From Flavobacteriales bacterium (GTDB taxonomy: Bacteria > Bacteroidota > Bacteroidia > Flavobacteriales > Flavobacteriaceae): a stretch of 64,000 bases of DNA. Below, in pieces: positions 1 through 64,000 of the stretch; positions within the stretch are counted from its first letter, which is position 1, and each line of letters opens with the position of its first letter. The stretch lies in NCBI GenBank assembly GCA_027066995.1, contig JAMOMQ010000166.1, positions 192-64,191 on the forward strand, read 5' to 3'. The position numbers and the translations under genes are program-made. The notes under the pieces were generated by a model. That model was not told the DNA's origin. It saw nothing but the letters and a program-made list of their open reading frames with translations, and ran no database searches.

Positions 1-826
1 AAATATCATAAGCCGACTCAAACAAAGCTATTTTTTCTTCCGCACTTGGCAACCCGAATTTTTCCAAACTTTTTTGTTGTTTTTTGATCCAAGGTACATG
101 TGCATACGAAAAAACAGCCAAACGGTCGGGGGATAAATCAGCAGCCCGTTTAATAGTTTGTTCGTAATTGGATAAATTTTGAAAAGGCAATCCGTAAATA
201 AAATCCAAATTGAGTGAAATTTGCGGGTAAGATTTGATATGAGCAACAATTTCATCAATGGGCAATAAAGGCTTTTGCCGGTTTACGGTATCCAGCACTT
301 TGTCGTCAAAATCTTGAATGCCAAAACTCAAACGGTTAAAACCCAATTGCACCAGTCCGTCAACATAGTCTTTGGTCAAGTGCGCCGGATGACATTCCAT
401 CGCAATTTCGGCGTTTGGTAAAGTTTCAAAATGGGCATATAACTTATTCATAATGGCTTGAATATCTTCAATAGGCAAAAAATTGGGCGTCCCCCCTCCC
501 CAATGAATCTGAGATATTTTTCGCTTATCATCTAATAAAGGTTTGAGCAAATCAATTTCTTTTAAAAGCGTATCAACATAATTATTGATTAAAATTTTAT
601 TGTTGGTTATCAGAGTGTTACAACCGCAATACGTGCACAATTGACCACAAAACGGAATATGTATGTAAATAGAAATATTTTGCGGGTTTTCTGTATTAGA
701 ATCCTTAATGGCTTTCACAACCGCATTGTAATCGGTTACCTCTTTAAAATAATTTGCCGGCGGATAACTGGTATATCGCGGTGTTGGTTTGTTATATTTT
801 TGATATAATTCTTTTGCTATTTTCAT
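1..826 (-). CDS. hemN: Oxygen-independent coproporphyrinogen III oxidase (radical SAM), 3' part runs off the left edge
   Basis: Open frame to the window edge, so it is absent from the ORF track. ATG at 826. Translation shows PRYTSYPPANYF, the radical-SAM cluster motif CGQLCTYCGC (CxxxCxxC) and IHWGGGTPNF, all typical of HemN. Confidence 0.85.
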   Translation of the reverse strand, partial: MKIAKELYQKYNKPTPRYTSYPPANYFKEVTDYNAVVKAIKDSNTENPQNISIYIHIPFCGQLCTYCGCNTLITNNKILINNYVDTLLKEIDLLKPLLDDKRKISQIHWGGGTPNFLPIEDIQAIMNKLYAHFETLPNAEIAMECHPAHLTKDYVDGLVQLGFNRLSFGIQDFDDKVLDTVNRQKPLLPIDEIVAHIKSYPQISLNLDFIYGLPFQNLSNYEQTIKRAADLSPDRLAVFSYAHVPWIKKQQKSLEKFGLPSAEEKIALFESAYDI

Positions 827-840
827 AAGATTTATTTTTT

Positions 841-935
841 TGCTATTAGCTATTGGTTATTGGCTGTTGGCTGTTGGCTTTTTGCTGTTAGCATTTTAAA
901 CTTTACACTTTATACTTTTAACTTTATACTCCCTT
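841..935. repeat. Low-complexity intergenic satellite (TTGGCTG-type short repeats followed by ACTTTA/CTTTAAC-type repeats)
   Basis: The sequence gctattagctattggttattggctgttggctgttggctttttgctgttagc is followed by ttaaactttacactttatacttttaactttatact. The last ~10 codons of the MFS ORF are encoded by the repeat. Confidence 0.6.
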
Positions 936-2119
936 TCATACAAATGCGGCAAGGCAAATAGTAATATGATACTGATAAACACTTCTATTAAAAATAATCC
1001 GGAATATCCGTAAACATGGGCTATTTTTCCACTTAACACCGCAAAAATCAAGCTTCCCAAATGGGTTATAACAATTTGAATGGTAAAATCCGTACCGGCT
1101 TTTCCGGCTCTGATGCGATCCATTGCAATGGTATAAATAAATACCGACGCCATTCCATATACGCCCCAAATACTCAGCACTGCGATGACCAACTCGGGAT
1201 AAGTCACCGTATGCTGCGAAATATACCAAAAATACAATCCGGTGAGCAAACCCAAACTCAAAATGACTAACATAGCCAAACGCTTGTTATACCGCTTGAT
1301 AAAAAATCCCATTACAATGGCTAAAACAGCTCCCAAAGCCGGTCCGTAAATGCCGGACAACAAACCTATTTCTTTGGTATTGTAACCCAAATCTACCATC
1401 CAAGGTTTGAGCATGGTTAAAATACCGATTAGTCCGGCATAAAAGAAAAACAATAAAATAACCCGTTTACCTATACGCGGTTGTTTAAAAAAACGTATAA
1501 TATCTTTAAATCCGATCTGTGTATCCGGTTTGGACATCTTTACATAACCGGGGTTATAAAAATAGAGAGGAATCAATGCGAGTAATACAAATCCGGCCAA
1601 AGCAATCAACAAATATTTCCAGCCGAAATAATAATAAATAATCAACAATATACCGCTTCCGGTTACAGTCCCCAGAAAACTACCGGCTGACTGCATACTA
1701 TTTCCCAAGCTGCGCTCTTTGGGACGTAATATTAAATAAGCAAAGGCGTCGGTAGCAATATCTTGGGTAGCCGAAGCGGTAAATGCAATAAGCATTAAGG
1801 CCACAATCATTTTAAAACCGGTGTGTAAATCCAGAAATGCCGTGGCAAAAATAACCATGGCATAAAAAAGTTCGGAAGCAAATATCCAACGTTTGTAATT
1901 TTGGATGGTGCCGCCTGTTTTGTCCACCATTGGTGCCCATAAAAATTTTAGTAACCAAGGCAGTTTTACCAATTGTAATAAACCTATGGCAGCAAGCGAA
2001 TAATGCTCCATACGCATGATCACGGGCATGACCGTCGAAAAAAAAGTCATGGGAATAGATTGTGCCAAGTATAAACTCAACAAAGTTCCGTATTTATGTA
2101 TGGCGGGTTTATGATTCAA
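896..2119 (-). CDS. MFS transporter, AmpG-like family (muropeptide or siderophore-type permease)
   Basis: 407-aa polytopic protein. The N-terminal LYLAQSIP...LKFLWAPMVDK motif resembles the AmpG/RhtX-type MFS signature. About 12 hydrophobic segments. Confidence 0.65.
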   Translation of the reverse strand: MNHKPAIHKYGTLLSLYLAQSIPMTFFSTVMPVIMRMEHYSLAAIGLLQLVKLPWLLKFLWAPMVDKTGGTIQNYKRWIFASELFYAMVIFATAFLDLHTGFKMIVALMLIAFTASATQDIATDAFAYLILRPKERSLGNSMQSAGSFLGTVTGSGILLIIYYYFGWKYLLIALAGFVLLALIPLYFYNPGYVKMSKPDTQIGFKDIIRFFKQPRIGKRVILLFFFYAGLIGILTMLKPWMVDLGYNTKEIGLLSGIYGPALGAVLAIVMGFFIKRYNKRLAMLVILSLGLLTGLYFWYISQHTVTYPELVIAVLSIWGVYGMASVFIYTIAMDRIRAGKAGTDFTIQIVITHLGSLIFAVLSGKIAHVYGYSGLFLIEVFISIILLFALPHLYEREYKVKSIKCKV

Positions 2120-2142
2120 ATTTTTTGTTTTTTTATTAAAAG

Positions 2143-2186
2143 GTCAATTCGATTTCATCTTTTTTAGTCGACAAAACCGAATTGAC
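2143..2186 (-). terminator. Possible hairpin terminator or attenuator between the receptor and MFS genes
   Basis: 9-bp inverted repeat gtcaattcg / cgaattgac with a 26-nt loop. On the minus strand a TTTT run follows it. Confidence 0.3.
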
Positions 2187-2243
2187 ATGCGTTATGATTA
2201 TGAAATACAGGTAAACACAATCTATGTATAAATTCTAAAATTT

Positions 2244-4304
2244 TTAAAATTTCATTTTAACAAAACCGCCATATTGCAATGGATGTGCCGGTTCAACATA
2301 AGCTTTATGTAAAGTGGAAATGGTGAAATAATAACTATTGTAATCCGCATCTAACAGATTTTTGCCCCAAATACCAACACTAAATTTAGCAAACGCAACC
2401 GACAAATTTGCATTGAGTAAGCCATAACCATCTTGATAAGCTTCATTGGCAACATCCCAATAAAACTTACCGAAATATTTGTAGTTGGCATTAACCGATA
2501 GATATTTAATCAAATCCCCCGGAACAAACCATTTGTAATTGGCAATGGCACCCAAGGTATATTTTGGCACCAAAGGAATTTCATTTCCGGAATAATCCGT
2601 TGTGGCGTTTTTCACATATTCATCAAATTGGGCATCTGTATAACCCAAAGCCAGAGCAAAATTAAAATTGCGATTAAATTTATATCTACTCTCAAACTCA
2701 ATCCCTTTACTGGTTGATTTTCCTGCATTTTTGGTCATAATACCACGACCACTCGGCACAGATTGTATAACTTGCTGATCTTGCCAATCAATATAGAATA
2801 TACTTAAATTGGCTGTCAAATGGTCCTCTAACCAAACGGATTTGATACCGGCTTCGTAGTTCCAACTATATTCGGGATTATATACCTCATCTTGGGGACG
2901 CTCAATAGTCGGATTAAAGCCTCCGGCTTTGTAGCCTTTGGTAAGACTGGCATATACATTAACATCTTCATTGGCAAAATACGTCAAACTCAATTTGGGT
3001 AAAATCTGATTATAACTCAAATAGTGTATAAAATCGTCTTTATGAACTTTGTGTGCATGCACTTCCATATCATAATTATAATCCAAACGTGATTTTTCCA
3101 TATCCCAACGCAATCCGGTAGTCAATGCAAGTTTACCAAACGGGATTTCCATTTGTCCGAACATAGCGCCGCCGTCAATATTTTGATCATAATTTTTTAA
3201 TAGTTTTATATTAGTTTGACGGGTAGTTAAATCTACCAAAACATCTTTGTATAATCGTCTTTGGAATGAAAACAAACCGGCAATCCATTTGATTTTACTA
3301 TCGGCTTTCGATTTAAAATTTAATTCTTCTACAAACGCCTTGTTATCTCTATCCATATCAATAAAATAAACATCGACCGGCAAAAAATCTTGGTCTATTT
3401 CATAGTTATCTTTAAGCTTTTGATAGCTACCGGTAAAGGTAACGTCAAATTTATCAGCTTCATAATTTAAAAAGTATCCTCCCGACAAAAAATCCCGGTC
3501 ATAAGCACTGGGTTGGTTATAATTGATGGCTTGTGCCGTTTGATTTTCTATATCATAAACGGCATAAGGAAAACCATCTTGGTTATTTTTTTCATATCCT
3601 AAAACAAAGCGCATTTTTAAACGCTTCGTAGGTTTGTAAGCCATTTTAATTCTTCCTGAATAGGTATCCATTCTATCGGGATTAGTTCCATCGTATTCAT
3701 TGGTAAAAAAACCATCTTTGTGTGCATAGGCACCATTGAACAATACGCCAAATTTGTCAGATACCGGCAGATTTAAACTACCAACAGCTTTTTGTTGGTT
3801 ATAGTTTCCATAGTCCAATTTAAGCATACCTCCCAAACGGGATGCCGGTTCGGGTGTATATATTTTAATCAATCCACCCATAGTATTTCGTCCGTATAAA
3901 GTGCCTTGCGGACCTCTTAATACTTCAATTTTTTTCACGTCTGTCAATTCAAAATTGACCGTGCCGCTATCAAAATACGGAATGTCATCGACATAAACCC
4001 CAACAGAAGCTTCCCCCTTGCTTACACCTATACCTCTGATATAAATATCTGTGTTTAGACGGGTGCCGTGCTCCGGCATAAATAAATTGGGAACAAATCC
4101 GTTTAAATTGGTTACATTATCAATTTTTAAAGTTTCGATTTCTTTGGCGGTAACGGCGGTTACGGAAACCGGAATTTGTTGTATTTTCATATTGGTTTTG
4201 CCGGCATCTATCACCACTTCATTAATTTTTATAGTATCTTTAGCTTTTTCTTGTGCCGACATAAACAAAGGTAGTAATGTCAAAATCAAATATAATCTCT
4301 TCAT
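2244..4304 (-). CDS. TonB-dependent outer-membrane receptor (siderophore/iron type)
   Basis: Signal peptide, a plug region (IPVSVTAVTAKEIE, RGPQGTLYGRNTMGG), a long beta-barrel and a C-terminal aromatic residue (KMKF). Confidence 0.9.
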   Translation of the reverse strand: MKRLYLILTLLPLFMSAQEKAKDTIKINEVVIDAGKTNMKIQQIPVSVTAVTAKEIETLKIDNVTNLNGFVPNLFMPEHGTRLNTDIYIRGIGVSKGEASVGVYVDDIPYFDSGTVNFELTDVKKIEVLRGPQGTLYGRNTMGGLIKIYTPEPASRLGGMLKLDYGNYNQQKAVGSLNLPVSDKFGVLFNGAYAHKDGFFTNEYDGTNPDRMDTYSGRIKMAYKPTKRLKMRFVLGYEKNNQDGFPYAVYDIENQTAQAINYNQPSAYDRDFLSGGYFLNYEADKFDVTFTGSYQKLKDNYEIDQDFLPVDVYFIDMDRDNKAFVEELNFKSKADSKIKWIAGLFSFQRRLYKDVLVDLTTRQTNIKLLKNYDQNIDGGAMFGQMEIPFGKLALTTGLRWDMEKSRLDYNYDMEVHAHKVHKDDFIHYLSYNQILPKLSLTYFANEDVNVYASLTKGYKAGGFNPTIERPQDEVYNPEYSWNYEAGIKSVWLEDHLTANLSIFYIDWQDQQVIQSVPSGRGIMTKNAGKSTSKGIEFESRYKFNRNFNFALALGYTDAQFDEYVKNATTDYSGNEIPLVPKYTLGAIANYKWFVPGDLIKYLSVNANYKYFGKFYWDVANEAYQDGYGLLNANLSVAFAKFSVGIWGKNLLDADYNSYYFTISTLHKAYVEPAHPLQYGGFVKMKF

Positions 4305-4617
4305 ACATCAAAGTTTTTAGTTAAAAAATATTATCGGATACAAAAGTATTTTATTAGAATGTATAAAAATATCGCTAAACGAATTTTGAATATCGAATAA
4401 CAAAAAATTAACACATAAATATAAATAAATTCAACAGTAAGTAACAAAAGTTTCTCATATCTCTAAAAGACAAAAAAACCAAAAAACCGGAAAAACTATT
4501 CAACCCACCCATTTAAACTATTCAATTATAAACATCGACATCATAAAAAAAATATTTAAATTGCGTGATAGAATATCCTTTGTTAAATTTCGTTATAAAA
4601 AGATAAAAATAGCTGCA

Positions 4618-7600
4618 ATGAATCATAAACTTTTAATCCTTATTTTGGGCTTTTTTAGCTTGACTAATTTTTACGGACAAGCTTCCGATCAATATTACAA
4701 TCCCGACACCAAATTTGTAAAAGCTGTCAATTTGTATAATGACAAAGAATACAAAGCGGCCGAATATGAATTTGAAAAACTCAAAAAAACTGTTAAAAAC
4801 CGGCAATTATTAGGCGATGTTTATTTTTATCTGGCCAGTATAGCCGTGCGCACCGGTGCAGAAAATGCCGGAGAATTATTGCAATATTTCACCCAACACT
4901 TTCCCACACATCCCAAACGAACGGTAGTTTATTTTGATGCGGCCGATTATTATTTTTCTCATAAAGACTTAAAACAAGCTCAAGAATATATACTGCAAGT
5001 AGATCCGGGCAGTTTGTCGCCTGACGAATATGAAAAATATAATTTTTATTTGGGTTATACCTATCTCAAACAAAATAAATACAAGAAAGCAGCCCGCCTG
5101 TTTGAGAAACTGCTCAACTCCGAAAAATATGGAAAACAGGCAAAATATTATTACGGTTATATAGCTTACAAACTAGATGATTTTGCCAAAGCCAAAAAAT
5201 ATTTTGATATGGTTGCCGGCGAGGCCGATTTTAACAAAAAGTTGCCCTATTATCGTGCCGATATGTATTTTAAATTACAACAATTTGACAAAGCCATAGC
5301 AGAAGCACAAAAAATATATGACCGTGCCCGTGGCGATGAAAAATCGCAATTGGCCAAAATAATAGGTGAAAGCTACTTTAACTTGGGAAAATACGACCAA
5401 GCCATACCATACCTCAAAGCTTACCGTGGCAAAAAAGGCCGTTGGAACAATATAGATTATTACCAATTGGGCTATGCTTATTATAAAACGGATGATTTTG
5501 ACAAGGCCATAGAAAACTTCAATAAAATCATTAGCGGCAATGATGCTGTGGCTCAAAATGCTTACTATCACTTGGCCGATGCTTATTTGGCAACCGGTCA
5601 AAAAACGAAAGCCCTTAACGCCTTTAAAAAGGTATCGGAAATGGACTTTGATCCTAAAATGCAAGAAGATGCTTTTTACAATTATGCCAAACTCGGTTAT
5701 GAACTGGGCAATCCGTTCGAAAATTCATCCAAAGTAATCTTACGTTATCTAAAAAAATATCCTAACAGCCTCTACAAAAAGGAACTGGAAAATTTATTGG
5801 TCAATTCGTATCTGACTTCTAACAACTATGAACAAGCCATTAAACTATTGGAGAAAAACAAACAAACCAATACCGAAACCTATCAGAAAGCAGCCTATTA
5901 TCGCGGATTGGAATTGATAAACGAAGGCAAATACCAAGAAGCCAGGGAGATGTTTGATAAAGTTTTATCCCAAGGTTTTGATCCCAAATACCGGCAATTA
6001 TCCAAATTTTGGAAAGCCGAAGCCGACTACCGTTTGCACCGTTACCAAGCAGCCAAAAACGGTTTTGAAGACTTTTTATCAACCAATGATTATAAATTTT
6101 TAAAAGAAGGCAAATTGGCTAATTACAACTTGGCATATACATATTTCAAGTTAAAGAATTATCCGAAAGCCGCTCAATATTTTGAAACATTTATTCAAAC
6201 CAAACCCGATCAAAAATTACTAAAAGACAGTTATTTACGATTGGGAGACAGCCATTTTGCCTCCAAACAATATTGGCCGGCTATGGATGCTTACAACAAA
6301 GCCATGTTGATGGCCGGTGCCGATTCGGATTATGCGCATTATCAAAAAGCCATCAGCTATGGGTTTGTGGGTAAAAACAATAAAAAAATTGACGAATTAA
6401 GTCAATTTATACAAAAATTTCCGCAATCAAAACTCATTCCCGATGCCTTATACCAACTGGGCAGCACCTATTTAGTGACGGGTAATGAAAGCAAAGCCTT
6501 ATCTAATTTTGAAAAGCTTTTAAACCAACATCCTCAAAGTAAATATGTGCCGGTGGTATTGCTGAAAGAAGGACTTATCTTATACAATAAAGGGAATAAC
6601 CAATTGGCACTGGACAAATTTAAACAAGTGGTCAAACAATTTCCTAACACACCTATGGCACATCAAGCGGTTGAAAACATTAAAAACATTTATATAGAAA
6701 ACGGTAAAGCCGAAGCTTATGCCCAATGGGCCAAACAATACCCTTGGATTGCGGTCAGCAATACCGAACTGGATGATGCCGTTTTTGCCACTGCCGAAGA
6801 AAAATATTACAATCAAGCACCCGATGCCATAGCCGGACTCGAAAAATATTTGCAGCAATACCCCGATGGTATGCACCGGCTCAAAGCCCATTATTATTTA
6901 GCGCGATTGTATCAACAAAAAGATAAAAAAGGAAAAGCCGCACAGCATTACGAATATATTGCCTCTCAACCTCAAAACGAATATACTTTGGAAGCCATAA
7001 GGCAGTTGGCCGACTTTAATCTGCAAAACAAACTTTGGTCTAAAGCCGTGCCTTATTTAGAACGATTGGAATTGTTGAGCAATTCGCCTGATGATTTGAT
7101 ATTTGCCCAATCAAATTTGATGAAAGCTTATTATCAAAACAAACAAACCAACAGCGCTATTGAATATGCCGAAAAAGTGCTTAAAAATCCGAAAAGCAAT
7201 AAACAAATGCGTCACGATGCCCAAGTTATTATAGCACGTGCCTCTCTGGACAACGGCGACGAAACCAAAGCGCGTTTTTATTATGATAAATTATCAAGAA
7301 CTGCCGGCGGTAAAATAGCGGCCGAAGCACTTTATTATGTGGCTTATTTTCAAAATAAGGATAAAAAATATGACAAATCCAATAAAACCATAGGCAAGCT
7401 GACCAAGAAATATGCCAATCAAAAATATTGGGCAGCCAAAGCTTTGGTATTGATGGCACGCAATACATACGCTAAAGGCGATGCTTTTAATGCCACTTAT
7501 ATATTGGAGAGTGTCATCAAAAATTTTAAACAGTTTCCTGATGTCATACAAGAAGCACAAGATTTGCTACGGCAAATTAAGGCCCAAGAAGCTACAAAAA

Positions 7601-7620
7601 ATGAAGATGCCGGTAATTAA
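4618..7620 (+). CDS. Large secreted tetratricopeptide-repeat (TPR) protein
   Basis: Start moved to the ATG at 4618 (MNHKLLILILGFFSL signal peptide). About 1000 aa of repeating A-x-Y-x-L-G/A TPR-like units. Confidence 0.8.
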   Translation: MNHKLLILILGFFSLTNFYGQASDQYYNPDTKFVKAVNLYNDKEYKAAEYEFEKLKKTVKNRQLLGDVYFYLASIAVRTGAENAGELLQYFTQHFPTHPKRTVVYFDAADYYFSHKDLKQAQEYILQVDPGSLSPDEYEKYNFYLGYTYLKQNKYKKAARLFEKLLNSEKYGKQAKYYYGYIAYKLDDFAKAKKYFDMVAGEADFNKKLPYYRADMYFKLQQFDKAIAEAQKIYDRARGDEKSQLAKIIGESYFNLGKYDQAIPYLKAYRGKKGRWNNIDYYQLGYAYYKTDDFDKAIENFNKIISGNDAVAQNAYYHLADAYLATGQKTKALNAFKKVSEMDFDPKMQEDAFYNYAKLGYELGNPFENSSKVILRYLKKYPNSLYKKELENLLVNSYLTSNNYEQAIKLLEKNKQTNTETYQKAAYYRGLELINEGKYQEAREMFDKVLSQGFDPKYRQLSKFWKAEADYRLHRYQAAKNGFEDFLSTNDYKFLKEGKLANYNLAYTYFKLKNYPKAAQYFETFIQTKPDQKLLKDSYLRLGDSHFASKQYWPAMDAYNKAMLMAGADSDYAHYQKAISYGFVGKNNKKIDELSQFIQKFPQSKLIPDALYQLGSTYLVTGNESKALSNFEKLLNQHPQSKYVPVVLLKEGLILYNKGNNQLALDKFKQVVKQFPNTPMAHQAVENIKNIYIENGKAEAYAQWAKQYPWIAVSNTELDDAVFATAEEKYYNQAPDAIAGLEKYLQQYPDGMHRLKAHYYLARLYQQKDKKGKAAQHYEYIASQPQNEYTLEAIRQLADFNLQNKLWSKAVPYLERLELLSNSPDDLIFAQSNLMKAYYQNKQTNSAIEYAEKVLKNPKSNKQMRHDAQVIIARASLDNGDETKARFYYDKLSRTAGGKIAAEALYYVAYFQNKDKKYDKSNKTIGKLTKKYANQKYWAAKALVLMARNTYAKGDAFNATYILESVIKNFKQFPDVIQEAQDLLRQIKAQEATKNEDAGN

Positions 7621-7678
7621 GCTCTTGTATATATCAAATAATATTGAAAACAAACATTAAAATAATTATAGTAAAATA

Positions 7679-9358
7679 ATGAAAAAGCTCATTTTTATAT
7701 ATCTGATAACCGGAATCCTATCAGCCTGGGGGCAACAAGTAAAAGACAGTGTTAAAACGGAAGTGATTGAAGTCACCCGATCGTTTGAGCCCAAGGTGCA
7801 AGATGCCTACAAACTGGATGTCAATCCTGACCTTGACACCACACCGGAAGCTAAAATTCCCGTCACCTATCAAATTCAATCGGTGCCGGTCGCTTCTACT
7901 TTTCAACCCGAAAAGGGTAAAATGGCCGGTTTTAATCCCGGTAATATGTTACAAGACATTTACACAAGTTATGTCTCGGGTAGCATTGGTAATTACACCC
8001 AAGTCAAAGCCGACGCTTATGTCTATTATGCGGTATCGGATCAGCTCAATTCGGCTTTGCGCCTCTCTCATTATTCATCACAAGGCGGTCAATCGGGAGA
8101 TTATACTTACAATCCCTTTTATCACACCGCCATTGATGCCATATTTGATTATAAAACCGGACAAAACACTTGGCAATTTGATTTGGGCTATGACGGGCAT
8201 ATCAATCATTTAAATACCGACCCCGACATGATATTTATCAATGCCCCCGCCGTGAAAACAACGACTAATAAGCATAATAATTTTCATTTGGATGTCAACG
8301 GCCAGTTTAAAGATATTTTGTTTAAGAATGTGCGCCTGTCCTACAATAATTTGTGGGATGTCTTTGATAATAGCGAGCACACATTACAACTAAAAACCAA
8401 TTTGGTGATTCCCATCAGCTCTGTAGATTTAAAATTAGGAATTCAAACCGATTTGGTCAACGGCACCTCCGGCAAAGCGGACTATCTCGAAACACCAGTT
8501 GATTTTGACCTAAACTACCAAAATACCGATATAGGTTTGCTTCCGGCCGTGCAAATAGAAAACGACAAGTTGGTAGCCCATCTCGGCGCTAAATTATTTT
8601 ATCAAAACCATCCGGCCTATAACAAAATACAGTTTATCCCCGATGTCAATGTCAGTATGAATTTAATCTATGAAAAACTGTCGATATTTGCCGGCGTTAC
8701 CGGCGATTTAAAACAACAATCCCAAACCGGCTTGTATGCCCGCAATCCCTATCTAAATTTAGCTCAAAACCTCATGCCAACCCTAACCCCTTATAATATT
8801 TTCGGCGGCTTTAACGGGGCATTTTCCAGCGCCTTTTCTTACGAAGTCAAAATGGGCGTTAAAAAAATATACAATTATGCCTTTTACCATTATAATATGA
8901 CACAGCCGCCGGTCGTAGCTTACAGTATCGTTTATGACGACATGACACAATCGTATTTTAAAACCGATTTTAATATCGGTATCGGTAAAAAATTAGACTT
9001 AAAATTAGGCTTGACTTATATGCAAAATAACACCGACCATCTTAAAAAACCGTTATTTATCCCTGATTTTGATTTTAAAACCATTTTTATTTTCAAGCCC
9101 AATAACAAACTTAATTTTAATATGACCTTAAACAGTGTGGGCAAACGTAATTATGTTTTAAGCGGCGACAAAAGTTTAAAAGCCTACACCGATTTGAATA
9201 TAGGTGTCCGGTATAACATCAATAAAGAATTTACCGCATTTATCGATGCTTATAATGTCTTAAACCAGGAGTATGAAATCTACTATTTATATCCGGTGCA
9301 AACGCTGCAATTGATGGGTGGTGTGGCTTACCGGTTTGACATTGTCCCTAAAAATTAG
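7679..9358 (+). CDS. Predicted outer-membrane beta-barrel protein, unknown function
   Basis: Signal peptide, alternating beta-strand pattern, and a C-terminal LNIGVRYNI...AYNVLNQEYE...GGVAYRF region like the last strands of TonB-receptor-type barrels. Confidence 0.6.
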   Translation: MKKLIFIYLITGILSAWGQQVKDSVKTEVIEVTRSFEPKVQDAYKLDVNPDLDTTPEAKIPVTYQIQSVPVASTFQPEKGKMAGFNPGNMLQDIYTSYVSGSIGNYTQVKADAYVYYAVSDQLNSALRLSHYSSQGGQSGDYTYNPFYHTAIDAIFDYKTGQNTWQFDLGYDGHINHLNTDPDMIFINAPAVKTTTNKHNNFHLDVNGQFKDILFKNVRLSYNNLWDVFDNSEHTLQLKTNLVIPISSVDLKLGIQTDLVNGTSGKADYLETPVDFDLNYQNTDIGLLPAVQIENDKLVAHLGAKLFYQNHPAYNKIQFIPDVNVSMNLIYEKLSIFAGVTGDLKQQSQTGLYARNPYLNLAQNLMPTLTPYNIFGGFNGAFSSAFSYEVKMGVKKIYNYAFYHYNMTQPPVVAYSIVYDDMTQSYFKTDFNIGIGKKLDLKLGLTYMQNNTDHLKKPLFIPDFDFKTIFIFKPNNKLNFNMTLNSVGKRNYVLSGDKSLKAYTDLNIGVRYNINKEFTAFIDAYNVLNQEYEIYYLYPVQTLQLMGGVAYRFDIVPKN

Positions 9359-9393
9359 TATATTAGCTACATAAACATTTAAAACCTACCACT

Positions 9394-9600
9394 ATGAAAA
9401 AAAATGTTGGAAATATGGATAAATTAATCCGGCTGATTATTGCCGTAGTTATCTTTTTATTGGTTTATACCGGAAAAATCACTGACAATACCACGCAATA
9501 TGTCTTACTGATTATTGCCTTGATAGCCGCCATTACTTCTTTGATTAATTATTGTCCGGTCTATAGTATTTTTGGCATAGACACTACCAAAAAGAATTAA
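9394..9600 (+). CDS. Small membrane protein, DUF2892 (YgaP-like) family
   Basis: 68 aa with two TM helices. The DKLIRLIIAV ... YCPVYSIFGIDT pattern matches my memory of DUF2892. Confidence 0.6.
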   Translation: MKKNVGNMDKLIRLIIAVVIFLLVYTGKITDNTTQYVLLIIALIAAITSLINYCPVYSIFGIDTTKKN

Positions 9601-9698
9601 CAAAAGAAATAATTAATTTACAAACCATTTTTTTATATCAGGATAATTTAATGTTCCGGTATATGAATGTTGTAAGCTATTATGAAAAACCGTAGCCA

Positions 9699-10079
9699 AT
9701 GAAAGTGATAAATTCTAGGAATATGAACTTAAATATGCTGATTAGGAAGTTCTTGATATTGATACTAAGCCTCTTTCTCCTTTCTGGATGTAGAACAAAT
9801 AAAAATACTGTTAATTTTTCGAATGTAAAAAAAGGAGAGCAACTTGACAAAGCAAACGAGATTACGGTTGAACAATTTTTACAGATTTGGATAAATAATT
9901 CATACCCCGTTAAGATTGATTTAAATTGCCATGAACTTTATAAGGATGAAAGGTATACTTACTTTGGAAAAAATGATTTAAAGTTATTAAGCCTTGAATC
10001 TCATTTATTTAAAGTAAGAAATGACTCATTGAATCTGCAACTTGGAAATTACAACAAAATTGACGGACAAATAATTTGA
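9699..10079 (+). CDS. Hypothetical lipoprotein, possibly the 5' part of a gene split by an in-frame TGA
   Basis: Lipobox LFLLSGC. Visibly AT-rich. Ends at TGA 10077-10079. The next ORF (10116..10298) is in the same frame. Confidence 0.5.
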   Translation: MKVINSRNMNLNMLIRKFLILILSLFLLSGCRTNKNTVNFSNVKKGEQLDKANEITVEQFLQIWINNSYPVKIDLNCHELYKDERYTYFGKNDLKLLSLESHLFKVRNDSLNLQLGNYNKIDGQII

Positions 10080-10115
10080 CAAGAATTTTGGGAAAAGATA
10101 GTTCCGAAAGAAGAT

Positions 10116-10298
10116 GTGGATACATGGAAAAATGCAGAATGCATGAGCAGTTCTTCAAGACCAACTTACACATATGAATTGAAAGACCATAAAATTAGAA
10201 TCGAACTTCATTGGAGGATTAAGTGTGATGGTCGAAAAATTTTTGAGAAAGATTACAGTGGCTATTATGACTTGAAAACAATGAAAATAGAAAAATAA
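10116..10298 (+). CDS. Hypothetical 60-aa ORF, in frame with 9699..10079 (possible 3' half of a disrupted gene)
   Basis: 10116-9699 = 417 = 3 x 139. The codons between the TGA and 10116 (QEFWEKIVPKEDV) are open. Confidence 0.35.
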   Translation: MDTWKNAECMSSSSRPTYTYELKDHKIRIELHWRIKCDGRKIFEKDYSGYYDLKTMKIEK

Positions 10299-10525
10299 CT
10301 ACAGGCAACAACAAATATACGGCATTTGGCAAGTAGTGCTAAAAATGAAGATGTTAGCAATAAATAAAATTAGTCCTAACTTGAAAACGAAATGTTTTAA
10401 ATTACCAAACGCCTCATATTCAAATCGTTAAATGTTATTAAGTAATAGAACCGGATACCTTAAAACATTATTTGCCATAATAAAATTCACCTTCCAACTG
10501 ACAATTTCTCTGTTTACAAAAACAG

Positions 10526-10558
10526 AAAAATCCGTTACTTAATTGCAACGGATTTTTT
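10526..10558. terminator. Bidirectional rho-independent terminator
   Basis: aaaaatccgtt-acttaattgc-aacggatttttt: a 9-bp stem flanked by A and T runs, between convergent genes. Confidence 0.7.
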
Positions 10559-10580
10559 AATTTCTACAAAAACCGGATAT

Positions 10581-11039
10581 TTATTTTTTTACAAGACCAA
10601 TCATTCTCTTAAAAAATGCAATGTCTCTATCCGGCTCACCATATCTGTAACCTGATATTTTTCCCAAAACTTTTTTACCATCCGGTGACACCGCTACAAA
10701 AGTCGGCACGCCACCCTTGTGATAGAGACCGGCCAATTTATAATTTTGAGCTCTTTGCTCTTTTGACATGGGCTTGCGTCTGGGAAAGTCCACCATTACC
10801 AAAACTACTTTACCGGCCAAATCAATAAATTCCTCATTATGAAATAAATCTCTGTGCATGGCTTTACAAGGCGGACACCAATCCGATCCGGTAAACAACA
10901 TGATGATGGGTTTGTGTTCTTTTTGGGCAATAGTTTTTGCTTGTTCAAAATCTGTCAACCAATTCAAATCCGTATGCGTTTCCTGAGCCGGCAATAGTGA
11001 CCAAGTTAAAAATAAAGTTAAAAGAAATAATTTTTTCAT
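10581..11039 (-). CDS. Secreted thioredoxin-fold protein
   Basis: Signal peptide, a WCPPCK active-site motif (CxxC) and a thioredoxin-like length of 152 aa. Confidence 0.8.
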   Translation of the reverse strand: MKKLFLLTLFLTWSLLPAQETHTDLNWLTDFEQAKTIAQKEHKPIIMLFTGSDWCPPCKAMHRDLFHNEEFIDLAGKVVLVMVDFPRRKPMSKEQRAQNYKLAGLYHKGGVPTFVAVSPDGKKVLGKISGYRYGEPDRDIAFFKRMIGLVKK

Positions 11040-11192
11040 AAATTAATGTTTTAAAAGTTGATAGTGATTTTTCAAAAATAATGCCAAAAATAACCATAAA
11101 ACACAAACATTATACAATATACCTACAAATTTCTTGTAAACATTTATTTTTTTTGTAATTTAGACCAATAAATTAACTAAAAAAGTCTTATT

Positions 11193-13898
11193 ATGAGAAA
11201 AATTACGCTTTGGCTTGTTGTTTTAATAACAGGTTTATTGTCTCAAATGAATGCCCAAGTGCAAACATTTGAAAATACAGCGGTCGGAGACATTCCCACC
11301 GGTTGGGTCAAATACCAAACCGGAAGTGATGATCCCGGCTTTGTAGTTGGAGATGTTACCGGATATGCCCATGACGGCACCCACTACCTTGTACATGAGG
11401 GTGTTGATATAGCCGCCGAATCTACCTCATGGGTGGTAAGTGAAGCCTTTCATTTAGGTGTTGATTACGAATTAAAATTTTACTGGCGTGGTCGTTGGAC
11501 CAGTGCTTATAATTTTACCGGTGTGTATATTTCAACCGCATCAAACGATCCGGTTGCCAATCCCGGTGATTTTACTCTTTTAAAAGAACTATCTCCCACC
11601 AATTACCCCGACACTTGGTTACAATGGAATGAAGAGCAATATGACATGCGCCCTTATAATAACCAAACCGTGTATATTGCCTTTAAATACGTTGGTGATC
11701 ATTCACATGATTTTTTTATAGATGATGTCGGCATCGGACCTATTCCCTATTGTGAAGCACCGGATGATTTATCTGTCACCGACAGAACTCAAACTTCAAT
11801 TACATTAAACTGGAATAACGCTTTAGGTGTTGAAAATTATGATATTATATGGGGGACTCCCGGATTTGACCCCAATACAAGTGGTGCAACACCGGTTACA
11901 GTATATAATTCAAACACTTATGAAGTTACAGGTTTAACCAGTGATACCACTTATGATTTTTATGTCAGAAGTGCATGTTCAAGTTTTAATCAAAGTGCTT
12001 GGGTAGGTCCTGTAACCAGCATGACCAAAGGCACTCCTCCTGCCAATGACGAATGTGACAATGCCATTTCAATCACCGTTAACAATGGTGCAAATTGTAG
12101 TTATACCACTCATGGCACCACACTCAATGCCACTGCGTCACCACAAGACAGCAACATTGCCGGAACGCCAAATGATGACGTTTGGTTTACCTTTGTTGCC
12201 ACACAAGATGCGCATGTCATCTCTCTGTTAAATATCACAGCTGTTTTAGGCTCATCAACTTCTATGGCTATGGCGGTATATGATGGCAGTAACGGTTGCA
12301 ATAATCTAAGTTTAATCAATGATGTCGACGGAAATTCTTTGTCTGCTAACAATTTGATTCCGGGAAACACATACTATCTTAGAGTCTATAGTTCTAATAA
12401 TTCAGCAACTGATGCACAAGAATTTGATATATGTATAGCTGTTCCTCCGGCAAATGATGAATGTGCCAACGCCATTGACTTAACGGTTTATGATGCTTTT
12501 GCTTCCGGAGGTCATGAAGTCAACGGCGACACTACTTTTGCCTCTGATAGCAACATGCACCCTACATGTGATGATTTTGGCACCAATTTAGATTTATGGT
12601 ATACTTTTACCTTACCTGCCGGAGAAGATAGTGTGATGGTACTTACCGGTGGTCAAGAAGGTAGTCGTATTGAAGCAGCTTTATATGATAGTTGCGGCGG
12701 TATAGAATTGGATTGCCAAGGACAAAGTGGTAGTAAAATTTTTACAGGTTTAACAGGAGGACAAACCTATACGCTACAAGTATGGCATGACGATTTTAAT
12801 GCCGGTCCATTTACAATTGCCTTGGAAAAATTACCTCCGCCCCCTACCAATGATGATTGTGCCAATGCCATTAATCTCACAGTTTATGACAGCGGAGCCT
12901 CCGCAGGACACGAAGTGCCTGCTTCTACTACTTCGGCATCAGATAGTAACATGCACCCATCTTGTGATGATGTAGGCACCAACCTCGATTTATGGTATAC
13001 CTTTACCGTACCTGCCGGAGAAAACGGCGTTTTGGTTAAAACCGGCGGTCCTGACGGCAGCAGAATCGAAGCCGCAATTTATGATAGCTGTGGTGGAACG
13101 GAAATCGACTGTCAAGGACAAAGCGACAGTAAAATTTTTACCGGGTTAACCGCAGGACAAACATATACATTACAAGTATGGCATGATGACGCTAATGCCG
13201 GAAGTTTTAATATTGCTATTGAAAAATTGCCACCACCACCGTCCAACGACACTTGTGACAATGCTATGGCATTAACCGTTACTAATTCTTGCGGTCCTGT
13301 TGTTGTCAGTAATTTTAACGCAACCGATTCGGGTGTGCCCGATCCGGGCTGTGCCAACTACTCCGGTGGTGACCTTTGGTTCAGCGCCACCATACCTTCC
13401 AGTGGCAACTTAACTATTGAAACAACTCGTGTAAGCGGTGGCATAACCGATACCGGCATGGCCGTTTATAGTGGCGATTGTAGCGCCCTTTCATTGATTG
13501 AATGCGATGATGACGGCAGTTCCGACGGTTTCTTTTCCATGGTTGAATTAACCGGTAGAACTCCCGGAGAAACTATTTATATCCGTGTATGGGAATATGG
13601 TAATAACAATTTTGGAGAATTTGGTGTTTGTGTTCATGACAGCTCGGTTTCTTTGGAAGAAAACCAAATTGACGGTTTAAAAATTTACCCTAATCCGGCT
13701 AGCAACATACTAAATATTGAGGCAACCAAAACCGTTCAATCAATAAGTATATATAACATTGGCGGCCAAGAAGTTTTATATCTTGAGCCCAATAGTAACC
13801 ATAAGCAAATTGATATTAGCCACCTGACAAATGGTATGTATTATATCAAACTGCAGGTCAACGGTCAATTGACAGCTTATAAATTGATAAAAAAATAA
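11193..13898 (+). CDS. T9SS-secreted multidomain surface protein (MAM/choice-of-anchor-J-like N-domain, FN3, four Cys-containing PPxNDxCxNA modules, T9SS C-terminal sorting domain)
   Basis: Signal peptide. FN3-like stretch LSVTDRTQTSITLNWN...YDFYVRSAC. Four modules start with PPANDEC / PPTNDDC / PPSNDTC. C-terminal LKIYPNPASNILNIE...GMYYIKLQVNG...KLIKK is typical of Por/T9SS CTDs. Confidence 0.85.
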   Translation: MRKITLWLVVLITGLLSQMNAQVQTFENTAVGDIPTGWVKYQTGSDDPGFVVGDVTGYAHDGTHYLVHEGVDIAAESTSWVVSEAFHLGVDYELKFYWRGRWTSAYNFTGVYISTASNDPVANPGDFTLLKELSPTNYPDTWLQWNEEQYDMRPYNNQTVYIAFKYVGDHSHDFFIDDVGIGPIPYCEAPDDLSVTDRTQTSITLNWNNALGVENYDIIWGTPGFDPNTSGATPVTVYNSNTYEVTGLTSDTTYDFYVRSACSSFNQSAWVGPVTSMTKGTPPANDECDNAISITVNNGANCSYTTHGTTLNATASPQDSNIAGTPNDDVWFTFVATQDAHVISLLNITAVLGSSTSMAMAVYDGSNGCNNLSLINDVDGNSLSANNLIPGNTYYLRVYSSNNSATDAQEFDICIAVPPANDECANAIDLTVYDAFASGGHEVNGDTTFASDSNMHPTCDDFGTNLDLWYTFTLPAGEDSVMVLTGGQEGSRIEAALYDSCGGIELDCQGQSGSKIFTGLTGGQTYTLQVWHDDFNAGPFTIALEKLPPPPTNDDCANAINLTVYDSGASAGHEVPASTTSASDSNMHPSCDDVGTNLDLWYTFTVPAGENGVLVKTGGPDGSRIEAAIYDSCGGTEIDCQGQSDSKIFTGLTAGQTYTLQVWHDDANAGSFNIAIEKLPPPPSNDTCDNAMALTVTNSCGPVVVSNFNATDSGVPDPGCANYSGGDLWFSATIPSSGNLTIETTRVSGGITDTGMAVYSGDCSALSLIECDDDGSSDGFFSMVELTGRTPGETIYIRVWEYGNNNFGEFGVCVHDSSVSLEENQIDGLKIYPNPASNILNIEATKTVQSISIYNIGGQEVLYLEPNSNHKQIDISHLTNGMYYIKLQVNGQLTAYKLIKK
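12444..13229 (+). repeat. Two tandem ~393-bp intragenic repeats (modules 2 and 3 of the surface protein)
   Basis: 12444-12833 and 12834-13229 encode near-identical ~131-aa modules (NLDLWYTFT.PAGE...GSRIEAA.YDSCGG.E.DCQGQS.SKIFTGLT.GQTYTLQVWHDD). Confidence 0.85.
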
Positions 13899-13922
13899 TT
13901 TAACATCATAATAATAAACATA

Positions 13923-13951
13923 AAAAACCGTCCAAATTGGGCGGTTTTTTT
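13923..13951 (+). terminator. Rho-independent terminator
   Basis: aaaaaaccgtcc-aaatt-gggcggttttttt, immediately after the stop codon. Confidence 0.75.
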
Positions 13952-14024
13952 ATTTAGATTATATTTTGGTGTGAACAATAATTTATAAACGTATTTTTAA
14001 TAATTAATGATGCGGAATACTATG

Positions 14025-14441
14025 TCAAATCTCAAAAGACTTAAAAATACGGGCACTGGAACGTCCCGGTGCCTTAACTTCTATATCTAAAAAATAACCA
14101 AACGGGGTTTGCGTTGCCTTATAATCGGAATTTTGCAAACGTTGTTCTACCGCATCAAACAAATCTTTTGTCACGTGCGGATTGGCTTTACTATTAGACA
14201 AATGAGCAAACGAATGTAAAATAATATGCTTGGTTTCATTTTTTTTAGCCGCCCATTTTAGACTCTTAACCAATTTGGTTTCAAAATATTTCGAATTTGC
14301 TTCATCTTCCTTTTCCATTTGTATAAAACCTACCAAAACATTATCATAAGTTTTCGCCTCGGTAAAATCCGGTAAATCAAGTAAGGTTTTGATTTGTGGT
14401 TTATAAGCAAACCGGTCACAATAAATCATTAACAGTTTCAT
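14025..14441 (-). CDS. Free-standing homolog of the archaeal-type threonyl-tRNA synthetase editing domain (DTD-like fold)
   Basis: 138 aa. MKLLMIYCDRFAYK, VLVGFIQMEKEDE, HSFAHLSNSKANP and TPFGYFLDIEVKAPG match the blocks I recall from archaeal ThrRS N-terminal editing domains (MRVLLIHSDY.EYE, FAHLS, PFGYY). Confidence 0.6.
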   Translation of the reverse strand: MKLLMIYCDRFAYKPQIKTLLDLPDFTEAKTYDNVLVGFIQMEKEDEANSKYFETKLVKSLKWAAKKNETKHIILHSFAHLSNSKANPHVTKDLFDAVEQRLQNSDYKATQTPFGYFLDIEVKAPGRSSARIFKSFEI

Positions 14442-14562
14442 GTTTGTATATTTTTATTAATTTGAATTTGCTATACCAAATTGACATATATTTTAGTTTG
14501 TTTGTTCTTAGTTAATAAGATTTTTCTCCACATATGCAGAATTATAAATGATAATTAATACC

Positions 14563-14905
14563 GGTCATCTGCACCTGCTCCTTTTTCCTTAACACTTTCA
14601 ACTTTAATCTTTTAATTCTTTTAACCACCGAAGGCACCTAAGAAACACCTAAGGTATCACTCAATCGTCAGCACTCGACCCTTTTTCCTTAGCACTTTCA
14701 ACTTTAATCTTTAAAGCCATGAACCACCGAAGGCACCCAAGAAACACCTAAGGTATCACTCAATCGTCAGCACTCGACCCTTTTTCCTTAATACTTTCAA
14801 CTTTAATCTTTAAAGCCATAAACCACCTAAAACACCCAAGAAACACCTAAGGCATCACTCAGTCGTCTGCACTCGTCCCTTTTTCCTTAGCACTTTTAAC
14901 TTAAT
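14563..14905. repeat. Non-coding tandem repeat, ~99-100 bp unit, about 3.4 copies
   Basis: The anchor ctttttcctt recurs at 14581, 14681, 14780 and 14879. The anchor aaccaccgaaggcacc recurs at 14623, 14722 and 14821 (degenerate). All six frames of the unit contain stops. Confidence 0.9.
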
Positions 14906-14913
14906 ACTAAAAT

Positions 14914-15570
14914 TCACACCTCCCAATCCTCATAAAATTCTTTTAGAAAATCTTCCATAAACCGATGTCTTTTTTCTGCCAATTCTCTCCCTGTATTCGT
15001 GTTCATCATATCTTTGAGTTTGAGCAATTTTTCGTAAAAATGATTAATTGTCGAAGTATCACCTTTTTTATATTCTTCTTTGCTCATGTTCAGATTAACT
15101 TTTAAATCCGGATTATATATGGGATTGTTTTTATGACCTCCATAGACAAAGGCACGTGCAATACCAATGGCGCCAATGGCATCAAGTCGGTCGGCGTCTT
15201 GAATAATTTCCAGTTCCTTACTCGTAAATTTTTGGCCTTCAAACGAATTCTTAAACGAAATATTTTCAATAATCTTGACAATATGCTCAATTGTGCCCTC
15301 ATCAACCTGCTGGGTTTCTAAAAACTCCCGTGCTATTTTGGGTCCAATAGTTTCATCGCCATTGTAAAATTTGGCATCGGCAATATCGTGTAATAAAGCC
15401 CCCAATCGGATAACAAATAAATCGCCACCTTCTTTCTCGGCAATTTTTTCAGACAATTTCAACACACGCAAAATATGCCAAAAATCATGTCCCGCTTCGG
15501 CATCTTCAAGGGTTTTTTTGACAAAATTTCTCGTATTTTGCAAAACCGGTTTTTGTTTTGTTGTATCCAT
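14914..15570 (-). CDS. HD-domain phosphohydrolase (YedJ-like)
   Basis: GHDFWHILRV ... LLHDIAD ... DADRLDAIGAIG motifs of the HD superfamily. Confidence 0.85.
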   Translation of the reverse strand: MDTTKQKPVLQNTRNFVKKTLEDAEAGHDFWHILRVLKLSEKIAEKEGGDLFVIRLGALLHDIADAKFYNGDETIGPKIAREFLETQQVDEGTIEHIVKIIENISFKNSFEGQKFTSKELEIIQDADRLDAIGAIGIARAFVYGGHKNNPIYNPDLKVNLNMSKEEYKKGDTSTINHFYEKLLKLKDMMNTNTGRELAEKRHRFMEDFLKEFYEDWEV

Positions 15571-15657
15571 ATTTCAAAAATACACAAATTAAATGAATGT
15601 TGCTTGAAATTATCTATTCAAAAATGTGTAATTTTAAATGCTCAAAATTCAAGATGA

Positions 15658-18591
15658 ATGAAAATCAACCACAAACTCGAACAACTAAAAAAACAATTGC
15701 AAGGCGAACTGTTTTACGACGACTTGCACCGTCATATTTATGCTACGGACGCATCGGTTTACCGTATGTTGCCCGAAGCGGTGGCTTACCCGAAAATCGA
15801 AAACGATATTAAATTGTTGATTGATTATGCCACCCGTAACAAAACCCATTTAATCCCCCGAACAGCCGGCACTTCTTTAGCCGGACAAGTGGTAGGTAAA
15901 GGCATCATAGTCGATGTTTCCAAATACTTTACACAAATATTAGAGTTGAACGAGCAAGAACAATGGGTGCGGGTGCAACCCGGTGTTATCCGCGATGACC
16001 TCAACCGGTTTTTAGCGCCTTACGGTTTGTGGTTTGCCCCTAATACTTCCACTTCGAGCCGTTGTATGATTGGCGGTATGACCGGTAACAATTCCAGTGG
16101 CTCCACTTCAATAAAATATGGCGTTACCCGTGATAAAATTCTGGAAATCAAAGGTTTTTTGAGCAACGGCGACCAAATTGCTTTCGGCGAAATAGATAAA
16201 GCGACTTTCAACAAAAAACTCTTGCAAAACGACATGGAAGGAAAGATATACCGTCATTTGCGAGATACCTTTATCGACAAAGAAATTCAAAAAGAAATTT
16301 TAGAAAACATGCCTTATCCCGAAATACACCGGCGTAACAACGGATATGCCTTGGATAACTTGATAGACAACGAAGTTTTCGGAGTATCCGACAAAAAATT
16401 CAATTTCGGTAAAGTCATTGCCGGTTCGGAAGGCACTTTGATGTTTATGACCGAACTCAAAATAAAACTCGACAAAATACAACCGCCCGAACGCCTAATG
16501 GTAGCCGCGCATTTTCGTAGCATTGACGAAAGTATGCACGCCGTAGCACCGGCTATGCAACACGATTTGTATCAATGTGAATTGATGGACGACATTATTT
16601 TGGAACAAACCAAAAAAAGTCCGAAATACAAATCATATCGCGACTTTATTGTCGGCGAACCCAAAGCAATTTTGATGCTGGAACTACGAGGAAAGGATAA
16701 AAACAAACTTAAAGAACAAGCCCAAAACTTAATAGAAGACTTACAAACAAAAAATTTAGGTTATGCTTATCCGCTGTTGCCCGGCAATGAAGCCGCCAAA
16801 GCCGAAGAATTGCGAAAAGCCGGATTGGGATTGTTAGGCAACTTACCCGGCGACGACAAAGCCGTAGCAGGCATAGAAGATACCGCCGTGCGAATTGAGG
16901 ATTTACCACCCTATATTGCCGATTTTTCAAAAATAATGAAAGAAAAAGGCAAAACGCCGGTATATTTTGCACATGCCGGTGCCGGTGAAATCCATTTGCG
17001 ACCTATATTAAATCTAAAAAAATCGGTTGATGTGCGTATTTATCGCGAATTGGTCAGCGAAGTGGCTGATTTGGTGCACCGGTATAAAGGTTCGCTAAGC
17101 GGTGAACACGGCAGCGGTATTGTGCGGGCGGAATTTATTCCGGTTATTGTCGGTCAAAAAAATTACGAGTTGATGAAAGACTTAAAAACCTTGTTTGACC
17201 CGCAAAATATTTTTAACCCGCATAAAATAGTTGATCCGTATCCGATGGATAAAAACTTGCGTTACGAACCGGACAGAAAAGAGCCGGAAATACCGACTGT
17301 TTTTGACTTTACGGTAGAAGGTGGCATATTACGTGCTGCCGAAAAATGTAACGGTTCCGGTGACTGCCGAAAACCGCCCGAAGCCGGTGGCGTCATGTGT
17401 CCCAGCTATCAAGCAACCCGCGATGAAAAAAACACCACCCGCGCCCGTGCCAATGCCTTACGAGAGTTTTTAACAAATTCCGAAAAAGCCAATAAATTTG
17501 ACTACGATGAACTTTATGAAACTTTAAGCTTGTGTCTTTCTTGCAAAGCCTGTAAAAGCGAATGCCCGTCCACCGTGGATATGGCCATGATGAAAACCGA
17601 ATTTTTGTATTGGTATCAAAAAGCCAATGGTTTTAGCCTCCGCAATAAAATGTTTGCTAATAGCGGAAAAATCAATGCTGTTTTTAGTAAAATTCCTTCG
17701 GTTTATAACTTTTTTATCCGTCAAAATTGGTTTGCCGGTTTGTTTAAAAAGATTTCGGGAATTGCCCGGCAACGCTCATTACCCGCTTTGGAAAAAGAAA
17801 ATTTATACCGGTGGATAAACAAACAACCCGGGGTATTAAAATCCAAACAAAAAATCAAGCAAAAGGTTTATGTATTTGTGGACGAATTTACCGCTTATAT
17901 GGACACACAAGCCGGCAAAGACGTCCTCAAAGTATTGACAACTCTGGGTTACGAAGTAAAAGTTCTAAAATCCGCCGAAAGCGGACGGGCCTATATCTCC
18001 AAAGGTTTTTTGGAACAAGCACAAAAATTGGCTTATAAAAACGTGCAATTATACGAGGGACTTATCAACGAAAACACCCCGTTGATAGGAATTGAACCTT
18101 CGGCAATTTTGATGTTTAGAGACGAATATTTGCGGCTTATCAAAGATGAAAACTTGAAAAAATCAGCAGAAAAAATAGCAAAAAACACTTATCTTTTTGA
18201 GGAATTTATCAAACGCGAATACGAAGCCAGAAATATCTCCGATAGTGATTTTACCGAAGCGTCTCAAAAAATTACCTTGCATGTGCACTGTCATCAAAAA
18301 GCTTTGGGTAATCAAGAGGACAGCGCTTTTGTATTGTCTATACCCAAAAACTATGAAGTGGAATTATTAGATGCCGGTTGTTGCGGTATGGCGGGTAGTT
18401 TCGGTTACGAAAAAGAACATTATGATTTGAGCATGAAAATAGGCGAATTGCGTCTCTTCCCGGCATTGCGTAAAACGGACAAAACCACACAAATAGCCGC
18501 TTCGGGCACGAGTTGTCGCCACCAAATCCACGATGGGGTGCACAAGCATAGCGAACACCCGGCGAGTATTCTATGTAGGGCTTTAAAGTAA
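15658..18591 (+). CDS. FAD-binding oxidase fused to an Fe-S/CCG domain (YdiJ-like D-2-hydroxyacid dehydrogenase)
   Basis: 977 aa. N-terminal PCMH-type FAD domain (RTAGTSLAGQ), a ferredoxin-like CLSCKACKSECPS motif and a C-terminal CCGMAGSFG (CCG) domain. Same architecture as E. coli YdiJ. Confidence 0.8.
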   Translation: MKINHKLEQLKKQLQGELFYDDLHRHIYATDASVYRMLPEAVAYPKIENDIKLLIDYATRNKTHLIPRTAGTSLAGQVVGKGIIVDVSKYFTQILELNEQEQWVRVQPGVIRDDLNRFLAPYGLWFAPNTSTSSRCMIGGMTGNNSSGSTSIKYGVTRDKILEIKGFLSNGDQIAFGEIDKATFNKKLLQNDMEGKIYRHLRDTFIDKEIQKEILENMPYPEIHRRNNGYALDNLIDNEVFGVSDKKFNFGKVIAGSEGTLMFMTELKIKLDKIQPPERLMVAAHFRSIDESMHAVAPAMQHDLYQCELMDDIILEQTKKSPKYKSYRDFIVGEPKAILMLELRGKDKNKLKEQAQNLIEDLQTKNLGYAYPLLPGNEAAKAEELRKAGLGLLGNLPGDDKAVAGIEDTAVRIEDLPPYIADFSKIMKEKGKTPVYFAHAGAGEIHLRPILNLKKSVDVRIYRELVSEVADLVHRYKGSLSGEHGSGIVRAEFIPVIVGQKNYELMKDLKTLFDPQNIFNPHKIVDPYPMDKNLRYEPDRKEPEIPTVFDFTVEGGILRAAEKCNGSGDCRKPPEAGGVMCPSYQATRDEKNTTRARANALREFLTNSEKANKFDYDELYETLSLCLSCKACKSECPSTVDMAMMKTEFLYWYQKANGFSLRNKMFANSGKINAVFSKIPSVYNFFIRQNWFAGLFKKISGIARQRSLPALEKENLYRWINKQPGVLKSKQKIKQKVYVFVDEFTAYMDTQAGKDVLKVLTTLGYEVKVLKSAESGRAYISKGFLEQAQKLAYKNVQLYEGLINENTPLIGIEPSAILMFRDEYLRLIKDENLKKSAEKIAKNTYLFEEFIKREYEARNISDSDFTEASQKITLHVHCHQKALGNQEDSAFVLSIPKNYEVELLDAGCCGMAGSFGYEKEHYDLSMKIGELRLFPALRKTDKTTQIAASGTSCRHQIHDGVHKHSEHPASILCRALK

Positions 18592-19665
18592 TTAGGGTTT
18601 AATGTCTTCCACCACACTAAACTCCAATACAGCCAAAGGCTTAGTGGTCATGATACACACACGATTATAAACTCTGTTTATTTTATTTGAAAAAGCTTCA
18701 ACCGATTCATCCGGTGTAACTGCCCCATATACACTCACACCTATCCAATCGATATAATCATCGCCCGGATAATAATTTTCAAAATCATTCCAAGCGTCTT
18801 CGGGTTGTCCACCGGCATCGAGATGAAAAAACCAAGTGATATTGTCGGCACCTGCTTGTCGCGATAAATCGATAATATGTCGGTAAGCGTCTACAAAACG
18901 TTCGGGGCCGTCCGGTTTATTCGGATCGCCGTAAGCGGTAGTCGTGCCGCCCCCGTTATGCACACCGTTCCACGGAAACCATTCGCCGTTTACTTCGGTG
19001 CCAAACTCTACCAACAACGGATAGCCTACTTGTGCCGCTTCGGTAAACCATTGTAACAAATCGTTGTCAAATTGTCCGTCAATAATATTTTGCATGCTAT
19101 AATTAGGGTCGGCAACGCCTTCTTCCAATTCCGTTCGTGCCATCATCCGGATAAAAGGCACACGTCCGGATTGGTGTATAGTTTGAACGGCAGCTCCCGG
19201 AAATGAAATCTGTTGATACCAATTATCAGAAAAATAAGCCCAAGCAATGGGTTTTCCGGCTAAAGATTCAAAATCATGTATGCGTTGTGCGGTTACATTG
19301 TCTTCGGGGCCGTCAAAATCGGGAAAAGCACCAAAATAAATATGCCCTGTTTCGGGTATAAGTTTTTGATTATCAAATTGCAAGCCTGAAATAAATAACC
19401 GGTTTTCAACACCTTCTCTAAAAGCATTTAAAGCGTCCGGCGACGAATTAATACGTAAATCACTAATGGTGCCATCGGCATTCTCCCATTTTTCTTGCCA
19501 CCAAGCTATCGCTTTAATACGCGGAAAATCTCTATTTATAATGGTTTGAAAGCTGTCTTTAATCCATTGCGCCTTTAAATTGTAGTTTGACACCGGCTCT
19601 TTAGGCGTCTCCTTTTTGCAACCTGAAATTAAAAACAGCCATAAAATAAAAATGGAATAGCGCAT
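18592..19665 (-). CDS. Lipoprotein, GH26-like TIM-barrel glycoside hydrolase
   Basis: Lipobox LISGC. EFGTEVNGEWFPWNG resembles the GH26 acid/base block (E-x-NG-xW). YYPGDDYIDWIGVSVYG. A putative nucleophile block PLAVLEFS lies 10 residues from the C-terminus. Confidence 0.55.
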   Translation of the reverse strand: MRYSIFILWLFLISGCKKETPKEPVSNYNLKAQWIKDSFQTIINRDFPRIKAIAWWQEKWENADGTISDLRINSSPDALNAFREGVENRLFISGLQFDNQKLIPETGHIYFGAFPDFDGPEDNVTAQRIHDFESLAGKPIAWAYFSDNWYQQISFPGAAVQTIHQSGRVPFIRMMARTELEEGVADPNYSMQNIIDGQFDNDLLQWFTEAAQVGYPLLVEFGTEVNGEWFPWNGVHNGGGTTTAYGDPNKPDGPERFVDAYRHIIDLSRQAGADNITWFFHLDAGGQPEDAWNDFENYYPGDDYIDWIGVSVYGAVTPDESVEAFSNKINRVYNRVCIMTTKPLAVLEFSVVEDIKP

Positions 19666-19669
19666 ACAT

Positions 19670-22654
19670 TTATTTTTTGGATTCCATATCCTGATTTTCT
19701 TTTGTCCAAAATTGATAAGGATTTATTTTGCCTTTGTGGTAATGATAATCATATTTCGGATTTTTTATAGCTTCGTAGATACGGCGTTGCACCTCACTAC
19801 GAATATTTAGTTTGTATAACAAGCGGTTGGTCATAGTAGGAAAAGTTCTGTTAGACAAGAAAATGTAAACAATTTGCTCTTCCGGATCTGCCCAAACCAT
19901 AGTGCCGGTAAATCCCTGATGTCCAAAACTTTTTGGGGATATTTCTTCAAATGTCGGTCCGGGTTGTCCCTTAAACTGCGGTTTGTCCCAACCCAATCCG
20001 CGGCGCACACTATCACGGGCAAAATACCGTTTGTTAAAAACCATCTCTGTAGTATCGGATATGTAACGTTTGCCGCCGTAATAGCCTTTGTTTAAGTGCA
20101 TTTGCATCAGTTTTGCCAAATCATTGGCACTACCAAATAAACCGGCATTACCTGATACACCGTTGAGTTGAGCAGCTCCCATATCATGCACATAGCCTCG
20201 CAAAACTTGATGCCGGAAATAGGTGTCATTTTCAGTAGGTGCAATACGATCGGCCGGAAATTTTCTCAATGGATTGTAAGTAACGGTGGTAGCACCGATG
20301 GGCTTGTAAAATAACGAATCGAGCAACTGATCCATACCATTGCCGGTTTTATCTTCAATGTATTTTTTAAACAAATAAAAAGGCAATCCACTGTAAACAT
20401 ATTTTCGTTCCTCGTATTGCGGCACTTTGGCAATAGTATCCCAAATATGTTCTAAAAAACTATGTTTCATATATAAGTTCCGTGCTACTTTAATATCATA
20501 AAGTTTGGAAGGTGAGGTATGATAATATTTTCGTAAAGGCTTTTTGGTTTTAGGATCAATGGTTTCCAAATAAAAAGGAATCCACGACTTGATTTTGGCA
20601 AAATGCGACAAAGCCTCTTTGACCGTAATAGTATCTTTGTTACTACCTTTGAGTAAAGGCATTAAATCGCCTAAACGGTCGTCCAATTGGTAATATCCCA
20701 AATCGTAGGCTTTCATCATCAGAGTGGTAGCCGCCAACACTTTGGTTACTGAAGCCAAATCGTATAAATCGCTAACTTTAACAGCTCGTTTTTTATCATA
20801 AGTTTGATAGCCGTAAGCTTTTTCAAAAATAACCTTACCGTTACGAGCTGCTAAAACCACCCCACCCGGAGCAGCCATAGTATCCATCATAAATTGCATC
20901 AATGAGTCTACGCGTTTTAATCGACGGCTATCCATTCCCACTTCCTCGGGTAAGCCGTAAGACAAACGGCTGACCGGTTTGGTAATTATACCTGTATGCA
21001 CCGGATATTTTTTACTGATACTAACCGGCAACTTGCCTATAAAAGGTAGCGCACCAAAAATCATTTGCGGCGATAGTTCTTGCGGATACCAATCGTTTTG
21101 GTAAGAAACTACAATAGCTTTTACGGGAATGTTGTCTGCCATGTCTATCAAACTATACGGTGAGGTAAATACATCTAAAACCGTAGGCTTATAAGTTGCT
21201 ATTTTATTTAAAATCAAACGCTCGTTTGTTGAAAATTTATAAGATTTCCAAGGCGTTGCCGACGATTTATGAAATCCGACTATGACCAAATCATAATTTC
21301 TTAATCGAGATGACACCTCTGAAGTATCTTTAACCGTCACTTTATCTACTATTGCATATTTATTTAAATATTTATGAAAAGTTTCTCCGTTATCATCTCC
21401 CAAAGGCACATACGCAATCTTTTGAGTAACGTCTTTAAGCGGCAAAATATTATCTTCATTTTTAACCAATGTAATGGCATTTTCAAAGGCTATTTGATTC
21501 AATAAAGAATCTTTGACAGTGGGTAAATATTGCTTTGTAGTGCGAGGCTGCCAATGCTGCAAACCCGCCCAATACTTGGCCATTAATATTTTCTTAACGG
21601 AAGCCGCCAGACGCGATTCGGAAATCAGTCCCGACTGATAAGCACTCTTAATTGCATTAACAGCTTTTTTAATTTCAACCGTGCCCAACAAAATATCATT
21701 GCCCGCCAAAAAAGCAGACAAATCAGCTACACCCGAAGGTGCATAGTCGGCTACTCCTTTCATATTCATGGCATCGGTAATTACCAAGCCTTCAAAACCC
21801 AATCTTTTTTTGAGCAAATCATCTACAACTTTGGGTGATAAAGTGGTAGGAATACCCATATATTCTATAGAAGGTATATTTAAATGAGCCACCATTACGC
21901 CTGTCAATCCCTTTGGAATCAATTTTTTATAAGGATATAATTCCACATCCCAAATTCTTTCGTAAGAAAAATTAACCGACGGCAAGGTTTTATGACTGTC
22001 TTGACTGGTATCGCCATGTCCCGGAAAGTGTTTGGCTGTTGTCAAAATACCTTCGTCTTGCAAAGCGCGCATCATCATATTGGCTTTTTTAGCAACATTT
22101 TCTTTATCTTCGCCAAAAGAGCGGTTGCCGATAATGGGGTTATCCGGATTGGTATTGATATCAACAACAGGCGAAAAATTCATTTGAAAACCAACATTGG
22201 CAGTTTGACGGCCGATTTGACGACCTATTTGATAAATAATACTGTCATTTTGTATTGCTCCAAGTGTCATATTCCAAGGAAACTTCGGCGTAGAATCTAA
22301 GCGCATGGCCAAACCCCATTCTGCATCTATGGCCGTTATAACCGGATATTTGGCATGAAGCTGTATATAGTTGTTTATAACTTGCTCATCGGAAGGATTT
22401 CCTTTTAAAAAAAAGAAATTGCCAATATGGAGACTGTCCAATAGATATTTAATTTTTGTTTTATTTTCGGAAGTATTATCCGAATCAATATAAGGCATAA
22501 ACAATTGACCGATACGTTCCTCCAATGTCATTTGATTGTATAAAGAATCCACCCATTTGAGTTGTTGTCTGTTTTTATATAAAGGATGCGGCTGTTGCGC
22601 TGATAATTTAAAAAACAAAAATAGACAGCCTATTAAAAAATAGCTTCTTTTCAT
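19670..22654 (-). CDS. GH3 beta-N-acetylhexosaminidase (NagZ-like) fused to a serine beta-lactamase/PBP4*-fold domain
   Basis: Signal peptide, a GH3 KHFPGHGDTSQDSH motif, and a C-terminal half with an SxxK motif (ASVTKVL) and class-C-like fold length. Confidence 0.85.
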   Translation of the reverse strand: MKRSYFLIGCLFLFFKLSAQQPHPLYKNRQQLKWVDSLYNQMTLEERIGQLFMPYIDSDNTSENKTKIKYLLDSLHIGNFFFLKGNPSDEQVINNYIQLHAKYPVITAIDAEWGLAMRLDSTPKFPWNMTLGAIQNDSIIYQIGRQIGRQTANVGFQMNFSPVVDINTNPDNPIIGNRSFGEDKENVAKKANMMMRALQDEGILTTAKHFPGHGDTSQDSHKTLPSVNFSYERIWDVELYPYKKLIPKGLTGVMVAHLNIPSIEYMGIPTTLSPKVVDDLLKKRLGFEGLVITDAMNMKGVADYAPSGVADLSAFLAGNDILLGTVEIKKAVNAIKSAYQSGLISESRLAASVKKILMAKYWAGLQHWQPRTTKQYLPTVKDSLLNQIAFENAITLVKNEDNILPLKDVTQKIAYVPLGDDNGETFHKYLNKYAIVDKVTVKDTSEVSSRLRNYDLVIVGFHKSSATPWKSYKFSTNERLILNKIATYKPTVLDVFTSPYSLIDMADNIPVKAIVVSYQNDWYPQELSPQMIFGALPFIGKLPVSISKKYPVHTGIITKPVSRLSYGLPEEVGMDSRRLKRVDSLMQFMMDTMAAPGGVVLAARNGKVIFEKAYGYQTYDKKRAVKVSDLYDLASVTKVLAATTLMMKAYDLGYYQLDDRLGDLMPLLKGSNKDTITVKEALSHFAKIKSWIPFYLETIDPKTKKPLRKYYHTSPSKLYDIKVARNLYMKHSFLEHIWDTIAKVPQYEERKYVYSGLPFYLFKKYIEDKTGNGMDQLLDSLFYKPIGATTVTYNPLRKFPADRIAPTENDTYFRHQVLRGYVHDMGAAQLNGVSGNAGLFGSANDLAKLMQMHLNKGYYGGKRYISDTTEMVFNKRYFARDSVRRGLGWDKPQFKGQPGPTFEEISPKSFGHQGFTGTMVWADPEEQIVYIFLSNRTFPTMTNRLLYKLNIRSEVQRRIYEAIKNPKYDYHYHKGKINPYQFWTKENQDMESKK

Positions 22655-22838
22655 GAGAAAAATAATTTTATAATAATTTCAAATTTACAAATAAATAATG
22701 AAATATTTAATAACCACCGGCCTTGTTTTACGAAGTTAAATCAATTAAAAAATCGGAGATTAATTGTGACAAAAAGTTATTAAAAATGCCAAATTGTCGC
22801 TTGTTTTTGTTAAATTGTCAATAATTGAGAATTGGTGC

Positions 22839-22846
22839 TAATTTTG
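22839..22846 (+). promoter_or_regulatory. Candidate Bacteroidota -7 box (TAATTTTG)
   Basis: Exact TAnnTTTG match 35 nt upstream of the ATG at 22881. No well-spaced -33 TTTG was seen. Confidence 0.35.
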
Positions 22847-22880
22847 TAGCCATTCAATTGAAACTAAAAAATAAAAAACT

Positions 22881-24776
22881 ATGATTTTAACAAAAAAACA
22901 CTTGAATATTTTAGAAAAAGTATTCGACCACAAAATGAACAGTATAGATGCCTTGGAAGTTTTAAATGACGACCAAGATTTTTTATATTATGTGCAATTG
23001 GAACAAATGGGGTTGCTGCGTGAAGATGCAGATCATTTTTATTTGACTTATCCCGGAATGATGTTAATGGAAGCCTACCGGATGGCACAATATGACGGCA
23101 CTATGCCAGACTTCTCTCAATATGACGACGATTTTAAAATAGTAGGAAGCCGCATTATCAATATGCTTTATACTGCCGAAATGGCCAAAGGAAAAGTCAA
23201 TGAAATCATCCGTCCCAAGTTAGAAAAACGCGGCATGGTTGTCAATGGCATGCTAAGCGAATTTGGCAAAAAAGTTTTGGAAGTTTACGAGGAAGTAGAG
23301 CCTTACTTTTATGTGAACAAACCGCTTCAAGAATTTTTGAAAAAAACGTTGGTAGGGCCAGCACCTAAACGCGAGTTGCTCGATGCCGATAAATTTCAAA
23401 TTCTAGAAAGCGAAGCCTTAAGGCTGTTATCATTTTCTGCACCGGACGGCAATTATTATAACTTAAGCGGTGTGGGACAACAAATAAGAGCTTCCTTATT
23501 AAAAGGCGCTTTTTTCAAACCCATTACACAAGCTTATTTTGAAGCCTTATTCCAATTGACAGCCGGAGAAGACATCTCTGACGAACAATTAAAACAAGAT
23601 TTAATAGCGCAAGCTGTTATTGATACCGATGGTAACATTTTACCGGCCGGAGAACATTTACTGCGAGCCGGAGATTTATACTTCCACGGTTTTTATGACG
23701 AAGCCATGAGTATTGATATTGACGAGGTGGAATATGGTATTTTGGCCACCATTAAAGATATCAATGATAAAATGGCTCAAAATCCGGAAGAATTAGCAAC
23801 TAAAGAGCAAATAAAAAGTGAATTTATCGATAAAAAATTCAAAGAGGCTCAAGAGTTAAAAGAAAAATGGGGACGTCGCTTAAAAGAATTGCCTCAAATC
23901 AAACAAAAATATATAACTGAGCTTGAAAATGCCAAAACTGCCGAAGAATGGTTTAACAAAGTTTATGATTTTGATGCCGCTTTATTCGGTTTACACGGCT
24001 TTCATTTAATTGAACCGGAAATTAAAGACGACAAAATGTATTATAAACTGACCCAAGATGGTATGGAAGTTTATAACATACTTAAAGATCATCCGCGAGA
24101 AATACCGGCCGAAGCCGTTAAAGCAATCACTATAGGACGTCATCTGTTTTTTGCTCCCGACGGCCGTTGGGTAGAAAAAGCACAAAAAGCCAAAACCATA
24201 GAAACCGCACCGACACCAACCGGTCGTTTCTTTGCTCGCTTGGCTTACAGCAACAAAACACCTAACTTGACCAAATACGGATTGGAAGTCATGCAACCGC
24301 TACCTTATACTACCGGCATATATCTTAATGATTTGATGACTTATTTAAAAGATTACTCCAAGGAAGAAGTTATTCAGTTATTAGAAAAATTAGATGCCCG
24401 TGGTATGGTAAATATGTTCCCTAATGACATGATTATGTTAACCGAAGCCGGCCGTAAAGTCAAACATGCTACTTTGGGTATTTCCGGTGATATTAAATAT
24501 CCGGTAACCCCTCATATTATAGATGTTCTGCGCGCCTTATTAGAAGTAGGCAGTTTGTATGTCAAAGAAAGAAAAGTGCGTATATTACCGGATAACTGGA
24601 AAAAAGCCTTAAAATTGCTAAAAATGGATATGGAAACTTTTGAACAAACCTTGACCGTATTACGACGTGCCGGTTATATCGGCAAGGATTCTGTAAACGA
24701 AAACGGTTTGTTACTTATAGAAGCTGCCGAAATGTTAGAAGGTGGTGAATATGAATGGACTGAAATTGATTTCTAA
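22881..24776 (+). CDS. Conserved-looking hypothetical protein built from about seven winged-helix-like modules
   Basis: 631 aa, no signal peptide or TM segment. The recurring pattern is hydrophobic helix - G(L/M)(L/V) - x - (Y/M)xLTxxGxxxL, for example YLTYPGMMLMEAY, MLSEFGKKVLEVY, NLSGVGQQIRASL, KLTQDGMEVYNIL and MLTEAGRKVKHA. Confidence 0.5.
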   Translation: MILTKKHLNILEKVFDHKMNSIDALEVLNDDQDFLYYVQLEQMGLLREDADHFYLTYPGMMLMEAYRMAQYDGTMPDFSQYDDDFKIVGSRIINMLYTAEMAKGKVNEIIRPKLEKRGMVVNGMLSEFGKKVLEVYEEVEPYFYVNKPLQEFLKKTLVGPAPKRELLDADKFQILESEALRLLSFSAPDGNYYNLSGVGQQIRASLLKGAFFKPITQAYFEALFQLTAGEDISDEQLKQDLIAQAVIDTDGNILPAGEHLLRAGDLYFHGFYDEAMSIDIDEVEYGILATIKDINDKMAQNPEELATKEQIKSEFIDKKFKEAQELKEKWGRRLKELPQIKQKYITELENAKTAEEWFNKVYDFDAALFGLHGFHLIEPEIKDDKMYYKLTQDGMEVYNILKDHPREIPAEAVKAITIGRHLFFAPDGRWVEKAQKAKTIETAPTPTGRFFARLAYSNKTPNLTKYGLEVMQPLPYTTGIYLNDLMTYLKDYSKEEVIQLLEKLDARGMVNMFPNDMIMLTEAGRKVKHATLGISGDIKYPVTPHIIDVLRALLEVGSLYVKERKVRILPDNWKKALKLLKMDMETFEQTLTVLRRAGYIGKDSVNENGLLLIEAAEMLEGGEYEWTEIDF

Positions 24777-24799
24777 ATCAATCTACAAAATACACCTGA

Positions 24800-24842
24800 A
24801 AAAAACAAGGCTGCCCGCAATCGGGCAGCCTTGTTTTTTTGG
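24800..24842. terminator. Bidirectional rho-independent terminator
   Basis: aaaaaacaaggctgcccg-caat-cgggcagccttgttttttt: a 14-bp perfect stem between convergent genes. Confidence 0.9.
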
Positions 24843-24859
24843 GATTTCTATTAAGTAAG

Positions 24860-27800
24860 TTAATCTTGAATAACCCATTCGCCACTGTCTAACATAGGAC
24901 GGGCTTTTTTGTATTTGATTTGTTTCTTTTGACCGTTATTCACATTCATAATAGTTACTATTTCATTACGACCGTAAGTCTTACCCTTGCGAATAGGCGC
25001 TGTAATCTCCTGACGCTGTCCGCCTTGCATGGCTTGGCGGTTGTTTGCAGCCATTTCTTCCAAAGAAGGAATATTGTCGGCACGACTTTCTTTTAGTTTT
25101 TTATTGGCACGTTTGGGGGCTTGACGTGCTTCACGAACTTGGTTGGGATCTTGGGTAGGCAAATCACCTTTAAACAGGAATGACAAAACCTCTTTATTGA
25201 CCTTATCCAACATATTTCTAAACAATTCGAAGGCTTCAAATTTGTAAATCAATACCGGATCTTTTTGTTCGTAAGAAGCCATTTGCACCGATGTTTTTAA
25301 GCGATCCATTTTATGCAAATGTTCTTTCCAAGCCTCATCTATAATAGCCAAACTGATGTTTTTTTCAAAATCATCAACCAATTTTTTACCTTCAGACTCA
25401 TAAGCTTCTTTCAGGTCTGTAGTTACTTTAATTTCGCGGGTGCCATCGGTAAAGGGTACAACAATTCTTTTGTAACGGTCGCCTTCATTTTCATAAACTT
25501 GTTTAATGACCGGATAAGCTATTTGCGCCGAACGGGCAATCTTTTCTTTGTAATGCTTAGTGGCCGCTTCAAATAATTTATTGATAATTTCCTTGTCCGA
25601 CAGACTTAAAAATTCGTCTTTGGTAATGGGTGAATTGATGGCAAAAGTTGTGATCAATTCTTTTTCAAAAGTTTCAAAATCTTTAGAGGGCTTGGTTTGT
25701 TCGACTATGGTTTCCAATGCCTCATAAATCATATTGGAGATATCCACTTTAAGACGATCACCTTCCAAAGCATGACGACGGCGTTTGTAAACCAATTCTC
25801 GTTGGGCATTCATAACATCATCATATTCAAGCAAACGTTTTCTGACGCCGAAATTGTTTTCTTCTACCTTTTTCTGAGCTCTTTCTATGGATTTTGAAAT
25901 CATAGGGTGTTGAATTACATCGCCCTCTTTCATACCCATACGATCCATAATTTTAGCAATTTTTTCGGAACCGAACAAACGCATCAAATTGTCTTCAAGG
26001 GATACATAAAATTGTGAGGAACCGGGATCGCCTTGCCGTCCTGCCCGTCCGCGCAACTGTCTGTCTACCCGTCTGGAATCGTGGCGTTCGGTGCCTATAA
26101 TGGCAAGTCCACCTGCTTTTTTGACTTCCGGATCCAATTTGATATCCGTTCCCCGCCCGGCCATATTGGTGGCTATGGTTACCACGCCGGGTTTACCGGC
26201 TTCGGCAACAATTTCTGCTTCACGTTTGTGTTGCTTGGCATTTAAAACGTTATGGGGTATTTTGACATAATGCAACATTTTACTCAACAATTCGGAAGTT
26301 TCAACCGAAGTTGTTCCTACCAAAACAGGACGACCTTGGCTGGTCAGTTCTTGTATTTCTTGTATAATGGCATTGTATTTTTCGCGTTTGGTTTTATAAA
26401 TCTTATCATCTTTGTCAATACGTGCCAAAGGTTTGTTGGTGGGCACTTCGACCACATCCAATTTGTAGATATCCCATAATTCGCCGGCTTCGGTAACGGC
26501 TGTTCCGGTCATACCGGCCAATTTACGATACATACGGAAAAAGTTTTGGAGCGTAACCGTGGCATAGGTTTGTGTGGCATCTTCAATTTTGACATTTTCT
26601 TTGGCCTCAATGGCTTGGTGCAAACCGTCGGAATAACGGCGTCCTTCCATAATACGACCGGTTTGTTCGTCAACAATTTTGACTTGGTCGTCCAAGACTA
26701 CATATTCTACATCTTTTTCAAATAAGGTGTAAGCTTTTAATAATTGATTTAAAGTGTGCAGCCGTTCGCTTTTTGCGGCATATTCTCTAAAAAGCTTATC
26801 CTTTTTGGCAGCTTTTTCTATTTCGTCATCGTCGGATTGGTCAATTTTTCCTATTTCTTCACTGATATTGGGTAAGATAAAAAAGTCGGGGGCAGTGTTT
26901 TGCGATAAAAATTCAACCCCTTTATCACTGAGTTCTATGGAATTGTTTTTTTCGTCAATAACAAACAATAGTTCTTTATCCACTTCGGGCATCAAAGCAT
27001 TATTATTTTCCATGTATTTGGCTTCGGTTTTTTGCAATAGTTGCTTAATACCTTCTTCGCTCAAAAATTTGATTAAAGCTTTGTTTTTAGGCAATCCGCG
27101 ATAGACTCTTAATAAATGAAAACCACCTTCTTTGGTATTACCTTCTTTGATTAATTTTTTGGCCAGTGCCAATTCTTTGAGCAAATTGGATTTTTGTTCT
27201 TGGTAAATCCGCTCAATAAAGGGTTTGAGTTCGTTAAACTCGTGCCGGTCACCTTGTTCTACCGGACCGGAAATGATTAGTGGTGTCCGGGCATCGTCAA
27301 TCAATACCGAATCGACCTCATCGACTATGGCATAATTATGTTCGCGTTGCACCAAATCGTCAATGGTATGTGCCATATTGTCACGTAAATAATCAAACCC
27401 GAATTCGTTGTTGGTGCCATAAGTAATGTCGGCTTCGTAAGCCTTACGGCGTTGGGGTGTATTGGGTTGGTGGCGATCGATACAGTCGACACGCAAACCT
27501 AAAAATTCGAATATAGGCGCCATCCAAGCAGCATCCCGTTTGGCCAAATAATCGTTGACCGTTACTAAGTGGGCTCCGCGCCCGGGCAAGGCATTGAGAT
27601 AAAGCGGTAAGGTTGCTACCAAAGTTTTACCTTCACCGGTCATCATTTCGGCAATTTTGCCTTGATGCAATACTATACCACCCATAATTTGCACATCGTA
27701 GTGCACCATATCCCATACAACTTCTTTACCTTCGGCGTCCCAACGGTTTTGCCATATGGTTTTTTCATCATTGACGGTTATATAGTTACGTGTTGCCGAC

Positions 27801-28219
27801 AATTCTCTGTCTAACGGTGTTGTGGTTACTTCCAAGGTGTCGTTTTCTTTAAAACGGCGGGCGGTTTCACGCACTACGGCAAAGGCTTCGGGCAAAATAT
27901 CATTTAATACTTCTTCTTCTTTTTTATAGATATCGTCTTCTATACGATCAATATCGTCATAAATGCGTTCGCGTGCTTCCAAATCGGGTTCTTGCTCGGC
28001 TTTTTGTCGCAACTCATCTTGTTGTTGTCGCAAACCGGCGGTTGCATTTTTAATACGCTCTCTAAATTCTACGGTTTTATGTCTTAATTGGTCTAAAGAT
28101 AATTTTTGCATTTCAGGTCCCAATTGGTTTACCTGATTTACAATGGGCTGCATCGATTTTATATCTTTGCTTTTTTTGTCGCCTAAAAATACTTTAAGCA
28201 GTGAATTTACTAACTTCAT
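24860..28219 (-). CDS. secA: Preprotein translocase ATPase SecA
   Basis: 1119 aa. [14 protein letters not shown] (Walker A), [19 protein letters not shown] and [12 protein letters not shown] motifs. Confidence 0.97.
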
Positions 28220-28357
28220 ATCCGGTCTGTTTTGATAATAATATTCTTTTACAAATGTATTTTGTCTTGTAAAAGGCTTGATAAAAATATAAGTTCAAAA
28301 ATATAAAAAAAAAGCCTCATTTAAGAGACTTTTTTGTATTAATTAACAAAGTTTGTG

Positions 28358-28606
28358 TTAATATTCATCTTCATTCCAAAGAAAGTCTTCTTCGGTTGGA
28401 TAATCCGGCCAAATATCTTGAATGGTTTCAAATACTTCTTCATCATCTTCAATTTCTTGAAGGTTTTCAACAACTTCAAGAGGCGCACCGGTTCTGATAG
28501 CATAATCTATCAGCTCGTCTTTGGTAGCCGGCCAAGGTGCATCACTTAAATAAGAAGCTAATTCTAATGTCCAATACATAGTGTTTAAATTTTTAAAAGT
28601 TGGCAA
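28358..28606 (-). CDS. Small acidic protein, DUF2795-like
   Basis: 82 aa. WPATKDELIDYAIRTGAPLEVVENLQEI resembles the DUF2795 core. The true start may be the internal Met (MYWTLEL, 28579). Confidence 0.55.
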   Translation of the reverse strand: MPTFKNLNTMYWTLELASYLSDAPWPATKDELIDYAIRTGAPLEVVENLQEIEDDEEVFETIQDIWPDYPTEEDFLWNEDEY

Positions 28607-28637
28607 AAATAATAAAAAATTTATAAATTTTCAATAA

Positions 28638-29201
28638 TTATTTTGGTGTCCAAGGAATTTCCCCGGCTTTCAATTCCATAGACAATTTTCGTGCCAACAC
28701 AAACAAATAATCAGACAATCTATTTAAATATTTGATTAAATTTTCATCTATAGGCAGTTCTTCGTTTAAGTAGGTTAATTTTCGCTCTGCTCTTCGACAA
28801 ACGGTTCTGCAAATATGACAGACGGAAACTTGCTCGTGACCACCCGGCAATATAAAATTTGTCATGACAGGCAAAGCTTGATCCATCTCATCTATTTTTT
28901 GTTCTAGAAAAAGAATATCGGCAGCATCAATAGGCTTGATATCCAAGCGTTTTTTGCCGTTGGGCAGGAGTGCTTTGTCGGGGTCTAAAGCTAAAAACGA
29001 GCCCAAGGTAAACAGCCTGTTTTGAATTTGAATCAACTCACCGGCATAGCGGTTATCAATTTTATCTCGCAGCCAACCGATATAGGCGTTAAGTTCGTCC
29101 ACCGTCCCGTAGGCTTCTATTTTAATATGGTGCTTGGGCACCCGTGTGCCTCCTATTAATAAAGTGGTGCCTTTGTCGCCGGTTTTTGTATAAACTTTCA
29201 T
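28638..29201 (-). CDS. ATP:cob(I)alamin adenosyltransferase, PduO type
   Basis: The MKVYTKTGDKGTT N-terminus and a 187-aa length are typical of PduO/MMAB-type adenosyltransferases. Confidence 0.85.
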   Translation of the reverse strand: MKVYTKTGDKGTTLLIGGTRVPKHHIKIEAYGTVDELNAYIGWLRDKIDNRYAGELIQIQNRLFTLGSFLALDPDKALLPNGKKRLDIKPIDAADILFLEQKIDEMDQALPVMTNFILPGGHEQVSVCHICRTVCRRAERKLTYLNEELPIDENLIKYLNRLSDYLFVLARKLSMELKAGEIPWTPK

Positions 29202-29287
29202 ATACTTGACAATTTAATAGTTATCCGTCTTATAAGCTGTTAATAAGCAACTTATTAAAAAACGATTTAATGTAAACCACTGATAAC

Positions 29288-30064
29288 TTAGCGTCCTCTG
29301 TTGGCTTCGCGAATATATTTTTGCAGAGCCATCGTCATGGAAGGTGTTTCCGGTGTTGGCGCCATAATATCAATACGCAAACCTTTTTCTTCGGCCGCTT
29401 TTATGGTAGATTTACCATAAACGGCTATACGTGTGTCATTTTGTTTAAAGTCCGGAAAGTTCTTATATAATGATTCAATACCCGACGGACTGTAAAACAC
29501 CAAAATGTCATAGTAAACATTTTTCAAATCAGACAAATCGCTGATGCATGTCTTAAAAAAAGTTGCTGATTTCCAGTCAATTCCTATTTTATTTAAGGCT
29601 TGCGGAATTTCAGGTTTTAATTTGTCTGACGATGGCAATAAAAATTTGCCTTCCGGATTTTTACTGATAATATTAGCCAAGTCGGCAATGGTTTTATTAC
29701 CGTAAGAGATTTTGCGTTTACGATATACTATATAACGTTGCAAATATAAGGCTATAGCTTCGGACTGGCAATAATAGCGCATGGTATTAGGCACTGTATA
29801 TCGCATTTCTTCAGCCAACCGAAAAAAATGATCGACGGCATTGCGACTGGTAAAAATAATGGCATTATAGTCGGGCAAAAGAATTTTTTGCTTTCTAATA
29901 TCGCGTGCTGTAGCGCCTTCTACATGAATAAAAGGTCTGAAATCAATCTTAACTTTTTCATTCTCGGCCAAAGCTATGTAAGGGGAGTTTTCTGATGCCG
30001 GTTCGGGTTGTGAAACCAAAATGGTTTTTACCCTTTTCTTTTTTAGGACTGTTTTTTCACTCAT
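29288..30064 (-). CDS. Uroporphyrinogen-III synthase-like (HemD-fold) protein
   Basis: Start moved to MSEKTVLKKKRVKTILVSQP (ATG at 30064). It overlaps the upstream stop by 4 nt (ATGA). Two-lobed HemD-like length. In Flavobacteriia this gene is commonly paired with the DUF4271 gene. Confidence 0.6.
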   Translation of the reverse strand: MSEKTVLKKKRVKTILVSQPEPASENSPYIALAENEKVKIDFRPFIHVEGATARDIRKQKILLPDYNAIIFTSRNAVDHFFRLAEEMRYTVPNTMRYYCQSEAIALYLQRYIVYRKRKISYGNKTIADLANIISKNPEGKFLLPSSDKLKPEIPQALNKIGIDWKSATFFKTCISDLSDLKNVYYDILVFYSPSGIESLYKNFPDFKQNDTRIAVYGKSTIKAAEEKGLRIDIMAPTPETPSMTMALQKYIREANRGR

Positions 30065-30765
30065 AGAATTTGAAAAATTATCCAACCAATTACAACAATA
30101 AAAGGTAGAATTTCTGATAGGCAAAGATACAAAATAATTTGATACTTTTTTATGTCTAAATGCTTCCTGATACTGACATACAAATTAAACAAATTAATAA
30201 ACAACCAAACCGTTGATATAGTTACAATTACATAAAAAAACAATAGGCTGTGAAAAGGTAAAAAGTAAATTAAAAAAGCTAAAAAGTATAAATAAAACAC
30301 TTGATAATTTTCATAAGCTAATCTGATAAACATTATTTTGTTTAAATATTTATTTTTTTTTATCAAAAAAGTAAAAATTATTTCGATTAACGATTTGATA
30401 ATTGAATAAACAAAAAATATTTTAAATAAGCCTGATATTAATATTTTAGGTTGAATATTAATGGGGGCCATAAATTGATAATAATGTATCAAGGCCAAAA
30501 AAAATATCACAAAAACGGCTAATTTGATTACAAAATGTATCAAATTATAAAAAGAGAACCTCTGCCCTACTTGAGCTTCGTATTCAAATATATAAATATT
30601 GGGTGATTTGATATTTAAGCTAAACCTTTTGGGAAATAAACTTTTGGTTATAACCAACAAGAACCCCAAGGTTATAAATAATTCTAAAAACAAATCATTT
30701 AAAATATTATGATTAATGGCTCTATAAAACGTTTGTAATAACATATCTGGCATTATAAAATACAA
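30061..30765 (-). CDS. Polytopic membrane protein, DUF4271-like
   Basis: 234 aa, very hydrophobic and Phe/Ile-rich, 5-6 TM segments, translationally coupled to the HemD-like gene. Confidence 0.55.
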   Translation of the reverse strand: MYFIMPDMLLQTFYRAINHNILNDLFLELFITLGFLLVITKSLFPKRFSLNIKSPNIYIFEYEAQVGQRFSFYNLIHFVIKLAVFVIFFLALIHYYQFMAPINIQPKILISGLFKIFFVYSIIKSLIEIIFTFLIKKNKYLNKIMFIRLAYENYQVFYLYFLAFLIYFLPFHSLLFFYVIVTISTVWLFINLFNLYVSIRKHLDIKKYQIILYLCLSEILPFIVVIGWIIFQIL

Positions 30766-30963
30766 AAATAGAACATTTTAAGTCACAAACAGTATTTTTT
30801 AAATGCCATTTATGACCTATTTCTTACCACTTATAAACTCATAATTACCTTTAGTTAAAAAAAAGAAAAATACATTAAGAACTGATGTATATTTGTAGTA
30901 GAAATAAGAGAAAAAAAGTTTTTCATATTTCATTGTTTTATTTGTGTTGTTAATTGAGTTAAG

Positions 30964-32607
30964 CTATTCATTTATTTGAATAGCTTTTCTTTTAAGCAAC
31001 TGTTTTATTTTTTCCGGATGCTCACCGCTTTCTTCCAATTGCGCCGGTTTTTGTTTGGTTTCGGCTTCATAAATCAATTTTTTATCGCCTATAACAGCTT
31101 CTTTTGACTTGATCTGTTCGTTGCCCCGCCAATTAAAACCTTTAAAATATTGCTGTTGTTTGATAAAATCTTTATAAGGATATATGATACCTTCGGGCTT
31201 ATCATACAAGCGCAACAGACTGACTTGACCATGATCAAATTCTAAATAAATCCGGCTCGATTTGTTTTTTTCAATACCTGTCAAATCGCCATTGTCTTCT
31301 CTTAAAAAGTAAATAACTTCGGTATTGCCGTATATATCGATGGTTTTAAGTTTGTTTTTTTCAAATTTTCCCAATAATTTTTTGCCTTTTATTTGATTGT
31401 AACCGGCACTGTCTTTTTGTATGATAAATACATCTTTGGGAATAATCAACGAGTCTAAATGTTTTAAGCTGTCATTTTTAATATGTATAACTTTACCGGT
31501 GATTTGGCTTTGCCCGCTCCATAACACAGGCTGTTTGATTAATTTCATAATACGCCTGTCTTCGCTACGATAAATGGAATCGGCACGCCCCGAAAAATCT
31601 TTTGAAAAAAAACGCACCCGGGGATAACCCCATAATCGCCGGTGCCCTTCTTTTCCGGCCATAATAAATTGTTTGGCGCGCATAAACAAGCTGTCTTTGT
31701 TACTGATAGAGACCACCAAAGGTTGTTGACTAACGATAGTAGAGTCTAAATTGACCCAACGCTTGGCCTCGTCGGTAAATATCCATGTTTTGTTGATACT
31801 GTCAAAAACCACCACGTTCCGGTTACCGGTAGCATAAGCTTTATTTTGATCGTAATACAAACTGTCGCCTTTTATAGTCGTATGCTTGTGTTTGATAAAG
31901 GCGTTTTTAACAAACCATGATATTTTTTTTTGCGAGTCATAATGTCCTTTTTCTGAATAAATATAACTCCGGTCATTATAAATTTTAGTAGGACCGTAAA
32001 AATCGGAAATGCCTGTTTCGGTAAAATAGTCCAATTGATAAGAATCCAATTGATAATCAGGATTGTCAATATGCACATTATGAATAAAACGAAAACGTTT
32101 TTCGTTCAAAAAATATTTCCCGATTTTACTTTTCAAGGTATTGACACTGTCAACTATGGTGCCACCCGAAGTATAATAAGATTCTTGTTTAAGCCTGTCA
32201 AAATACAAGGTGTCGGTTTTAAGTTGCATTTTTGGGTCTTCCAACAATACGTTGTCATAAGCTTCGGCAAAACTTTGATTGCCATCGTATTTGAGATAGC
32301 CGGCTTGCATTTGTATGGTATCGCCTTGTTGTAATCGCACATGCCCTACGGCTATGGCAATATTGTCTTTTTTGTCTACTATGGCTTTGTCGCAAAACAA
32401 CAAAGCGCCGTTATGCTCAATCTTTACATCGCCGGACAGCAATTGCTTGCCGGGATATTTGGCATTGGTCGTGGCATGATCGGCATATAAAATATGTATA
32501 TAGTCCGGCACACTATCAATGGTTTGCCGTTGCGCCTTTGTTGGTAGTGCCAGAACTATAAAGAAAAAAAACAAGCTACTTTTTATACAAAACTGCATTA
32601 TCTTCAA
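30964..32607 (-). CDS. OstA/LptA-like periplasmic protein (LPS transport related)
   Basis: Signal peptide. The N-terminal ADHA...LSGDVKIEHNGALLFCDKA...VRLQQGD pattern matches OstA-like beta-jellyroll repeats. Adjacent to kdsA. Confidence 0.6.
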   Translation of the reverse strand: MKIMQFCIKSSLFFFFIVLALPTKAQRQTIDSVPDYIHILYADHATTNAKYPGKQLLSGDVKIEHNGALLFCDKAIVDKKDNIAIAVGHVRLQQGDTIQMQAGYLKYDGNQSFAEAYDNVLLEDPKMQLKTDTLYFDRLKQESYYTSGGTIVDSVNTLKSKIGKYFLNEKRFRFIHNVHIDNPDYQLDSYQLDYFTETGISDFYGPTKIYNDRSYIYSEKGHYDSQKKISWFVKNAFIKHKHTTIKGDSLYYDQNKAYATGNRNVVVFDSINKTWIFTDEAKRWVNLDSTIVSQQPLVVSISNKDSLFMRAKQFIMAGKEGHRRLWGYPRVRFFSKDFSGRADSIYRSEDRRIMKLIKQPVLWSGQSQITGKVIHIKNDSLKHLDSLIIPKDVFIIQKDSAGYNQIKGKKLLGKFEKNKLKTIDIYGNTEVIYFLREDNGDLTGIEKNKSSRIYLEFDHGQVSLLRLYDKPEGIIYPYKDFIKQQQYFKGFNWRGNEQIKSKEAVIGDKKLIYEAETKQKPAQLEESGEHPEKIKQLLKRKAIQINE

Positions 32608-33406
32608 ACGATTTCAAATTTGTTTTGGGTTTGCCATATAGATAGGTTTCGGACTTACCCGAAAGTTTCATATCTATTTTATTATTCACCTTAATAATTA
32701 CGCGTGTTTTGTCATAGGCTTTCAAATCAACTTTTTGAATGGTTAATTTTTCCGATTCAAAGGCTGCTTTGTTTTTTATTTTTAAATCCAAATAATTGAC
32801 ATTGCCTTCCCAATCGACTTTGGCATGGTCATCCAATTTCAGATTAACATCTTCAATATTAACGACACCTTTTATACGGGCATTTTCGGTCAAATAAATA
32901 TCTGCTTTGCGGGCGTAAACTTCCATGTCCAAATTGGCTTTACCTCTACCGGTCAAATTCAAATCTTTAGCGATATGCAAGTTTAATTCGGCTCGTGATT
33001 TGTCCAAAGCTTCCATCTGCAACGATTCCAAATTGAGCATTTCGTCATTAAAGACTTTACCTTTTTCTATCAAACGGATATTGTTAAAATTTTGTGGCAC
33101 AAAAACGGTAATACGCAAGCGTTTTTTCTTAACAATTTCCATAGACGTATTAAACTTTAACACACCTTGATCAACGTTGAAATGAATGACATCAAATAAA
33201 TTGTCATCGGTTTCAATAACCACACGGGTGGTGTCGGTTGCTTTTTGCAGATTGATTTCAAAGTGCTCTCCAACTTCAACACCGGTAAAAACAGGCACTA
33301 AAAACTTTTTAATCAACACTTCTTTATTGCCTTTGATTTTTTGTTTTTTTTGAGCAAAACCGGTTATGCTAAGCAGCATAAATAAAAATAATGTTATTTT
33401 TTTCAT
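32576..33406 (-). CDS. Secreted beta-helical protein, DUF2807/GIN-domain-like
   Basis: Signal peptide. FTGVEVGEHFEINLQKATDTTRVVIETDDNLFDVIHFNVDQGVLKF, followed by repeated ~20-aa beta units. Confidence 0.5.
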   Translation of the reverse strand: MKKITLFLFMLLSITGFAQKKQKIKGNKEVLIKKFLVPVFTGVEVGEHFEINLQKATDTTRVVIETDDNLFDVIHFNVDQGVLKFNTSMEIVKKKRLRITVFVPQNFNNIRLIEKGKVFNDEMLNLESLQMEALDKSRAELNLHIAKDLNLTGRGKANLDMEVYARKADIYLTENARIKGVVNIEDVNLKLDDHAKVDWEGNVNYLDLKIKNKAAFESEKLTIQKVDLKAYDKTRVIIKVNNKIDMKLSGKSETYLYGKPKTNLKSFEDNAVLYKK

Positions 33407-33456
33407 AATAGTTTTTTTATGATTGTATCAAATTTTAAGCCAAATATAATTTTAAT

Positions 33457-34269
33457 TTAAAGCGACAATTCGTTAATGGCAATCAATTTTTGTAACAAGC
33501 CGTCCAGTTTGTCAATTGGTAGCATATTGGCACCATCAGATTTGGCTGAAGCAGGATCAAAATGGGTTTCTAAAAAAATGCCGTCCACACCCACCGCCAT
33601 ACCGGCTTTTGCAATGGTTTCAATCAATTCGGGACGACCTCCTGTAACACCGCTACTCCGGTTGGGTTGTTGCAGTGAATGGGTTATATCCAAAATGACC
33701 GGAGCAAAATTTTGCATCGCAGGAATGCCTCTAAAATCAACAATCAAATCACCGTAACCAAACATGGTGCCGCGTTCGGTAATAGCGACTTGTTTGTTGC
33801 CCGATAGCACCACTTTATCTACGGCAAATTTCATACTTTCGGGACTCATAAACTGGCCTTTTTTTAAATTGACAACCTTACCCGTTTTGGCAGCAGCGAC
33901 CACCAGATCGGTTTGCCGCACCAAAAAAGCCGGTATTTGCAACACATCGACATAAGCCGCTGCCATATTGGCATCGGCCGGTAGATGAATATCGGTCACT
34001 ACGGGAATATCAAATGCTTGCCCTACTTTTTGTAAAATATTCAAAGCTTTTTCATCTCCTATCCCTGTAAAACTATCCAAACGTGACCGGTTGGCTTTTT
34101 TAAAACTTCCTTTAAAAATATAGGGAATTTGGTATTTATCACTCAGTTTGACAATATGTTCGGCAATACGCATAGCCATATCTTCGCCTTCAATGGCACA
34201 CGGACCGGCTAATAAGAAAAAATGACCGGCGTTTGTATGTTTTATTTTGGGGATTAAATCCAAATTCAT
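33457..34269 (-). CDS. kdsA: 3-deoxy-8-phosphooctulonate (KDO-8-P) synthase
   Basis: LLAGPCAIE, FKGSFKKANRS, LQIPAFLVRQTDL and DITHSLQQP motifs. Confidence 0.95.
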   Translation of the reverse strand: MNLDLIPKIKHTNAGHFFLLAGPCAIEGEDMAMRIAEHIVKLSDKYQIPYIFKGSFKKANRSRLDSFTGIGDEKALNILQKVGQAFDIPVVTDIHLPADANMAAAYVDVLQIPAFLVRQTDLVVAAAKTGKVVNLKKGQFMSPESMKFAVDKVVLSGNKQVAITERGTMFGYGDLIVDFRGIPAMQNFAPVILDITHSLQQPNRSSGVTGGRPELIETIAKAGMAVGVDGIFLETHFDPASAKSDGANMLPIDKLDGLLQKLIAINELSL

Positions 34270-34306
34270 ATATTTAACTTTTTAAAATGATGTACGGGAT
34301 AAAAGT

Positions 34307-35335
34307 ATGAAAAATTTGTCAATCACACAGAAAATTATTTTGATTTTAAACTATTTAGCAGCCCTGTTATTGCTCATAGCCTTTGTGGTACCTTATTTGC
34401 CGCCCCGTTTTCTATCATTTCTATCATTAAGCAGTTTGTTTTTTCCGGCTTTGGTGGTATTAAATATTTTATTTCTGTTGTATTGGCTGATTAAATTAAA
34501 AAAATATTTATTGATATCACTTTTAGTTTTATTACTCAATTACAATAACTTACAAGCTCTTTACCAGTGGGAAGGTTTGCATCCTATTGATCCCAAAGGC
34601 TTCTCTATTATGAGTTATAACGTACGACTGTTCAATGCTTATCATTGGATTAAAAAGAAAGGTGTCGATGTTGACATTTCCAATTATTTAAAGGATCAAA
34701 ATCCGGCTATTTTGTTATTACAAGAATTTAGAAAGGACAAAAAAACCGATTTTAGCCAATATAAATACAATCACATAGTTTTAAAAGGCAAAAAAAGAAA
34801 AGCGGGCTTGGCCGTTTTTTCAAAATTTAAAATTATAAACAGCGGGGATCTTAATTTCAGTCATACTTATAACAATGCCATTTGGGCTGATTTACGCATC
34901 AATAAAGACACCGTCAGAGTTTATAATGTTCATTTGCAATCGTATAAAATAGTCAATCCCGAAGCTTTTGCAGAAAAAGATAAGTTGCTAATTAGCAACA
35001 AATTAAAAAAGGTTTTTGAACAACAATACGAGCAAGCCAAGTTGCTACAACAGCATATTGAAAAAAGTCCGTATCCGGTTATAGTCGGTGGCGATTTTAA
35101 CAATACGGCATTTTCGGCGCCTTATCATATTTTAATTGATGGCAAAAACGATGCATTTGTAACTGCCGGCGAAGGTTTCGGTTTTACGTGGCAATATAAA
35201 TGGCTACCGCTACGTATAGATTTTATTTTACCGGATGCCGTTAAACTTAAAGTTGTCAAGTTTGAAACCCTTAGACATATCAAATATTCCGATCATTTTC
35301 CGATAAAAGCTTTGATTAAAATAAAAGAACAATAA
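34307..35335 (+). CDS. Membrane-anchored endonuclease/exonuclease/phosphatase (EEP) family protein
   Basis: Three N-terminal TM helices, then an EEP fold (SYNVRLFN, LLLQEF, GGDFNNT, YSDHFPI). Confidence 0.8.
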   Translation: MKNLSITQKIILILNYLAALLLLIAFVVPYLPPRFLSFLSLSSLFFPALVVLNILFLLYWLIKLKKYLLISLLVLLLNYNNLQALYQWEGLHPIDPKGFSIMSYNVRLFNAYHWIKKKGVDVDISNYLKDQNPAILLLQEFRKDKKTDFSQYKYNHIVLKGKKRKAGLAVFSKFKIINSGDLNFSHTYNNAIWADLRINKDTVRVYNVHLQSYKIVNPEAFAEKDKLLISNKLKKVFEQQYEQAKLLQQHIEKSPYPVIVGGDFNNTAFSAPYHILIDGKNDAFVTAGEGFGFTWQYKWLPLRIDFILPDAVKLKVVKFETLRHIKYSDHFPIKALIKIKEQ

Positions 35336-35686
35336 TAAAATTTAGAACTTGCTGAAAAATACTTAAATATTGAATATCAATATAATACAATCGGGTGTTC
35401 GATAAGAAATGCATGATTTTTCACATAAAAGCATAAAATTCCTTACACTTGTAAAACGCATAAATTTTATATTTCTGCTGTCCGGAAGCACTCCATCTTT
35501 GCAACTTGTTCATTTTGAAGCATCTATACACATCTGCAATTTACAAATTACAAATCTATTGCACTTCAGGGCTTTTCAGCAAGCCCTATTTAGTTATAAA
35601 GTAAAAATATGATTTTATTCTGTTTTATTTAAATTTAACAATTACGCCGTGTTTTTTTACCTTATTTTTGTCAAAAAAAACAATTA

Positions 35687-36250
35687 ATGTTAACAGGCAT
35701 CATCATAGCAGGCGGCCAAAGTAAAAGAATGGGATTTGATAAGACACAAATAGTTTATCAAAACCTAACTTTTATGGACCGTGCGGTGCAACTACTAACG
35801 ACTGTTACTTCCGAAATTATTATCAGCAGCAACCAGCCACAATCCGAATATCCATATCCGGTTATTAAAGACAAATATCCAAATATAGGTCCCATAGGCG
35901 GATTGGTCAGTTGCTTGCCTCTAATAAAAACGGAATATGCCATAATTTTACCGGTAGATTTGCCTTTATTTTCCGGGGAACTTATTCAAAAGCTTATACA
36001 ATCATCGGATTTGACCAAGCAAATCAATATTTTAAGCATTGACGGCCGGCCTCAAATGTTAACCGGCATTTATCATAAATCAGTGCAAACTTTGATTGAA
36101 AAACAGATAGAAAAAAAGGATTACACACTGCGTCATTTGTTAAACACCGCTACATATAAAATGATTGATGCTACTACTTACCGGCATTATTTCTTTAATG
36201 TTAACCGCCCCGAAAATTTAAAAATACTCAAAAACGAATATGAAAAATAG
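35687..36250 (+). CDS. MobA/MocA-like nucleotidyltransferase (molybdenum cofactor guanylyl/cytidylyl-transferase family)
   Basis: LTGIIIAGGQSKRMGFDK N-terminal NTP-transferase signature, 187 aa. Confidence 0.75.
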   Translation: MLTGIIIAGGQSKRMGFDKTQIVYQNLTFMDRAVQLLTTVTSEIIISSNQPQSEYPYPVIKDKYPNIGPIGGLVSCLPLIKTEYAIILPVDLPLFSGELIQKLIQSSDLTKQINILSIDGRPQMLTGIYHKSVQTLIEKQIEKKDYTLRHLLNTATYKMIDATTYRHYFFNVNRPENLKILKNEYEK

Positions 36251-37928
36251 ACAACAAGACATTTGGCTAAAAGCAGCAGTTATAGGCAGTATTTGGGCTA
36301 GTTTTGAAATAGTCTTCGGAAGTTTTTTTCACAGTTTGCGTCTCCCCTTTGCCGGTACATTTTTAACCTTTACCTCCATAATTTTACTGGTTGCTTTTTC
36401 ATATAAATGGCAAGACAATAATTTGTTTATTAAGGCCGGTATCGTTGCTGCACTAATGCGTTCTCTAATGCCGACATCGGTTATTTTGGGGCCGCTTATC
36501 GGTATATTGACCGAAGCATTTATTTTTCAATTGGCTCTTAATTTATTGGGACGAAATATTTTGGCTTTTAGTATAGCAGCCATTTTAGCAATGTTTAGCG
36601 CTATATTGCACAAAATTGTCAGCATTATATTGATTTACGGTTTTGATATAGTTAGAATATTGGGAAATCTATACCATACGCTACTGCATATAACACATAT
36701 AAAGTTACCTGTAAACCAACTGCTGTTCATAGTGATTGGCACATATACATTTTTGGGCATATTGGCTGCCATAATCGGCCAAACCGTAGGCAAAAAATTG
36801 GCATCAGCAGGCTCTCAAACCAAGATTTCATTACAAGAATGGCATCTCAAAAACGGTTTATTCTACATTCAACATTTTAAATACAATTCCAAATATATTT
36901 TTTTGCATTTGATTATTCTCATGTTCTTTTTAATGATATTGGAATTTTATCCGCTGTATTATTGTTTGTTGCCTTTCACTTTGTATATGGGTTTTCTTTT
37001 TAAACGTTACGGCAAATCTTTACGACGCTTGGCCAAACCTCTTTTCTGGATTCAATTGATTATTATTGTAATGATGGCTGTTTGGCTTTGGAACAACAAA
37101 CTGGAAGGACTGATGATTGGTCTCAAAATGATAATAAGAGCTATATTGGTGGTATCTACTTTTACAGCAATTAGTGTAGAACTCAAAAACCCTTTGGTTA
37201 AAGCTTTACTTTACAAAAAAGGTTATTCGCAATTGTATGCGACTTTGGGACTGGCAACCTCAGCCGTTCCTTTTATATTAAAAAGCATTTCAAGTAATAA
37301 AAAAAGCTTGGTTTATCCTTTGCAAACGCTGAGAAAAGCTATTGGTTTGTCAGATGTCTTACTACAAGAATTCAGCAAGCACATGCATCAAAAAAATCAG
37401 ATATTTATTATATCCGGGCCTACACGAAGTGGCAAAACCACTTTTTTAAAAGAAGTAATATTACAAATAAAAAACACTGACCCCAACAAAAGAATTGGTG
37501 GACTTATCGCACATGGTATGGACGTTAACGGTTACCGGTTCGGATTTAATATTGAAGATATTACAACCGGAGAAAAGGCCTATCTTTGTAGTCAAGAACC
37601 TGAAGATGGGGCTATCAAAATAGGACGTTTTTATTTTTCAACAAAAGGACTTGAGTTTGGTAATAAAGCACTCACCAAACATCTAGACAACTTAGACTTA
37701 TTAGTTATTGATGAAGTCGGTTATTTGGAATTACAAGGCAAAGGCTGGTTTGAATCCATAGAAAAAGCCATGCAAAAAGACTTAACCATTATAATGGTGG
37801 TGCGCAAACGCATATTGGAACAAATCCTCAATCTATGGCAAAACAAACAATTTATAGTGGTAGATATTGAGAATAACCGGCCTGAGTTTATTGTTGACAC
37901 CGTTACAACAAATAAAACGTCCCAATAA
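36240..37928 (+). CDS. Fusion of a polytopic membrane domain (~380 aa) with a C-terminal P-loop NTPase (THEP1/DUF2478-like)
   Basis: At least 9 hydrophobic helices, then Walker A (ISGPTRSGKTT) and Walker B (LLVIDEVGYLE). The start overlaps the upstream gene by 11 nt. Confidence 0.6.
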   Translation: MKNRQQDIWLKAAVIGSIWASFEIVFGSFFHSLRLPFAGTFLTFTSIILLVAFSYKWQDNNLFIKAGIVAALMRSLMPTSVILGPLIGILTEAFIFQLALNLLGRNILAFSIAAILAMFSAILHKIVSIILIYGFDIVRILGNLYHTLLHITHIKLPVNQLLFIVIGTYTFLGILAAIIGQTVGKKLASAGSQTKISLQEWHLKNGLFYIQHFKYNSKYIFLHLIILMFFLMILEFYPLYYCLLPFTLYMGFLFKRYGKSLRRLAKPLFWIQLIIIVMMAVWLWNNKLEGLMIGLKMIIRAILVVSTFTAISVELKNPLVKALLYKKGYSQLYATLGLATSAVPFILKSISSNKKSLVYPLQTLRKAIGLSDVLLQEFSKHMHQKNQIFIISGPTRSGKTTFLKEVILQIKNTDPNKRIGGLIAHGMDVNGYRFGFNIEDITTGEKAYLCSQEPEDGAIKIGRFYFSTKGLEFGNKALTKHLDNLDLLVIDEVGYLELQGKGWFESIEKAMQKDLTIIMVVRKRILEQILNLWQNKQFIVVDIENNRPEFIVDTVTTNKTSQ

Positions 37929-38098
37929 ATATTTTCCCATCATTTATTCAATAAAATACAGGCTTATACAACTTTTCGCCACGTTTTTAAATTTATAATA
38001 GCAAATAAATATTAGAATAGTCCAAAATTTTTATGATTTTAATATAACAAAACCATAAGAAGGAATAATTTTTGTAATTTTATAAAAAAATAATAATC

Positions 38099-38656
38099 AT
38101 GAAAATCTATTTTTATATTTTGATGTTGACAAGTTTGATTTTTTCTTGTGCCAATACAAAAAAAAGTTCCGGCAACCAAAAACCGGCTACTCATCAAACT
38201 GTCACTGATTCGTTAAATTGGCAAAACAAATATGGTTTTAAATATACCATACCGCCCCATTGGCAAACTACCGTTTCAGATTTAGAAGCCACCGATTTAC
38301 AAGGACATATCAAAAGTGTTGAATTTGATTATAAAATAAATGACAATGCAAATTTGCAAATGGTTTTTCACCCCGGAGAATCCGGCTTAAAACTATTTAA
38401 TACCTATTACAATTCACGACGAAAAAATCTTGGGCAAACAACCATAAATAAATTGCAAGCTGTCAAAATAACCGAACAAATATTAACCGACGGCAAGGGA
38501 CATCCTTTAGCCAAGCCGGTCAACCGCACCAAAATTTTTCTTTTAAATTCTGATAAAAGCGCATGCTTAGAGCTAAATTTTGAATTAAAAGGTCAAGATC
38601 CAAAAGCTTTGGCCGCGTTTGAATCTTTTTTAAAAAATATTAAACCCGCTAAATAG
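38099..38656 (+). CDS. Hypothetical lipoprotein
   Basis: Lipobox LIFSCA. 185 aa with no recognisable motifs. Confidence 0.6.
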   Translation: MKIYFYILMLTSLIFSCANTKKSSGNQKPATHQTVTDSLNWQNKYGFKYTIPPHWQTTVSDLEATDLQGHIKSVEFDYKINDNANLQMVFHPGESGLKLFNTYYNSRRKNLGQTTINKLQAVKITEQILTDGKGHPLAKPVNRTKIFLLNSDKSACLELNFELKGQDPKALAAFESFLKNIKPAK

Positions 38657-38717
38657 ATAATAATTACCACTGTTTCTACAGTCTTCAATACTAAAATCAA
38701 AATTTAAATTCTTTCCA

Positions 38718-39668
38718 ATGATAAAAAAATTAATTCTCTTTTCCGGTTTACTTTTGTCTCAGATATTTTATGCACAAAATATATTGGGTATAGATGTGTC
38801 ACATCATCAAGGTTCTATTAACTGGACACTGGTAGCTAACGACGGTAAAGTTTTTGCTTATTGTAAATCTACCGAAGGTTTTACTTATGACGATCCCAAT
38901 TTTCAAACTTATATGACCAACGGACACAATGCCGGTGTGGTTATGGGTGCCTACCATTTTGCCCGTCCCGATAACAATAGTGCTATTGATGAAGCCAATC
39001 ATTTCTTGTCTGTAGCGGGTAATTATATCGGTGACGGCTACTTACCGCCGGTATTGGACTTTGAAGATCCTAACACATCTACACATTTGGATCAAATATA
39101 CAGCTCACAAGGATTGACCAATTGGATACAAACTTGGCTTAACAGAGTTGAAAGCGTCTCCGGTGTTAAACCTGTTATCTATACAAACAGCCATTATGCC
39201 AATTTTTTACAGAGTTCTTTAAATACTTATGGTTTGTGGATAGCCAAACCCGGCACCAGCCCCACTACACCTCCTACCAATATGGGAATTTGGAATGATT
39301 GGCAATTTAAACAATACTCATGGCAAGGTAATGTCAACGGCATATCCGGTTATGTCGATTTAGATGTTTTTAACGGCACAACTTCAGACTTCCTTAATTT
39401 AACGGCTCTTGACAATTTTACACAACAACCACTAAATATTTATCCCAATCCCGTTGAAAATATATTAAATTTAAAATTTGAAAATAATTTAACAATCAAG
39501 CAGTTGGATATTTATGACAGCAATGGCCGGTTGATAAAAAGCTTTTCCGGAAATTATAGCCAAATACCTGTAAATTCATTACAGCCAGGTTTTTATATTT
39601 TACATATCCAGACAAAAAATGGCAGAGATTTCAGACTCAAATTTATAAAAAAACAAGGCGTTTTATAA
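38718..39668 (+). CDS. GH25 muramidase (lysozyme) with a T9SS C-terminal sorting domain
   Basis: GIDVSHHQGSINW ... AYCKSTEG ... GAYHFARP is typical of GH25. C-terminal LNIYPNPVENILNL ... GFYILHIQTKNG ... KFIKK is a T9SS CTD. Confidence 0.85.
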   Translation: MIKKLILFSGLLLSQIFYAQNILGIDVSHHQGSINWTLVANDGKVFAYCKSTEGFTYDDPNFQTYMTNGHNAGVVMGAYHFARPDNNSAIDEANHFLSVAGNYIGDGYLPPVLDFEDPNTSTHLDQIYSSQGLTNWIQTWLNRVESVSGVKPVIYTNSHYANFLQSSLNTYGLWIAKPGTSPTTPPTNMGIWNDWQFKQYSWQGNVNGISGYVDLDVFNGTTSDFLNLTALDNFTQQPLNIYPNPVENILNLKFENNLTIKQLDIYDSNGRLIKSFSGNYSQIPVNSLQPGFYILHIQTKNGRDFRLKFIKKQGVL

Positions 39669-39806
39669 ACCCGTTCTTTCCTGTTTTTTAAATACTAAAT
39701 TTAAAATGATAACATTTGCTTATTTATATTTAACCTTAACTAAGGTCAAATAATTTTTTTATATTTTTATACATCAAAATATCTCTAATAAAAAAAAACA
39801 AATCTC

Positions 39807-41378
39807 ATGAAAAACAAAATCCTTATAAACTTATTATTATTAATTGGTGTTCAATTGACTTTTAGCCAAAATAAAATTGATAATATCCAATTAAAATGGA
39901 GTCCGGTATTTAATGATCATAGAATGAATGCTTTTAAATATCTCGGAAAAGATACTCAAAATAACATTTATTTCAATCAAAAAGATTTTACTTCAAAAAG
40001 CAATTTTACTTCAAATTTATCTACTAAATTGAGCAAATTGAATAAAAATCTATTAAAAAAAGATTATAAAGTTAAGTTCGATAAAAAAACATATCCCATA
40101 TTTATGTTAATGTTGAATAAAGAATTGCACCTTATTTCAACAACAAAAGACAAAGAAAGACAAAAAACATTTTTTATAGATCAAACTATAAATAAAAAAT
40201 CTTTTAATGTAAGTAAGCAACAATCAAAATTAATTGAAATAGATTTTAAAAATGATAAAAAATATATCCTGTCCGATATTAAACATTATTTTTCGCCGGA
40301 TTCTACCAAACTATTAATTAAATATGTTTTTTCCGGAAAAGGAAAAGAAAAATTTTATCTTGGTTTACATGTTTTTGATACTAACTTGAACAAGTTGTGG
40401 GGGAAAAAAATACAGATGCCTGTCGTAAAAAGATATTTTAAGCTACTTGATTTCAAAGTTGATAATGACGGAAAAGTATTTGTATTAGGAAAAGTATACA
40501 AGAACAACAGAAAAAATGATTATTACCGTAAGAAAAAGAACTTCTATTTAACGGTTCTTGCCTATAATAATGGAAGCAAAATGAAAGAATATAAAATTAA
40601 CGGCCATCAAAATTTATTTGATGCTAAACTCAAAATCGGTAATGATTCAAACCTTATAATTAGTGGTCTTTATTCCAAAGATAAGTCTTTAGGTGCAGAC
40701 GGTTATTTTTTTATGAAGATAGACACTAAACAACAAAAAGTGTTATATAACAAATACGAAAAATTTAACTTGGACTTACTAACGGAAGGAATGGATGAAA
40801 AGGAAAAAAAGAAAACATTAAAATTAATTAAAAAAGATAAATTCAAAGGTTTGGAACACCAAATCATTAAAAATGTCGTAGCAAAACCTGATGGTGGTGT
40901 TATTATTTTTTCAGAATATAATCACTTTGAAGAGTCTTTAAATTTTTACAAGTATGGCACTTTTGATAAAAATGGGACTAAAGAGTTAAGTTTTTCGTAT
41001 GGTAATATTTTAATTTTAAATCTTGACGAAAAAGGAAATATTATTTGGCATAAGACTATTAATAAATTTCAATACGCAGAAAATCTATATATTAATGAAG
41101 CTATGTCTTTTATGGTGATTGATCGCAAAGATAAAATTTACATTATCTATAATGGTAAAGGAAAAACGCATAGAAAAAAAGATGCTATTACTAAGTTAAA
41201 AATAATTGATAAAGCTGACGGATCAGTTGACACCAAAGTATTATTTAAAATGAAAGATAAAAAAGTTTTGTTCATACCCAAGTTTAGTATAAAAATTGAT
41301 AAAGACGAATATATACTTGTTAACCATAATAAAGCAAAAAAATCTTATAGGTATGCAAAACTAAAATTTGTGGATTAG
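39807..41378 (+). CDS. Secreted Lys/Asn-rich hypothetical protein (AT-rich orphan)
   Basis: Signal peptide. 523 aa, very Lys-rich. Recurrent D-G-K/G-hydrophobic beta-strand patterns suggest a repeat/propeller-like fold. Noticeably more AT-rich than its neighbours (by eye). Confidence 0.6.
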   Translation: MKNKILINLLLLIGVQLTFSQNKIDNIQLKWSPVFNDHRMNAFKYLGKDTQNNIYFNQKDFTSKSNFTSNLSTKLSKLNKNLLKKDYKVKFDKKTYPIFMLMLNKELHLISTTKDKERQKTFFIDQTINKKSFNVSKQQSKLIEIDFKNDKKYILSDIKHYFSPDSTKLLIKYVFSGKGKEKFYLGLHVFDTNLNKLWGKKIQMPVVKRYFKLLDFKVDNDGKVFVLGKVYKNNRKNDYYRKKKNFYLTVLAYNNGSKMKEYKINGHQNLFDAKLKIGNDSNLIISGLYSKDKSLGADGYFFMKIDTKQQKVLYNKYEKFNLDLLTEGMDEKEKKKTLKLIKKDKFKGLEHQIIKNVVAKPDGGVIIFSEYNHFEESLNFYKYGTFDKNGTKELSFSYGNILILNLDEKGNIIWHKTINKFQYAENLYINEAMSFMVIDRKDKIYIIYNGKGKTHRKKDAITKLKIIDKADGSVDTKVLFKMKDKKVLFIPKFSIKIDKDEYILVNHNKAKKSYRYAKLKFVD

Positions 41379-41390
41379 ATTTTATTTTTT
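41251..41390 (+). repeat. Direct repeat copy 1 (last 126 nt of the orphan gene plus 12 nt downstream)
   Basis: 140 bp, identical to 41817..41956 except for 2 substitutions. Confidence 0.95.
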
Positions 41391-41816
41391 CCTGTTTTCA
41401 ACAATAGGTCACCTAATAAATATAGGTATAGACTATTCTATATTTAATAATACGAAAAAGGAAGCTAACATAAATAAAATTTAACGACAATCACGTTAGA
41501 AGCAGCAATACCCATAAGAGGTTCTTGCGTTAAATTTATGATTTTTGAAACGTTAAAGGCTCTGCTGTTCGAAGTGTCCGAAGGCACGTAGGGCACAAGT
41601 TCAGAGCATTTAGTGGAAAAAATCTATAAATTTAGCAAGGTTCTCTTAAGGTGTCCTTTTTTGCTACTTTTTTGGACAAGCAAAAAAGTTGAATAAAATA
41701 TAAGTTGAATAAAATACAAATTAAAATAATCGGGTCACCAAAAATATATAAATAATATTAAATAGCTATTTTTTAGCAACTTACAGAAACTATATTAAAA
41801 TCATGTCGAAAACAGG
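41391..41816 (+). mobile_element. 426-bp non-coding insert bounded by 11-bp terminal inverted repeats (MITE-like or remnant integrative element)
   Basis: The left end cctgttttcaa and the right end tcgaaaacagg (reverse complement cctgttttcga) sit exactly at the junctions with the two 140-bp direct repeats. No ORF of 60 aa or more. Confidence 0.4.
41505..41690 (+). ncRNA. Candidate structured RNA (long imperfect hairpin plus a terminator-like hairpin)
   Basis: 41512-41546 pairs with 41618-41651 (~31 bp). It has G-U pairs on the plus strand that would be C-A mismatches on the minus strand. Inner hairpin gtgtc-cgaa-ggcac. Distal hairpin cttttttgc / gcaaaaaag at 41656-41688. Confidence 0.35.
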
Positions 41817-41956
41817 TGAAAGATAAAAAAGTTTTGTTTATACCCAAGTTTAGTATAAAAATTGATAAAGACGAATATATACTTGTTAGCCATAATAAAG
41901 CAAAAAAATCTTATAGGTATGCAAAACTAAAATTTGTGGATTAGATTTTATTTTTT
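41817..41956 (+). repeat. Direct repeat copy 2 (orphan copy of the gene 3' end)
   Basis: Matches 41251..41390. The substitutions are ttc>ttt (synonymous) and aac>agc. Confidence 0.95.
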
Positions 41957-42112
41957 TAATTCATTTAACCATACCTAAATTTACATAATAAGATTTATAC
42001 AGTCATTTTAAGATGTTTTGATTGTGTAAAATTGTTGCCGGGTAGTATCACTAATTATTAAGTCATTTAGTTATTGCAACAAACTTATTCTTTTAAAACA
42101 AACAGCTTATAA

Positions 42113-42146
42113 AAAAACGAGTGGCCATGGCCACTCGTTTTTTATC
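42113..42146. terminator. Bidirectional rho-independent terminator
   Basis: aaaaaaacgagtggcc-at-ggccactcgtttttt, a perfect palindromic stem. Confidence 0.9.
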
Positions 42147-42163
42147 CCTATAAATGTTTATGT

Positions 42164-44230
42164 TTATTTCACCACCACATTGTCCACTCTATAAGTAGAC
42201 GTACTGTTAGGATTATCTCCGCCTACATATTTAAAGGCTATATAAACCGTTTGACCGGCATAGGCTGACAAATCAATATCACCGGAATTAATCCAAGCAT
42301 GATTAGGATCGGAATTGGTAGCAATACGGGCGTTTAAAGGTTGCCAAGTGGCACCTGCCACATCTACACCGTTAAAGTCTGTCGAAATCCAAACACTTAA
42401 TGCATCGTGTTTCCAATAGGCTTTGGCCGTATCAAAATTTAAAACACTATTGCCGGACACTTGTATGCCGGGAGACACCAACCAACTGATATTAATACTT
42501 TCTCCGGATTGATAAGCATTCATTTCGGCATAATGGTTAACTGCATTGCTATAAAAACCTCCCAACCAAGGACGACTTCCGGCTTCAGTATAATTAGTCC
42601 ATCCGGACAAATCAATAGGTTCTCTTTTAACCACACTACCAAAACTTTCCATCAGTTTTTCGGCATTGCATCGTGTCTGTTGCAAGTCAAAATCTTGAAT
42701 ATTTCTGATATAAATTTGATAATCACCGTTATAAATACCCAATATACCTGTCACCGTTCCATTGCCTGAGGGTGTATGTGCATCGGCAAAAAGTGCATAA
42801 CCGCTGGTTCTGACTATAACATCATCACCATTACAGTCTTTCAAAATACGATTGGCACTCTTAGGATGACGTGGATAATTATCACTGTCTGAAAAAGCCA
42901 ATTGTTCTCCAACATCTTTATATTTAAATTGCACATTAGTAACTTTTACCAGTTTACCCAAGTCTTCCAAATTAAAATCGGTCAAATCTTTAAGTTCGGG
43001 CACCGGATCAGCGGTTTCGTCCAATACAAACAAGTGGTCTTGATCTACATCATCGGTAATTCGCCCTATACCACCATTGTAAATACCTCCCAAAACATAT
43101 TCATCATATTTTTTGGCAATATATAAACCTTGTGCTTTAATACGCAGTTTGTTACCCACTTTATAACCTCTACGGTATAAATCTCTCATATTTAAACCTA
43201 TTTGTAAACCGCCTGTGGCATCTTGCACATATATTTTTTTATAGAAATTGCCAAATTCGTCATCAGCAGTAACCGTAACATCAAAAACCAAGTCATTGGT
43301 GATTTGCGTCAAGTTACCATTGGGCGATAAGGCTTTGATATCTGCAATAGTTGCATTGGCTTCTGCCGGTGGTGCACAATAATCGGCTGCTGTGGTGCCG
43401 TCACAACGGGCATCGGTAAACTGCACATCATTAGTGTCTCTAATGTATAATTGAAAATCGGAATTATATTTACTCAAAACAGCTACTATGGTGCCGTTAC
43501 CGGCAGGAATTTTTTGACCGGCAAAGTCGGCATAACCGCTGTTTCTCAAAATTATATCACGGCCAACACAATCTACAATGGTTTTATTGACACCGGAAAC
43601 GCCTTCATAAGCATAAGTAGAACATAAATCGGCTTGATCAAATTGCACATTGGTAAATCGCACCAAAGTATTGATATCATTTTCAGAAAAATTGGTCATA
43701 TCAACATCTTTAGGAACAATTTCAACCGGTGCATCACAAGACGGAATTAAGATATCCGGTATCTGACTGGGTGAAATACGACCGATACCGACACCTCCGT
43801 GGGTTAAAGTATAAGCTTTACCTAATTTATAAACTTCATGGTCTTTGGCAACAAACAAGCCTTTGGCTTTGACATATACTTTTTTACCAACGGGAAATTC
43901 GGTATACATATCTCTTTTGTCAACGGCAATACTGATACCGGCAGTCGGATTGTCAGGGCTGTCTTGTAAAACCAATGTAGTGTAAAAATTACCATGCTCG
44001 TCACTGGAAATAACATAGCCCGAAAATACCATGTCGGTGGTAATTTGTGTGATTTCTCCGGTAGGACTCAACGCCAATACATCACTGATGGTAGCATTGG
44101 TTGTAATATTTTCTGTTTGACATGCCACTTGGGGTTTATCCCAATTATCGTCATGCACACATGATGAAACCGCCATAACTCCCAGCAGTATCATCAGTGC
44201 TTTAAAATTATTTTTTAGTATATTTTTCAT
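42164..44230 (-). CDS. Surface lipoprotein with two tandem OB-like (DUF5689-like) modules and a C-terminal choice-of-anchor-J-like domain
   Basis: Lipobox AVSSCV. Two ~230-aa repeats (NATI.D..ALSP.G..TQIT.D.VF ... GNFY ... NVQF ... GNGT..G.L..YN.D.Q.YIR). The C-terminal TVYIAFKYVGG...YRVDNV resembles the N-domain of the 11193 protein. Confidence 0.6.
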   Translation of the reverse strand: MKNILKNNFKALMILLGVMAVSSCVHDDNWDKPQVACQTENITTNATISDVLALSPTGEITQITTDMVFSGYVISSDEHGNFYTTLVLQDSPDNPTAGISIAVDKRDMYTEFPVGKKVYVKAKGLFVAKDHEVYKLGKAYTLTHGGVGIGRISPSQIPDILIPSCDAPVEIVPKDVDMTNFSENDINTLVRFTNVQFDQADLCSTYAYEGVSGVNKTIVDCVGRDIILRNSGYADFAGQKIPAGNGTIVAVLSKYNSDFQLYIRDTNDVQFTDARCDGTTAADYCAPPAEANATIADIKALSPNGNLTQITNDLVFDVTVTADDEFGNFYKKIYVQDATGGLQIGLNMRDLYRRGYKVGNKLRIKAQGLYIAKKYDEYVLGGIYNGGIGRITDDVDQDHLFVLDETADPVPELKDLTDFNLEDLGKLVKVTNVQFKYKDVGEQLAFSDSDNYPRHPKSANRILKDCNGDDVIVRTSGYALFADAHTPSGNGTVTGILGIYNGDYQIYIRNIQDFDLQQTRCNAEKLMESFGSVVKREPIDLSGWTNYTEAGSRPWLGGFYSNAVNHYAEMNAYQSGESINISWLVSPGIQVSGNSVLNFDTAKAYWKHDALSVWISTDFNGVDVAGATWQPLNARIATNSDPNHAWINSGDIDLSAYAGQTVYIAFKYVGGDNPNSTSTYRVDNVVVK

Positions 44231-44249
44231 TATTCAATATTTTTATTAA

Positions 44250-46985
44250 TTAAAATCTGACACTTAATTGGACATAATAGGTGCGTCCGTAACCATACCA
44301 GTATTTATTACCGAAAACCGGTGTCGTATTGACAACTTTATCTTGGTAATATTCGGGGAAAGAAGCTTTTCTCGATTGTTCAAAACCACCTGTTCTTGCA
44401 GCGGTATCCAAAGCATTGGTCATAACGGCAAACAAGCCGATATAATATTTTTTGATTTTCCAGGATTTACCACCAACAAAATTAAGATGGAAAAAATCTT
44501 CAAGTTGTTCTTGCTCCCATACCTCTGCCAAAGTTTCGTCGTTTACACCGGGATAGGCTTCATTTAAGATAGGATCGGTATAAAACTGTTCTGTTCTGAT
44601 CAAAGGCGACACCGATACATAATTTTGATTGTAATAGTTCAGGTTAGCCCCGATAAACCAATAATGCGGATCGCGGTATTCCAAGCCCAAAGTATAAGCT
44701 TCTTGCGGGCCATTGGCTACCTTATAATCCGTTAATAAACTCTTTCCTTGATATTGGGCGTCAAATACATCCGATGCTAAATACAAATCGGGATTATTGC
44801 GGTAAGTATGCACACCGTAAGTAGCTGCAAAACTGGCTTTAACGGTAGGTGACAATTGCGCCTCCAAGCCAAACTCTACTCCTCTGTGTGCTTTATCCTC
44901 ATTGGTTAAAATTTGCGTCACAAAATAGCTGGCAACATTATTACCCAAATTAACGTTTTGTGCATAATAACGACTGATTTCGGTTGCTTGACTAACATAA
45001 TAGTAATAAGCCGATAAGCGTGCTTTGACCAATGACGAACGGAAAATATAACTGGCATCCAAACCGGTCATTTTTTCATTTTTAATATCCGGTGTAATTT
45101 CGTTGTTGACACGTGCATTATAAAATACGTTTTTCCATTCGGGCGCTTGAGAAGTGCTGGCAAAATGCATGTCAATCAAATGTTTACCCGAAAACTTAAA
45201 GGTTGCCCCTAATTTTAAACCGTAATTTGTAAAATCCACTTTGTCACTTTTACCATAAGAATTATCTTCAAACAAACCGTTTTTAAATAAACCTTCTCTT
45301 TGATAAGAGGTCATACCATAACTACCGGTTACAAAGAAGTCAATTTTTTTGCCGGACACTTGCACTTGTGCAAAAGTTTTTAAATCGTTGCCCAAAAGAT
45401 TAAAATCATAATAGAACTTATCATCTACACCAACATTGGGATTGCTGTCAAGCAGGTTATAAGACTTATTGGTATATTGATCAATGTTCAAAGCATATTG
45501 GCTACCCATCAAATCACGCATTTTGGCATAACCTTCATTGGTGTAATTTTTATACTGAACACCGGCGTTTAAAACGATGTTATCTTTTAAGACTCTGTCG
45601 TAAATACTGCTAAAAGTAATCACTTGGTCGTCTATACGATCGTCATACCAAAAATAGCGGGCGGCACCATTATAGTTTTCATTGATGGCATACAAACTGT
45701 TCCAGTCAATTTGTCCGTTTGCCAAAAAATCTTCTTTGGCATAATAAGCTTGTACCGGATCATTTTTTGCTTCCCAATAACTGGGCAAATAACGGTAATA
45801 AGTCGGATCAGGATTGGGTGCATTATAATATTGCAAACGACTGTTGGCCGTATAGCCTTTTTGAAAAGCAATATTGGTTTGCAAATCCGATTTATCATCT
45901 ATGGTCCAGTAATGACTTAAAATGGCTGTAGGTTCAAATATGCGTTTAATACGGGCATTGCGTTGCTCACCGTCTTGATAGCCCCAATAAGAATTATATT
46001 TGGTGCCTTTCAAATCAAATACTTCTTGTGTTTGCGGTGCTGATTTACCGCGTCTGTTTGGTGTTACAAAAGCGGTTAAATTAATACTATGCTTATTATT
46101 CAATTTTTTTTCAGCTGCAACAAATATACTGTTAGCATCGTAAAAAGTGCCTTCAAAATGTCCTTCTTGCGCCCAACGACGGGAAGCCGATACAGCAAAA
46201 GCCCAACCGTTTGACATCAAACCGGTGGCATAACTTCCCATAACTCTGTTACGATAACTACGATTAGTAGCTGCATAAGACAATTTTTTGGTAGCTCTGA
46301 TTTGAGAAGCTCTCAAAACAAAATTGGTTGTACCTAATAAACCTCCAAAATTATAATCGGAAGCCGACATACCTTTATAGGTTTCCCTGTTACGCAGCAT
46401 ATCATTCAAACCGCCCCACTCACTCCATTGCGGTCTGTAATCATAAGCTTTATTCATCTCTACACCATTCATTAATACGGAACTGTATTTAGAATCCAAC
46501 CCGCGCAATTTGAAACGTGCCGAACTAAATTGATAAGACACCGCCCGTTCAAAAACATCGGAAGATGCTTGCAACAAACCGGAAATATTTTCCGAACCCG
46601 AATTGTCATCACTTAAGTTTTCATCATCCAAACTGATAATACCTTGTTCTTCAATGTCGGAAATGGCAGGTATTAAGATTATACTGCCCAAATCGGTTTC
46701 TAATCCTTTAACAATTACCACAGGCATCTGCTGCTTGTCATATCCGGGATGATCAATCACCAGAATTTGTTCTCCGGTTGGCACTAATGTAATTTCAAAA
46801 GCACCTTGAACATCAGTAGTTCGCTGTTTATCTGAATTTAAAATTTTAACCACAACCCCACTCATGGGTTTTCCGGTATCGGCATCAATTATAATTCCTT
46901 TGACACTTCCGGTTTCTTTTTGTGCATACGTTATAGAAACCAAGAGCAAAAGAATTAAACTTATAAACTTGTTTAATTTTTGCAT
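44250..46985 (-). CDS. TonB-dependent receptor with an N-terminal carboxypeptidase-regulatory-like domain
   Basis: Start moved to MQKLNKFISLILLLL (ATG at 46985). GSVKGIIIDADTGKPMSGVVVKI is a CarbopepD_reg-like stretch. Long barrel with a terminal YVQLSVRF. Confidence 0.85.
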   Translation of the reverse strand: MQKLNKFISLILLLLVSITYAQKETGSVKGIIIDADTGKPMSGVVVKILNSDKQRTTDVQGAFEITLVPTGEQILVIDHPGYDKQQMPVVIVKGLETDLGSIILIPAISDIEEQGIISLDDENLSDDNSGSENISGLLQASSDVFERAVSYQFSSARFKLRGLDSKYSSVLMNGVEMNKAYDYRPQWSEWGGLNDMLRNRETYKGMSASDYNFGGLLGTTNFVLRASQIRATKKLSYAATNRSYRNRVMGSYATGLMSNGWAFAVSASRRWAQEGHFEGTFYDANSIFVAAEKKLNNKHSINLTAFVTPNRRGKSAPQTQEVFDLKGTKYNSYWGYQDGEQRNARIKRIFEPTAILSHYWTIDDKSDLQTNIAFQKGYTANSRLQYYNAPNPDPTYYRYLPSYWEAKNDPVQAYYAKEDFLANGQIDWNSLYAINENYNGAARYFWYDDRIDDQVITFSSIYDRVLKDNIVLNAGVQYKNYTNEGYAKMRDLMGSQYALNIDQYTNKSYNLLDSNPNVGVDDKFYYDFNLLGNDLKTFAQVQVSGKKIDFFVTGSYGMTSYQREGLFKNGLFEDNSYGKSDKVDFTNYGLKLGATFKFSGKHLIDMHFASTSQAPEWKNVFYNARVNNEITPDIKNEKMTGLDASYIFRSSLVKARLSAYYYYVSQATEISRYYAQNVNLGNNVASYFVTQILTNEDKAHRGVEFGLEAQLSPTVKASFAATYGVHTYRNNPDLYLASDVFDAQYQGKSLLTDYKVANGPQEAYTLGLEYRDPHYWFIGANLNYYNQNYVSVSPLIRTEQFYTDPILNEAYPGVNDETLAEVWEQEQLEDFFHLNFVGGKSWKIKKYYIGLFAVMTNALDTAARTGGFEQSRKASFPEYYQDKVVNTTPVFGNKYWYGYGRTYYVQLSVRF

Positions 46986-47144
46986 TGTAATACGATTTTT
47001 ATTTTTATTTGATTCTCCTGCAAACTTACATCTTTTTTTGATATTTATTTTGTAATTTTGACAGGTTTTACAAAAATAAACCGCCTTTTCTTTTGCAAAA
47101 AGATACATTATATTATAACGACAGATTTATTAAAAAAAAGAACA

Positions 47145-48227
47145 ATGAGAAAACTATTAATTTTTAGCTGGTTAAGCATTATTTTATGGTCATGCGGCAC
47201 CACACAAACCACCACCAAGGTCAATAAAAGGTCAACTATAAATACCGGAAAAAAATATTTGGCGCGAACCATAGCATTTTACAATTTGGAAAATTTGTTT
47301 GATACCATTGACAATCCCACAACTCGCGATGAAGATTTTACCCCCAACGGCAGGGATCATTGGACCAGTGAAAAATACCATAAAAAATTACAAAATTTGG
47401 CAACAGTAATAGCCGACATAGGCAAAAAAGAAACCGGCACTTCACCGGCGGTTATCGGGGTAGCTGAAGCTGAAAACCGGGGTGTTCTTGAGGATTTAAT
47501 CAAAACGCCTCCCTTGGCAGGTCAACAATATGGCATTATACATTTCGACTCACCCGACCGTCGTGGTATTGATGTTGCCCTCTTGTATAAAAAACGTTTT
47601 TTTAAACCTATCAATTTTAAAAAATATCCATTATTAATATATGATAGTGACGGCAAACGTATTTATACCCGTGATCAATTGGTTGTTACAGGTTTGCTGG
47701 ACGGTGAAAAAATCAGTTTTATTGTAGACCACTGGCCTTCAAGACGCGGTGGTGAAGCACGTAGCCGTCCCAAGCGTATCAAAGCAGCCCAACTGAGCAA
47801 GAAAATAGCCGACTCTCTTTTACAATTAGACCCCCAAGCCAAAATAGTCATAATGGGCGATTTAAACGACGATCCCAGCAGCCCGAGTGTCAAACAAGTA
47901 TTTAGAGCTACAGCAGATAAAAGCAAAGTGTTAGACGGTGGCTATTATAATGCCATGGAACATTTTTATAATCGTGGTATTGGCACCTTGGCTTATAGAG
48001 ACGGGTGGAACCTTTTTGATCAAATAATTATTTCATCGGGCTTGTTAAAAAATACCAATGACCACAATTTTCATTTCTGGAAATCAGGCATTTACAGCAA
48101 AGAATTTATGAAAAACCGCAAAGGCCGCTACAAAGGATATCCAAAAAGGACTTTGGTTGGCGGCCAATTTATAGGTGGCTATAGCGACCACTTCCCTACA
48201 TATATCATAATAGTAAGAGCATTGTAA
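47145..48227 (+). CDS. Secreted lipoprotein nuclease/phosphatase of the EEP family
   Basis: Start moved to MRKLLIFSWLSIILWSCG (lipobox). AFYNLENLFD, GVAEAEN, MGDLNDD and GYSDHFP are EEP catalytic blocks, as in extracellular nucleases. Confidence 0.75.
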   Translation: MRKLLIFSWLSIILWSCGTTQTTTKVNKRSTINTGKKYLARTIAFYNLENLFDTIDNPTTRDEDFTPNGRDHWTSEKYHKKLQNLATVIADIGKKETGTSPAVIGVAEAENRGVLEDLIKTPPLAGQQYGIIHFDSPDRRGIDVALLYKKRFFKPINFKKYPLLIYDSDGKRIYTRDQLVVTGLLDGEKISFIVDHWPSRRGGEARSRPKRIKAAQLSKKIADSLLQLDPQAKIVIMGDLNDDPSSPSVKQVFRATADKSKVLDGGYYNAMEHFYNRGIGTLAYRDGWNLFDQIIISSGLLKNTNDHNFHFWKSGIYSKEFMKNRKGRYKGYPKRTLVGGQFIGGYSDHFPTYIIIVRAL

Positions 48228-48271
48228 GATAAGTGGTATTGATTAAGCAATACCAAATCAATTTATAAAAT

Positions 48272-48400
48272 GAGGCTGTCTCAAAAGATTAAATTATCTG
48301 TCATTCCTAACAAAGTGAGGAATCTCATGCCTGATAATCAACAACTTATATTTTCATTATTATATGAATTGTTTATGAAGAGTACTTTTGAGACAGCTTC
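48272..48400. repeat. REP-like nested palindrome
   Basis: The outer arms gaggctgtctcaaaag / cttttgagacagcttc match at 15 of 16 positions. They enclose an inner hairpin attcct-aacaaagtg-aggaat. Confidence 0.7.
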
Positions 48401-48484
48401 ATTTTTTACTTAATCAAGAAAAAAACGCAGTAGTAGCCGTAGCTACAGTCGAGTATTTTTGACGATGAGAAAACCAAAAAGAAA

Positions 48485-48518
48485 CAAAATATTGGACTAA
48501 TTTGATTCGTTTTGGTAT
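48485..48518. repeat. Inverted-repeat partner (left) flanking the tRNA pair
   Basis: caaaatattggactaatttgattcgttttggtat is the approximate reverse complement of 48898..48935. Confidence 0.6.
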
Positions 48519-48544
48519 TAGGACAAGACAAATATTAAAAACAA

Positions 48545-48576
48545 AAAAAGCTTACCTAAAATAGGCAAGCTTTTTT
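48545..48576 (-). terminator. Rho-independent terminator downstream of tRNA-Ser
   Basis: aaaaaaagcttacc-taaaat-aggcaagctttttt. Confidence 0.8.
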
Positions 48577-48577
48577 G

Positions 48578-48662
48578 CGGAGAGTGAGGGATTCGAACCC
48601 CCGGTGGGTTGCCCCACAACGGTTTTCAAGACCGCCGCATTCGACCTCTCTGCCAACTCTCC
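48578..48662 (-). tRNA. tRNA-Ser (anticodon UGA)
   Basis: The reverse complement folds as GGAGAGT acceptor, anticodon stem GCGGT/ACCGT with loop CU-UGA-AA, long variable arm TGTGGGGCAACCCACC and T-arm GGGGGTTCGAATCCCTC. 85 nt. Confidence 0.9.
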
Positions 48663-48718
48663 TGGCCGGTAATATCTACCTTTATATGTGGCGAGGATAA
48701 GCAATTCATCCTCTATAG

Positions 48719-48792
48719 TAGCGAGGGCGGGAATTGAACCCGCGACCTCCGGGTTATGAATCCGACGCTCTAACCGTCTGAGCTACCTCGCC
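48719..48792 (-). tRNA. tRNA with CAU anticodon (elongator Met, or Ile2 if lysidine-modified)
   Basis: The reverse complement is GGCGAGGTAGCTCAGACGGTTAGAGCGTCGGATTCATAACCCGGAGGTCGCGGGTTCAATTCCCGCCCTCGCTA. Cloverleaf with loop UU-CAU-AA. No initiator-type features (no three G-C pairs closing the anticodon stem). Confidence 0.85.
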
Positions 48793-48897
48793 TCGTCTCT
48801 TTCATATTCGGGCTGCAAATATAAAAAGATTTTTAAGAAAAATAACATAAAACCAAAAATATTTTCCTTTTTGTGTAAGCCCTTGTAATTGAATTTT

Positions 48898-48935
48898 ATA
48901 CCAAATCGATTTATAAATTAGTCCAAAATATTTTG
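48898..48935. repeat. Inverted-repeat partner (right) flanking the tRNA pair
   Basis: The sequence is ataccaaatcgatttataaattagtccaaaatattttg. Its first 20 nt also recur in direct orientation at 48250..48269. Confidence 0.6.
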
Positions 48936-49071
48936 TCCCGAAGCTTCAGGATTACTTAATGAAGGAGAAAAATGCAGTAATAGCCGTAATTTTTTAACGA
49001 GTTTTTTTCGACACTGATTTATTAAAAAACCAATTAATGAATTAATTTTTATGTCATTTTGTATTTAAAAC

Positions 49072-49563
49072 TTAATCAAATGGTTTTTCCATCTCATTAA
49101 TGTAAACCTGTTGCGAACTGTTCAAACCCGATAAATAAATTATTTTATCGGGATGGGGTTTCATTAACAAAAAAAGTAAAATACTGTAGGCAGCAAATAT
49201 CAAAAAAACCAAATTTTGTGTATTTAAAAACCAAATGGTATTCATAAAACCATAAGCTTCTACAATACCTAAATTGATAATATAATAACTCCTGTAAATA
49301 TCTAATTTTTCACGAATATCTTTAAATTGTCTTGCTTGAAAACTAAGTCTTTTTTTTAATAAAACAGAGACAAAATACACCAATACCGCACCAAACAAGC
49401 TTAAATAAATCCACTTAAGGTCTCTGTCTGTAAACTCAAATTGATGTCGCTTGGTAAAAAAATAAACCACCGTCATAAATAGTAATAACCCTAAAAAAAG
49501 TAAGCTATAAATAAAATTTAATTTCCTGTAATAATTCTTAAAATTAGAAATGTAATGAGACAT
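49072..49563 (-). CDS. Hypothetical membrane protein (4 TM)
   Basis: 163 aa, four hydrophobic helices, no recognisable motif. Confidence 0.6.
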   Translation of the reverse strand: MSHYISNFKNYYRKLNFIYSLLFLGLLLFMTVVYFFTKRHQFEFTDRDLKWIYLSLFGAVLVYFVSVLLKKRLSFQARQFKDIREKLDIYRSYYIINLGIVEAYGFMNTIWFLNTQNLVFLIFAAYSILLFLLMKPHPDKIIYLSGLNSSQQVYINEMEKPFD

Positions 49564-49748
49564 TTTGTGTGTTTTTGAGCTACAAAATTACAAACTAATA
49601 TTGGTATTTGACCTAAATTTCTACTAAAAAAGAAATTTCAACTTGATTATAATTGAATTTTTATCACATTTTTCCTTTTTTTGATTTGAATAAATTAACA
49701 AAATATTGATTTCAATAATAATTATTCAGAATTCAAAAAGTTATTAAC

Positions 49749-49780
49749 AAAGTGGTAAAAAGTGGTAAAAAGTGCAAAAA
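49749..49780 (+). promoter_or_regulatory. Candidate MraZ operator: three direct 10-bp repeats
   Basis: aaAGTGGTAAAA AGTGGTAAAA AGTGCAAAAA with exact 10-bp phasing, immediately upstream of a TAATTTTG box and mraZ. Confidence 0.55.
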
Positions 49781-49786
49781 AAATAG

Positions 49787-49794
49787 TAATTTTG
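49787..49794 (+). promoter_or_regulatory. Candidate -7 box (TAATTTTG) of the dcw promoter
   Basis: Exact TAnnTTTG match 24 nt upstream of the mraZ ATG. Confidence 0.45.
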
Positions 49795-49817
49795 AATACT
49801 TAATTAAACGTCAAAAA

Positions 49818-50282
49818 ATGCAACCACTCAATGGCACATATTATTGCAAAATGGATTCTAAAGGTAGAATAATGCTGCCTGCCGAATTGCGCAAGCAATT
49901 ATCTGATTTGCAAATGGATAGTTTTGTGCTTAAACGAGCAGTTTTTCATAATAATTTAGAAATGCATCCTAAAAACGAATGGAGCAAATTAATGGAAAAA
50001 TTAAACAAGCTCAACCGTTTTAAGAAAAAAAACATAGACTTTCTGACACGATTTTTGGCAGGCGTGCGCAATGTTAATATTGACGGGACAGGGCGTCTGC
50101 AAATTCCGAAAGATTTGGTAGCTGTAGCCGGTCTTAAAAAAGAAGTGGTCATTGCTTCCAGCATTAACATACTTCAAATTTGGGATAAAGATGCTTATGA
50201 ACAATTCTTACAAGCCAGTGTCGAAGACTTTTCCGACTTGGCCGAAGAGGTAATGGGTGATATAGATTTTGATAATGAGTAG
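49818..50282 (+). CDS. mraZ: Transcriptional regulator MraZ
   Basis: Start moved to MQPLNGTYYCKMDSKGRIMLP. Two SpoVT/AbrB-like halves (DSKGRIMLP and DGTGRLQIP). Confidence 0.92.
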   Translation: MQPLNGTYYCKMDSKGRIMLPAELRKQLSDLQMDSFVLKRAVFHNNLEMHPKNEWSKLMEKLNKLNRFKKKNIDFLTRFLAGVRNVNIDGTGRLQIPKDLVAVAGLKKEVVIASSINILQIWDKDAYEQFLQASVEDFSDLAEEVMGDIDFDNE

Positions 50283-51204
50283 TTCCAATCAAACATATCA
50301 TGTGCCGGTATTGCTCAAAGAAAGTGTGGACGGCTTAAACATTAGGTCTAATGGCACTTATGTAGATGTAACTTTTGGCGGGGGTGGTCATTCGAAAGAA
50401 ATTTTAAAGCGCTTGGGCCCCGAAGGCCGTTTGTATGCTTTTGACCAAGATGCCGATGCCGCACAAAACAAAATAGACGATCCACGGTTTACATTAATTG
50501 AAGCCAATTTTGCCAATCTTAAAAATTATTTGAGACTTGAAGGCGTCAAAGAGATAGACGGGTTACTAGCAGACTTGGGTATTTCATCCCATCAAATCAA
50601 TAAACCCACGCGAGGTTTTTCAACACGTTTTGATGAAAAATTGGACATGCGAATGGATAAATCAGCCGAATTATCTGCCTATGATATCATCAACAAGTAT
50701 GACGAATATGAACTTAGAAAACTGTTTTGGCAATACGGTGATTTGAAAAATGCAGCCACTTTGGCCAAGAGTATTGTCAAAGCACGGGAAGAAGCCCCTA
50801 TTAAAACCACCGGCCAACTCAATGAAATTGTCGCCAAACATTTTCCAAAATCGAAAATGAATAAATTCTTGGCCAAATTGTATCAAGCTATCAGAATTGA
50901 AGTAAACGGCGAGATTGAAGCTCTAAAGAATATGTTGCAACAAGCGGCAATGATAATTAAACCCGGCGGCCGGTTGAGTGTAATATCCTATCACTCTCTC
51001 GAAGACCGCTTGGTCAAGCGATTTATTAGAGACGGCCTGTTTGAGGGTCAACCTGAAAAAGATTTTTACGGCAATATCAGTGTGCCTTTTAAAAAGACAG
51101 GCAAACTAATTGTGCCGGATGATGACGAAATTGCTGCAAACCCACGGGCACGCAGCGCCAAACTGCGCATAGCGGAACGAACACAAGCACCTTATAAGCT
51201 ATGA
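50269..51204 (+). CDS. rsmH: 16S rRNA (cytosine1402-N4)-methyltransferase
   Basis: YHVPVLLKESV, DVTFGGGGHS, DLGISSHQ, ISYHSLEDR and NPRARSAKLR motifs. Confidence 0.95.
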   Translation: MIMSSSNQTYHVPVLLKESVDGLNIRSNGTYVDVTFGGGGHSKEILKRLGPEGRLYAFDQDADAAQNKIDDPRFTLIEANFANLKNYLRLEGVKEIDGLLADLGISSHQINKPTRGFSTRFDEKLDMRMDKSAELSAYDIINKYDEYELRKLFWQYGDLKNAATLAKSIVKAREEAPIKTTGQLNEIVAKHFPKSKMNKFLAKLYQAIRIEVNGEIEALKNMLQQAAMIIKPGGRLSVISYHSLEDRLVKRFIRDGLFEGQPEKDFYGNISVPFKKTGKLIVPDDDEIAANPRARSAKLRIAERTQAPYKL

Positions 51205-51506
51205 GTATTTGGTCTATCATTAAAGCGGATTATTTGACCAATGAAAACGCCACAAAAAACTGGCTGTTTATATTGATGTTGGTAGTAATGGGATTGACTA
51301 TTATCAATCTGTCACATTCGGCCGATGCCAAGGTTAAAAAAATAGTTAAACTCAATAAGGAAGTGAAAGCTTTACGCTCCGAATATGTCGAACTCAAAGC
51401 CAGAGTCATTAAACGCAAAATGGCGAGTGATGTATATACAAGATTACAATCGGAAGGTTTTATACTATCAAAAAAACAACCGGTAAAAATTAAATTAAAA
51501 AAGTAA
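51201..51506 (+). CDS. ftsL: FtsL-like cell division protein
   Basis: 101 aa with a single TM helix followed by a coiled-coil. It sits between rsmH and ftsI. ATGA overlap with rsmH. Confidence 0.7.
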   Translation: MSIWSIIKADYLTNENATKNWLFILMLVVMGLTIINLSHSADAKVKKIVKLNKEVKALRSEYVELKARVIKRKMASDVYTRLQSEGFILSKKQPVKIKLKK

Positions 51507-53468
51507 ATGAATCAAAACAATGCAAATATTACCAAAAGAAGTATGACCGTTTTTGCGGGCTTATTCTTGTTTGCAATACTCATTGTCATACAATTGATTC
51601 GCATACAATATATTGACGGCAATAAATACCGTGCTTTGGCTCAAAAATATACCGTAAAAGAATTTACCATTAAGGCCAATCGCGGTAATATTTATACTGC
51701 AAAAGGTAATATTTTGGCAACTTCTGTTCCAAAATATGATATCGCTTTTGACCCGACCGCACCTTCTACCAAAAACTTCAATCGTTATATTGACGGCTTG
51801 TGTGTGCAATTATCAAGATTTACAGGTAAACCGCAAGCCCAATGGAAAAGAGCTTTTGTCAAGGCACGTCAAAATAACCGGAAATATATCAAAGTAGCCA
51901 AAGGCATTGACTACTCCGATTATCAACGTATTAAAAAATTCCCGTTATTCAAATTAGGTATGAATAAAGGCGGATTTATAGCCGAATTGCACAGCGAACG
52001 CAGTTATCCTCTCGGGGGAGTGCTCAAACGCACCATCGGTTTTGATCGTGGTAAAGGCAACCGTGCCGGTATTGAAGGCGCCTATGCTACTTACTTACGT
52101 GGTAAAGACGGCATGCAAAAAAAACAAAAAATAAAATATGGCGTTTGGAAACCTTTAAGCGACATAAATGATATTGAACCGCAAGACGGTTACGATGTGA
52201 TTACTAATATCGATATTGACATGCAAGATATGGCACATCAAACCTTGCTAAAACAATTGCAAAAATTTGAAGCCGACCATGGCAGCTTGGTCATCATGGA
52301 TGTCAAAACCGGTGCTGTCAAAGCAATGGTCAATTTGGGCAAAACACAATCGGGGCGTTATGAAGAACTTAGAAATTATGCCGTTTACGAAACACACGAA
52401 CCCGGTTCCACCTTTAAACTTTTTTCGGTAATGGCATTGCTCGAAGACAAAGTGGCTGACACCTCCGATATCGTTGATACCGGCAAGGGCGTTTACCAAA
52501 TTTATAACAAGCGGGTCCGCGATGCCCACCATGGCGGCATGGGTAAACTTACCCTAAAACAAGTGCTTGAAAAAAGCTCAAATGTAGGTGTCGTTAAAAT
52601 GGTATATGAACATTATAAAGACCATCCTGAAAAATTTGTAAACCGCCTCTATAATTTCGGCATTCACGAAAAAGTAAAAATTGACATCAAAGGAGAAGGG
52701 CAACCACATATTCCGGACCCCAAAGATGACAATTGGAGTGGTATTTCTTTACCCTGGATGGCTTACGGATACGGTGTGGAATTAACCGATATACAAATTT
52801 TAACTTATTATAATGCCATTGCCAATAACGGTAAGGTTATGAGACCTTATCTGGTTCAACAAATCAAATCCTTTGATAAGACCATCAAAAAATTTAAACC
52901 CGAAGTGTTAAATCATTCGCTGGCTTCAAAAGAAACAATCGGTAAAATGCAAGACATGCTCAAGGGGGTTGTTTTGCGTGGCACCGCTACCAATATTAAA
53001 AATCCGTATGTCAGCATAGCCGGTAAAACAGGCACGGCACAAACCGAATATTGGAAAGGTAAAGGACAATACATTGCTTCATTTGTAGGTTATTTTCCGG
53101 CTGAACAACCAAAATATTCCATGATAGTGGTGATACACAAACCCAATCCGGAAAAAGGCTACTACGGCAATATTGTAGCTGCCCCTGTCTTTAAAACACT
53201 TGCCGAATATATTTACGGCAAAACCCCTCGTAAAGTTGAACTTGCCGAAGCCCGTAGTCAAACCGAAACAAAAACCGAAAAAATAGCACAAAAATATAAA
53301 ACCGTGATGCCCGATTTACACGGAATGCCATCAAAAAGTGCTGTATATATTTTAGAAAACATGGGATTAAAAGTACGCCTGAACGGTAGTGGCAAAGTGG
53401 CAAAACAATCGATTCCAAGAGGTATAAAAGTCAAAAAAAATCAAGTAGTTGAACTTAAATTAATATGA
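51507..53468 (+). CDS. ftsI: Penicillin-binding protein 3 / peptidoglycan D,D-transpeptidase FtsI, with a C-terminal PASTA domain
   Basis: SxxK (GSTFKL), SxN (KSSNVG) and KTG (GKTGTA) motifs, plus a C-terminal PASTA-like MPDLHGM...LKVRLNGSGKV. Confidence 0.93.
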   Translation: MNQNNANITKRSMTVFAGLFLFAILIVIQLIRIQYIDGNKYRALAQKYTVKEFTIKANRGNIYTAKGNILATSVPKYDIAFDPTAPSTKNFNRYIDGLCVQLSRFTGKPQAQWKRAFVKARQNNRKYIKVAKGIDYSDYQRIKKFPLFKLGMNKGGFIAELHSERSYPLGGVLKRTIGFDRGKGNRAGIEGAYATYLRGKDGMQKKQKIKYGVWKPLSDINDIEPQDGYDVITNIDIDMQDMAHQTLLKQLQKFEADHGSLVIMDVKTGAVKAMVNLGKTQSGRYEELRNYAVYETHEPGSTFKLFSVMALLEDKVADTSDIVDTGKGVYQIYNKRVRDAHHGGMGKLTLKQVLEKSSNVGVVKMVYEHYKDHPEKFVNRLYNFGIHEKVKIDIKGEGQPHIPDPKDDNWSGISLPWMAYGYGVELTDIQILTYYNAIANNGKVMRPYLVQQIKSFDKTIKKFKPEVLNHSLASKETIGKMQDMLKGVVLRGTATNIKNPYVSIAGKTGTAQTEYWKGKGQYIASFVGYFPAEQPKYSMIVVIHKPNPEKGYYGNIVAAPVFKTLAEYIYGKTPRKVELAEARSQTETKTEKIAQKYKTVMPDLHGMPSKSAVYILENMGLKVRLNGSGKVAKQSIPRGIKVKKNQVVELKLI

Positions 53469-54952
53469 TAAAATTACAAAACATATTAGAAGATATTAAA
53501 ATTATCAAGCAATCTGCGCCCGCTGATATTAATATTAACCATATTCAATATGACTCACGTCAAGTGCAATCCGGTGATGTGTTTGTGGCTATAAAAGGTA
53601 TCAATACCGACGGACATCAATATATTGATAAGGCTATTGATAAAGGAGCTATCGCTGTTGTTGTAGAAAAACGGATTGATAATCTGCCTAATAATATTTT
53701 GCAAATACAAGTTGATGATTCACATCGGGCTTTATCTGTAATGGCATCCAATTATTATGGTCGGCCGTCAGAACAACTAAAACTAGTCGGTGTGACAGGC
53801 ACCAATGGCAAAACAACCACAGCCAGCTTAGCTTACAAACTCTTTAAAAAAGCCGGATATAAAGCCGGTTTATTGTCCACTGTTGCCATTTTAATAGACG
53901 GCAAGACTTACCCGGCCACACATACAACACCCGATCCGCTCGTGATTAATTATTATTTGGATCAAATGCTTAAAGCCGGCGTTACTCATGTATTTATGGA
54001 AGTCAGTTCGCACGGATTGGATCAGAAACGAACGGCAGGCCTAAACTTTGACGGCGGAGTATTTACCAATTTGACACATGATCACCTGGATTATCATGAA
54101 ACATTTATCAATTACCGTAATACCAAAAAACTTTTCTTTGATCAATTGTCCAAAGATGCTTTTGCTTTAGTCAATGCCGATGACAAAAACGGCCTGTTTA
54201 TGCTACAAAATACCGCTGCCCGCAAATTGACTTATGCCCTGAAAAATCCGGCAGATTACAAAGCCAAAATTTTGGAACAAAATTTTTCAGGTATGTTACT
54301 AACAATCAATAACATGGAAGTTTGGGTACGATTGGTGGGACGTTTCAATGCTTATAACATATTGGCGGTCTTTGGCATTGCCGACCAATTGGGTATGGAG
54401 CCTTTTGACATATTACAAATTATCAGTGAATTGCACAGTGTTGACGGTCGTTTTGAATTGATTTTATCACCCGAAGGTAAAATAGCCATAGTAGATTATG
54501 CACATACACCCGATGCTTTGGAAAATGTCTTAAAAACCATCAATGACATACGACCCAACAACAACGAAAAACTGATTACTGTAGTGGGTGCCGGTGGCAA
54601 TAGAGACAAAACCAAACGTCCGGAAATGGCTGAAGTGGCCTCCCGGTTGAGTAATAGTGTCATATTTACTTCTGACAATCCGAGAGATGAAGTGCCCGAC
54701 CAAATCATAGACGATATGGAAGCAGGCGTACCGCCCGAACATTACAAAAAAACATTGCGGATTACCGACCGCCGCCAAGCCATAAAAGCAGCTGCCGCCT
54801 TGGCCAACACCGGCGATATTATTTTAATAGCTGGTAAAGGTCATGAAGACTATCAAATCATAAAAGGGGTCAAACAACATTTTGACGACCGTGAAGAAAT
54901 AAAAAAAGCATTCGGATTAATAAAAGAACAAGGCAACAGCCTAACAAAATAA
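53465..54952 (+). CDS. murE: UDP-MurNAc-L-Ala-D-Glu:meso-DAP ligase
   Basis: GVTGTNGKTT P-loop and a DNPR motif (DAP specificity). Full length, 495 aa. Confidence 0.93.
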   Translation: MIKLQNILEDIKIIKQSAPADININHIQYDSRQVQSGDVFVAIKGINTDGHQYIDKAIDKGAIAVVVEKRIDNLPNNILQIQVDDSHRALSVMASNYYGRPSEQLKLVGVTGTNGKTTTASLAYKLFKKAGYKAGLLSTVAILIDGKTYPATHTTPDPLVINYYLDQMLKAGVTHVFMEVSSHGLDQKRTAGLNFDGGVFTNLTHDHLDYHETFINYRNTKKLFFDQLSKDAFALVNADDKNGLFMLQNTAARKLTYALKNPADYKAKILEQNFSGMLLTINNMEVWVRLVGRFNAYNILAVFGIADQLGMEPFDILQIISELHSVDGRFELILSPEGKIAIVDYAHTPDALENVLKTINDIRPNNNEKLITVVGAGGNRDKTKRPEMAEVASRLSNSVIFTSDNPRDEVPDQIIDDMEAGVPPEHYKKTLRITDRRQAIKAAAALANTGDIILIAGKGHEDYQIIKGVKQHFDDREEIKKAFGLIKEQGNSLTK

Positions 54953-54958
54953 AGAATT

Positions 54959-56179
54959 ATGTTATATTACTTTTTTCAACATATATGGCCTGATTTTCCC
55001 GGTGCGGGATTGTTCAACTACCTGTCATTCCGGTCGGGAATGGCTTTTGTAACCGCCTTGTTATTTTCTTTGTTGGTGGGTAAAAAAATCATAGGCCGGT
55101 TAAGACAATTGCAAATTGGTGAAACAGTGCGTGACTTGGGTCTGGAAGGTCAAAAATCTAAGGAAGGCACACCCACCATGGGAGGCATTATCATTATTTT
55201 GGCCACCTTGATTCCGGTGTTACTATTCAACGATTTAAAAAATATTTACATCCAACTTTTACTTATCACGTTAATTTGGATGGGATTTATAGGTTTTACC
55301 GATGATTACATCAAGGTCATCAAAAAAAACAAAGAAGGTTTGGCCGGTAAATTCAAAATTCTGGGACAAATAAGCTTAGGTGTAGTCATTGGCAGTGTCA
55401 TGTTAATTAATGAAAATATTACCATTCGGACCGAAGACTTTTCCGCCCAAACACAACAAGTTCAAAAAAAATTGGGTGAAAATTTTCGACCGGCAGAAAA
55501 ATCACTCAAAACCACCATTCCTCTTTTCAAAAACAATGAGTTCAATTATGAAAACATTCTGAAAAGCCTCAAATCATCGTGGGCAAAATATACATGGTTA
55601 CTATTCATACTGATTGTTATATTTATAATTACGGCCGTATCCAATGCCGCCAATTTAACCGACGGTATAGACGGTCTGGCAGCCGGCACTTCTGCCATTA
55701 TCATATTGGCTTTGGCTCTTTTAGCTTGGATATCCGGCAATATTATGATATCCGATTATCTTAATATCATGTATATCCCCGGTATTGGTGAGGTATCTGT
55801 ATTTATAAGTGCTTTTGCCGGTGCATTAATCGGATTTTTATGGTTCAATGCCTACCCGGCACAAGTTTTTATGGGTGATACCGGAAGCTTAACCATTGGC
55901 GCTATTATTGCCGTTGTTGCTTTATTTATCCGCAAAGAATTATTGATACCGGTATTGGCAGGTATTTTTGTCATTGAAAACGCTTCGGTAATCATTCAAC
56001 GTTTTTGGTTTAAATATACCAAAAAACGCTATGGCGAAGGAAGGCGGGTTTTTAAAATGGCCCCTATTCACCATCATTTTCAAAAATTAGGTTGGCACGA
56101 AAACAAAATAGTTATTCGCTTTTGGATAGTCGGAATAATTCTGGCAGCCATTAGTATCATCAGTTTAAAGGTAAGATAA
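54959..56179 (+). CDS. mraY: Phospho-N-acetylmuramoyl-pentapeptide transferase
   Basis: 406 aa, 10 TM segments. [25 protein letters not shown] and APIHHHF motifs. Confidence 0.95.
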
Positions 56180-56199
56180 TAAGAAAAGATTGACCAAGT

Positions 56200-56721
56200 A
56201 TGCAAACACAAACAAATCATAAAAATTTAGCCGCTATGACAGCACAATTATTACAGAATCGACGGCGAACATTGAAAAAACCCTTTCAATCGTTTATCAA
56301 TGTACCTCATAGAATGCAGCAGGTTCGTGTCAAAAATGGCGTTGTTTTTATCAACGATTCAAAAGCTGAAAATGTCAATGCAACCTATTTTGCCCTGCAA
56401 AGCATTAAAAAACCGGTGATATGGATTGCCGGCGGAGACGATTCAAATACCAATTATTGGGAATTGATGTCCTTGGTGCGTCAAAAAGTATCGCATATAA
56501 TCATGATTGGACAAAACAATGACCGTTTATATCAATTATTTGCTCCTGTTATAGACCATATTTATAAGGTAAAAACAATGCGTGAAGCAGTACAGCTAAG
56601 CTACCAGTTTGCAGAACAAGGTTGCAGTGTATTATTATCTCCGGCTTGCAAACCGGATTATGCTTTTGTAGATTATCGAGACCGCGGAGAACAATTTATT
56701 AAAGCCGTTAATAAATTATAA
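56200..56721 (+). CDS. murD: MurD C-terminal-domain-only ORF (truncated murD; remnant or neofunctionalised fragment)
   Basis: 173 aa. PHRMQQV..NGVVFINDSKAENV, WIAGGDDSNTNY and LLSPACKPDYAFVDYRDRGEQF align to the MurD C-terminal domain only. There is no N-terminal Rossmann domain and no GxxGKT central domain, and only 20 nt separate it from the mraY stop. Confidence 0.75.
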   Translation: MQTQTNHKNLAAMTAQLLQNRRRTLKKPFQSFINVPHRMQQVRVKNGVVFINDSKAENVNATYFALQSIKKPVIWIAGGDDSNTNYWELMSLVRQKVSHIIMIGQNNDRLYQLFAPVIDHIYKVKTMREAVQLSYQFAEQGCSVLLSPACKPDYAFVDYRDRGEQFIKAVNKL

Positions 56722-56722
56722 A

Positions 56723-57913
56723 ATGATAAAATTTATAAAGAACATATCAGGCGACCGACAATTATGGGTTTATACCATATTATTAATGCTATTTTCATTT
56801 TGGATTGTTTATAGTGCCAGTAGTAATTTGGCCAATGTTTACGGAAAATCGTCCCCCTTATTTTTTGGCATTAAACACTTTATACATGTTTCTATCGGTT
56901 TCTTGATTATTTTCTTTACGCACAAATTCAATCCGAAATACTTTTCTCATTTATCACGGATTGCTATGCCCGTTATAGTTGTGGTTTTATTATTTACATT
57001 AACCCGTGGTATGACTATGGGAGGTGCCAATGCCAGTCGTTGGATTCATTTGCCCGGACTGGGCAGTGTGCAACCATCTACTATTGCTTTTGTGTTTTTA
57101 ATGATGTTTAGCGCCCGCTTTTTTGGCAAAAACGATTTGAGTAAAATAGGTTTTATCGAAAGTATCAAAAGGTATTGGATATGGGTGTTTGCCGTAGTAG
57201 GACTAATATTACCTGCCAATTTGTCAACAGCGGTATTAATATTTGCCATGGTGGTTTTAATCAGCATTATAGCAGGTTATCCGTTTAAAGATTTGTTCAA
57301 AGTTTTTGGTATCAGTATGCTGGGAGTGATATTTCTAATTTTGGTTTTAAAAGCTTTTCCCAACAGAATGTCTAACCGTTTGGACACTTGGCAAAGCCGT
57401 ATTGAAAGCTTTTTTGATTCGTCAGACAACTCAAAAGAAATAAAGTTAGATGATAAAAATTATCAAAAAACGCAAGCAAAAATTGCGATAGCCAAAGGCG
57501 GTTTGTTTGGGTTTAGACCGGGCAAAAGCGTGCAAAAAAACTTTTTACCGCAATCGGTTTCTGATTTTATCTATGCCATTATTATTGAAGAATACAGTTT
57601 GACCGGCGGCCTAATCATCTTGTTTGTGTATTTGCTATTAGGATTACGAATGTTTTTTGTAGCTAAAAAAACGCCCGACAGATATTACAAACTCTTGGTA
57701 TTGGCGGTGGGGCTTCCCATTATTGTGCAAGCATTGGCTAATATGGCTGTAGCGGTAGGTTTGTTTCCGGTTACGGGACAGCCTTTACCACTATTGAGTT
57801 CCGGAGGCACGGCCATTTGGATGAGTAGTTTTGCTATTGGCGTCATCTTAAGTGTCAGTCGTGTAACCGAACAAAAAGAACAAAAAGATTTAGATGATTT
57901 TATAACAGAATAA
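56723..57913 (+). CDS. ftsW: SEDS-family peptidoglycan glycosyltransferase FtsW
   Basis: 396 aa, about 10 TM segments. SDFIYAIIIEE and PLPLLSSGGT motifs. Confidence 0.92.
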   Translation: MIKFIKNISGDRQLWVYTILLMLFSFWIVYSASSNLANVYGKSSPLFFGIKHFIHVSIGFLIIFFTHKFNPKYFSHLSRIAMPVIVVVLLFTLTRGMTMGGANASRWIHLPGLGSVQPSTIAFVFLMMFSARFFGKNDLSKIGFIESIKRYWIWVFAVVGLILPANLSTAVLIFAMVVLISIIAGYPFKDLFKVFGISMLGVIFLILVLKAFPNRMSNRLDTWQSRIESFFDSSDNSKEIKLDDKNYQKTQAKIAIAKGGLFGFRPGKSVQKNFLPQSVSDFIYAIIIEEYSLTGGLIILFVYLLLGLRMFFVAKKTPDRYYKLLVLAVGLPIIVQALANMAVAVGLFPVTGQPLPLLSSGGTAIWMSSFAIGVILSVSRVTEQKEQKDLDDFITE

Positions 57914-57919
57914 ATATTT

Positions 57920-59026
57920 ATGAACCCCAGTAATCGACATATAAAGGTAATTATAAGCGGCGGAGGAACCGGCGGACATATTTTTCCGGCTTTGGCTATT
58001 GCCAACGAAATCAAAAACCGGTATCCCCATGCCGATATTCTTTTTGTAGGTGCCAAAGGCCGTATGGAAATGGAAAAAATTCCGGCACACGGCTACCCTA
58101 TTAAAGGCTTATGGATATCCGGTATCAATCGTTCTAAAATGTGGAAAAATATCACATTCCCTTTTAAATTGATTTCAAGCATCTGGAATGCCAAAAAAAT
58201 CATCAAAAATTTTAAGCCTGATATGGTTATAGGCACCGGAGGATTTGCCAGTGGACCCGTATTGTATGCCGCCCAACAAAAAGGTATTCCCACTTTTATA
58301 CAAGAACAAAATTCGTATCCGGGCATTACCAATAAATTACTGGCCAAAAAAGCCCGTAAAATTTATACGGCCTATGACGGACTGGAGCGCTTTTTTGATG
58401 CAGATAAAATTGTCAAAACAGGCAATCCTGTCCGGCAAAACCTTATAAATACCAATGTGGAAAAAAATAAAGCCTTACAATATTTTGGGCTCAAACCTCA
58501 GTATAAAACCATATTGTCTATTGGAGGTAGTCTGGGAGCACATCCTCTTAACGAAGGCATTAAAGATATTTTGAATCAAATCAGACAAAACAATTACCAA
58601 TTGATATGGCAAACCGGCCCCAATGATTATGAAAATTATAAAAATTTAAGTGACGATAAGATAAAAGTAATGCCATTTATAACTGAAATGCAAAATGCCT
58701 ATACCGCAGCCGATCTTATTATTTCGCGTGCTGGTGCCGGCACCATTTCCGAATTGACATTGATAGGTAAACCGGTTATATTGGTGCCTTCACCCTATGT
58801 AGCTGAAGACCATCAAACAAAAAATGCCAAAGCTCTGGAAACTAAAAAAGCGGCTGTTCTGATACCTGAAAAAAAATTGCAAACAGAACTTTGGCCCGGC
58901 ATAAAAAGAATATTTGAAAATGAAGAAGAAGCGCAGTTATTAAAACAAAACATCAAAGCTTTGGCGCAACCCGAAGCTGTTCAAAATATAGTAGATGATA
59001 TACTCAGAAGCATAAGTAAAAAGTAA
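57920..59026 (+). CDS. murG: UDP-GlcNAc:lipid I N-acetylglucosaminyltransferase
   Basis: SGGGTGGHIFPALA N-terminus and a GT28 C-terminal block (RAGAGTISEL). Confidence 0.95.
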   Translation: MNPSNRHIKVIISGGGTGGHIFPALAIANEIKNRYPHADILFVGAKGRMEMEKIPAHGYPIKGLWISGINRSKMWKNITFPFKLISSIWNAKKIIKNFKPDMVIGTGGFASGPVLYAAQQKGIPTFIQEQNSYPGITNKLLAKKARKIYTAYDGLERFFDADKIVKTGNPVRQNLINTNVEKNKALQYFGLKPQYKTILSIGGSLGAHPLNEGIKDILNQIRQNNYQLIWQTGPNDYENYKNLSDDKIKVMPFITEMQNAYTAADLIISRAGAGTISELTLIGKPVILVPSPYVAEDHQTKNAKALETKKAAVLIPEKKLQTELWPGIKRIFENEEEAQLLKQNIKALAQPEAVQNIVDDILRSISKK

Positions 59027-59725
59027 ATGAAACAAACATTTATAATCATAGCAACCTTATTCTTGTTTATCCTGACATTGGTGTTAGGCCGGTATTTTAA
59101 TGCTGTTTCGCAACAAGAACGTATACAACAAACACAGGTTTATGTCTTTCCTATGGACAAAACTTTTATACTGCCTCAAGAGGTTTCCAAACTTATGCCT
59201 ATAAATGATAGTGTGTATAAACAGATAGATATTGCCGCCATTGAAAAACAATTGGAACAAAATGCTTATATTGACAATGCCGAGGTATATAAAGATTTGA
59301 ACGGCCGGTTAACAGCCGAAATTTCTCAATACAAACCAATTGCCAGAGTCATTGGAAACAAATCATATTATATTGACTATCAAGGAAATAAAAAACCATT
59401 GTCTGACCACTATACCGAAAATGTTATTTTAATATTTGGCGATATAAATAGCAATATTAAAAAACAGCTCATTAACTTAATACATCAAATAGAAAGCGAC
59501 CCGAATTTAAAACAAATAATTTCGGAAGTGCATATTAATGATAAACAGGTTGTAATCAAAACCGATCAATTGTCAGCAGATATCAGCATTGATATACTAC
59601 AAAATATTGATAAACAACTGGATAAATTAAAAGCCATTTATAGCTATTTGGTCAAAACAAATAAAACCAATCAATATCAAAAAATAGATTTAAGATTTAA
59701 AAATCAAGCAGTTTGCAAAAAATAA
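59027..59725 (+). CDS. ftsQ: Cell division protein FtsQ
   Basis: N-terminal TM helix, a POTRA-like region, and a position upstream of ftsA. Confidence 0.8.
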   Translation: MKQTFIIIATLFLFILTLVLGRYFNAVSQQERIQQTQVYVFPMDKTFILPQEVSKLMPINDSVYKQIDIAAIEKQLEQNAYIDNAEVYKDLNGRLTAEISQYKPIARVIGNKSYYIDYQGNKKPLSDHYTENVILIFGDINSNIKKQLINLIHQIESDPNLKQIISEVHINDKQVVIKTDQLSADISIDILQNIDKQLDKLKAIYSYLVKTNKTNQYQKIDLRFKNQAVCKK

Positions 59726-61162
59726 ATGCCTATGAACACATCACATTTTCCTTCCAACCAAGAGCGACCGGAGCAAGAGTCTCCATTTAGAGATCAAGAC
59801 GACCGGTATGAAGTGGTCGGTCTAGATATCGGCACCACCAAAGTTGTGGCTATAGTCGGCAGAAAAAACCAATTCGGTAAAGTAGAAATACTCGGCTATG
59901 GCAAAGCACCCAATAACAAAGGGGTAAAAAACGGTGTGGTTATCAACCTGACCGAAACCGTTAAAGCCATTAACGAAGCTATTCAAAAAGCCGAATATAA
60001 TGCCAAAATCAAAATTAAAAAAGTTGTCGTCGGTATAGCGGGGCAACATATTCGCAGTATTCAAACCAGCGAATACATTATGCGTGAACATCCAGAAGAT
60101 ATTATCACGCAAGAAGAAATAGATAAACTCATCAATCAGGTTAAACGTATTCACGTTGAACCCGGTGAAAAAATTATACACGCTTTGCCGCAAGAATTTA
60201 AAGTGGATGACGAAGGCAATATACCCGAAATGCCGATTGGGATGGCCGGCACGCGTTTAGAAGCCAATTTTCATGTGGTTGTTGGCAAAGTTGCTTCCAT
60301 TCAAAACTTAGTCCGGTGTGTTCAAATGGCCAATTTGGAAGTTGTAGATGTTACTTTAGAGCCTTTGGCGTCGGCCGAATCGGTATTGGTAGATGAAGAG
60401 CGCGAAGGTGGCACTGTTTTGATAGATATAGGTGGTGGCACCACAGATATTGCCATCTTTAAAAACAATATCATACGCCATACAGCTATTATTCCCTATG
60501 GTGGCAATATTATAACAAAAGACTTGGCCAACGGCATTTATGTCTTAGAACGTAATGCCGAAGCCATCAAAGTCCGGTTCGGTTCGGCTTGGCCTGCAGA
60601 AAACAGTGATATGGAAGTGGTATCCATACAAGGATTGCCCGGCAGACCACCGGTAGAAATAAGCTTAAAAAGCATATCGCGTATAATCAAAGCACGCGTA
60701 GAGGAAATTATACAACTGGCAGATATAGAAATCAAACGCTACCAAGAAATCAGTAACGATCCGGTTTTATTAGGTGGTATAGTCCTAACCGGTGGCGGTG
60801 CCGAACTTAAACATTTACCGCAACTGGTAAACTTGATTACCGGCTTATATACCCGCGTCGGCAAACCCGTACAACACTTGGCAGGTGGTACCGAAGAAGA
60901 TCTGATTAGTCCTATGTATGCTACAGCAGTCGGTTTACTAATGAAAGGCTTAACCGACAAACCAAATTACGAAACCTTTGAATATGAAGAGTATGAAGAA
61001 AAACCAGCATATAACAAAACTGAAAAAACAGAATTACCAATAGATAAACAAACGGAACAATCCGAAGAAAAAGAACCGGTTGAAACCGGCGAAAGTATAG
61101 ATAAAAAAAGAAAAAAATCGCTGTATCAAGCTATGATGGAATTTTTAAAAAAATTAGAATAA
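59726..61162 (+). CDS. ftsA: Cell division protein FtsA
   Basis: GLDIGTTKVVAIVG and DIGGGTTDIAIF actin-fold motifs, plus a C-terminal amphipathic helix (SLYQAMMEFLKKL). Confidence 0.95.
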   Translation: MPMNTSHFPSNQERPEQESPFRDQDDRYEVVGLDIGTTKVVAIVGRKNQFGKVEILGYGKAPNNKGVKNGVVINLTETVKAINEAIQKAEYNAKIKIKKVVVGIAGQHIRSIQTSEYIMREHPEDIITQEEIDKLINQVKRIHVEPGEKIIHALPQEFKVDDEGNIPEMPIGMAGTRLEANFHVVVGKVASIQNLVRCVQMANLEVVDVTLEPLASAESVLVDEEREGGTVLIDIGGGTTDIAIFKNNIIRHTAIIPYGGNIITKDLANGIYVLERNAEAIKVRFGSAWPAENSDMEVVSIQGLPGRPPVEISLKSISRIIKARVEEIIQLADIEIKRYQEISNDPVLLGGIVLTGGGAELKHLPQLVNLITGLYTRVGKPVQHLAGGTEEDLISPMYATAVGLLMKGLTDKPNYETFEYEEYEEKPAYNKTEKTELPIDKQTEQSEEKEPVETGESIDKKRKKSLYQAMMEFLKKLE

Positions 61163-61311
61163 ATCATTGTAAATCAAATGCTTGATAAGATAATTAATAC
61201 CAAATTAATGCAAAAATAATATCTATTTTAATTTGAAATATAAACCAGTTTGGTATAAACTAAACAGAGATAATAAAAATTTAAAATACTGTATTGTCAA
61301 AAACAAAAAAT

Positions 61312-62937
61312 ATGAACGATTTTAATTTGAATTTGGAATTTGATTTGGAAAAAAACAAATCCAATGTAATAAAAGTAATTGGTGTTGGCGGCGGCGGTGG
61401 CAATGCCGTAAATTACATGTATCAAAAGGGTATAAAAGATGTAGATTTTGTCGTGGTCAATACCGATTCGCAAGATTTGTCTAAAAGTCCGGTGCCGGTC
61501 AAAATACAAATAGGCAAATCCTTAACCGAAGGTTTGGGCGCCGGTGCCAATCCGGAAATCGGCGAGAAAGCTGCCATTGAAGATATAGAGGCCATCAAAA
61601 GTGTGCTGGAGAACAATACCAAAATGATATTCATCACAGCCGGCATGGGCGGAGGAACAGGCACAGGTGCAGCTCCTATAATTGCCAAATTGGCCAAAGA
61701 AATGGGTATATTAACGGTCGGAATAGTGACCAGTCCGTTTATGTATGAAGGTAAAAAAAGAAATATTTATGCCCAAAAAGGTATTGAAAATTTGAGAGAA
61801 TATGTAGACTCTTTGATTATAATCAACAATAATAAACTAAGAGAAATTTACGGCAACCTGACTTACAAACAAGCCTTTGCCAAATCCGATGAAGTCTTAG
61901 CCTCGGCCGCTACCAGTATTGCCGAGGTTATCACCCGCAACTATACGGTTAATGTTGATTTTAGAGATGTTAAAACCGTTTTGGAAAACAGTGGCACTGC
62001 CATTATGGGATCAGCCAAAGCTGCCGGCAATAACCGCTCTAAAGAAGTCATTATGAATGCTTTGGATTCGCCTTTGCTTAATGACAATAAAATTACCGGA
62101 GCTAAAAATGTCCTACTTCTGATTTTATCCGGCAGCGAAGAACATGAAATTACCATGGACGAAATAAGTGAAATCAACGATTTTGTGCAGATGGAAGCCG
62201 GTCACAGCGCTGATGTCATTTTAGGTATCGGAGAAGATGAAAGCTTAGGCGATGCCATTTCCGTTACTATTATTGCGACCGGATTTAATAAAAACCAGCA
62301 AGACCTGATTACCAATGCCGAACCGGATAAAATTGTTCATATATTAAAAGACGAAAACGGTAGCGATATAAATATGACAGCCGATAACCAAATGGTTGAA
62401 AACACTTATGCAACAAGTGAAGTTATCTCCGAAAAACAACCGGATATCGTAGCAGAAGAAGATGATTATGGCAATACACAATTGACCATTGATTACAAAC
62501 TGGAACCGGAATCAAAACAACAAACCGGCACAACCCAACCGGACAATTACGACTTAAATATTGAGCTAAAACAAAAAGAACCACAAACGCAGCAACCAAA
62601 AGTAGTGGAAGAAAAAACGGCACAACAGCCTTTGTTATTCAATTTTGAAGAAAAAATGCCGGAAAATGACTTTAACGATGTTGAAGATTTGTCAGAATTG
62701 CCCATTGAAATTGCATTAAAATTGCGTAAAAAACGCAAAAGCTATATAAAAAATTATGCAACTAAACTCGACGACAAATTATTGGAAAAAGAAGAAATGC
62801 CTGCTTTTAAAAAGAAAGGTATTGATGTTGACTTAACCCCTAAATCATCAACTGAAATACACAAAATTGAAATGGATGTCGATGGTAATTTTAAATTAAA
62901 AGATAGCAATTCGTTTTTAGAGGATAATGTCGATTAA
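61312..62937 (+). CDS. ftsZ: Cell division GTPase FtsZ
   Basis: Start moved to the ATG at 61312 (MNDFNL...). GVGGGGGNAVN and GGGTGTGAAP motifs, a long acidic linker, and the conserved peptide EMPAFKKKG followed by a Bacteroidota-type tail. Confidence 0.96.
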   Translation: MNDFNLNLEFDLEKNKSNVIKVIGVGGGGGNAVNYMYQKGIKDVDFVVVNTDSQDLSKSPVPVKIQIGKSLTEGLGAGANPEIGEKAAIEDIEAIKSVLENNTKMIFITAGMGGGTGTGAAPIIAKLAKEMGILTVGIVTSPFMYEGKKRNIYAQKGIENLREYVDSLIIINNNKLREIYGNLTYKQAFAKSDEVLASAATSIAEVITRNYTVNVDFRDVKTVLENSGTAIMGSAKAAGNNRSKEVIMNALDSPLLNDNKITGAKNVLLLILSGSEEHEITMDEISEINDFVQMEAGHSADVILGIGEDESLGDAISVTIIATGFNKNQQDLITNAEPDKIVHILKDENGSDINMTADNQMVENTYATSEVISEKQPDIVAEEDDYGNTQLTIDYKLEPESKQQTGTTQPDNYDLNIELKQKEPQTQQPKVVEEKTAQQPLLFNFEEKMPENDFNDVEDLSELPIEIALKLRKKRKSYIKNYATKLDDKLLEKEEMPAFKKKGIDVDLTPKSSTEIHKIEMDVDGNFKLKDSNSFLEDNVD

Positions 62938-62995
62938 TCAAATAAAATCATTAAAAATTTTAAACCTTTTGCTTGTTTAAAAGTTATAGATAGAT

Positions 62996-63003
62996 TAATT
63001 TTG
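62996..63003 (+). promoter_or_regulatory. Candidate -7 box (TAATTTTG) upstream of tRNA-Arg
   Basis: Exact TAnnTTTG match 53 nt upstream of the tRNA. A TTTG lies at 62968-62971, but the spacing is longer than the consensus I recall. Confidence 0.35.
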
Positions 63004-63055
63004 CAATCGAAATATTTTCGTTGTGTAACATAGTGCAACGCTTAAATAAGAATAA

Positions 63056-63129
63056 GCCCGCGTGGCGCAACTGAATAGCGCATCGGATTTCGGCTCCGAG
63101 GGTTGGGGGTTTGAATCCCTCCGCGGGTA
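63056..63129 (+). tRNA. tRNA-Arg (anticodon UCG)
   Basis: GCCCGCG acceptor, D-arm GCGC..GCGC, anticodon stem TCGGA/TCCGA with loop UU-UCG-GC, T-arm GGGGGTTTGAATCCCTC. 74 nt. Confidence 0.85.
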
Positions 63130-63132
63130 CTT

Positions 63133-63170
63133 AAAAGAGATTGGCATTGAGCCGGTCTCTTTTTTTTAAC
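63133..63170 (+). terminator. Rho-independent terminator
   Basis: aaaagagattggc-attgag-ccggtctctttttttt. The stem includes two G-U pairs and is followed by a T run. Confidence 0.8.
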
Positions 63171-63459
63171 AGGGCAGATGCACACACTAAAATTTGTATA
63201 AATTGCATTATAAAGCTTATCAATTCGAGTATCCCGAACTTGTTTCGTGATGTATCAAAAATTTAGACAAGCGCGTTAAAATATTAATAGCAATGTCTTA
63301 CATTTCGATACAAATTTTCTCATAAATTCGAAAATTCACTCAATGTGACATTGCTTTAACAATATAATGCTAAAGTATGAGTTTCCCTGTCTTTTTTTAT
63401 ACCAAAATCAAAAAAACATTAAATTATTTTGCATCTTTGTAAATTAATAAAGAACCGTA

Positions 63460-64000
63460 ATGACACAAAAAATATTGATTATCAATTTTGAAGAAATTTA
63501 TCTAAAAGGTAAAAATCAAAAAATATTTATCAAACAATTGGTGCGTAATCTTAAACGCAAATTGACCAAATATCAAGATTATCTACAATTTACAAAGGCA
63601 CAAGGCGGTTCTTATTTTATTGAGATTATCAAGGAAATTCCCAAAGACATACTCGAAGATATTGTCCATATTGTTAAAAACACACCCGGCATCACCGGTT
63701 TTTATGTAGCTGATACTGCCGGCATCAACATGGATGAAATCATTGAAAAAGCAGTAGCACATGCCCAAAGATATGCCGGCACTTTTAATAGTTTTGCCGT
63801 TGTAGCCAAACGGATTAACAAATCGGTGCCGTTTGATTCAATGCGCATAGGCCGTGAAGTGGGCAGTGCCATCAATGAACGCCTTGGCAAAAAAGTAGAC
63901 CTAACCCGTCCCGACTTTAAATTACATATCAAAGTCAGAGGCCAATACACCATTATTTATTCTAAAATCATTCCCGGCATCGGCGGTTTACCGGTAGGCA
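63460..64000 (+). CDS. thiI: tRNA 4-thiouridine synthase ThiI, N-terminal part (runs off the right edge)
   Basis: Open frame from the ATG at 63460 to the window end (not in the ORF track). MTQKILIINFEEIYLKGKNQKIF... is the typical ThiI ferredoxin-like/THUMP N-terminus. Confidence 0.8.
   Translation, partial: MTQKILIINFEEIYLKGKNQKIFIKQLVRNLKRKLTKYQDYLQFTKAQGGSYFIEIIKEIPKDILEDIVHIVKNTPGITGFYVADTAGINMDEIIEKAVAHAQRYAGTFNSFAVVAKRINKSVPFDSMRIGREVGSAINERLGKKVDLTRPDFKLHIKVRGQYTIIYSKIIPGIGGLPVG

What the first reader, a model, noticed from the sequence alone, without database searches (positions are those of the whole stretch)
41251..41956. 426-bp insert with terminal inverted repeats, flanked by a 140-bp duplication of the upstream gene's 3' end
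The last 126 nt of the 39807..41378 ORF plus 12 nt downstream (41251-41390) recur at 41817-41956 with only 2 substitutions. The intervening 426 bp begins with cctgttttcaa and ends with tcgaaaacagg. This is an 11-bp inverted repeat with 1 mismatch, placed exactly at both junctions. The insert has no ORF of 60 aa or more. A 140-bp duplication is far longer than a transposase target-site duplication. It looks more like attL/attR of an element that integrates into a gene's 3' end and carries a replacement copy. However, the cargo is tiny and non-coding and it has TIRs. I cannot place this combination in a known element class.
Basis: seen in the sequence. Interest (0 to 1): 0.7.

Follow-up and report, generated by a model that had tools for sequence, protein, structure and literature searches.

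The report
Small transposon with 140-bp target duplication
The 426-bp insert is one copy of a small, non-coding, multi-copy mobile element whose insertion duplicated 140 bp of the target, far more than transposons normally duplicate, which kept the neighbouring gene intact.

Summary
A 426-bp non-coding insert (41391-41816) carries 12-bp terminal inverted repeats (CCTGTTTTCAAC / GTCGAAAACAGG). It lies between two 140-bp direct repeats that differ at two positions.

It is one copy of a MITE-like family with at least eight loci in the same uncultured Bacteroidota population. A related strain (L022) has the empty site: one copy of the 140 bp and no element. The 140 bp is therefore a target-site duplication, not an att site or an element-borne replacement copy.

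Other copies are flanked, flush with their inverted repeats, by unrelated duplications:
- 48 bp, with an orthologous empty site in a sister species;
- 88 bp, seen in two assemblies;
- about 172 and about 230 bp, in one complex locus.

The only known precedent I found for long, variable duplications is IS1549 and IS1634 of the IS1634 family (8-514 bp, mechanism unknown). No transposase partner was found, so family membership is untested.

The element also carries a roughly 240-nt, highly conserved, strongly folding hairpin module. It matches no Rfam family and its function is unknown.

Verdict: a real feature and a new variant of a known kind, of moderate interest.

The parts
39807..41378 (+). 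523-aa orphan gene whose 3' end lies inside the duplicated target. It stays intact because the duplication keeps a full copy upstream of the element.
   Evidence: ORF list. No Pfam hit. The only homologues are itself and one 24% hit.
41251..41390 (.). Target-site duplication, copy 1: the last 128 nt of the gene including the stop codon, plus 12 nt.
   Evidence: It is 100% identical to the single copy in the empty site L022.
41391..41816 (+). Non-autonomous MITE-like element of 426 bp, written in the orientation left inverted repeat to right inverted repeat.
   Evidence: Absent from the empty site L022. Homologous copies at 86-97% identity occur in L013, L014, L015, L010, L011, L012, L026 and L027.
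41391..41402 (+). Left terminal inverted repeat CCTGTTTTCAAC. The family consensus is CCTGTATTCAAC and the first 2-3 bases vary between copies.
41452..41698 (+). Conserved long-hairpin module of about 240 nt. It consists of an outer stem, a side hairpin, a long imperfect arm with its apex at 41574-41587, and an A/T hairpin at 41657-41690.
   Evidence: The whole element folds with z = -6.9 on the + strand and -5.7 on the - strand. This is the best-conserved part of the family. No Rfam match.
41699..41780 (+). Variable AT-rich segment. It includes part of a 16-bp tandem duplication (41686-41717). In other copies it carries indels or is deleted.
41805..41816 (-). Right terminal inverted repeat, CCTGTTTTCGAC when read on the - strand.
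41817..41956 (.). Target-site duplication, copy 2: a non-functional duplicate of the gene's 3' end. It carries both substitutions relative to the empty site.
   Evidence: The same two substitutions are present in L003 and L020.
42112..42143 (.). Perfect 16+16 palindrome flanked by A and T runs: the likely bidirectional terminator shared by the two convergent genes. The insertion moved it 566 bp further from the 523-aa gene.
   Evidence: Inverted repeat I18. It draws terminator-type weak Rfam hits.

Best explanation
The insert is one copy of a family of small (about 380-450 bp), non-coding, non-autonomous transposable elements (MITE-like) with 12-bp terminal inverted repeats. It landed between two convergent genes. 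Its two ends were joined to the two target strands at points 140 bp apart, with a 5' stagger: one cut 128 nt inside the 523-aa gene and the other 12 nt past its stop codon. Gap repair then copied the 140 bp onto both sides. Because the duplication is so long, the gene keeps an intact 3' end. The leftover copy on the far side is a decaying fragment. What is shown: the insertion polymorphism, the target origin of the repeat, the multi-copy nature of the element, and the recurrence of long, variable duplications (48, 88, 140 bp, and probably about 172 and 230 bp). What is inferred: that a transposase supplied in trans, most likely a DDE enzyme behaving like IS1549/IS1634, does the joining, and that the stagger is set by where each end independently engages the target. 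The long repeats should also allow precise loss of the element by homologous recombination, releasing a circle of element plus one repeat. One locus (L013) has the arrangement expected if such a circle re-entered another copy of the element.
For: Empty site: the reverse complement of L022 matches window 41214-41390 at 100% over its positions 1-177, and window 41817-47184 at 99.5% over its positions 38-5404. It therefore holds one copy of the 140 bp and no element.

Other copies carry direct repeats flush with both inverted repeats:
- L014 has 48 nt with 1 mismatch. The site is also occupied in L023 and L024. A sister species has the orthologous single-copy site without the element (L029).
- L026 and L027 have 88 nt with 1 mismatch, in two independent assemblies.
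- In L013, a repeat of about 172 nt at roughly 87% identity flanks the outer ends. A 231-nt stretch between a full element and a 79-bp mini-element is a 96.5% copy of a nearby gene's 3' end plus terminator, flush with the element ends.

The repeat sequences are unrelated to one another, so they come from the targets. The family has at least eight loci with conserved ends. The 79-bp mini-element keeps only the two ends. The element has no coding capacity: the one recurrent 43-aa ORF accumulates almost only non-synonymous changes. Precedent: IS1549 and IS1634 make direct repeats of 8-514 bp, and the IS1634-family end consensus C-----YT fits CCTGTATT and CCTGTTTT (PMC2266710).
Against: No transposase with matching ends was found. 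There was none in the window, none in the fetched loci, and none in plasmid, phage or viral collections. The enzyme class and the assignment to the IS1634 family are therefore inference. The fit to the end consensus rests on only three specified positions. Several short-read contigs join halves of different copies (L001, L007, L008, L015, L028). Any single contig across this repeat, including the window, deserves caution. However, the repeats flush with both ends, together with the empty sites, tie the two flanks of the window, L014 and L026/L027 copies to each other. The L013 locus is complex, and its 172-nt repeat (87% identical, with internal REP-like repeats) could pre-date the element.
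Confidence: 0.82

Rival explanations
1. A site-specific integrative element. The 140-bp repeats would be attL and attR, formed by recombination between an element-borne attP that mimics the gene's 3' end and the chromosomal attB.
For: The occupied and empty alleles have the [140][E][140] versus [140] form that att recombination also produces. The repeat covers a gene's 3' end, as in many integrative elements.
Against: Other copies of the same element are flanked by unrelated repeats of 48 and 88 bp at unrelated sites, so the repeat is not carried by the element. There is no integrase in or near the element. The repeats stop exactly at the terminal inverted repeats.
Confidence: 0.03
2. An assembly artefact. 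Two separate copies of the repeat element, one after the 523-aa gene and one before a stray 140-bp copy, were collapsed into one in the window.
For: The core is a multi-copy repeat. Several MAG contigs are clearly hybrids across copies or end inside it (L001, L002, L007, L008, L009, L015, L028). L003 carries a variant core next to copy 2.
Against: The empty site L022 shows that the two flanks are adjacent in a related strain, sharing exactly one 140-bp copy. That is what a simple insertion predicts and not what two distant loci predict. The same architecture is seen for other copies in independent assemblies (L014, L026, L027). In assembly GCA_054036375.1, the contig carrying copy 2 (L020) ends inside the element while the gene-side contig (L008) runs on into another copy. 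This is the pattern a mis-join would give over a window-like true order.
Confidence: 0.04
3. A retroelement-type (target-primed reverse transcription, SINE-like) insertion of a structured RNA. Its second-strand nick would fall at a variable distance, giving variable duplications.
For: Variable and sometimes long target duplications are typical of target-primed reverse transcription (established knowledge of non-LTR retrotransposons). The element has a strongly folding, conserved core.
Against: Both ends are conserved terminal inverted repeats. A mini-element keeps only the two ends and not the structured core. There is no 3' tail and no 5'-truncated series. No reverse transcriptase was seen in the window ORFs scanned.
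Confidence: 0.04
4. A diversity-generating retroelement pair: a variable repeat at the gene's 3' end and a template repeat downstream.
For: There are two copies of about 140 bp. One lies at the C-terminal end of a secreted-looking orphan protein and the other a few hundred bp downstream.
Against: There are only two differences, and they are not adenine-specific (C>T and A>G). The repeat runs through the stop codon. No reverse transcriptase was found in the neighbouring ORFs scanned. The empty-site allele shows that the second copy arrived together with the element.
Confidence: 0.01

Closest known systems
IS1549 (Mycobacterium smegmatis) and IS1634 (Mycoplasma mycoides), IS1634 family
   Same: They have terminal inverted repeats and, upon insertion, long direct repeats whose length varies from copy to copy (reported as 8-514 bp, with no mechanistic model; PMC2266710). 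The family end consensus C-----YT is compatible with CCTGTATT and CCTGTTTT.
   Different: Those are 1.5-2 kb autonomous insertion sequences encoding a DDE transposase, in Actinobacteria and Mollicutes. This element is 0.38-0.45 kb, non-coding, from an uncultured Bacteroidota lineage, and no partner transposase has been identified. Most IS1634-family members make 5-6 bp duplications.
Bacterial MITEs (for example Correia, RUP, ERIC/IRU, Nezha; named from general knowledge)
   Same: It is small, non-coding and multi-copy, has terminal inverted repeats, lies in intergenic regions or 3' UTRs, folds into a long hairpin, and includes internally deleted derivatives.
   Different: Known MITEs have short, fixed duplications (2-10 bp). 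Here the duplications are 48-140 bp or more and vary in length. The long hairpin is an internal module that does not involve the terminal repeats, and it is better conserved than the rest of the element.
Integrative elements that target the 3' ends of genes (att-site duplication)
   Same: A direct repeat covering a gene's 3' end flanks the insert, so the gene stays intact.
   Different: The repeat differs at every copy and derives from the target. There is no integrase, and the element has transposon-type inverted ends.

Membership tests
MITE (non-autonomous TIR transposon) | Small size and no transposase coding capacity | tested here: met
   The copies are 378-443 bp. The longest ORF is 43-53 aa, and changes between copies are almost all non-synonymous.
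MITE (non-autonomous TIR transposon) | Terminal inverted repeats conserved across copies | tested here: met
   The ends are CCTGTWTTCRAC at both ends in the window, L013 (mini-element), L014, L026 and L027. The L013 full element has a degenerate right end. The left or right end alone is visible in L010, L011, L003 and L020.
MITE (non-autonomous TIR transposon) | Multiple dispersed copies in one genome or population | tested here: met
   At least eight distinct flanking contexts were seen in the same samples.
MITE (non-autonomous TIR transposon) | Target-site duplication and presence/absence polymorphism | tested here: met
   Empty sites are L022, for the window copy, and L029, for the L014 copy. 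The duplications are flush with the inverted repeats. Their length is atypical.
MITE (non-autonomous TIR transposon) | A cognate autonomous IS sharing the same ends | tested here: inconclusive
   None was found in the window, the 29 loci, or the viral, plasmid or phage collections. The host genome itself could not be searched.
IS1634 family | DDE transposase of the IS1634 clade | not testable with these tools
   No transposase candidate is available.
IS1634 family | Ends matching C-----YT | tested here: met
   CCTGTATT and CCTGTTTT fit the consensus in PMC2266710. The criterion is weak, with only three specified positions.
IS1634 family | Long, variable-length direct repeats (the IS1549/IS1634 behaviour) | tested here: met
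   Repeats of 48, 88 and 140 bp are clean. Repeats of about 172 and about 230 bp occur in the complex L013 locus.
Site-specific integrative element (att) | The same att core at every insertion and an adjacent recombinase | tested here: not met
   The repeats are unrelated between copies. No recombinase was found in the neighbourhood.
Diversity-generating retroelement | Adenine-specific TR/VR mismatches and a nearby reverse transcriptase | tested here: not met
   The mismatches are C>T and A>G. The seven adjacent ORFs, 35687-47108, show no reverse transcriptase. The second copy is absent from the empty allele.
Any Rfam RNA family (for the hairpin core) | A covariance-model match | tested here: not met
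   No hit inside 41391-41816 reached gathering score. The only hit at E <= 10 lying wholly inside the insert is an 18-bit match to the A/T hairpin.

The most novel reading that the evidence does not exclude
The family could be mobilised by a transposition system not yet described in Bacteroidota, one that routinely joins its two ends to target sites 50-230 bp apart. In this reading the conserved hairpin module of about 240 nt, which is kept better than the rest of the element yet is dispensable in a mini-copy, would be a functional RNA or DNA cofactor or a host-directed regulatory module rather than filler. The long duplications would make insertions reversible by homologous recombination and would release element-plus-target circles that can shuttle pieces of genes.
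Probability: 0.12. Interest if true: 0.8.

Novelty: new variant of a known kind. Interest (0 to 1): 0.55.

Why it matters
Long, variable target duplications are a rare oddity of transposition. According to the 2008 review read here (PMC2266710), no mechanistic model had been proposed for IS1549/IS1634. A small, abundant, non-autonomous family offers a compact natural data set for working out how the two ends choose their sites. It comes with clean occupied and empty alleles and a series of duplication lengths (48, 88, 140 bp and probably more).

The family also shows a consequence that short duplications cannot have. An insertion that cuts inside a gene leaves the gene intact, and it can be reversed precisely by homologous recombination.

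On the practical side, the element breaks or mis-joins short-read MAG assemblies of this lineage.

Tried and rejected
- **Rfam.** A search of the whole window at gathering threshold, and of 41100-42200 at E <= 10, found nothing in the core.
- **tRNA/tmRNA scan.** Nothing near the element.
- **Other copies in the window.** None.
- **Genome-collection scan** with a 19-mer from the core. It gave only a chance hit in a Prevotella MAG, so the host species is not in that collection.
- **Plasmid and phage BLAST** of the element. No match.
- **Viral-contig scans** with each end. Only chance matches of 18-19 nt.
- **Search for a partner transposase.** Inverted-repeat scans with mismatches in the window and all loci found no second pair of ends 1-2.5 kb apart. 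Pfam scans of 17 window ORFs found no transposase, integrase or reverse transcriptase.
- **Orthologues of the 523-aa gene** as a route to empty sites. The gene is an orphan. The empty site came instead from a variant of the downstream DUF5689 protein.
- **RNA covariation.** RNAalifold predicted 41 pairs, none of them compensatory. The + strand folds better in all seven copies. The apex, however, reads as a C(UUCG)G or C(UACG)G tetraloop on the - strand. The strand and the function therefore stay undecided.
- **The 43-aa ORF in the core.** Not conserved as a protein.
- **A possible shared motif, TTCCTGTTTTT, upstream of genes.** Not enriched.
- **Bacteroidetes-type promoter (TAnnTTTG), judged by eye.** One match lies in the variable part of the window copy, but other copies do not keep it.

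Full report
**1. The observation**

Positions 41251-41390 recur at 41817-41956. The repeat is 140 nt with two substitutions (41273 C>T, 41323 A>G), and the match ends abruptly on both sides.

The 426 bp between the copies begins CCTGTTTTCAAC and ends GTCGAAAACAGG, which are complementary at 11 of 12 positions and flush with the repeats. The insert has no ORF longer than 43 aa.

One detail needs correcting. The repeat holds the last 128 nt of the 39807-41378 ORF, stop codon included, plus 12 nt downstream.

**2. The insert is a multi-copy element**

There is no second copy in the window. Contigs from the same population show that the element is repeated.

- Contigs carrying the identical or near-identical 523-aa gene all run into the same element. 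They then either stop inside it (L002, L009) or continue into unrelated contexts: a transketolase locus in L001 and L007, and a cytochrome c peroxidase locus in L008.
- A 19-mer from the core retrieved six further loci from two JGI metagenomes. All of them align to the element at 86-99% identity.

Aligning the copies gives the anatomy of the family:
- The left end is C(C/A/T)TGTATTCAACAATAGGTCACC.
- A very well conserved module of about 240 nt follows.
- Next comes an AT-rich variable segment with indels.
- The right end is AAAATCATGTCGAAAACAGG.
- One locus also holds a 79-bp mini-element made of the two ends only (L013:2908-2986).

At least eight different flanking contexts were seen. Several short-read contigs are hybrids between copies (L001, L007, L008, L015, L028). 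They are either assembler mis-joins or true recombinants.

**3. The 140 bp is a target-site duplication**

A variant of the downstream DUF5689 protein led to contig L022, from JGI sample 3300005095. Its reverse complement matches window 41214-41390 at 100% and window 41817-47184 at 99.5%, and the two matches overlap by exactly the 140 bp. This strain therefore has the two convergent genes side by side with one copy of the 140 bp and no element, which is the empty site.

The single copy carries the copy-1 alleles. Both substitutions therefore lie in copy 2, the duplicate that is not part of a gene. L003 and L020 show the same two substitutions in copy 2.

**4. Long duplications are a property of the family**

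- *L014.* The element (378 bp) is flanked, flush with its inverted repeats, by a 48-nt repeat with one mismatch. The same occupied site appears in L023 and L024. A sister species, whose neighbouring aminopeptidase is 79% identical, has the orthologous intergenic region with a single copy of that stretch and no element (L029).
- *Cytochrome c peroxidase / Ppx locus.* Two independent assemblies, L026 and the 150-kb contig L027, show a 433-bp copy flanked by an 88-nt repeat with one mismatch.
- *L013.* A repeat of about 172 nt at roughly 87% identity flanks the outer ends of a full element and the mini-element. The 231 nt between them is a 96.5% copy of a sequence 2.1 kb away, namely the last 177 nt of a gene plus its terminator. 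It is flush with the inner ends of the two elements.

The L013 arrangement is what one expects from the following sequence of events. An element with a 230-bp duplication is excised as a circle by homologous recombination between its repeats, which restores the empty native site. The circle then recombines into another copy of the element nearby. This is inference. The 172-nt repeat also contains REP-like internal repeats and may be older than the element.

The repeats at different copies are unrelated in sequence, so they are made from the target. Their clean lengths are 48, 88 and 140 bp.

**5. Mechanism**

The geometry is that of ordinary transposition with a 5' stagger, except that the two joins lie 48-140 bp apart. 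For the window copy, one join is between 41250 and 41251, inside the gene. The other is after 41390, 12 nt past the stop codon. Repair synthesis then duplicates the interval.

I infer a transposase acting in trans. The element has no coding capacity, and the 43-aa ORF that recurs in the core changes almost only non-synonymously between copies. The bases next to the joins are often A/T runs, but not always. I make no claim of a target motif.

A consequence follows directly from the sequences. Insertions that cut inside a gene's 3' end leave a complete gene on one side. This is seen in the window, in the Ppx gene at L026, and in the L013 gene.

**6. Comparison with what is known**

[quoted passage not shown] It gives the family's end consensus as C-----YT (PMC2266710). 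The ends here fit that consensus, but only three positions are specified, so the fit is weak.

I could not find the partner transposase, so I do not file the element as a member of the IS1634 family.
- None turned up in 17 window ORFs.
- None turned up in any fetched locus.
- None turned up in the viral, plasmid or phage collections.
- The host species is absent from the genome collection.

From memory only, the ends also resemble the CCTAGATTC-type ends of the IS1380 family. That is an untested lead, and that family makes 4-5 bp duplications. The library searches made here listed no paper describing a MITE with duplications of this length.

**7. The conserved core**

The element folds far better than shuffled sequence, with z = -6.9 on the + strand and -5.7 on the - strand. 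The fold is a long imperfect hairpin that does not involve the terminal repeats. It is the best-conserved part of the family, whereas the segment to its right is full of indels.

It matches no Rfam family. The evidence for selection on an RNA structure is equivocal:
- There are no compensatory pairs among 41 predicted pairs. The few one-sided changes are C>U changes that keep G-U pairs on the + strand.
- The + strand folds better in all seven copies tested, by 1.6-13.5 kcal/mol.
- Against that, the apex reads as C(UUCG)G or C(UACG)G on the - strand.
- The mini-element lacks the core, so the core is probably not needed in cis for movement.

Its function is unknown. I would guess a transcript-stabilising or terminating module, as in other MITEs, but with low confidence.

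**8. Rivals**

- *att-type integration* is contradicted by the different repeats at different copies and by the absence of a recombinase.
- *A diversity-generating retroelement* is excluded by the mismatch pattern, the absence of a reverse transcriptase and the empty allele.
- *An assembly artefact* is unlikely, because the empty site joins the two flanks through exactly one copy of the repeat. Independent assemblies also show the same architecture at other copies.
- *A retroelement mechanism* would explain the variable duplications. It does not fit the inverted ends or the ends-only mini-element.

**9. Verdict**

It is a MITE-like element with an unusually long (140-bp) target duplication, from a family that regularly makes duplications of 48-140 bp and probably longer. 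I rate it a new variant of a known kind and of moderate interest. The open points are the identity of the transposase, how the long stagger arises, and what the conserved hairpin module does.

Noticed in passing
window 42112-42143: A perfect 16+16-nt palindrome (AAAAAACGAGTGGCCA|TGGCCACTCGTTTTTT) lies between the convergent 523-aa and DUF5689 genes. It is the likely bidirectional intrinsic terminator. Two Logan contigs (L004, L005) end exactly here.
   Followed up: partly
window 39807-41378: The 523-aa gene next to the element is an orphan. It has no Pfam domain, and its only database relatives are its own strain variants and one 24%-identical protein.
   Followed up: partly
window 41686-41717: A 16-bp tandem duplication (AAGTTGAATAAAATAT / AAGTTGAATAAAATAC) sits inside the element's variable part. 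It is present in some copies (window, L015, L026) and absent in L014. Contigs L002 and L009 break at its first unit.
   Followed up: partly
L001, L007, L008, L015, L028 (contigs of MAGs GCA_054045365.1, GCA_054036375.1 and GCA_054012555.1, of ENA assembly ERZ27262665, and of JGI sample Ga0256834): These contigs join the left half of one element copy to the right half of another. They place the 523-aa gene next to a transketolase locus or a cytochrome c peroxidase locus, and the peroxidase gene next to aminopeptidase N. They are either assembler chimeras across a repeat of about 300 bp or real rearrangements between copies.
   Followed up: partly
L013:2700-2771 and L013:4266-4309: An exact 29-nt repeat (CTTCTCGATACATCCCGAAGCAAGTTCGG, two copies 43 nt apart) lies next to the 172-nt flanking repeat. 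There is also a separate 11-nt tandem array (ACGACTTAACT, about four units). This may be another small repeat family in the same organism.
   Followed up: no
L024 (Ga0256843_1005467): This JGI contig contains the 19-mer used for the metagenome scan, yet it was not among the six loci that scan returned. Copy counts taken from the scan are therefore lower bounds.
   Followed up: no
L001:5893-6000, L012: The copy next to the transketolase locus has a divergent right part and no recognisable right inverted repeat. It is probably a decayed or truncated copy.
   Followed up: partly
window 50269-59026: This is an ordinary cell-division and cell-wall (dcw) cluster, with mraW, mraY, ftsW and murG. It shows that the window is core chromosome of a Bacteroidota organism that has T9SS-sorted proteins, not a mobile island.
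   Followed up: no

Follow-up and report, generated by a model that had tools for sequence, protein, structure and literature searches.

A stand-alone MurD domain 3 with an altered D-Glu pocket is conserved between mraY and ftsW in uncultured Flavobacteriales

Introduction

MurD, an antibiotic target, is regarded as an essential step of peptidoglycan synthesis that is universal and carried out by a single polypeptide. In a 64-kb stretch of the Flavobacteriales contig JAMOMQ010000166.1, hereafter the window, the place where the dcw cluster of Bacteroidota should carry murD holds a gene for the last domain of the enzyme only. A preliminary description of this DNA proposed either a decaying relic or a domain retained for another role. 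With murD reduced to its last domain, the addition of D-Glu must be supplied in some other way.

Results

A domain-3 gene fills the murD slot

The gene, which we call MurD-C, spans 56200..56721 on the forward strand, starts with ATG and encodes 173 aa plus a stop codon. The stop of mraY (54959..56179, +; 406 aa) lies 20 nt upstream, and a single nucleotide separates the MurD-C stop, ending at 56721, from the ATG of ftsW (56723..57913, +; 396 aa). Both neighbours are full length by Pfam, and MurD-C occupies the Bacteroidota dcw position between them. Further upstream, murE (53465..54952, +) encodes a 495-aa canonical three-domain mDAP-adding ligase, which NCBIfam recognizes as the equivalog NF001126 (626 bits; cutoff 373) and in which Pfam detects all three Mur domains. 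Downstream, murG (57920-59026, +) directly abuts ftsQ (59027-59725, +), and the murC expected between them is absent. The tight packing of the ORF, with its gaps of 20 nt and 1 nt, and the full length of murE, mraY, ftsW and murG are as the preliminary description had given them; it had also placed the murD slot correctly in the expected dcw order, while overlooking the absence of murC. Base composition is uniform over the cluster. A scan of the region for σ70 promoters and terminators was uninformative, the consensus fitting Bacteroidota poorly.

MurD-C is homologous to domain 3 of MurD only

Pfam finds a single match in MurD-C, Mur_ligase_C (PF02875), which covers the complete profile (1-127) at residues 37-150 and scores 46.1 bits (E=1.1e-11), above the gathering cutoff of 28.4. 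Neither the N-terminal UDP-binding Rossmann domain nor the central ATPase domain with its GxxGK[ST] P-loop is detected. The NCBIfam murD model TIGR01087 aligns over profile positions 277-440 of 441 with E=8.4e-40; the score of 137.2 bits falls below the curated cutoff of 211.95 for the full-length protein because just the last third of the model is present. When the family profile was compared with solved structures, MurD was matched at residues ~290-446 only (E=3e-23). The AlphaFold2 model of MurD-C has a mean pLDDT of 87 and was superposed by Foldseek on MurD domain 3 (7U35) with a TM score of 0.75 and an rmsd of 1.5 Å over 144 columns. MurD-C is thus homologous to domain 3 of MurD only, and is predicted to fold like it. 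These searches agree with the earlier statements that the ORF aligns solely with the MurD C-terminal domain and that the Rossmann and ATPase domains are lost, and the profile match and predicted fold supply the HMM and structural confirmation that had been proposed. Because the UDP-binding N-domain and the P-loop ATPase domain are missing, MurD-C is no ligase by itself.

The N-terminal tail (residues 1-30; 56200..56289, +) is what is left, in degenerate form, of the last helix in the central domain of MurD. It is modelled as a helix at residues 3-25 with low to moderate pLDDT (50-70), and family members of 160 aa do without most of it. In this region G265, H267, N268 and A274, which are invariant in full-length MurD, are relaxed in MurD-C, and the G265/H267/N268 motif is lost.

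MurD-C is under purifying selection throughout its clade

The same short gene was found at the same mraY-ftsW place in a group of uncultured Flavobacteriales, clade A, from which 34 MurD-C sequences were aligned. They show 69% mean column identity, 29 invariant columns and identities of 50-98%, and the reading frame is unbroken in all 34. Synteny is identical across the clade-A loci that were fetched. The arrangement is present in eight distinct loci from separate assemblies, namely the window and L001, L003, L005-L007, L009 and L085; L008 and L010 are near-duplicates of L001 and L003 and were left out of this count. The recurrence excludes an assembly error that removed ~800 bp, a caveat raised at the outset.

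The dN/dS of MurD-C in clade A is 0.06-0.2, with synonymous sites saturated. For comparison, murG gives 0.09-0.2, when the nearly identical L001/L008 pair is ignored, and mraY, ftsW and murE give 0.03-0.10 (mraY 0.03-0.08). MurD-C evolves at ~1.4-2x the rate of MraY and FtsW and at ~2x that of canonical MurD C-domains. As judged from these alignments, MurD-C is an inherited gene under purifying selection throughout clade A; it is conserved like a working gene and should therefore still be functional. The intact frame, the low dN/dS and the conservation across species are not those of a pseudogene. The suggestion of a decaying relic does not survive this ortholog comparison, which the preliminary description had itself recommended: conservation reaches deep into the clade, down to 50% identity, and the short form recurs in other lineages. 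Nor is the gene the oddity of a single genome, being found clade-wide and in further Bacteroidota.

The D-Glu pocket is rebuilt and the nucleotide face is retained

In MurD, Thr321, Lys348, Ser415 and Leu/Phe416 are D-Glu-binding residues (PMC3527612; PMC8788868); Thr321 hydrogen-bonds the carboxylates of D-Glu mimetics (PMC3527612), and Lys348 binds the D-Glu carboxylate (PMC3527612; PMC8788868). In our reference set of 73 full-length MurD sequences from Bacteroidota, T321, K348, S415 and F416 are invariant or nearly so (72-73 of 73); MurD-C has E, S, P and D, respectively, in their place.

The changes fall in the three near-invariant motifs that had been singled out as altered, and all three are present as described. 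The NDSKAEN loop (residues 52-58, MurD 316-322; 56353..56373, +) keeps Asp317 and Lys319 and has Glu for Thr321, as do 91% of clade-A sequences. In GGDDSNTNY (residues 78-86, MurD 344-352; 56431..56457, +), Lys348 is lost and V346D and N350T are found; across clade A position 348 is variable (A/T/S) and G349 is relaxed. SPACKPD (residues 147-153, MurD 410-416; 56638..56658, +), the start of SPACKPDYAF (147-156), carries A414K, S415P and F416D, which are conserved in the clade, and positions 417-418 are relaxed. The pocket of clade A consequently combines new conserved residues (E321, D346, K414, P415 and D416) with unconstrained positions (348, 349, 417 and 418).

The residues that face the nucleotide in MurD are kept. 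The hinge H37-R38 (56308..56313, +) corresponds to His301-Arg302 of E. coli MurD; the Arg is invariant in 34/34 clade members and the His is relaxed. Together, R38, D53 and K55, equivalent to Arg302, Asp317 and Lys319, are 97-100% conserved in clade A. In closed MurD, Arg302 acts as a 'molecular handle' that touches the ADP α-phosphate (PMC4816537), and Lys319 lies near ADP (PMC8788868). Most structural motifs are retained as well (NDSKA-N, GG-D, LLSPA and RG--F). The new conserved pocket residues and the invariance of the other motifs support, as far as that goes, the earlier suggestion of a domain retained for another role.

murD was truncated repeatedly in Bacteroidota

Short forms between mraY and ftsW were also found on long contigs in P0093, P0069, P0106, P0307, P0252, P0459 and P0454. 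A short form was counted only if it was verified on a long contig or lacked the H267/N268 motif; many 182-aa 'short' matches were rejected as contig-end fragments of full-length genes, which keep H267/N268 (L073, for instance, runs off its contig). The short genes are currently labelled 'MurD', 'cyanophycin synthetase' or 'hypothetical', and one hit bears the label Lentimicrobiaceae. MAGs with the short gene include GCA_054008475.1, GCA_028699335.1, GCA_964643225.1, GCA_040436515.1, GCA_964647485.1 and the assemblies to which contigs JALWTX010000001.1, JAMONO010000056.1, JALVKK010000310.1, JALVST010000109.1, JAMOVT010000050.1 and WFZY01000188.1 belong; P0307 lies on contigs of 0.2-1 Mb.

In a tree of MurE, MraY and FtsW, the short-form lineages interleave with full-length ones. 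Clade A and a second short-form group, clade B, are each recovered with 100% bootstrap, short-form clade D groups with the canonical L040 (94%), and P0459 groups with the canonical L075 (90%), while groups uniting all Bacteroidales-like short forms, A with B, or A with D each receive 0% support. The truncation of murD thus has at least five independent origins in Bacteroidota, and every time the short form lies between mraY and ftsW. R302, D317 and K319 are kept in nearly all short-form representatives, including those with scrambled pockets.

Of 57 near-invariant columns, 17 are changed in clade A and 15 in clade B. The two sets share 10 columns where 4.5 are expected (P=6e-4), and the derived residues T321E, S415P and F416D are identical in both; A414K is found in the clade-B proteins P0252/P0253 as well. 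Clade B is unrelated to clade A and has made partly identical pocket changes, which points to convergence. Horizontal transfer was considered for this similarity and rejected: A-B identity is 40-47%, below that of either clade to canonical MurD C-domains, and A+B is unsupported in the flanking-gene tree.

In other truncated proteins (P0069, P0307, P0259, P0294, P0331, P0333 and P0363), strong purifying selection has preserved the D-Glu pocket in its full canonical form; L089 and L093, two such canonical-pocket forms, differ at 97 synonymous and 29 nonsynonymous sites. These proteins fit a still-catalytic split enzyme better than an adaptor. The same reading may also apply to clade A, with an altered substrate.

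The missing catalytic domains and the rest of the lipid II pathway

We built an HMM of the MurD N-terminal and central domains from the 73 full-length sequences and used it to scan all window ORFs and the short-form loci L001-L010 and L085-L092, with up to 10 kb of flank on each side and less at contig ends. It matched MurE and MurC only. The N-terminal and central part of L040, the canonical sister of truncated clade D, was used as a protein query, and no protein consisting of these two domains alone was among the best 120 matches, a list so crowded by full-length MurD as to be uninformative. One 361-aa match on a 1.4-kb contig lacks the C-domain and is apparently cut by the contig end. In JGI metagenome contigs scanned with a Bacteroidales N-terminal and central profile, 76/76 complete ORFs were full length and in mraY-ftsW context, and four further ORFs were cut by contig ends; as the seed motifs were canonical, this counts as weak negative evidence. 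Proteins with the C-domain only are, by contrast, common. No relocated murD was found among ~145 sampled Bacteroidota murD loci, a search whose seeds would miss very divergent copies.

Loss of murC accompanies the truncation in part of the lineages. It is present at the murG-ftsQ position in 67/67 informative loci with full-length murD and in none of the clade-A loci; it has also gone from the cluster in the truncated lineages D and P0459, and other truncated lineages retain it there. No abnormal evolution of MurC, MurE or MurG, as a sign that one of them took over from MurD, was seen in short-form lineages, where their relative rates are normal. The substrate of MurE is the product of MurD. 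Because MurE, MraY, MurG, FtsW and FtsI in the window are canonical and constrained, a D-Glu-adding activity is still needed, and this step must come from a gene outside the 64-kb window. The window also encodes a T9SS-secreted GH25 muramidase, a fusion of a GH3 NagZ-like domain with a β-lactamase fold, and an MFS transporter that resembles AmpG with scores below curated cutoffs.

Discussion

We tentatively favor a reading, held at somewhat less than even odds, in which MurD-C has been retained as a non-canonical subunit or adaptor, made of domain 3, of the machinery for peptidoglycan precursors. The resident murD would have lost its N-terminal (UDP-binding) and central (ATPase) domains by an in-frame deletion, and the C-terminal domain that remained would have kept the old murD expression signals and the place between mraY and ftsW. 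The domain would no longer present D-Glu as MurD does, and its nucleotide-facing surface would still bind a partner, for which the most plausible candidates are the ATP-binding module of a Mur-type ligase and a Mur assembly around MraY/MurG. MurD-C would then be a non-catalytic or re-specified part of the cytoplasmic precursor machinery, and its new acidic and basic pocket residues may form an internal charge network that replaces the bound ligand. Mur ligases are known to bind each other, with MurC and MurD binding MurE-MurF at a Kd of ~0.7 μM (PMC10214165); an interaction of this kind is what we propose for MurD-C. As an alternative to docking, R302, D317 and K319 could have been conserved because they stabilize the fold.

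A split MurD, whose N-terminal and central half is encoded elsewhere and completed in trans by MurD-C, is unlikely in our judgment; the two halves together would still ligate an amino acid to UDP-MurNAc-L-Ala. The residues that are turned towards the ATP site of the central domain in MurD (Arg302, Asp317 and Lys319; PMC4816537) are invariant, and the canonical MurE requires the MurD product. Strong purifying selection has maintained the complete canonical pocket in several lineages that were truncated independently, which is hard to explain unless the domain still handles D-Glu. Set against this, the HMM of the missing half matched only MurE and MurC in the window and the short-form flanks, no stop at the domain boundary occurred among the best 120 protein matches, and every complete metagenome ORF was full length while C-only proteins are common. 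The substrate residues also speak differently by lineage: those expected of a catalytic fragment are present in P0069 and P0307 and rebuilt or relaxed in clade A, where no constraint is seen at K348, G349, D417 and L418, which contact D-Glu. In a variant of this reading for clade A, the amino acid might be recognized differently, or a different one might be used, as the pocket is rebuilt. It is similarly unlikely that the D-Glu step is performed by a non-homologous or very divergent enzyme, or that another Mur ligase such as MurC lends its N-terminal and central module in trans to MurD-C.

Rather improbable is the reading in which a foreign or divergent full-length MurD elsewhere catalyzes the step and MurD-C is kept as a ligand-sensing or regulatory domain (for a precursor or nucleotide) and not as a scaffold. 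An essential gene can be truncated only once redundancy exists, and the pocket shows new conserved residues, convergent in clades A and B, and not decay alone; the rate of ~2x that of canonical C-domains is consistent with a changed function. Yet the ~145 sampled loci yielded no relocated murD, a survey in which very divergent copies could be missed, and none of the tests that were run suggests a ligand.

We are doubtful that these cells dispense with MurC and MurD activity altogether and build precursors from scavenged muropeptides or peptides, by an Mpl-like ligase or another route, the C-domain being kept for an unrelated reason. The absence of murC here and in lineages D and P0459, against its presence in all canonical loci, would fit, as would the muramidase, the AmpG-like transporter and the NagZ-like fusion of the window. 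However, MurE is a strongly constrained canonical equivalog and would be redundant under scavenging, because the tripeptide would be ligated directly; other truncated lineages keep murC in the cluster, and a murC merely located elsewhere is the simpler reading. Recycling genes are, moreover, common in Bacteroidota anyway.

A decaying remnant, or a spacer for cis-acting signals or translational coupling to ftsW, is very improbable: only one of the three MurD domains is left, without the canonical pocket, and MurD-C evolves faster than canonical C-domains, but the frame is intact in every member, dN/dS is low with dS saturated, 29 residues are invariant over 34 sequences, the predicted fold is confident, the domain was retained independently at least five times, and conservation of a cis element would leave the protein sequence free to drift. 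An assembly or binning artefact has a negligible chance of explaining the ~800 bp that are missing. The DNA does come from metagenome assemblies, yet NCBI, ENA, JGI and Logan assemblies made independently of each other show identical junctions, as do diverged species, and base composition does not change over the cluster. Of the preliminary interpretation as a whole, the observation and the option of another role stand, and the relic option and the single-genome view do not.

Compared with MurD, MurD-C has in common the domain-3 homology (E=8e-40), the predicted fold (TM 0.75), the mraY-ftsW slot and Arg302/Asp317/Lys319, and it differs in lacking the UDP-binding N-domain and the P-loop ATPase domain and in the replacement of T321, K348, S415 and (L/F)416. 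It resembles pseudoenzymes and other retained non-catalytic domains, in which a catalytic-family domain is likewise under selection after its substrate contacts are lost. MurL contains no known conserved domain. MurD2/MurL provides a precedent for a non-canonical D-Glu step, in which positions 348, 414 and 416 belong to the Glu recognition site and position 348 affects substrate choice (PMC8788868). K348R and A414P are found in MurD2 and also in the clade-B protein P0093. MurD2 is, however, a full-length three-domain ligase with an L-Glu-specific site, whereas MurD-C is domain 3 only, and the neighboring ORFs that were scanned encode no Mur ligase besides MurE. Reports of MurD2/MurL are confined to some Gamma- and Alphaproteobacteria and to rare actinobacteria, a distribution that leaves Bacteroidota outside (PMC8788868). 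MurT/GatD and Mpl share the Mur ligase C-domain fold distantly with MurD-C (Foldseek E ~1e-5 to 1e-4), but they are multi-domain proteins with 10-17% identity to it, and MurD-C is clearly derived from MurD. A literature search on MurD or Mur-ligase C-domain proteins that are truncated, split or free-standing turned up no description, and no published case of a free-standing Mur-ligase domain 3 as a subunit was found. The 'truncated MurD' of the MigC paper is a yeast two-hybrid construct and is irrelevant here.

In these Bacteroidota, the catalytic two-thirds of murD were repeatedly deleted and the last domain was kept under selection, in a lipid II pathway that otherwise looks normal. The options are a split or borrowed-module Mur ligase, a ligation-independent job for domain 3 in the precursor or divisome machinery, or a way to the MurD product that has gone unrecognized. 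All three can be tested, and any of them would alter how the Mur pathway is annotated. As the short genes are labelled 'MurD' or similar, reconstructions of pathways from Bacteroidota MAGs may count MurD as present by mistake. For experiments, the pocket changes on which two unrelated lineages converged offer a concrete handle. If a non-homologous or very divergent enzyme or a borrowed module does perform the D-Glu step, MurD-C would be what can be seen of an undescribed variant of a step that is held to be 'invariant' and is an antibiotic target, and the domain of clades A and B would have been convergently re-engineered to recognize something besides free D-Glu.

A stand-alone MurD domain 3 in the dcw cluster

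The dcw cluster of the window is of the Bacteroidota type, is even in base composition throughout and lies on the + strand, with mraZ (from 49752), rsmH (50269), ftsL (51201), ftsI (51507), murE (53465-54952), mraY (54959-56179), a 173-aa ORF (56200-56721), ftsW (56723-57913), murG (57920-59026), ftsQ (59027-59725), ftsA (59726) and ftsZ (61294). The coordinates bear out the gaps that the preliminary description gave around the ORF, 20 nt to mraY and 1 nt to ftsW, and its view that murD is present only as a C-terminal-domain ORF was confirmed by profiles and by fold. The sole Pfam match is the Mur ligase C-terminal domain (E=1.1e-11, over threshold), and the homology to MurD is evident from the NCBIfam murD model, positions 277-440 of 441 being covered with E=8e-40. 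When the family profile of the short murD was compared with solved MurD chains, matches were confined to their domain 3. The AlphaFold2 model, with 34 homologues as input, has a mean pLDDT of 87 (core >90) and adopts the MurD domain 3 fold (TM 0.75, rmsd 1.5 Å); ranks 1-33 in the structure comparison were all MurD structures. The ORF derives from MurD and belongs to the Mur_ligase_C domain family, yet it does not have the defining features of a MurD ligase: it lacks two of the domains, its D-Glu residues differ and it scores under the cutoff.

The feature is genuine, and it comes as a surprise. The literature searched has nothing on a MurD domain 3 protein that is truncated, split or free-standing, and the databases name the short genes ‘MurD’, ‘cyanophycin synthetase’, ‘glutamate ligase domain-containing protein’ or ‘hypothetical’. 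Reports of MurD2/MurL, the known alternative for the D-Glu step, are limited to a few genera of proteobacteria and actinobacteria (PMC8788868). That system has a full-length ligase, in contrast to domain 3 alone here.

Conservation and selection

A search of 5.8 billion proteins returned ~45 proteins of 160-178 aa with 50-98% identity to the ORF, many of them on 40-124 kb contigs. The genome records of this group (clade A) are MAGs of uncultured Flavobacteriales or Flavobacteriaceae. In all contexts examined, the short gene lies between mraY and ftsW in the same cluster, without murC; the assembly error considered earlier as a possible cause is therefore not borne out. The idea of a decaying relic fared no better, since 29 columns are invariant and 27 nearly so in the alignment of 34 clade-A sequences and dN/dS is low. 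By the Nei-Gojobori method, with the near-identical pair L001/L008 set aside, dN/dS was 0.06-0.2 for the short murD (most pairs being saturated at synonymous sites), 0.09-0.2 for murG and 0.03-0.10 for mraY, ftsW and murE. Relative to MraY+FtsW divergence, the short murD evolves at 1.4-2.0x, whereas domain 3 of full-length MurD evolves at 0.66-0.95x; these rates and dN/dS values point to a domain that is somewhat accelerated yet clearly under constraint. We conclude that the ORF is a conserved, stand-alone MurD domain 3 and, judged by its sequence, a functional one.

Recurrent truncation of murD

Stand-alone MurD C-domain genes of ~181-204 aa were also found between mraY and ftsW in further Bacteroidota, represented by P0093, P0252 and P0454 (clade B), P0069 (clade C), P0106 (clade D), P0307 and P0459. 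True short forms were told from contig-end fragments of a normal gene by having no central-domain remnant H267/N268 (E. coli MurD numbering throughout). Searching 1.84 billion representatives with a profile added some 25 divergent short forms among the 150 top matches; several of those looked up are on long contigs, with at most 50 cluster members.

In a neighbour-joining tree of MurE+MraY+FtsW, truncated and full-length lineages interleave. Clades A and B each have 100% bootstrap support, while clade D groups with the canonical locus L040 (94%) and P0459 with the canonical locus L075 (90%). Monophyly has 0% support for all Bacteroidales-like short forms, for A+B and for A+D. Since the lineages interleave and lost domains are not plausibly regained, the tree shows murD truncation to be recurrent, with at least five independent deletions and domain 3 spared every time.

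Independent short forms (P0069, P0106, P0307 and others) start at one conserved internal Met of canonical MurD, in the motif ‘M-x-I/L-x-x-L-A-L-Q-G-K-H-N’. Either the old start region was repeatedly fused to this Met codon, or the Met was already an internal start in full-length genes. In the near-identical clade-D assemblies L091/L092 (~8252-9621), ftsW 3' of the short murD was called in L092 and not in L091, which is probably a frameshift or assembly error.

Changes at the D-Glu site

In a reference of 73 full-length Bacteroidota MurD, 57 columns of the ORF's region are ≥95% conserved. Of these, 17 differ in clade A, with the changes concentrated at the central-domain remnant (G265, H267, A274; the adjoining N268 is also relaxed) and the D-Glu site (T321E, K348 to A/T/S, G349, N350T, A414K, S415P, F416D, D417, L418, E423); V346D is a further change specific to this clade. 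Positions 348, 349, 417, 418 and 423, plus H301, are now variable, and newly fixed are E321 (91%), K414 (97%), D416 (100%), P415 (8/8 loci examined), F293, F328, W353, I369 and P382. Conservation equals that of the enzyme at R302, N316, D317, K319, N322, N324, K337, P338, W341, G344, G345, D347, Y352, S410, P411, R425, G426 and F429. R302 and D317 are kept in almost all short-form representatives, scrambled pockets included.

In MurD, the carboxylates of D-Glu mimetics form hydrogen bonds with K348, T321 and S415 (PMC3527612), and K348, A414 and L416 adjoin D-Glu, position 348 affecting substrate choice (PMC8788868). On the nucleotide side, the hinge residue R302 is a ‘molecular handle’ that contacts the ADP α-phosphate in closed MurD (PMC4816537), and K319 is near ADP (PMC8788868). 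The full-length P0415, P0436, P0501 and P0513 (444-501 aa) have D, S or A at position 348, with N350 and K414; therefore, Lys348 is not universal even in three-domain enzymes.

Clade B has changed 15 of the 57 columns, 10 of them in common with clade A (4.5 expected; hypergeometric P=6e-4), with the same derived residue at five, T321E, S415P and F416D among them. A414K also appears in P0252 and P0253 of clade B. The two clades share 40-47% identity, below that of either to canonical C-domains, and the flanking-gene tree places them well apart. Clade D has an intermediate pocket (T321V, K348T, F416Y). The complete canonical pocket is kept in clade C and several other truncated lineages, and purifying selection on it is strong in clade C (loci L089 vs L093: 97 synonymous and 29 nonsynonymous differences). 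As read from these alignments, the D-Glu site has been convergently rebuilt while the nucleotide-facing elements were kept. After truncation, the pocket is thus either left intact or rebuilt repeatably, a pattern that is not neutral decay.

Loss of murC and murG from the cluster

murC is absent between murG (ends 59026) and ftsQ (starts 59027) in the window, which had gone unnoticed. It lies between these genes in 67/67 informative fetched loci with full-length murD, and in none of these loci was either murC or murG lost. Among truncated lineages, murC is gone from the cluster in clade A (all loci), clade D (L091/L092) and P0459 (L100), and murG in part of clade B. In the clade-B loci L086-L088 (P0093, a Bacteroidales lineage), ftsW is directly followed by murC (~8554-11072), murG being missing; the relatives P0252 (L097) and P0454 (L101) keep both.

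Other genes in the window

A free-standing 138-aa ORF (14025-14441, −) matches Pfam tRNA-Thr_ED (E=1.7e-34), the ‘archaea-specific’ editing domain of threonyl-tRNA synthetase, and NCBIfam Ser-tRNA(Thr) hydrolase (E=1e-9). A free-standing protein of this kind is unusual in a bacterium. A 631-aa protein (22881-24776, +) aligns with DUF505 over its full length (E=1e-155), and neither Pfam nor NCBIfam gave a match for two large ORFs (7679-9358, +, 559 aa; 39807-41378, +, 523 aa).

Possible roles of the short MurD

With 626 bits, the window MurE exceeds the curated cutoff (373 bits) of the equivalog model for the mDAP-adding enzyme, and the relative rates of MurC, MurE and MurG are normal in truncated lineages. 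Neither the 64-kb window nor the regions flanking the short-form loci L001-L010 and L085-L092 yielded a MurD-type N-terminal+central domain. None of the best 120 protein matches to an N-terminal+central query ends at the domain boundary; a 361-aa match was apparently cut short by the end of its 1.4-kb contig. On metagenome contigs, 76/76 complete ORFs matching the Bacteroidales N-terminal+central profile were full length and in the canonical mraY-ftsW context. C-only genes are thus common, whereas no relocated gene and none with the N-terminal+central part alone was seen. This argues weakly against a simple fission of the gene and against a canonical murD that has moved elsewhere; a divergent or foreign copy would escape these searches.

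Retention of the domain for another role, as proposed earlier, is borne out by dN/dS and recurrence as far as retention goes; the role itself we can only infer. Mur ligases bind one another (PMC10214165). The likeliest reading, held tentatively, is that the short protein is a non-canonical subunit or adaptor that would use its nucleotide-facing side to dock on an ATP-binding module of the Mur type or on a Mur/MraY/MurG assembly. A still-catalytic split enzyme, favoured by the truncated lineages with a canonical pocket, seems unlikely, and a sensor or regulator beside a foreign MurD slightly more so. A salvage lifestyle without MurC and MurD would fit the missing murC and three scavenging- or recycling-related genes of the window, namely a GH25 muramidase (38718-39668, +), secreted as judged by its T9SS sorting tail, an MFS transporter resembling AmpG or RhtX, under curated cutoffs (896-2119, −), and a 994-aa fusion of NagZ-like GH3 and beta-lactamase/PBP4B-like domains (19670-22654, −); however, MurE is under constraint, and we consider this lifestyle improbable. 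A relic or cis-spacer is very improbable, and an assembly artefact hardly credible. The truncation raises the potentially important question of how bacteria with a truncated murD carry out the MurD reaction.

Follow-up and report, generated by a model that had tools for sequence, protein, structure and literature searches.

A Flavobacteriales dcw cluster without murC and with murD reduced to its C-terminal domain

The stretch of DNA analyzed here (the window; 64 kb of contig JAMOMQ010000166.1 from a Flavobacteriales bacterium) carries a compact dcw cluster that runs from mraZ to ftsZ. Its genes and the junction of main interest are the following.

49752..50282, + strand: mraZ, the first dcw gene (open reading frame; PF02381 MraZ on the identical gene in comparison locus L001)
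50269..51204, + strand: rsmH (mraW) (open reading frame; PF01795 Methyltransf_5 on the identical gene in L001)
51201..51506, + strand: ftsL-like gene (PF19579 FtsL_2 on the identical gene in L001)
51507..53468, + strand: ftsI (PBP3), with PBP_dimer, Transpeptidase and PASTA domains; 64 to 77% identity to clade relatives
53465..54952, + strand: murE, a canonical three-domain meso-DAP-adding ligase (Pfam Mur_ligase N, M and C)
54959..56179, + strand: mraY (Glycos_transf_4 and MraY signature)
56200..56721, + strand: murDc, a stand-alone gene for a MurD C-terminal domain, 173 aa (Pfam Mur_ligase_C only)
56723..57913, + strand: ftsW, 396 aa (FTSW_RODA_SPOVE, E = 8e-61)
57920..59026, + strand: murG, 368 aa, complete and unfused (Glyco_transf_28 N and C domains; stop codon TAA at 59024-59026)
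59024..59029, + strand: TAA/ATG junction of murG and ftsQ, the usual site of murC in ~100 other Bacteroidota loci
59027..59725, + strand: ftsQ-like gene, 232 aa (synteny; N-terminal TM helix; weak NCBIfam FtsQ match, E = 6e-4)
59726..61162, + strand: ftsA (FtsA and SHS2_FTSA domains)
61294..62937, + strand: ftsZ (Tubulin and FtsZ_C domains)

The canonical Bacteroidota dcw order is mraZ-rsmH-ftsL-ftsI-murE-mraY-murD-ftsW-murG-murC-ftsQ-ftsA-ftsZ. The genes retained in the window match it in order, orientation and tight packing, and neither cluster includes murF, murB or ddl; the window differs in having no murC and in a murD cut to its C-terminal domain. MurE scores 626 bits against NCBIfam NF001126 (cut-off, 373), and the ftsQ-like product is 43 to 59% identical within the clade and 23 to 35% identical to outgroup FtsQ. 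All wall and division genes other than murDc are under strong purifying selection. A promoter and terminator consensus scan, made with a sigma-70 consensus that is unsuited to Bacteroidota, gave nothing above chance.

An earlier note on this DNA, made from the sequence alone, had described the operon as otherwise complete. That description does not hold, because none of the Bacteroidota loci examined has murF, murB or ddl in its cluster. The note was right that the adjoining genes are intact: MurG, MurE, MraY and FtsW are normal in length and domain content, and the fusion it had considered is accordingly not found inside the cluster. It was also right about the absence of murC from the slot that it normally occupies. 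Positions 59021-59032 read AAG TAA ATG AAA, the stop codon of murG being followed at a spacing of 0 nt by the ATG of ftsQ at 59027. This zero spacing is itself unremarkable because neighboring dcw pairs also abut (ftsL/ftsI and ftsQ/ftsA) or overlap (rsmH/ftsL and ftsI/murE); what is remarkable about the locus is its gene content, not its spacing. Searches with tblastn and hmmsearch gave no match to MurC in the 64-kb window, and none was present in the 9 kb to its left or the 10 kb to its right. A sensitive hmmsearch likewise found no second Mur ligase in the window or in the 9 kb to the left, and no full-length murD occurs in the ~83 kb around the cluster. The junction bears no scar, as had been claimed, and when the intergenic gaps of relatives were searched for remains of murC and murD with permissive tblastn, only noise was returned. 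Those gaps contain hairpin or MITE-like repeats.

The truncation of murD, also reported in the note, was confirmed. The gene in the murD slot begins 20 nt past the end of mraY, stops 1 nt before the ftsW ATG and aligns to positions 277 to 440 of the 441 in TIGR01087 (137.2 bits, below the cut-off of 211.95); the N-terminal UDP-binding and central ATPase domains of MurD are absent. The view that the remnant is a decaying fragment had to be given up. The open reading frame is unbroken in 24 of 24 truncated loci, and dN/dS is 0.065 to 0.12 at dS values of 0.8 to 1.5, comparable to murG (0.087 to 0.126). Stub proteins of 160 to 178 aa form at least 45 distinct clusters at 90% identity. Within the population, murDc differs by one to three nonsynonymous and zero synonymous changes, which are very small counts. 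murDc is a conserved stand-alone gene under purifying selection, not a pseudogene.

The product is confidently predicted to fold as a MurD C-domain. Its AlphaFold model has a pLDDT of 88.6 (>90 over residues ~38 to 173), and the top 33 PDB matches in Foldseek are all MurD, the best with an rmsd of 1.5 to 2.4 Å over ~145 columns. The stub starts at the MurD domain boundary in all lineages; its N-terminal helix is absent in four clade members. Using residue roles from PMC9780078 and E. coli numbering, we compared 56 clade stubs with 45 full-length Bacteroidota MurDs. The D-Glu-binding residues T321, K348 and S415 are invariant in the full-length proteins (45/45). Among the clade stubs, position 321 is E in 48 of 56, K348 is retained in only 3 of 56, position 415 is P in 49 of 56 and position 416, L in E. 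coli numbering, is D in 55 of 56. The D-Glu-binding positions T321, K348, S415 and L416 are substituted in all three stub groups, and the ATP-contacting C-domain residues R302, D317 and K319 are conserved. Loss of the D-glutamate pocket implies that the stub no longer works as part of a ligase; judged by these residues, it is catalytically disabled.

The arrangement is lineage specific, as the note had proposed, and is fixed across the whole clade. Four independent, near-identical MAG contigs share the layout, which is also common to 11 further GTDB species representatives whose MurG proteins are 63 to 75% identical. Altogether, 15 further species from two lineages have the truncated layout, represented in part by an isolate and a closed chromosome; ~100 other Bacteroidota loci have full-length murD and murC. 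In a synteny survey of relatives, 53 of 72 measurable loci have murC between murG and ftsQ/ftsA, and each of the 19 loci without murC in that slot has the short murD slot (19/19). A metagenome scan that started from the stub alignment yielded only one additional clade member (L091), together with ~47 canonical controls and loci with small open reading frames; murC occupied its usual slot in all 47 measurable loci, and no intermediate retaining murC appeared. The window clade is so far represented by MAGs only, many of which bear hydrothermal-vent-style names.

The second lineage, the Lutimonas group, shows the same double loss with a separate origin. Its members include the isolate L. saemankumensis DP2N0-7 (NZ_JAIUZR01) and a complete 2.6-Mb chromosome (CP070731.1); these organisms grow and therefore must make wall precursors. 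Overall, the cluster has lost the catalytic part of murD on three or more occasions (one in the window clade, one in the Lutimonas group and others in two to three lineages of Bacteroidales); in two of these murC went as well, and murC has been lost only in genomes already without the catalytic part of murD. Bacteroidales with the stub retain an ordinary murC, whose MurC HMM score is not an outlier and thus gives no sign of changed function. The dcw remodeling is ancient and fixed in a family-level lineage of Flavobacteriales. We found no account in the literature of Flavobacteriales lacking murC or murD, nor of the comparison genomes.

The cluster has been cleanly stripped of murC and of the part of murD that encodes the N-terminal and central (catalytic) domains, with ftsI, murE, mraY, ftsW, murG, ftsQ, ftsA and ftsZ all retained. 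We infer that the genome probably encodes an ordinary murC and a full-length murD at other positions. By this relocation, the two genes would have joined murF, murB and ddl, which are already outside the cluster in all Bacteroidota examined. The position of these three genes means that absence from the operon does not imply absence from the genome. The note had taken a normal stand-alone murC elsewhere in the genome, together with the same layout in many relatives, as the mark of simple operon reshuffling; of the two, the shared layout is what we found. Capnocytophaga, also of the Flavobacteriales, provides a precedent for relocation: its mur genes no longer all sit in the ancestral cluster (loci L016, L018, L019, L031, L032, L034 and L049), murG and murC being apart from mraY, murD and ftsW. 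There, however, the displaced genes are visible at full length and no domain stub remains, whereas the window cluster is still compact. No Mur ligase other than MurE was detected by sensitive hmmsearch within ±10 kb of 23 other truncated loci. We also used the MurC of L039, an Aureibaculum-like isolate and the closest available to Lutimonas, as a query for a Lutimonas MurC; none was among the best 120 matches, which extended down to ~64% identity where ~63% would be expected, so this negative carries little weight. Four matches on long contigs were rejected as Lutimonas because they belong to canonical clusters of other genera, and three matches to named MAGs have accessions that differ from that of the MAG bearing the Lutimonas-like stub. 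The repeated loss of the catalytic part of murD, twice with murC, is not quite what random relocation would lead one to expect; the spread of one replacement activity from lineage to lineage would fit the pattern.

Such an activity could be a non-canonical enzyme that performs the first two stem-peptide steps, so that murC and the catalytic part of murD could be dispensed with; we regard this as unlikely. No peptidoglycan-making bacterium studied to date is known to us to lack MurC, or to lack both MurD and MurD2. Candidates would be an unusual or fused Mur-family ligase, an Mpl-like enzyme that ligates L-Ala-D-Glu onto UDP-MurNAc, or an unrelated ligase, and the stub may work with any of these. 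This reading would account for the independent, repeated losses of the catalytic part of murD, with loss of murC only thereafter, for MurE being the sole Mur ligase within reach of any truncated locus, and for the new conserved acidic residues in the former D-Glu pocket of the window clade (E at T321 and D at L416). The N-domain of the clade MurE is relatively more diverged, at 39% versus 50% for other Flavobacteriales families, a weak signal in the same direction. However, no candidate gene was seen in the ~83 kb around the cluster or within ±10 kb of the related loci, the match of MurE to the canonical equivalog implies a normal MurE substrate, and the stub-bearing Bacteroidales still have their ordinary murC. 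The more specific version, in which an Mpl-like or otherwise unrecognized enzyme ligates preformed L-Ala-D-Glu and the stub with its remodeled acidic pocket forms part of the new machinery, seems distinctly unlikely.

Known departures from the canonical Mur pathway differ from what the window shows. Natural Mur chimeras include MurG-MurC, MurD-FtsW, MurC-Ddl and MurE-MurF, and no MurC-MurD chimera has been described in the surveys (PMC10214165), which counts against a fused replacement. The chimeras mark murD with ftsW, and murG with murC, as evolutionarily coupled neighbors, and comparison locus L057 has a stop-free MurG-MurC open reading frame of 863 aa; in the window, by contrast, MurG and FtsW are unfused and the stub begins and ends with codons of its own. 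The alternative D-Glu route of Xanthomonas relies on MurD2 and MurL, with an altered Glu pocket in which K348 is replaced by R (PMC8788868). MurD2 has all three ligase domains at full length and is reported from some Proteobacteria and Actinobacteria only, and neither it nor MurL is reported for Bacteroidota (PMC8788868), whereas the stub is without catalytic domains and its pocket is lost rather than retuned. Neither a MurD2 with the R358/E197 pocket nor a MurL epimerase was found in ~83 kb of this genome or within ±10 kb of the related loci.

Salvage, in which imported muropeptides or peptides are reattached to UDP-MurNAc by Mpl-type recycling and both MurC and MurD are bypassed, is very unlikely. 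Mpl is, to our knowledge, the only enzyme known to bypass MurC and MurD, by adding preformed peptide to UDP-MurNAc. Three window genes outside the cluster bear on this question.

38718-39668: secreted GH25 muramidase with a T9SS sorting tail
19670-22654: GH3 NagZ-like domain fused to a beta-lactamase-fold domain
896-2119: MFS transporter beside a TonB receptor (siderophore RhtX/FptX family, 153 bits; AmpG, 115 bits)

The muramidase and the NagZ-like fusion are what a salvaging organism might use, and the clade is known from MAGs only; genes of both kinds are common in Bacteroidota. The transporter was considered as AmpG and rejected because the siderophore family scores higher and a TonB receptor adjoins it. 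A tripeptide-adding Mpl bypasses MurE as well and would make it dispensable, yet the window conserves MurE under strong constraint. Moreover, no mpl was present in the ~83 kb around the cluster or within ±10 kb of the related loci, and the Lutimonas lineage has the same losses but a pure-culture isolate record.

A two-piece D-Glu ligase, in which the stub would act in trans on N-terminal and central domains supplied by another gene, is suggested by the start of the stub at a domain boundary in all lineages and by its conserved ATP-contacting residues R302, D317 and K319. Because the D-Glu-binding residues are replaced in all three stub groups, no nearby open reading frame has only the N-terminal and central domains, and the N-terminal helix is wholly missing in four clade members, we consider it extremely unlikely. 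That the locus reflects misassembly, a recent deletion or a peptidoglycan-losing lineage, with murDc a pseudogene, has a practically negligible probability and is effectively refuted: the source is a MAG-type assembly and the few population differences in murDc are nonsynonymous, but the layout recurs across the 4 assemblies and the 15 species of two lineages, the isolate and closed chromosome included, open reading frames are intact at a dN/dS of ~0.1, and the remaining wall and division genes are strongly constrained.

Small genes at the same position elsewhere offer a parallel to the catalytically disabled MurD domain. Mur-ligase-C-like open reading frames of 140 to 160 aa lie between murD and ftsW in other genomes, with full-length murD and murC alongside. 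In L132 and L115, a MurD C-domain paralogue is directly upstream of ftsW (hmm E = 1e-32 to 1e-35). A small family in Crocinitomicaceae/Cryomorphaceae has no Pfam match, and the best PDB matches to its predicted fold are Mur ligase C-domains (3mvn, E = 1.4e-4, TM ~0.5); these are probably stand-alone Mur-C-domain-like genes, at an hhalign probability of only 13 to 18% against the window stub. The small genes resemble the stub in position before ftsW, in size and in fold class, but their genomes retain full-length murD and murC, whereas the window cluster has neither. Their place beside a full-length murD suggests a role separate from catalysis. From its position, its tight coupling to ftsW and the similar small genes at the same position elsewhere, we infer that the stub is most likely a functional protein with a noncatalytic role, such as scaffolding or regulation, connected with the neighboring machinery of ftsW, mraY and murG.

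The steps catalyzed by MurC and MurD are considered universal, essential and single copy in peptidoglycan synthesis, and both enzymes are antibiotic targets. Here, a family-level lineage and a second lineage with a cultured member have both genes gone from an otherwise rigid dcw operon, which is at least an unusually clean natural experiment on the conservation of dcw gene order. If the catalytic genes were truly absent, the textbook pathway would have an unknown bypass. The by-product may matter more: the catalytically dead MurD C-domain protein and its look-alikes before ftsW point to an undescribed accessory component of the machinery for division and wall synthesis in Bacteroidota.

The dcw (cell-division/cell-wall) cluster of the window is a variant of the Bacteroidota cluster that lacks murC and in which murD is reduced to a C-terminal-domain stub. 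Its genes are as follows.

Genes of the dcw cluster in the window
49752-50282, forward strand, mraZ
50269-51204, forward strand, rsmH
51201-51506, forward strand, ftsL-like
51507-53468, forward strand, ftsI
53465-54952, forward strand, murE
54959-56179, forward strand, mraY
56200-56721, forward strand, murD stub, a 173-aa ORF with the Mur ligase C-terminal domain only
56723-57913, forward strand, ftsW
57920-59026, forward strand, murG, both GT28 domains
59027-59725, forward strand, ftsQ-like (position, membrane helix, weak FtsQ match)
59726-61162, forward strand, ftsA
61294-62937, forward strand, ftsZ

At 59021-59032 the bases AAG TAA ATG AAA place the ftsQ start directly after the murG stop, just as the earlier note had read them in claiming that murC is missing from this slot. 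Since genes of this operon commonly abut, the lack of a spacer is nothing unusual in itself; the notable feature is the missing murC. Searches with tblastn and sensitive hmmsearch found no MurC-like sequence in the 64-kb window, and none was seen within 9 kb to its left or 10 kb to its right. MurG is complete (368 aa; GT28 domain matches, E of 1e-37 to 1e-39), and the ftsQ-like ORF encodes an N-terminal membrane helix, has an NCBIfam FtsQ match at E of 6e-4, and occupies the same position in every related locus, with 23 to 35% identity to the FtsQ proteins there. Literature searches found no description of a murC-less, stub-bearing cluster. The cluster does not look like a MurD2/MurL system, as MurD2 is a full-length enzyme of other phyla, and it is not a Mur chimera, as all ORFs are separate.

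Four assemblies of the window's species, deposited separately (three NCBI metagenome-assembled genomes [MAGs] and one ENA assembly), share this arrangement. With MurG as query against a single genome for each GTDB species, and with matches annotated by tblastn, the scan recovered a clade of 11 more genomes at species level (L005 to L014 and L037; MurG, 63 to 75% identical). All are MAGs that carry a Flavobacteriales or Flavobacteriaceae label, and many have hydrothermal-vent-type bin names. The order murE-mraY-stub (160 to 190 aa)-ftsW-murG-ftsQ, without murC, recurs in 11/11, and the lineage-specific arrangement that the earlier note had suggested is borne out. The murG-ftsQ spacer of these relatives measures 0 to 367 nt, and permissive searches of their spacers found no relics of murC or murD. 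murC occupies its slot at 53 loci of the genome scan and 47 measurable loci of a later metagenome scan, where murD is full-length wherever its slot is measurable, except at four Bacteroidales loci; each of the 19 slots without murC is paired with a short murD slot. The murC-less, stub-bearing layout is real, old, and lineage-wide.

Spacers flanking the stub or preceding ftsQ in the relatives contain inverted-repeat, MITE-like elements, such as GTCATTCCGACAGAGTCCCGACGCAAGTCGGGATGACGAGGAATCTC (L005:2581-2790 and 5587-5990; L006:2671-3110 and 5876-6120; also L010 and L014), and runs of the heptamer AAATCTG lie just upstream of start codons. Neither occurs in the window itself.

The window stub aligns to positions 277 to 440 of the 441-position murD model (137 bits, below the cut-off of 212) and comprises the Mur ligase C-terminal domain in place of the three-domain architecture of MurD. 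Its reading frame is intact in 24/24 truncated loci, and dN/dS among clade pairs is 0.065 to 0.12, the same range as murG (0.087 to 0.126; mraY, 0.03 to 0.07), these figures being approximate since dS is near 1. Purifying selection on the stub is clear; intact frames and low dN/dS speak against a pseudogene, and “truncated,” as murD had been called, does not apply in the sense of decay. Such proteins (160 to 178 aa, 51 to 98% identical to the window stub) form at least 45 separate clusters at 90% identity in public data. An AlphaFold model has pLDDT of >90 at residues ~38 to 173, and the top 33 PDB hits are without exception MurD C-terminal domains (rmsd of 1.5 to 2.4 Å for the best).

Residues that bind D-glutamate in Escherichia coli MurD are T321, K348, S415, L416, and F422 (PMC9780078), of which T321, K348, and S415 are conserved without exception in 45/45 full-length Bacteroidota MurDs. 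Among 56 window-clade stubs, the T321 position is E in 48, K348 is kept in only 3, the S415 position is P in 49, and the L416 position is D in 55. Residues of this site are also lost in the Lutimonas and Bacteroidales stubs described below. Because they are replaced, the stub is ruled out as the C-terminal half of a split D-Glu ligase. R302, D317, and K319, which contact or lie near the nucleotide in the full enzyme, are retained. Judged from its sequence, the stub is a working gene and not a ligase, and the pattern indicates a putative new function; conserved acidic residues have newly appeared in the former pocket.

A second lineage, the Lutimonas group, comprises four genomes with a murD stub of 180 to 182 aa and no murC in the cluster: L035 (Lutimonas saemankumensis strain DP2N0-7, a RefSeq isolate per its record), L027 (closed 2.6-Mb chromosome CP070731.1), L043, and L046. 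The remaining dcw proteins of this group share ~73% identity with their counterparts in an ordinary Flavobacteriaceae isolate whose cluster is canonical. In a neighbor-joining tree of MurD C-domains, the Lutimonas stubs fall inside full-length Flavobacteriaceae MurDs, and those of the window clade branch deeply on their own. A stub is combined with a retained murC at four Bacteroidales loci (L017, L057, L059, and L061). The tree and these loci imply at least three losses of the murD catalytic part from the cluster, each at one and the same domain boundary; every lineage that lost murC has the stub as well. Among 1.8 billion representative proteins, at least 12 separate clusters of 181- to 182-aa stub-type proteins were detected, so the stand-alone form is a widespread class. 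One of the Bacteroidales loci, a MAG, also has a stop-free 863-aa ORF joining MurG and MurC (L057:9965-12553), which would be a chimera of a type reported mainly from Actinobacteria.

Several other genes in the window deserve mention. A stand-alone 138-aa protein (14025-14441, reverse strand) matches end to end the “archaea-specific” threonyl-tRNA synthetase editing domain (PF08915, 123 bits), which is unusual in a Flavobacteriales genome. A full-length DUF505 protein (22881-24776, forward strand; PF04458, 520 bits, 631 aa), from a family covered by few papers, mostly on archaea (Haloferax), may be another horizontally acquired gene. A low-GC island (39800-42000; 25% versus ~36% for the window) harbors an ORF of 523 aa (39807-41378) that lacks a Pfam match. 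At 896-4304 (reverse strand), an MFS transporter (AmpG-like, 115 bits; RhtX/FptX siderophore importer-like, 153 bits) adjoins a TonB-dependent receptor, and the pair more likely represents siderophore uptake than a muropeptide permease. A GH25 muramidase (lysozyme) with a type IX secretion C-terminal sorting domain (38718-39668, forward strand) is predicted to be secreted and wall degrading, possibly for feeding on or attacking other bacteria. A 994-aa fusion of a GH3 NagZ-like beta-N-acetylhexosaminidase and a beta-lactamase-fold (PBP4B/AmpH-like) domain (19670-22654, reverse strand) resembles a peptidoglycan-turnover enzyme.

MurE is the canonical meso-DAP-adding enzyme (626 bits; cut-off, 373), and MraY, FtsW, MurG, and FtsI are under strong constraint. 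The MurE N-domain (53465-53770) of the window clade is 39% identical to Flavobacteriaceae versus 50% for other Flavobacteriales families, a weak, uncontrolled signal; divergence is lower in the central and C-terminal domains of the same protein (67% and 62% versus 56% and 61%). The operon had been described as otherwise complete, yet murF, murB, and ddl are located away from the cluster at every Bacteroidota locus inspected, and in Capnocytophaga, murG and murC are also separated from the rest of the cluster; Mur genes outside the operon are thus normal in the phylum. The Lutimonas isolate, going by its record, must be self-sufficient on ordinary media. Given both points, the most economical reading would be that putative ordinary murC and murD genes are encoded elsewhere in the genome. 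The recurrent, ordered losses, the catalytic part of murD first and murC only afterwards, leave appreciable room for a shared replacement activity for the MurC and MurD steps, though we consider it unlikely. Salvage of wall fragments is more improbable still: the GH25 muramidase and the NagZ-like fusion would favor it, but MurE is retained and Lutimonas has been cultured.

Extra MurD C-domain genes are established by sequence on two metagenome contigs (L132:8883-9356 and L115:10471-10950), where a full-length murD is followed by a 158- to 160-aa paralogue immediately upstream of ftsW (hmm positions 304 to 443, E of 1e-32 to 1e-35), a tandem partial duplicate beside the catalytic murD. Furthermore, ORFs of 153 to 161 aa without a Pfam match lie directly before ftsW at five loci (L103:10493-10951, L153:3651-4118, L170:10471-10947, L148:8482-8952, and L123:10493-10975). 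Their family (140 to 160 aa; also L172:7001-7423) comes from Crocinitomicaceae, Cryomorphaceae, and other Flavobacteriales, where it bears the annotation “hypothetical protein,” and it always sits between murD and ftsW. In these clusters murD is full-length and murC is present, and the small ORF overlaps the start of ftsW. The predicted structure (pLDDT, 79) best matches the Mpl domain 3mvn (E of 1.4e-4), MurF 3zl8 (E of 1e-3), and MurD 4buc (TM, 0.56), these Mur ligase C-terminal-domain matches being mixed with DHFR-like folds; profile-profile alignment to the window stub is colinear but weak (probability, 13 to 18%). A relation to Mur C-domains is suggestive, and the family may be a previously undescribed dcw accessory protein. 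Together, the paralogues and this family indicate that a small Mur-C-domain protein before ftsW can act separately from MurD catalysis. Natural MurD-FtsW fusions occur in other phyla (PMC10214165) and would be consistent with a putative functional coupling between the MurD C terminus and FtsW.
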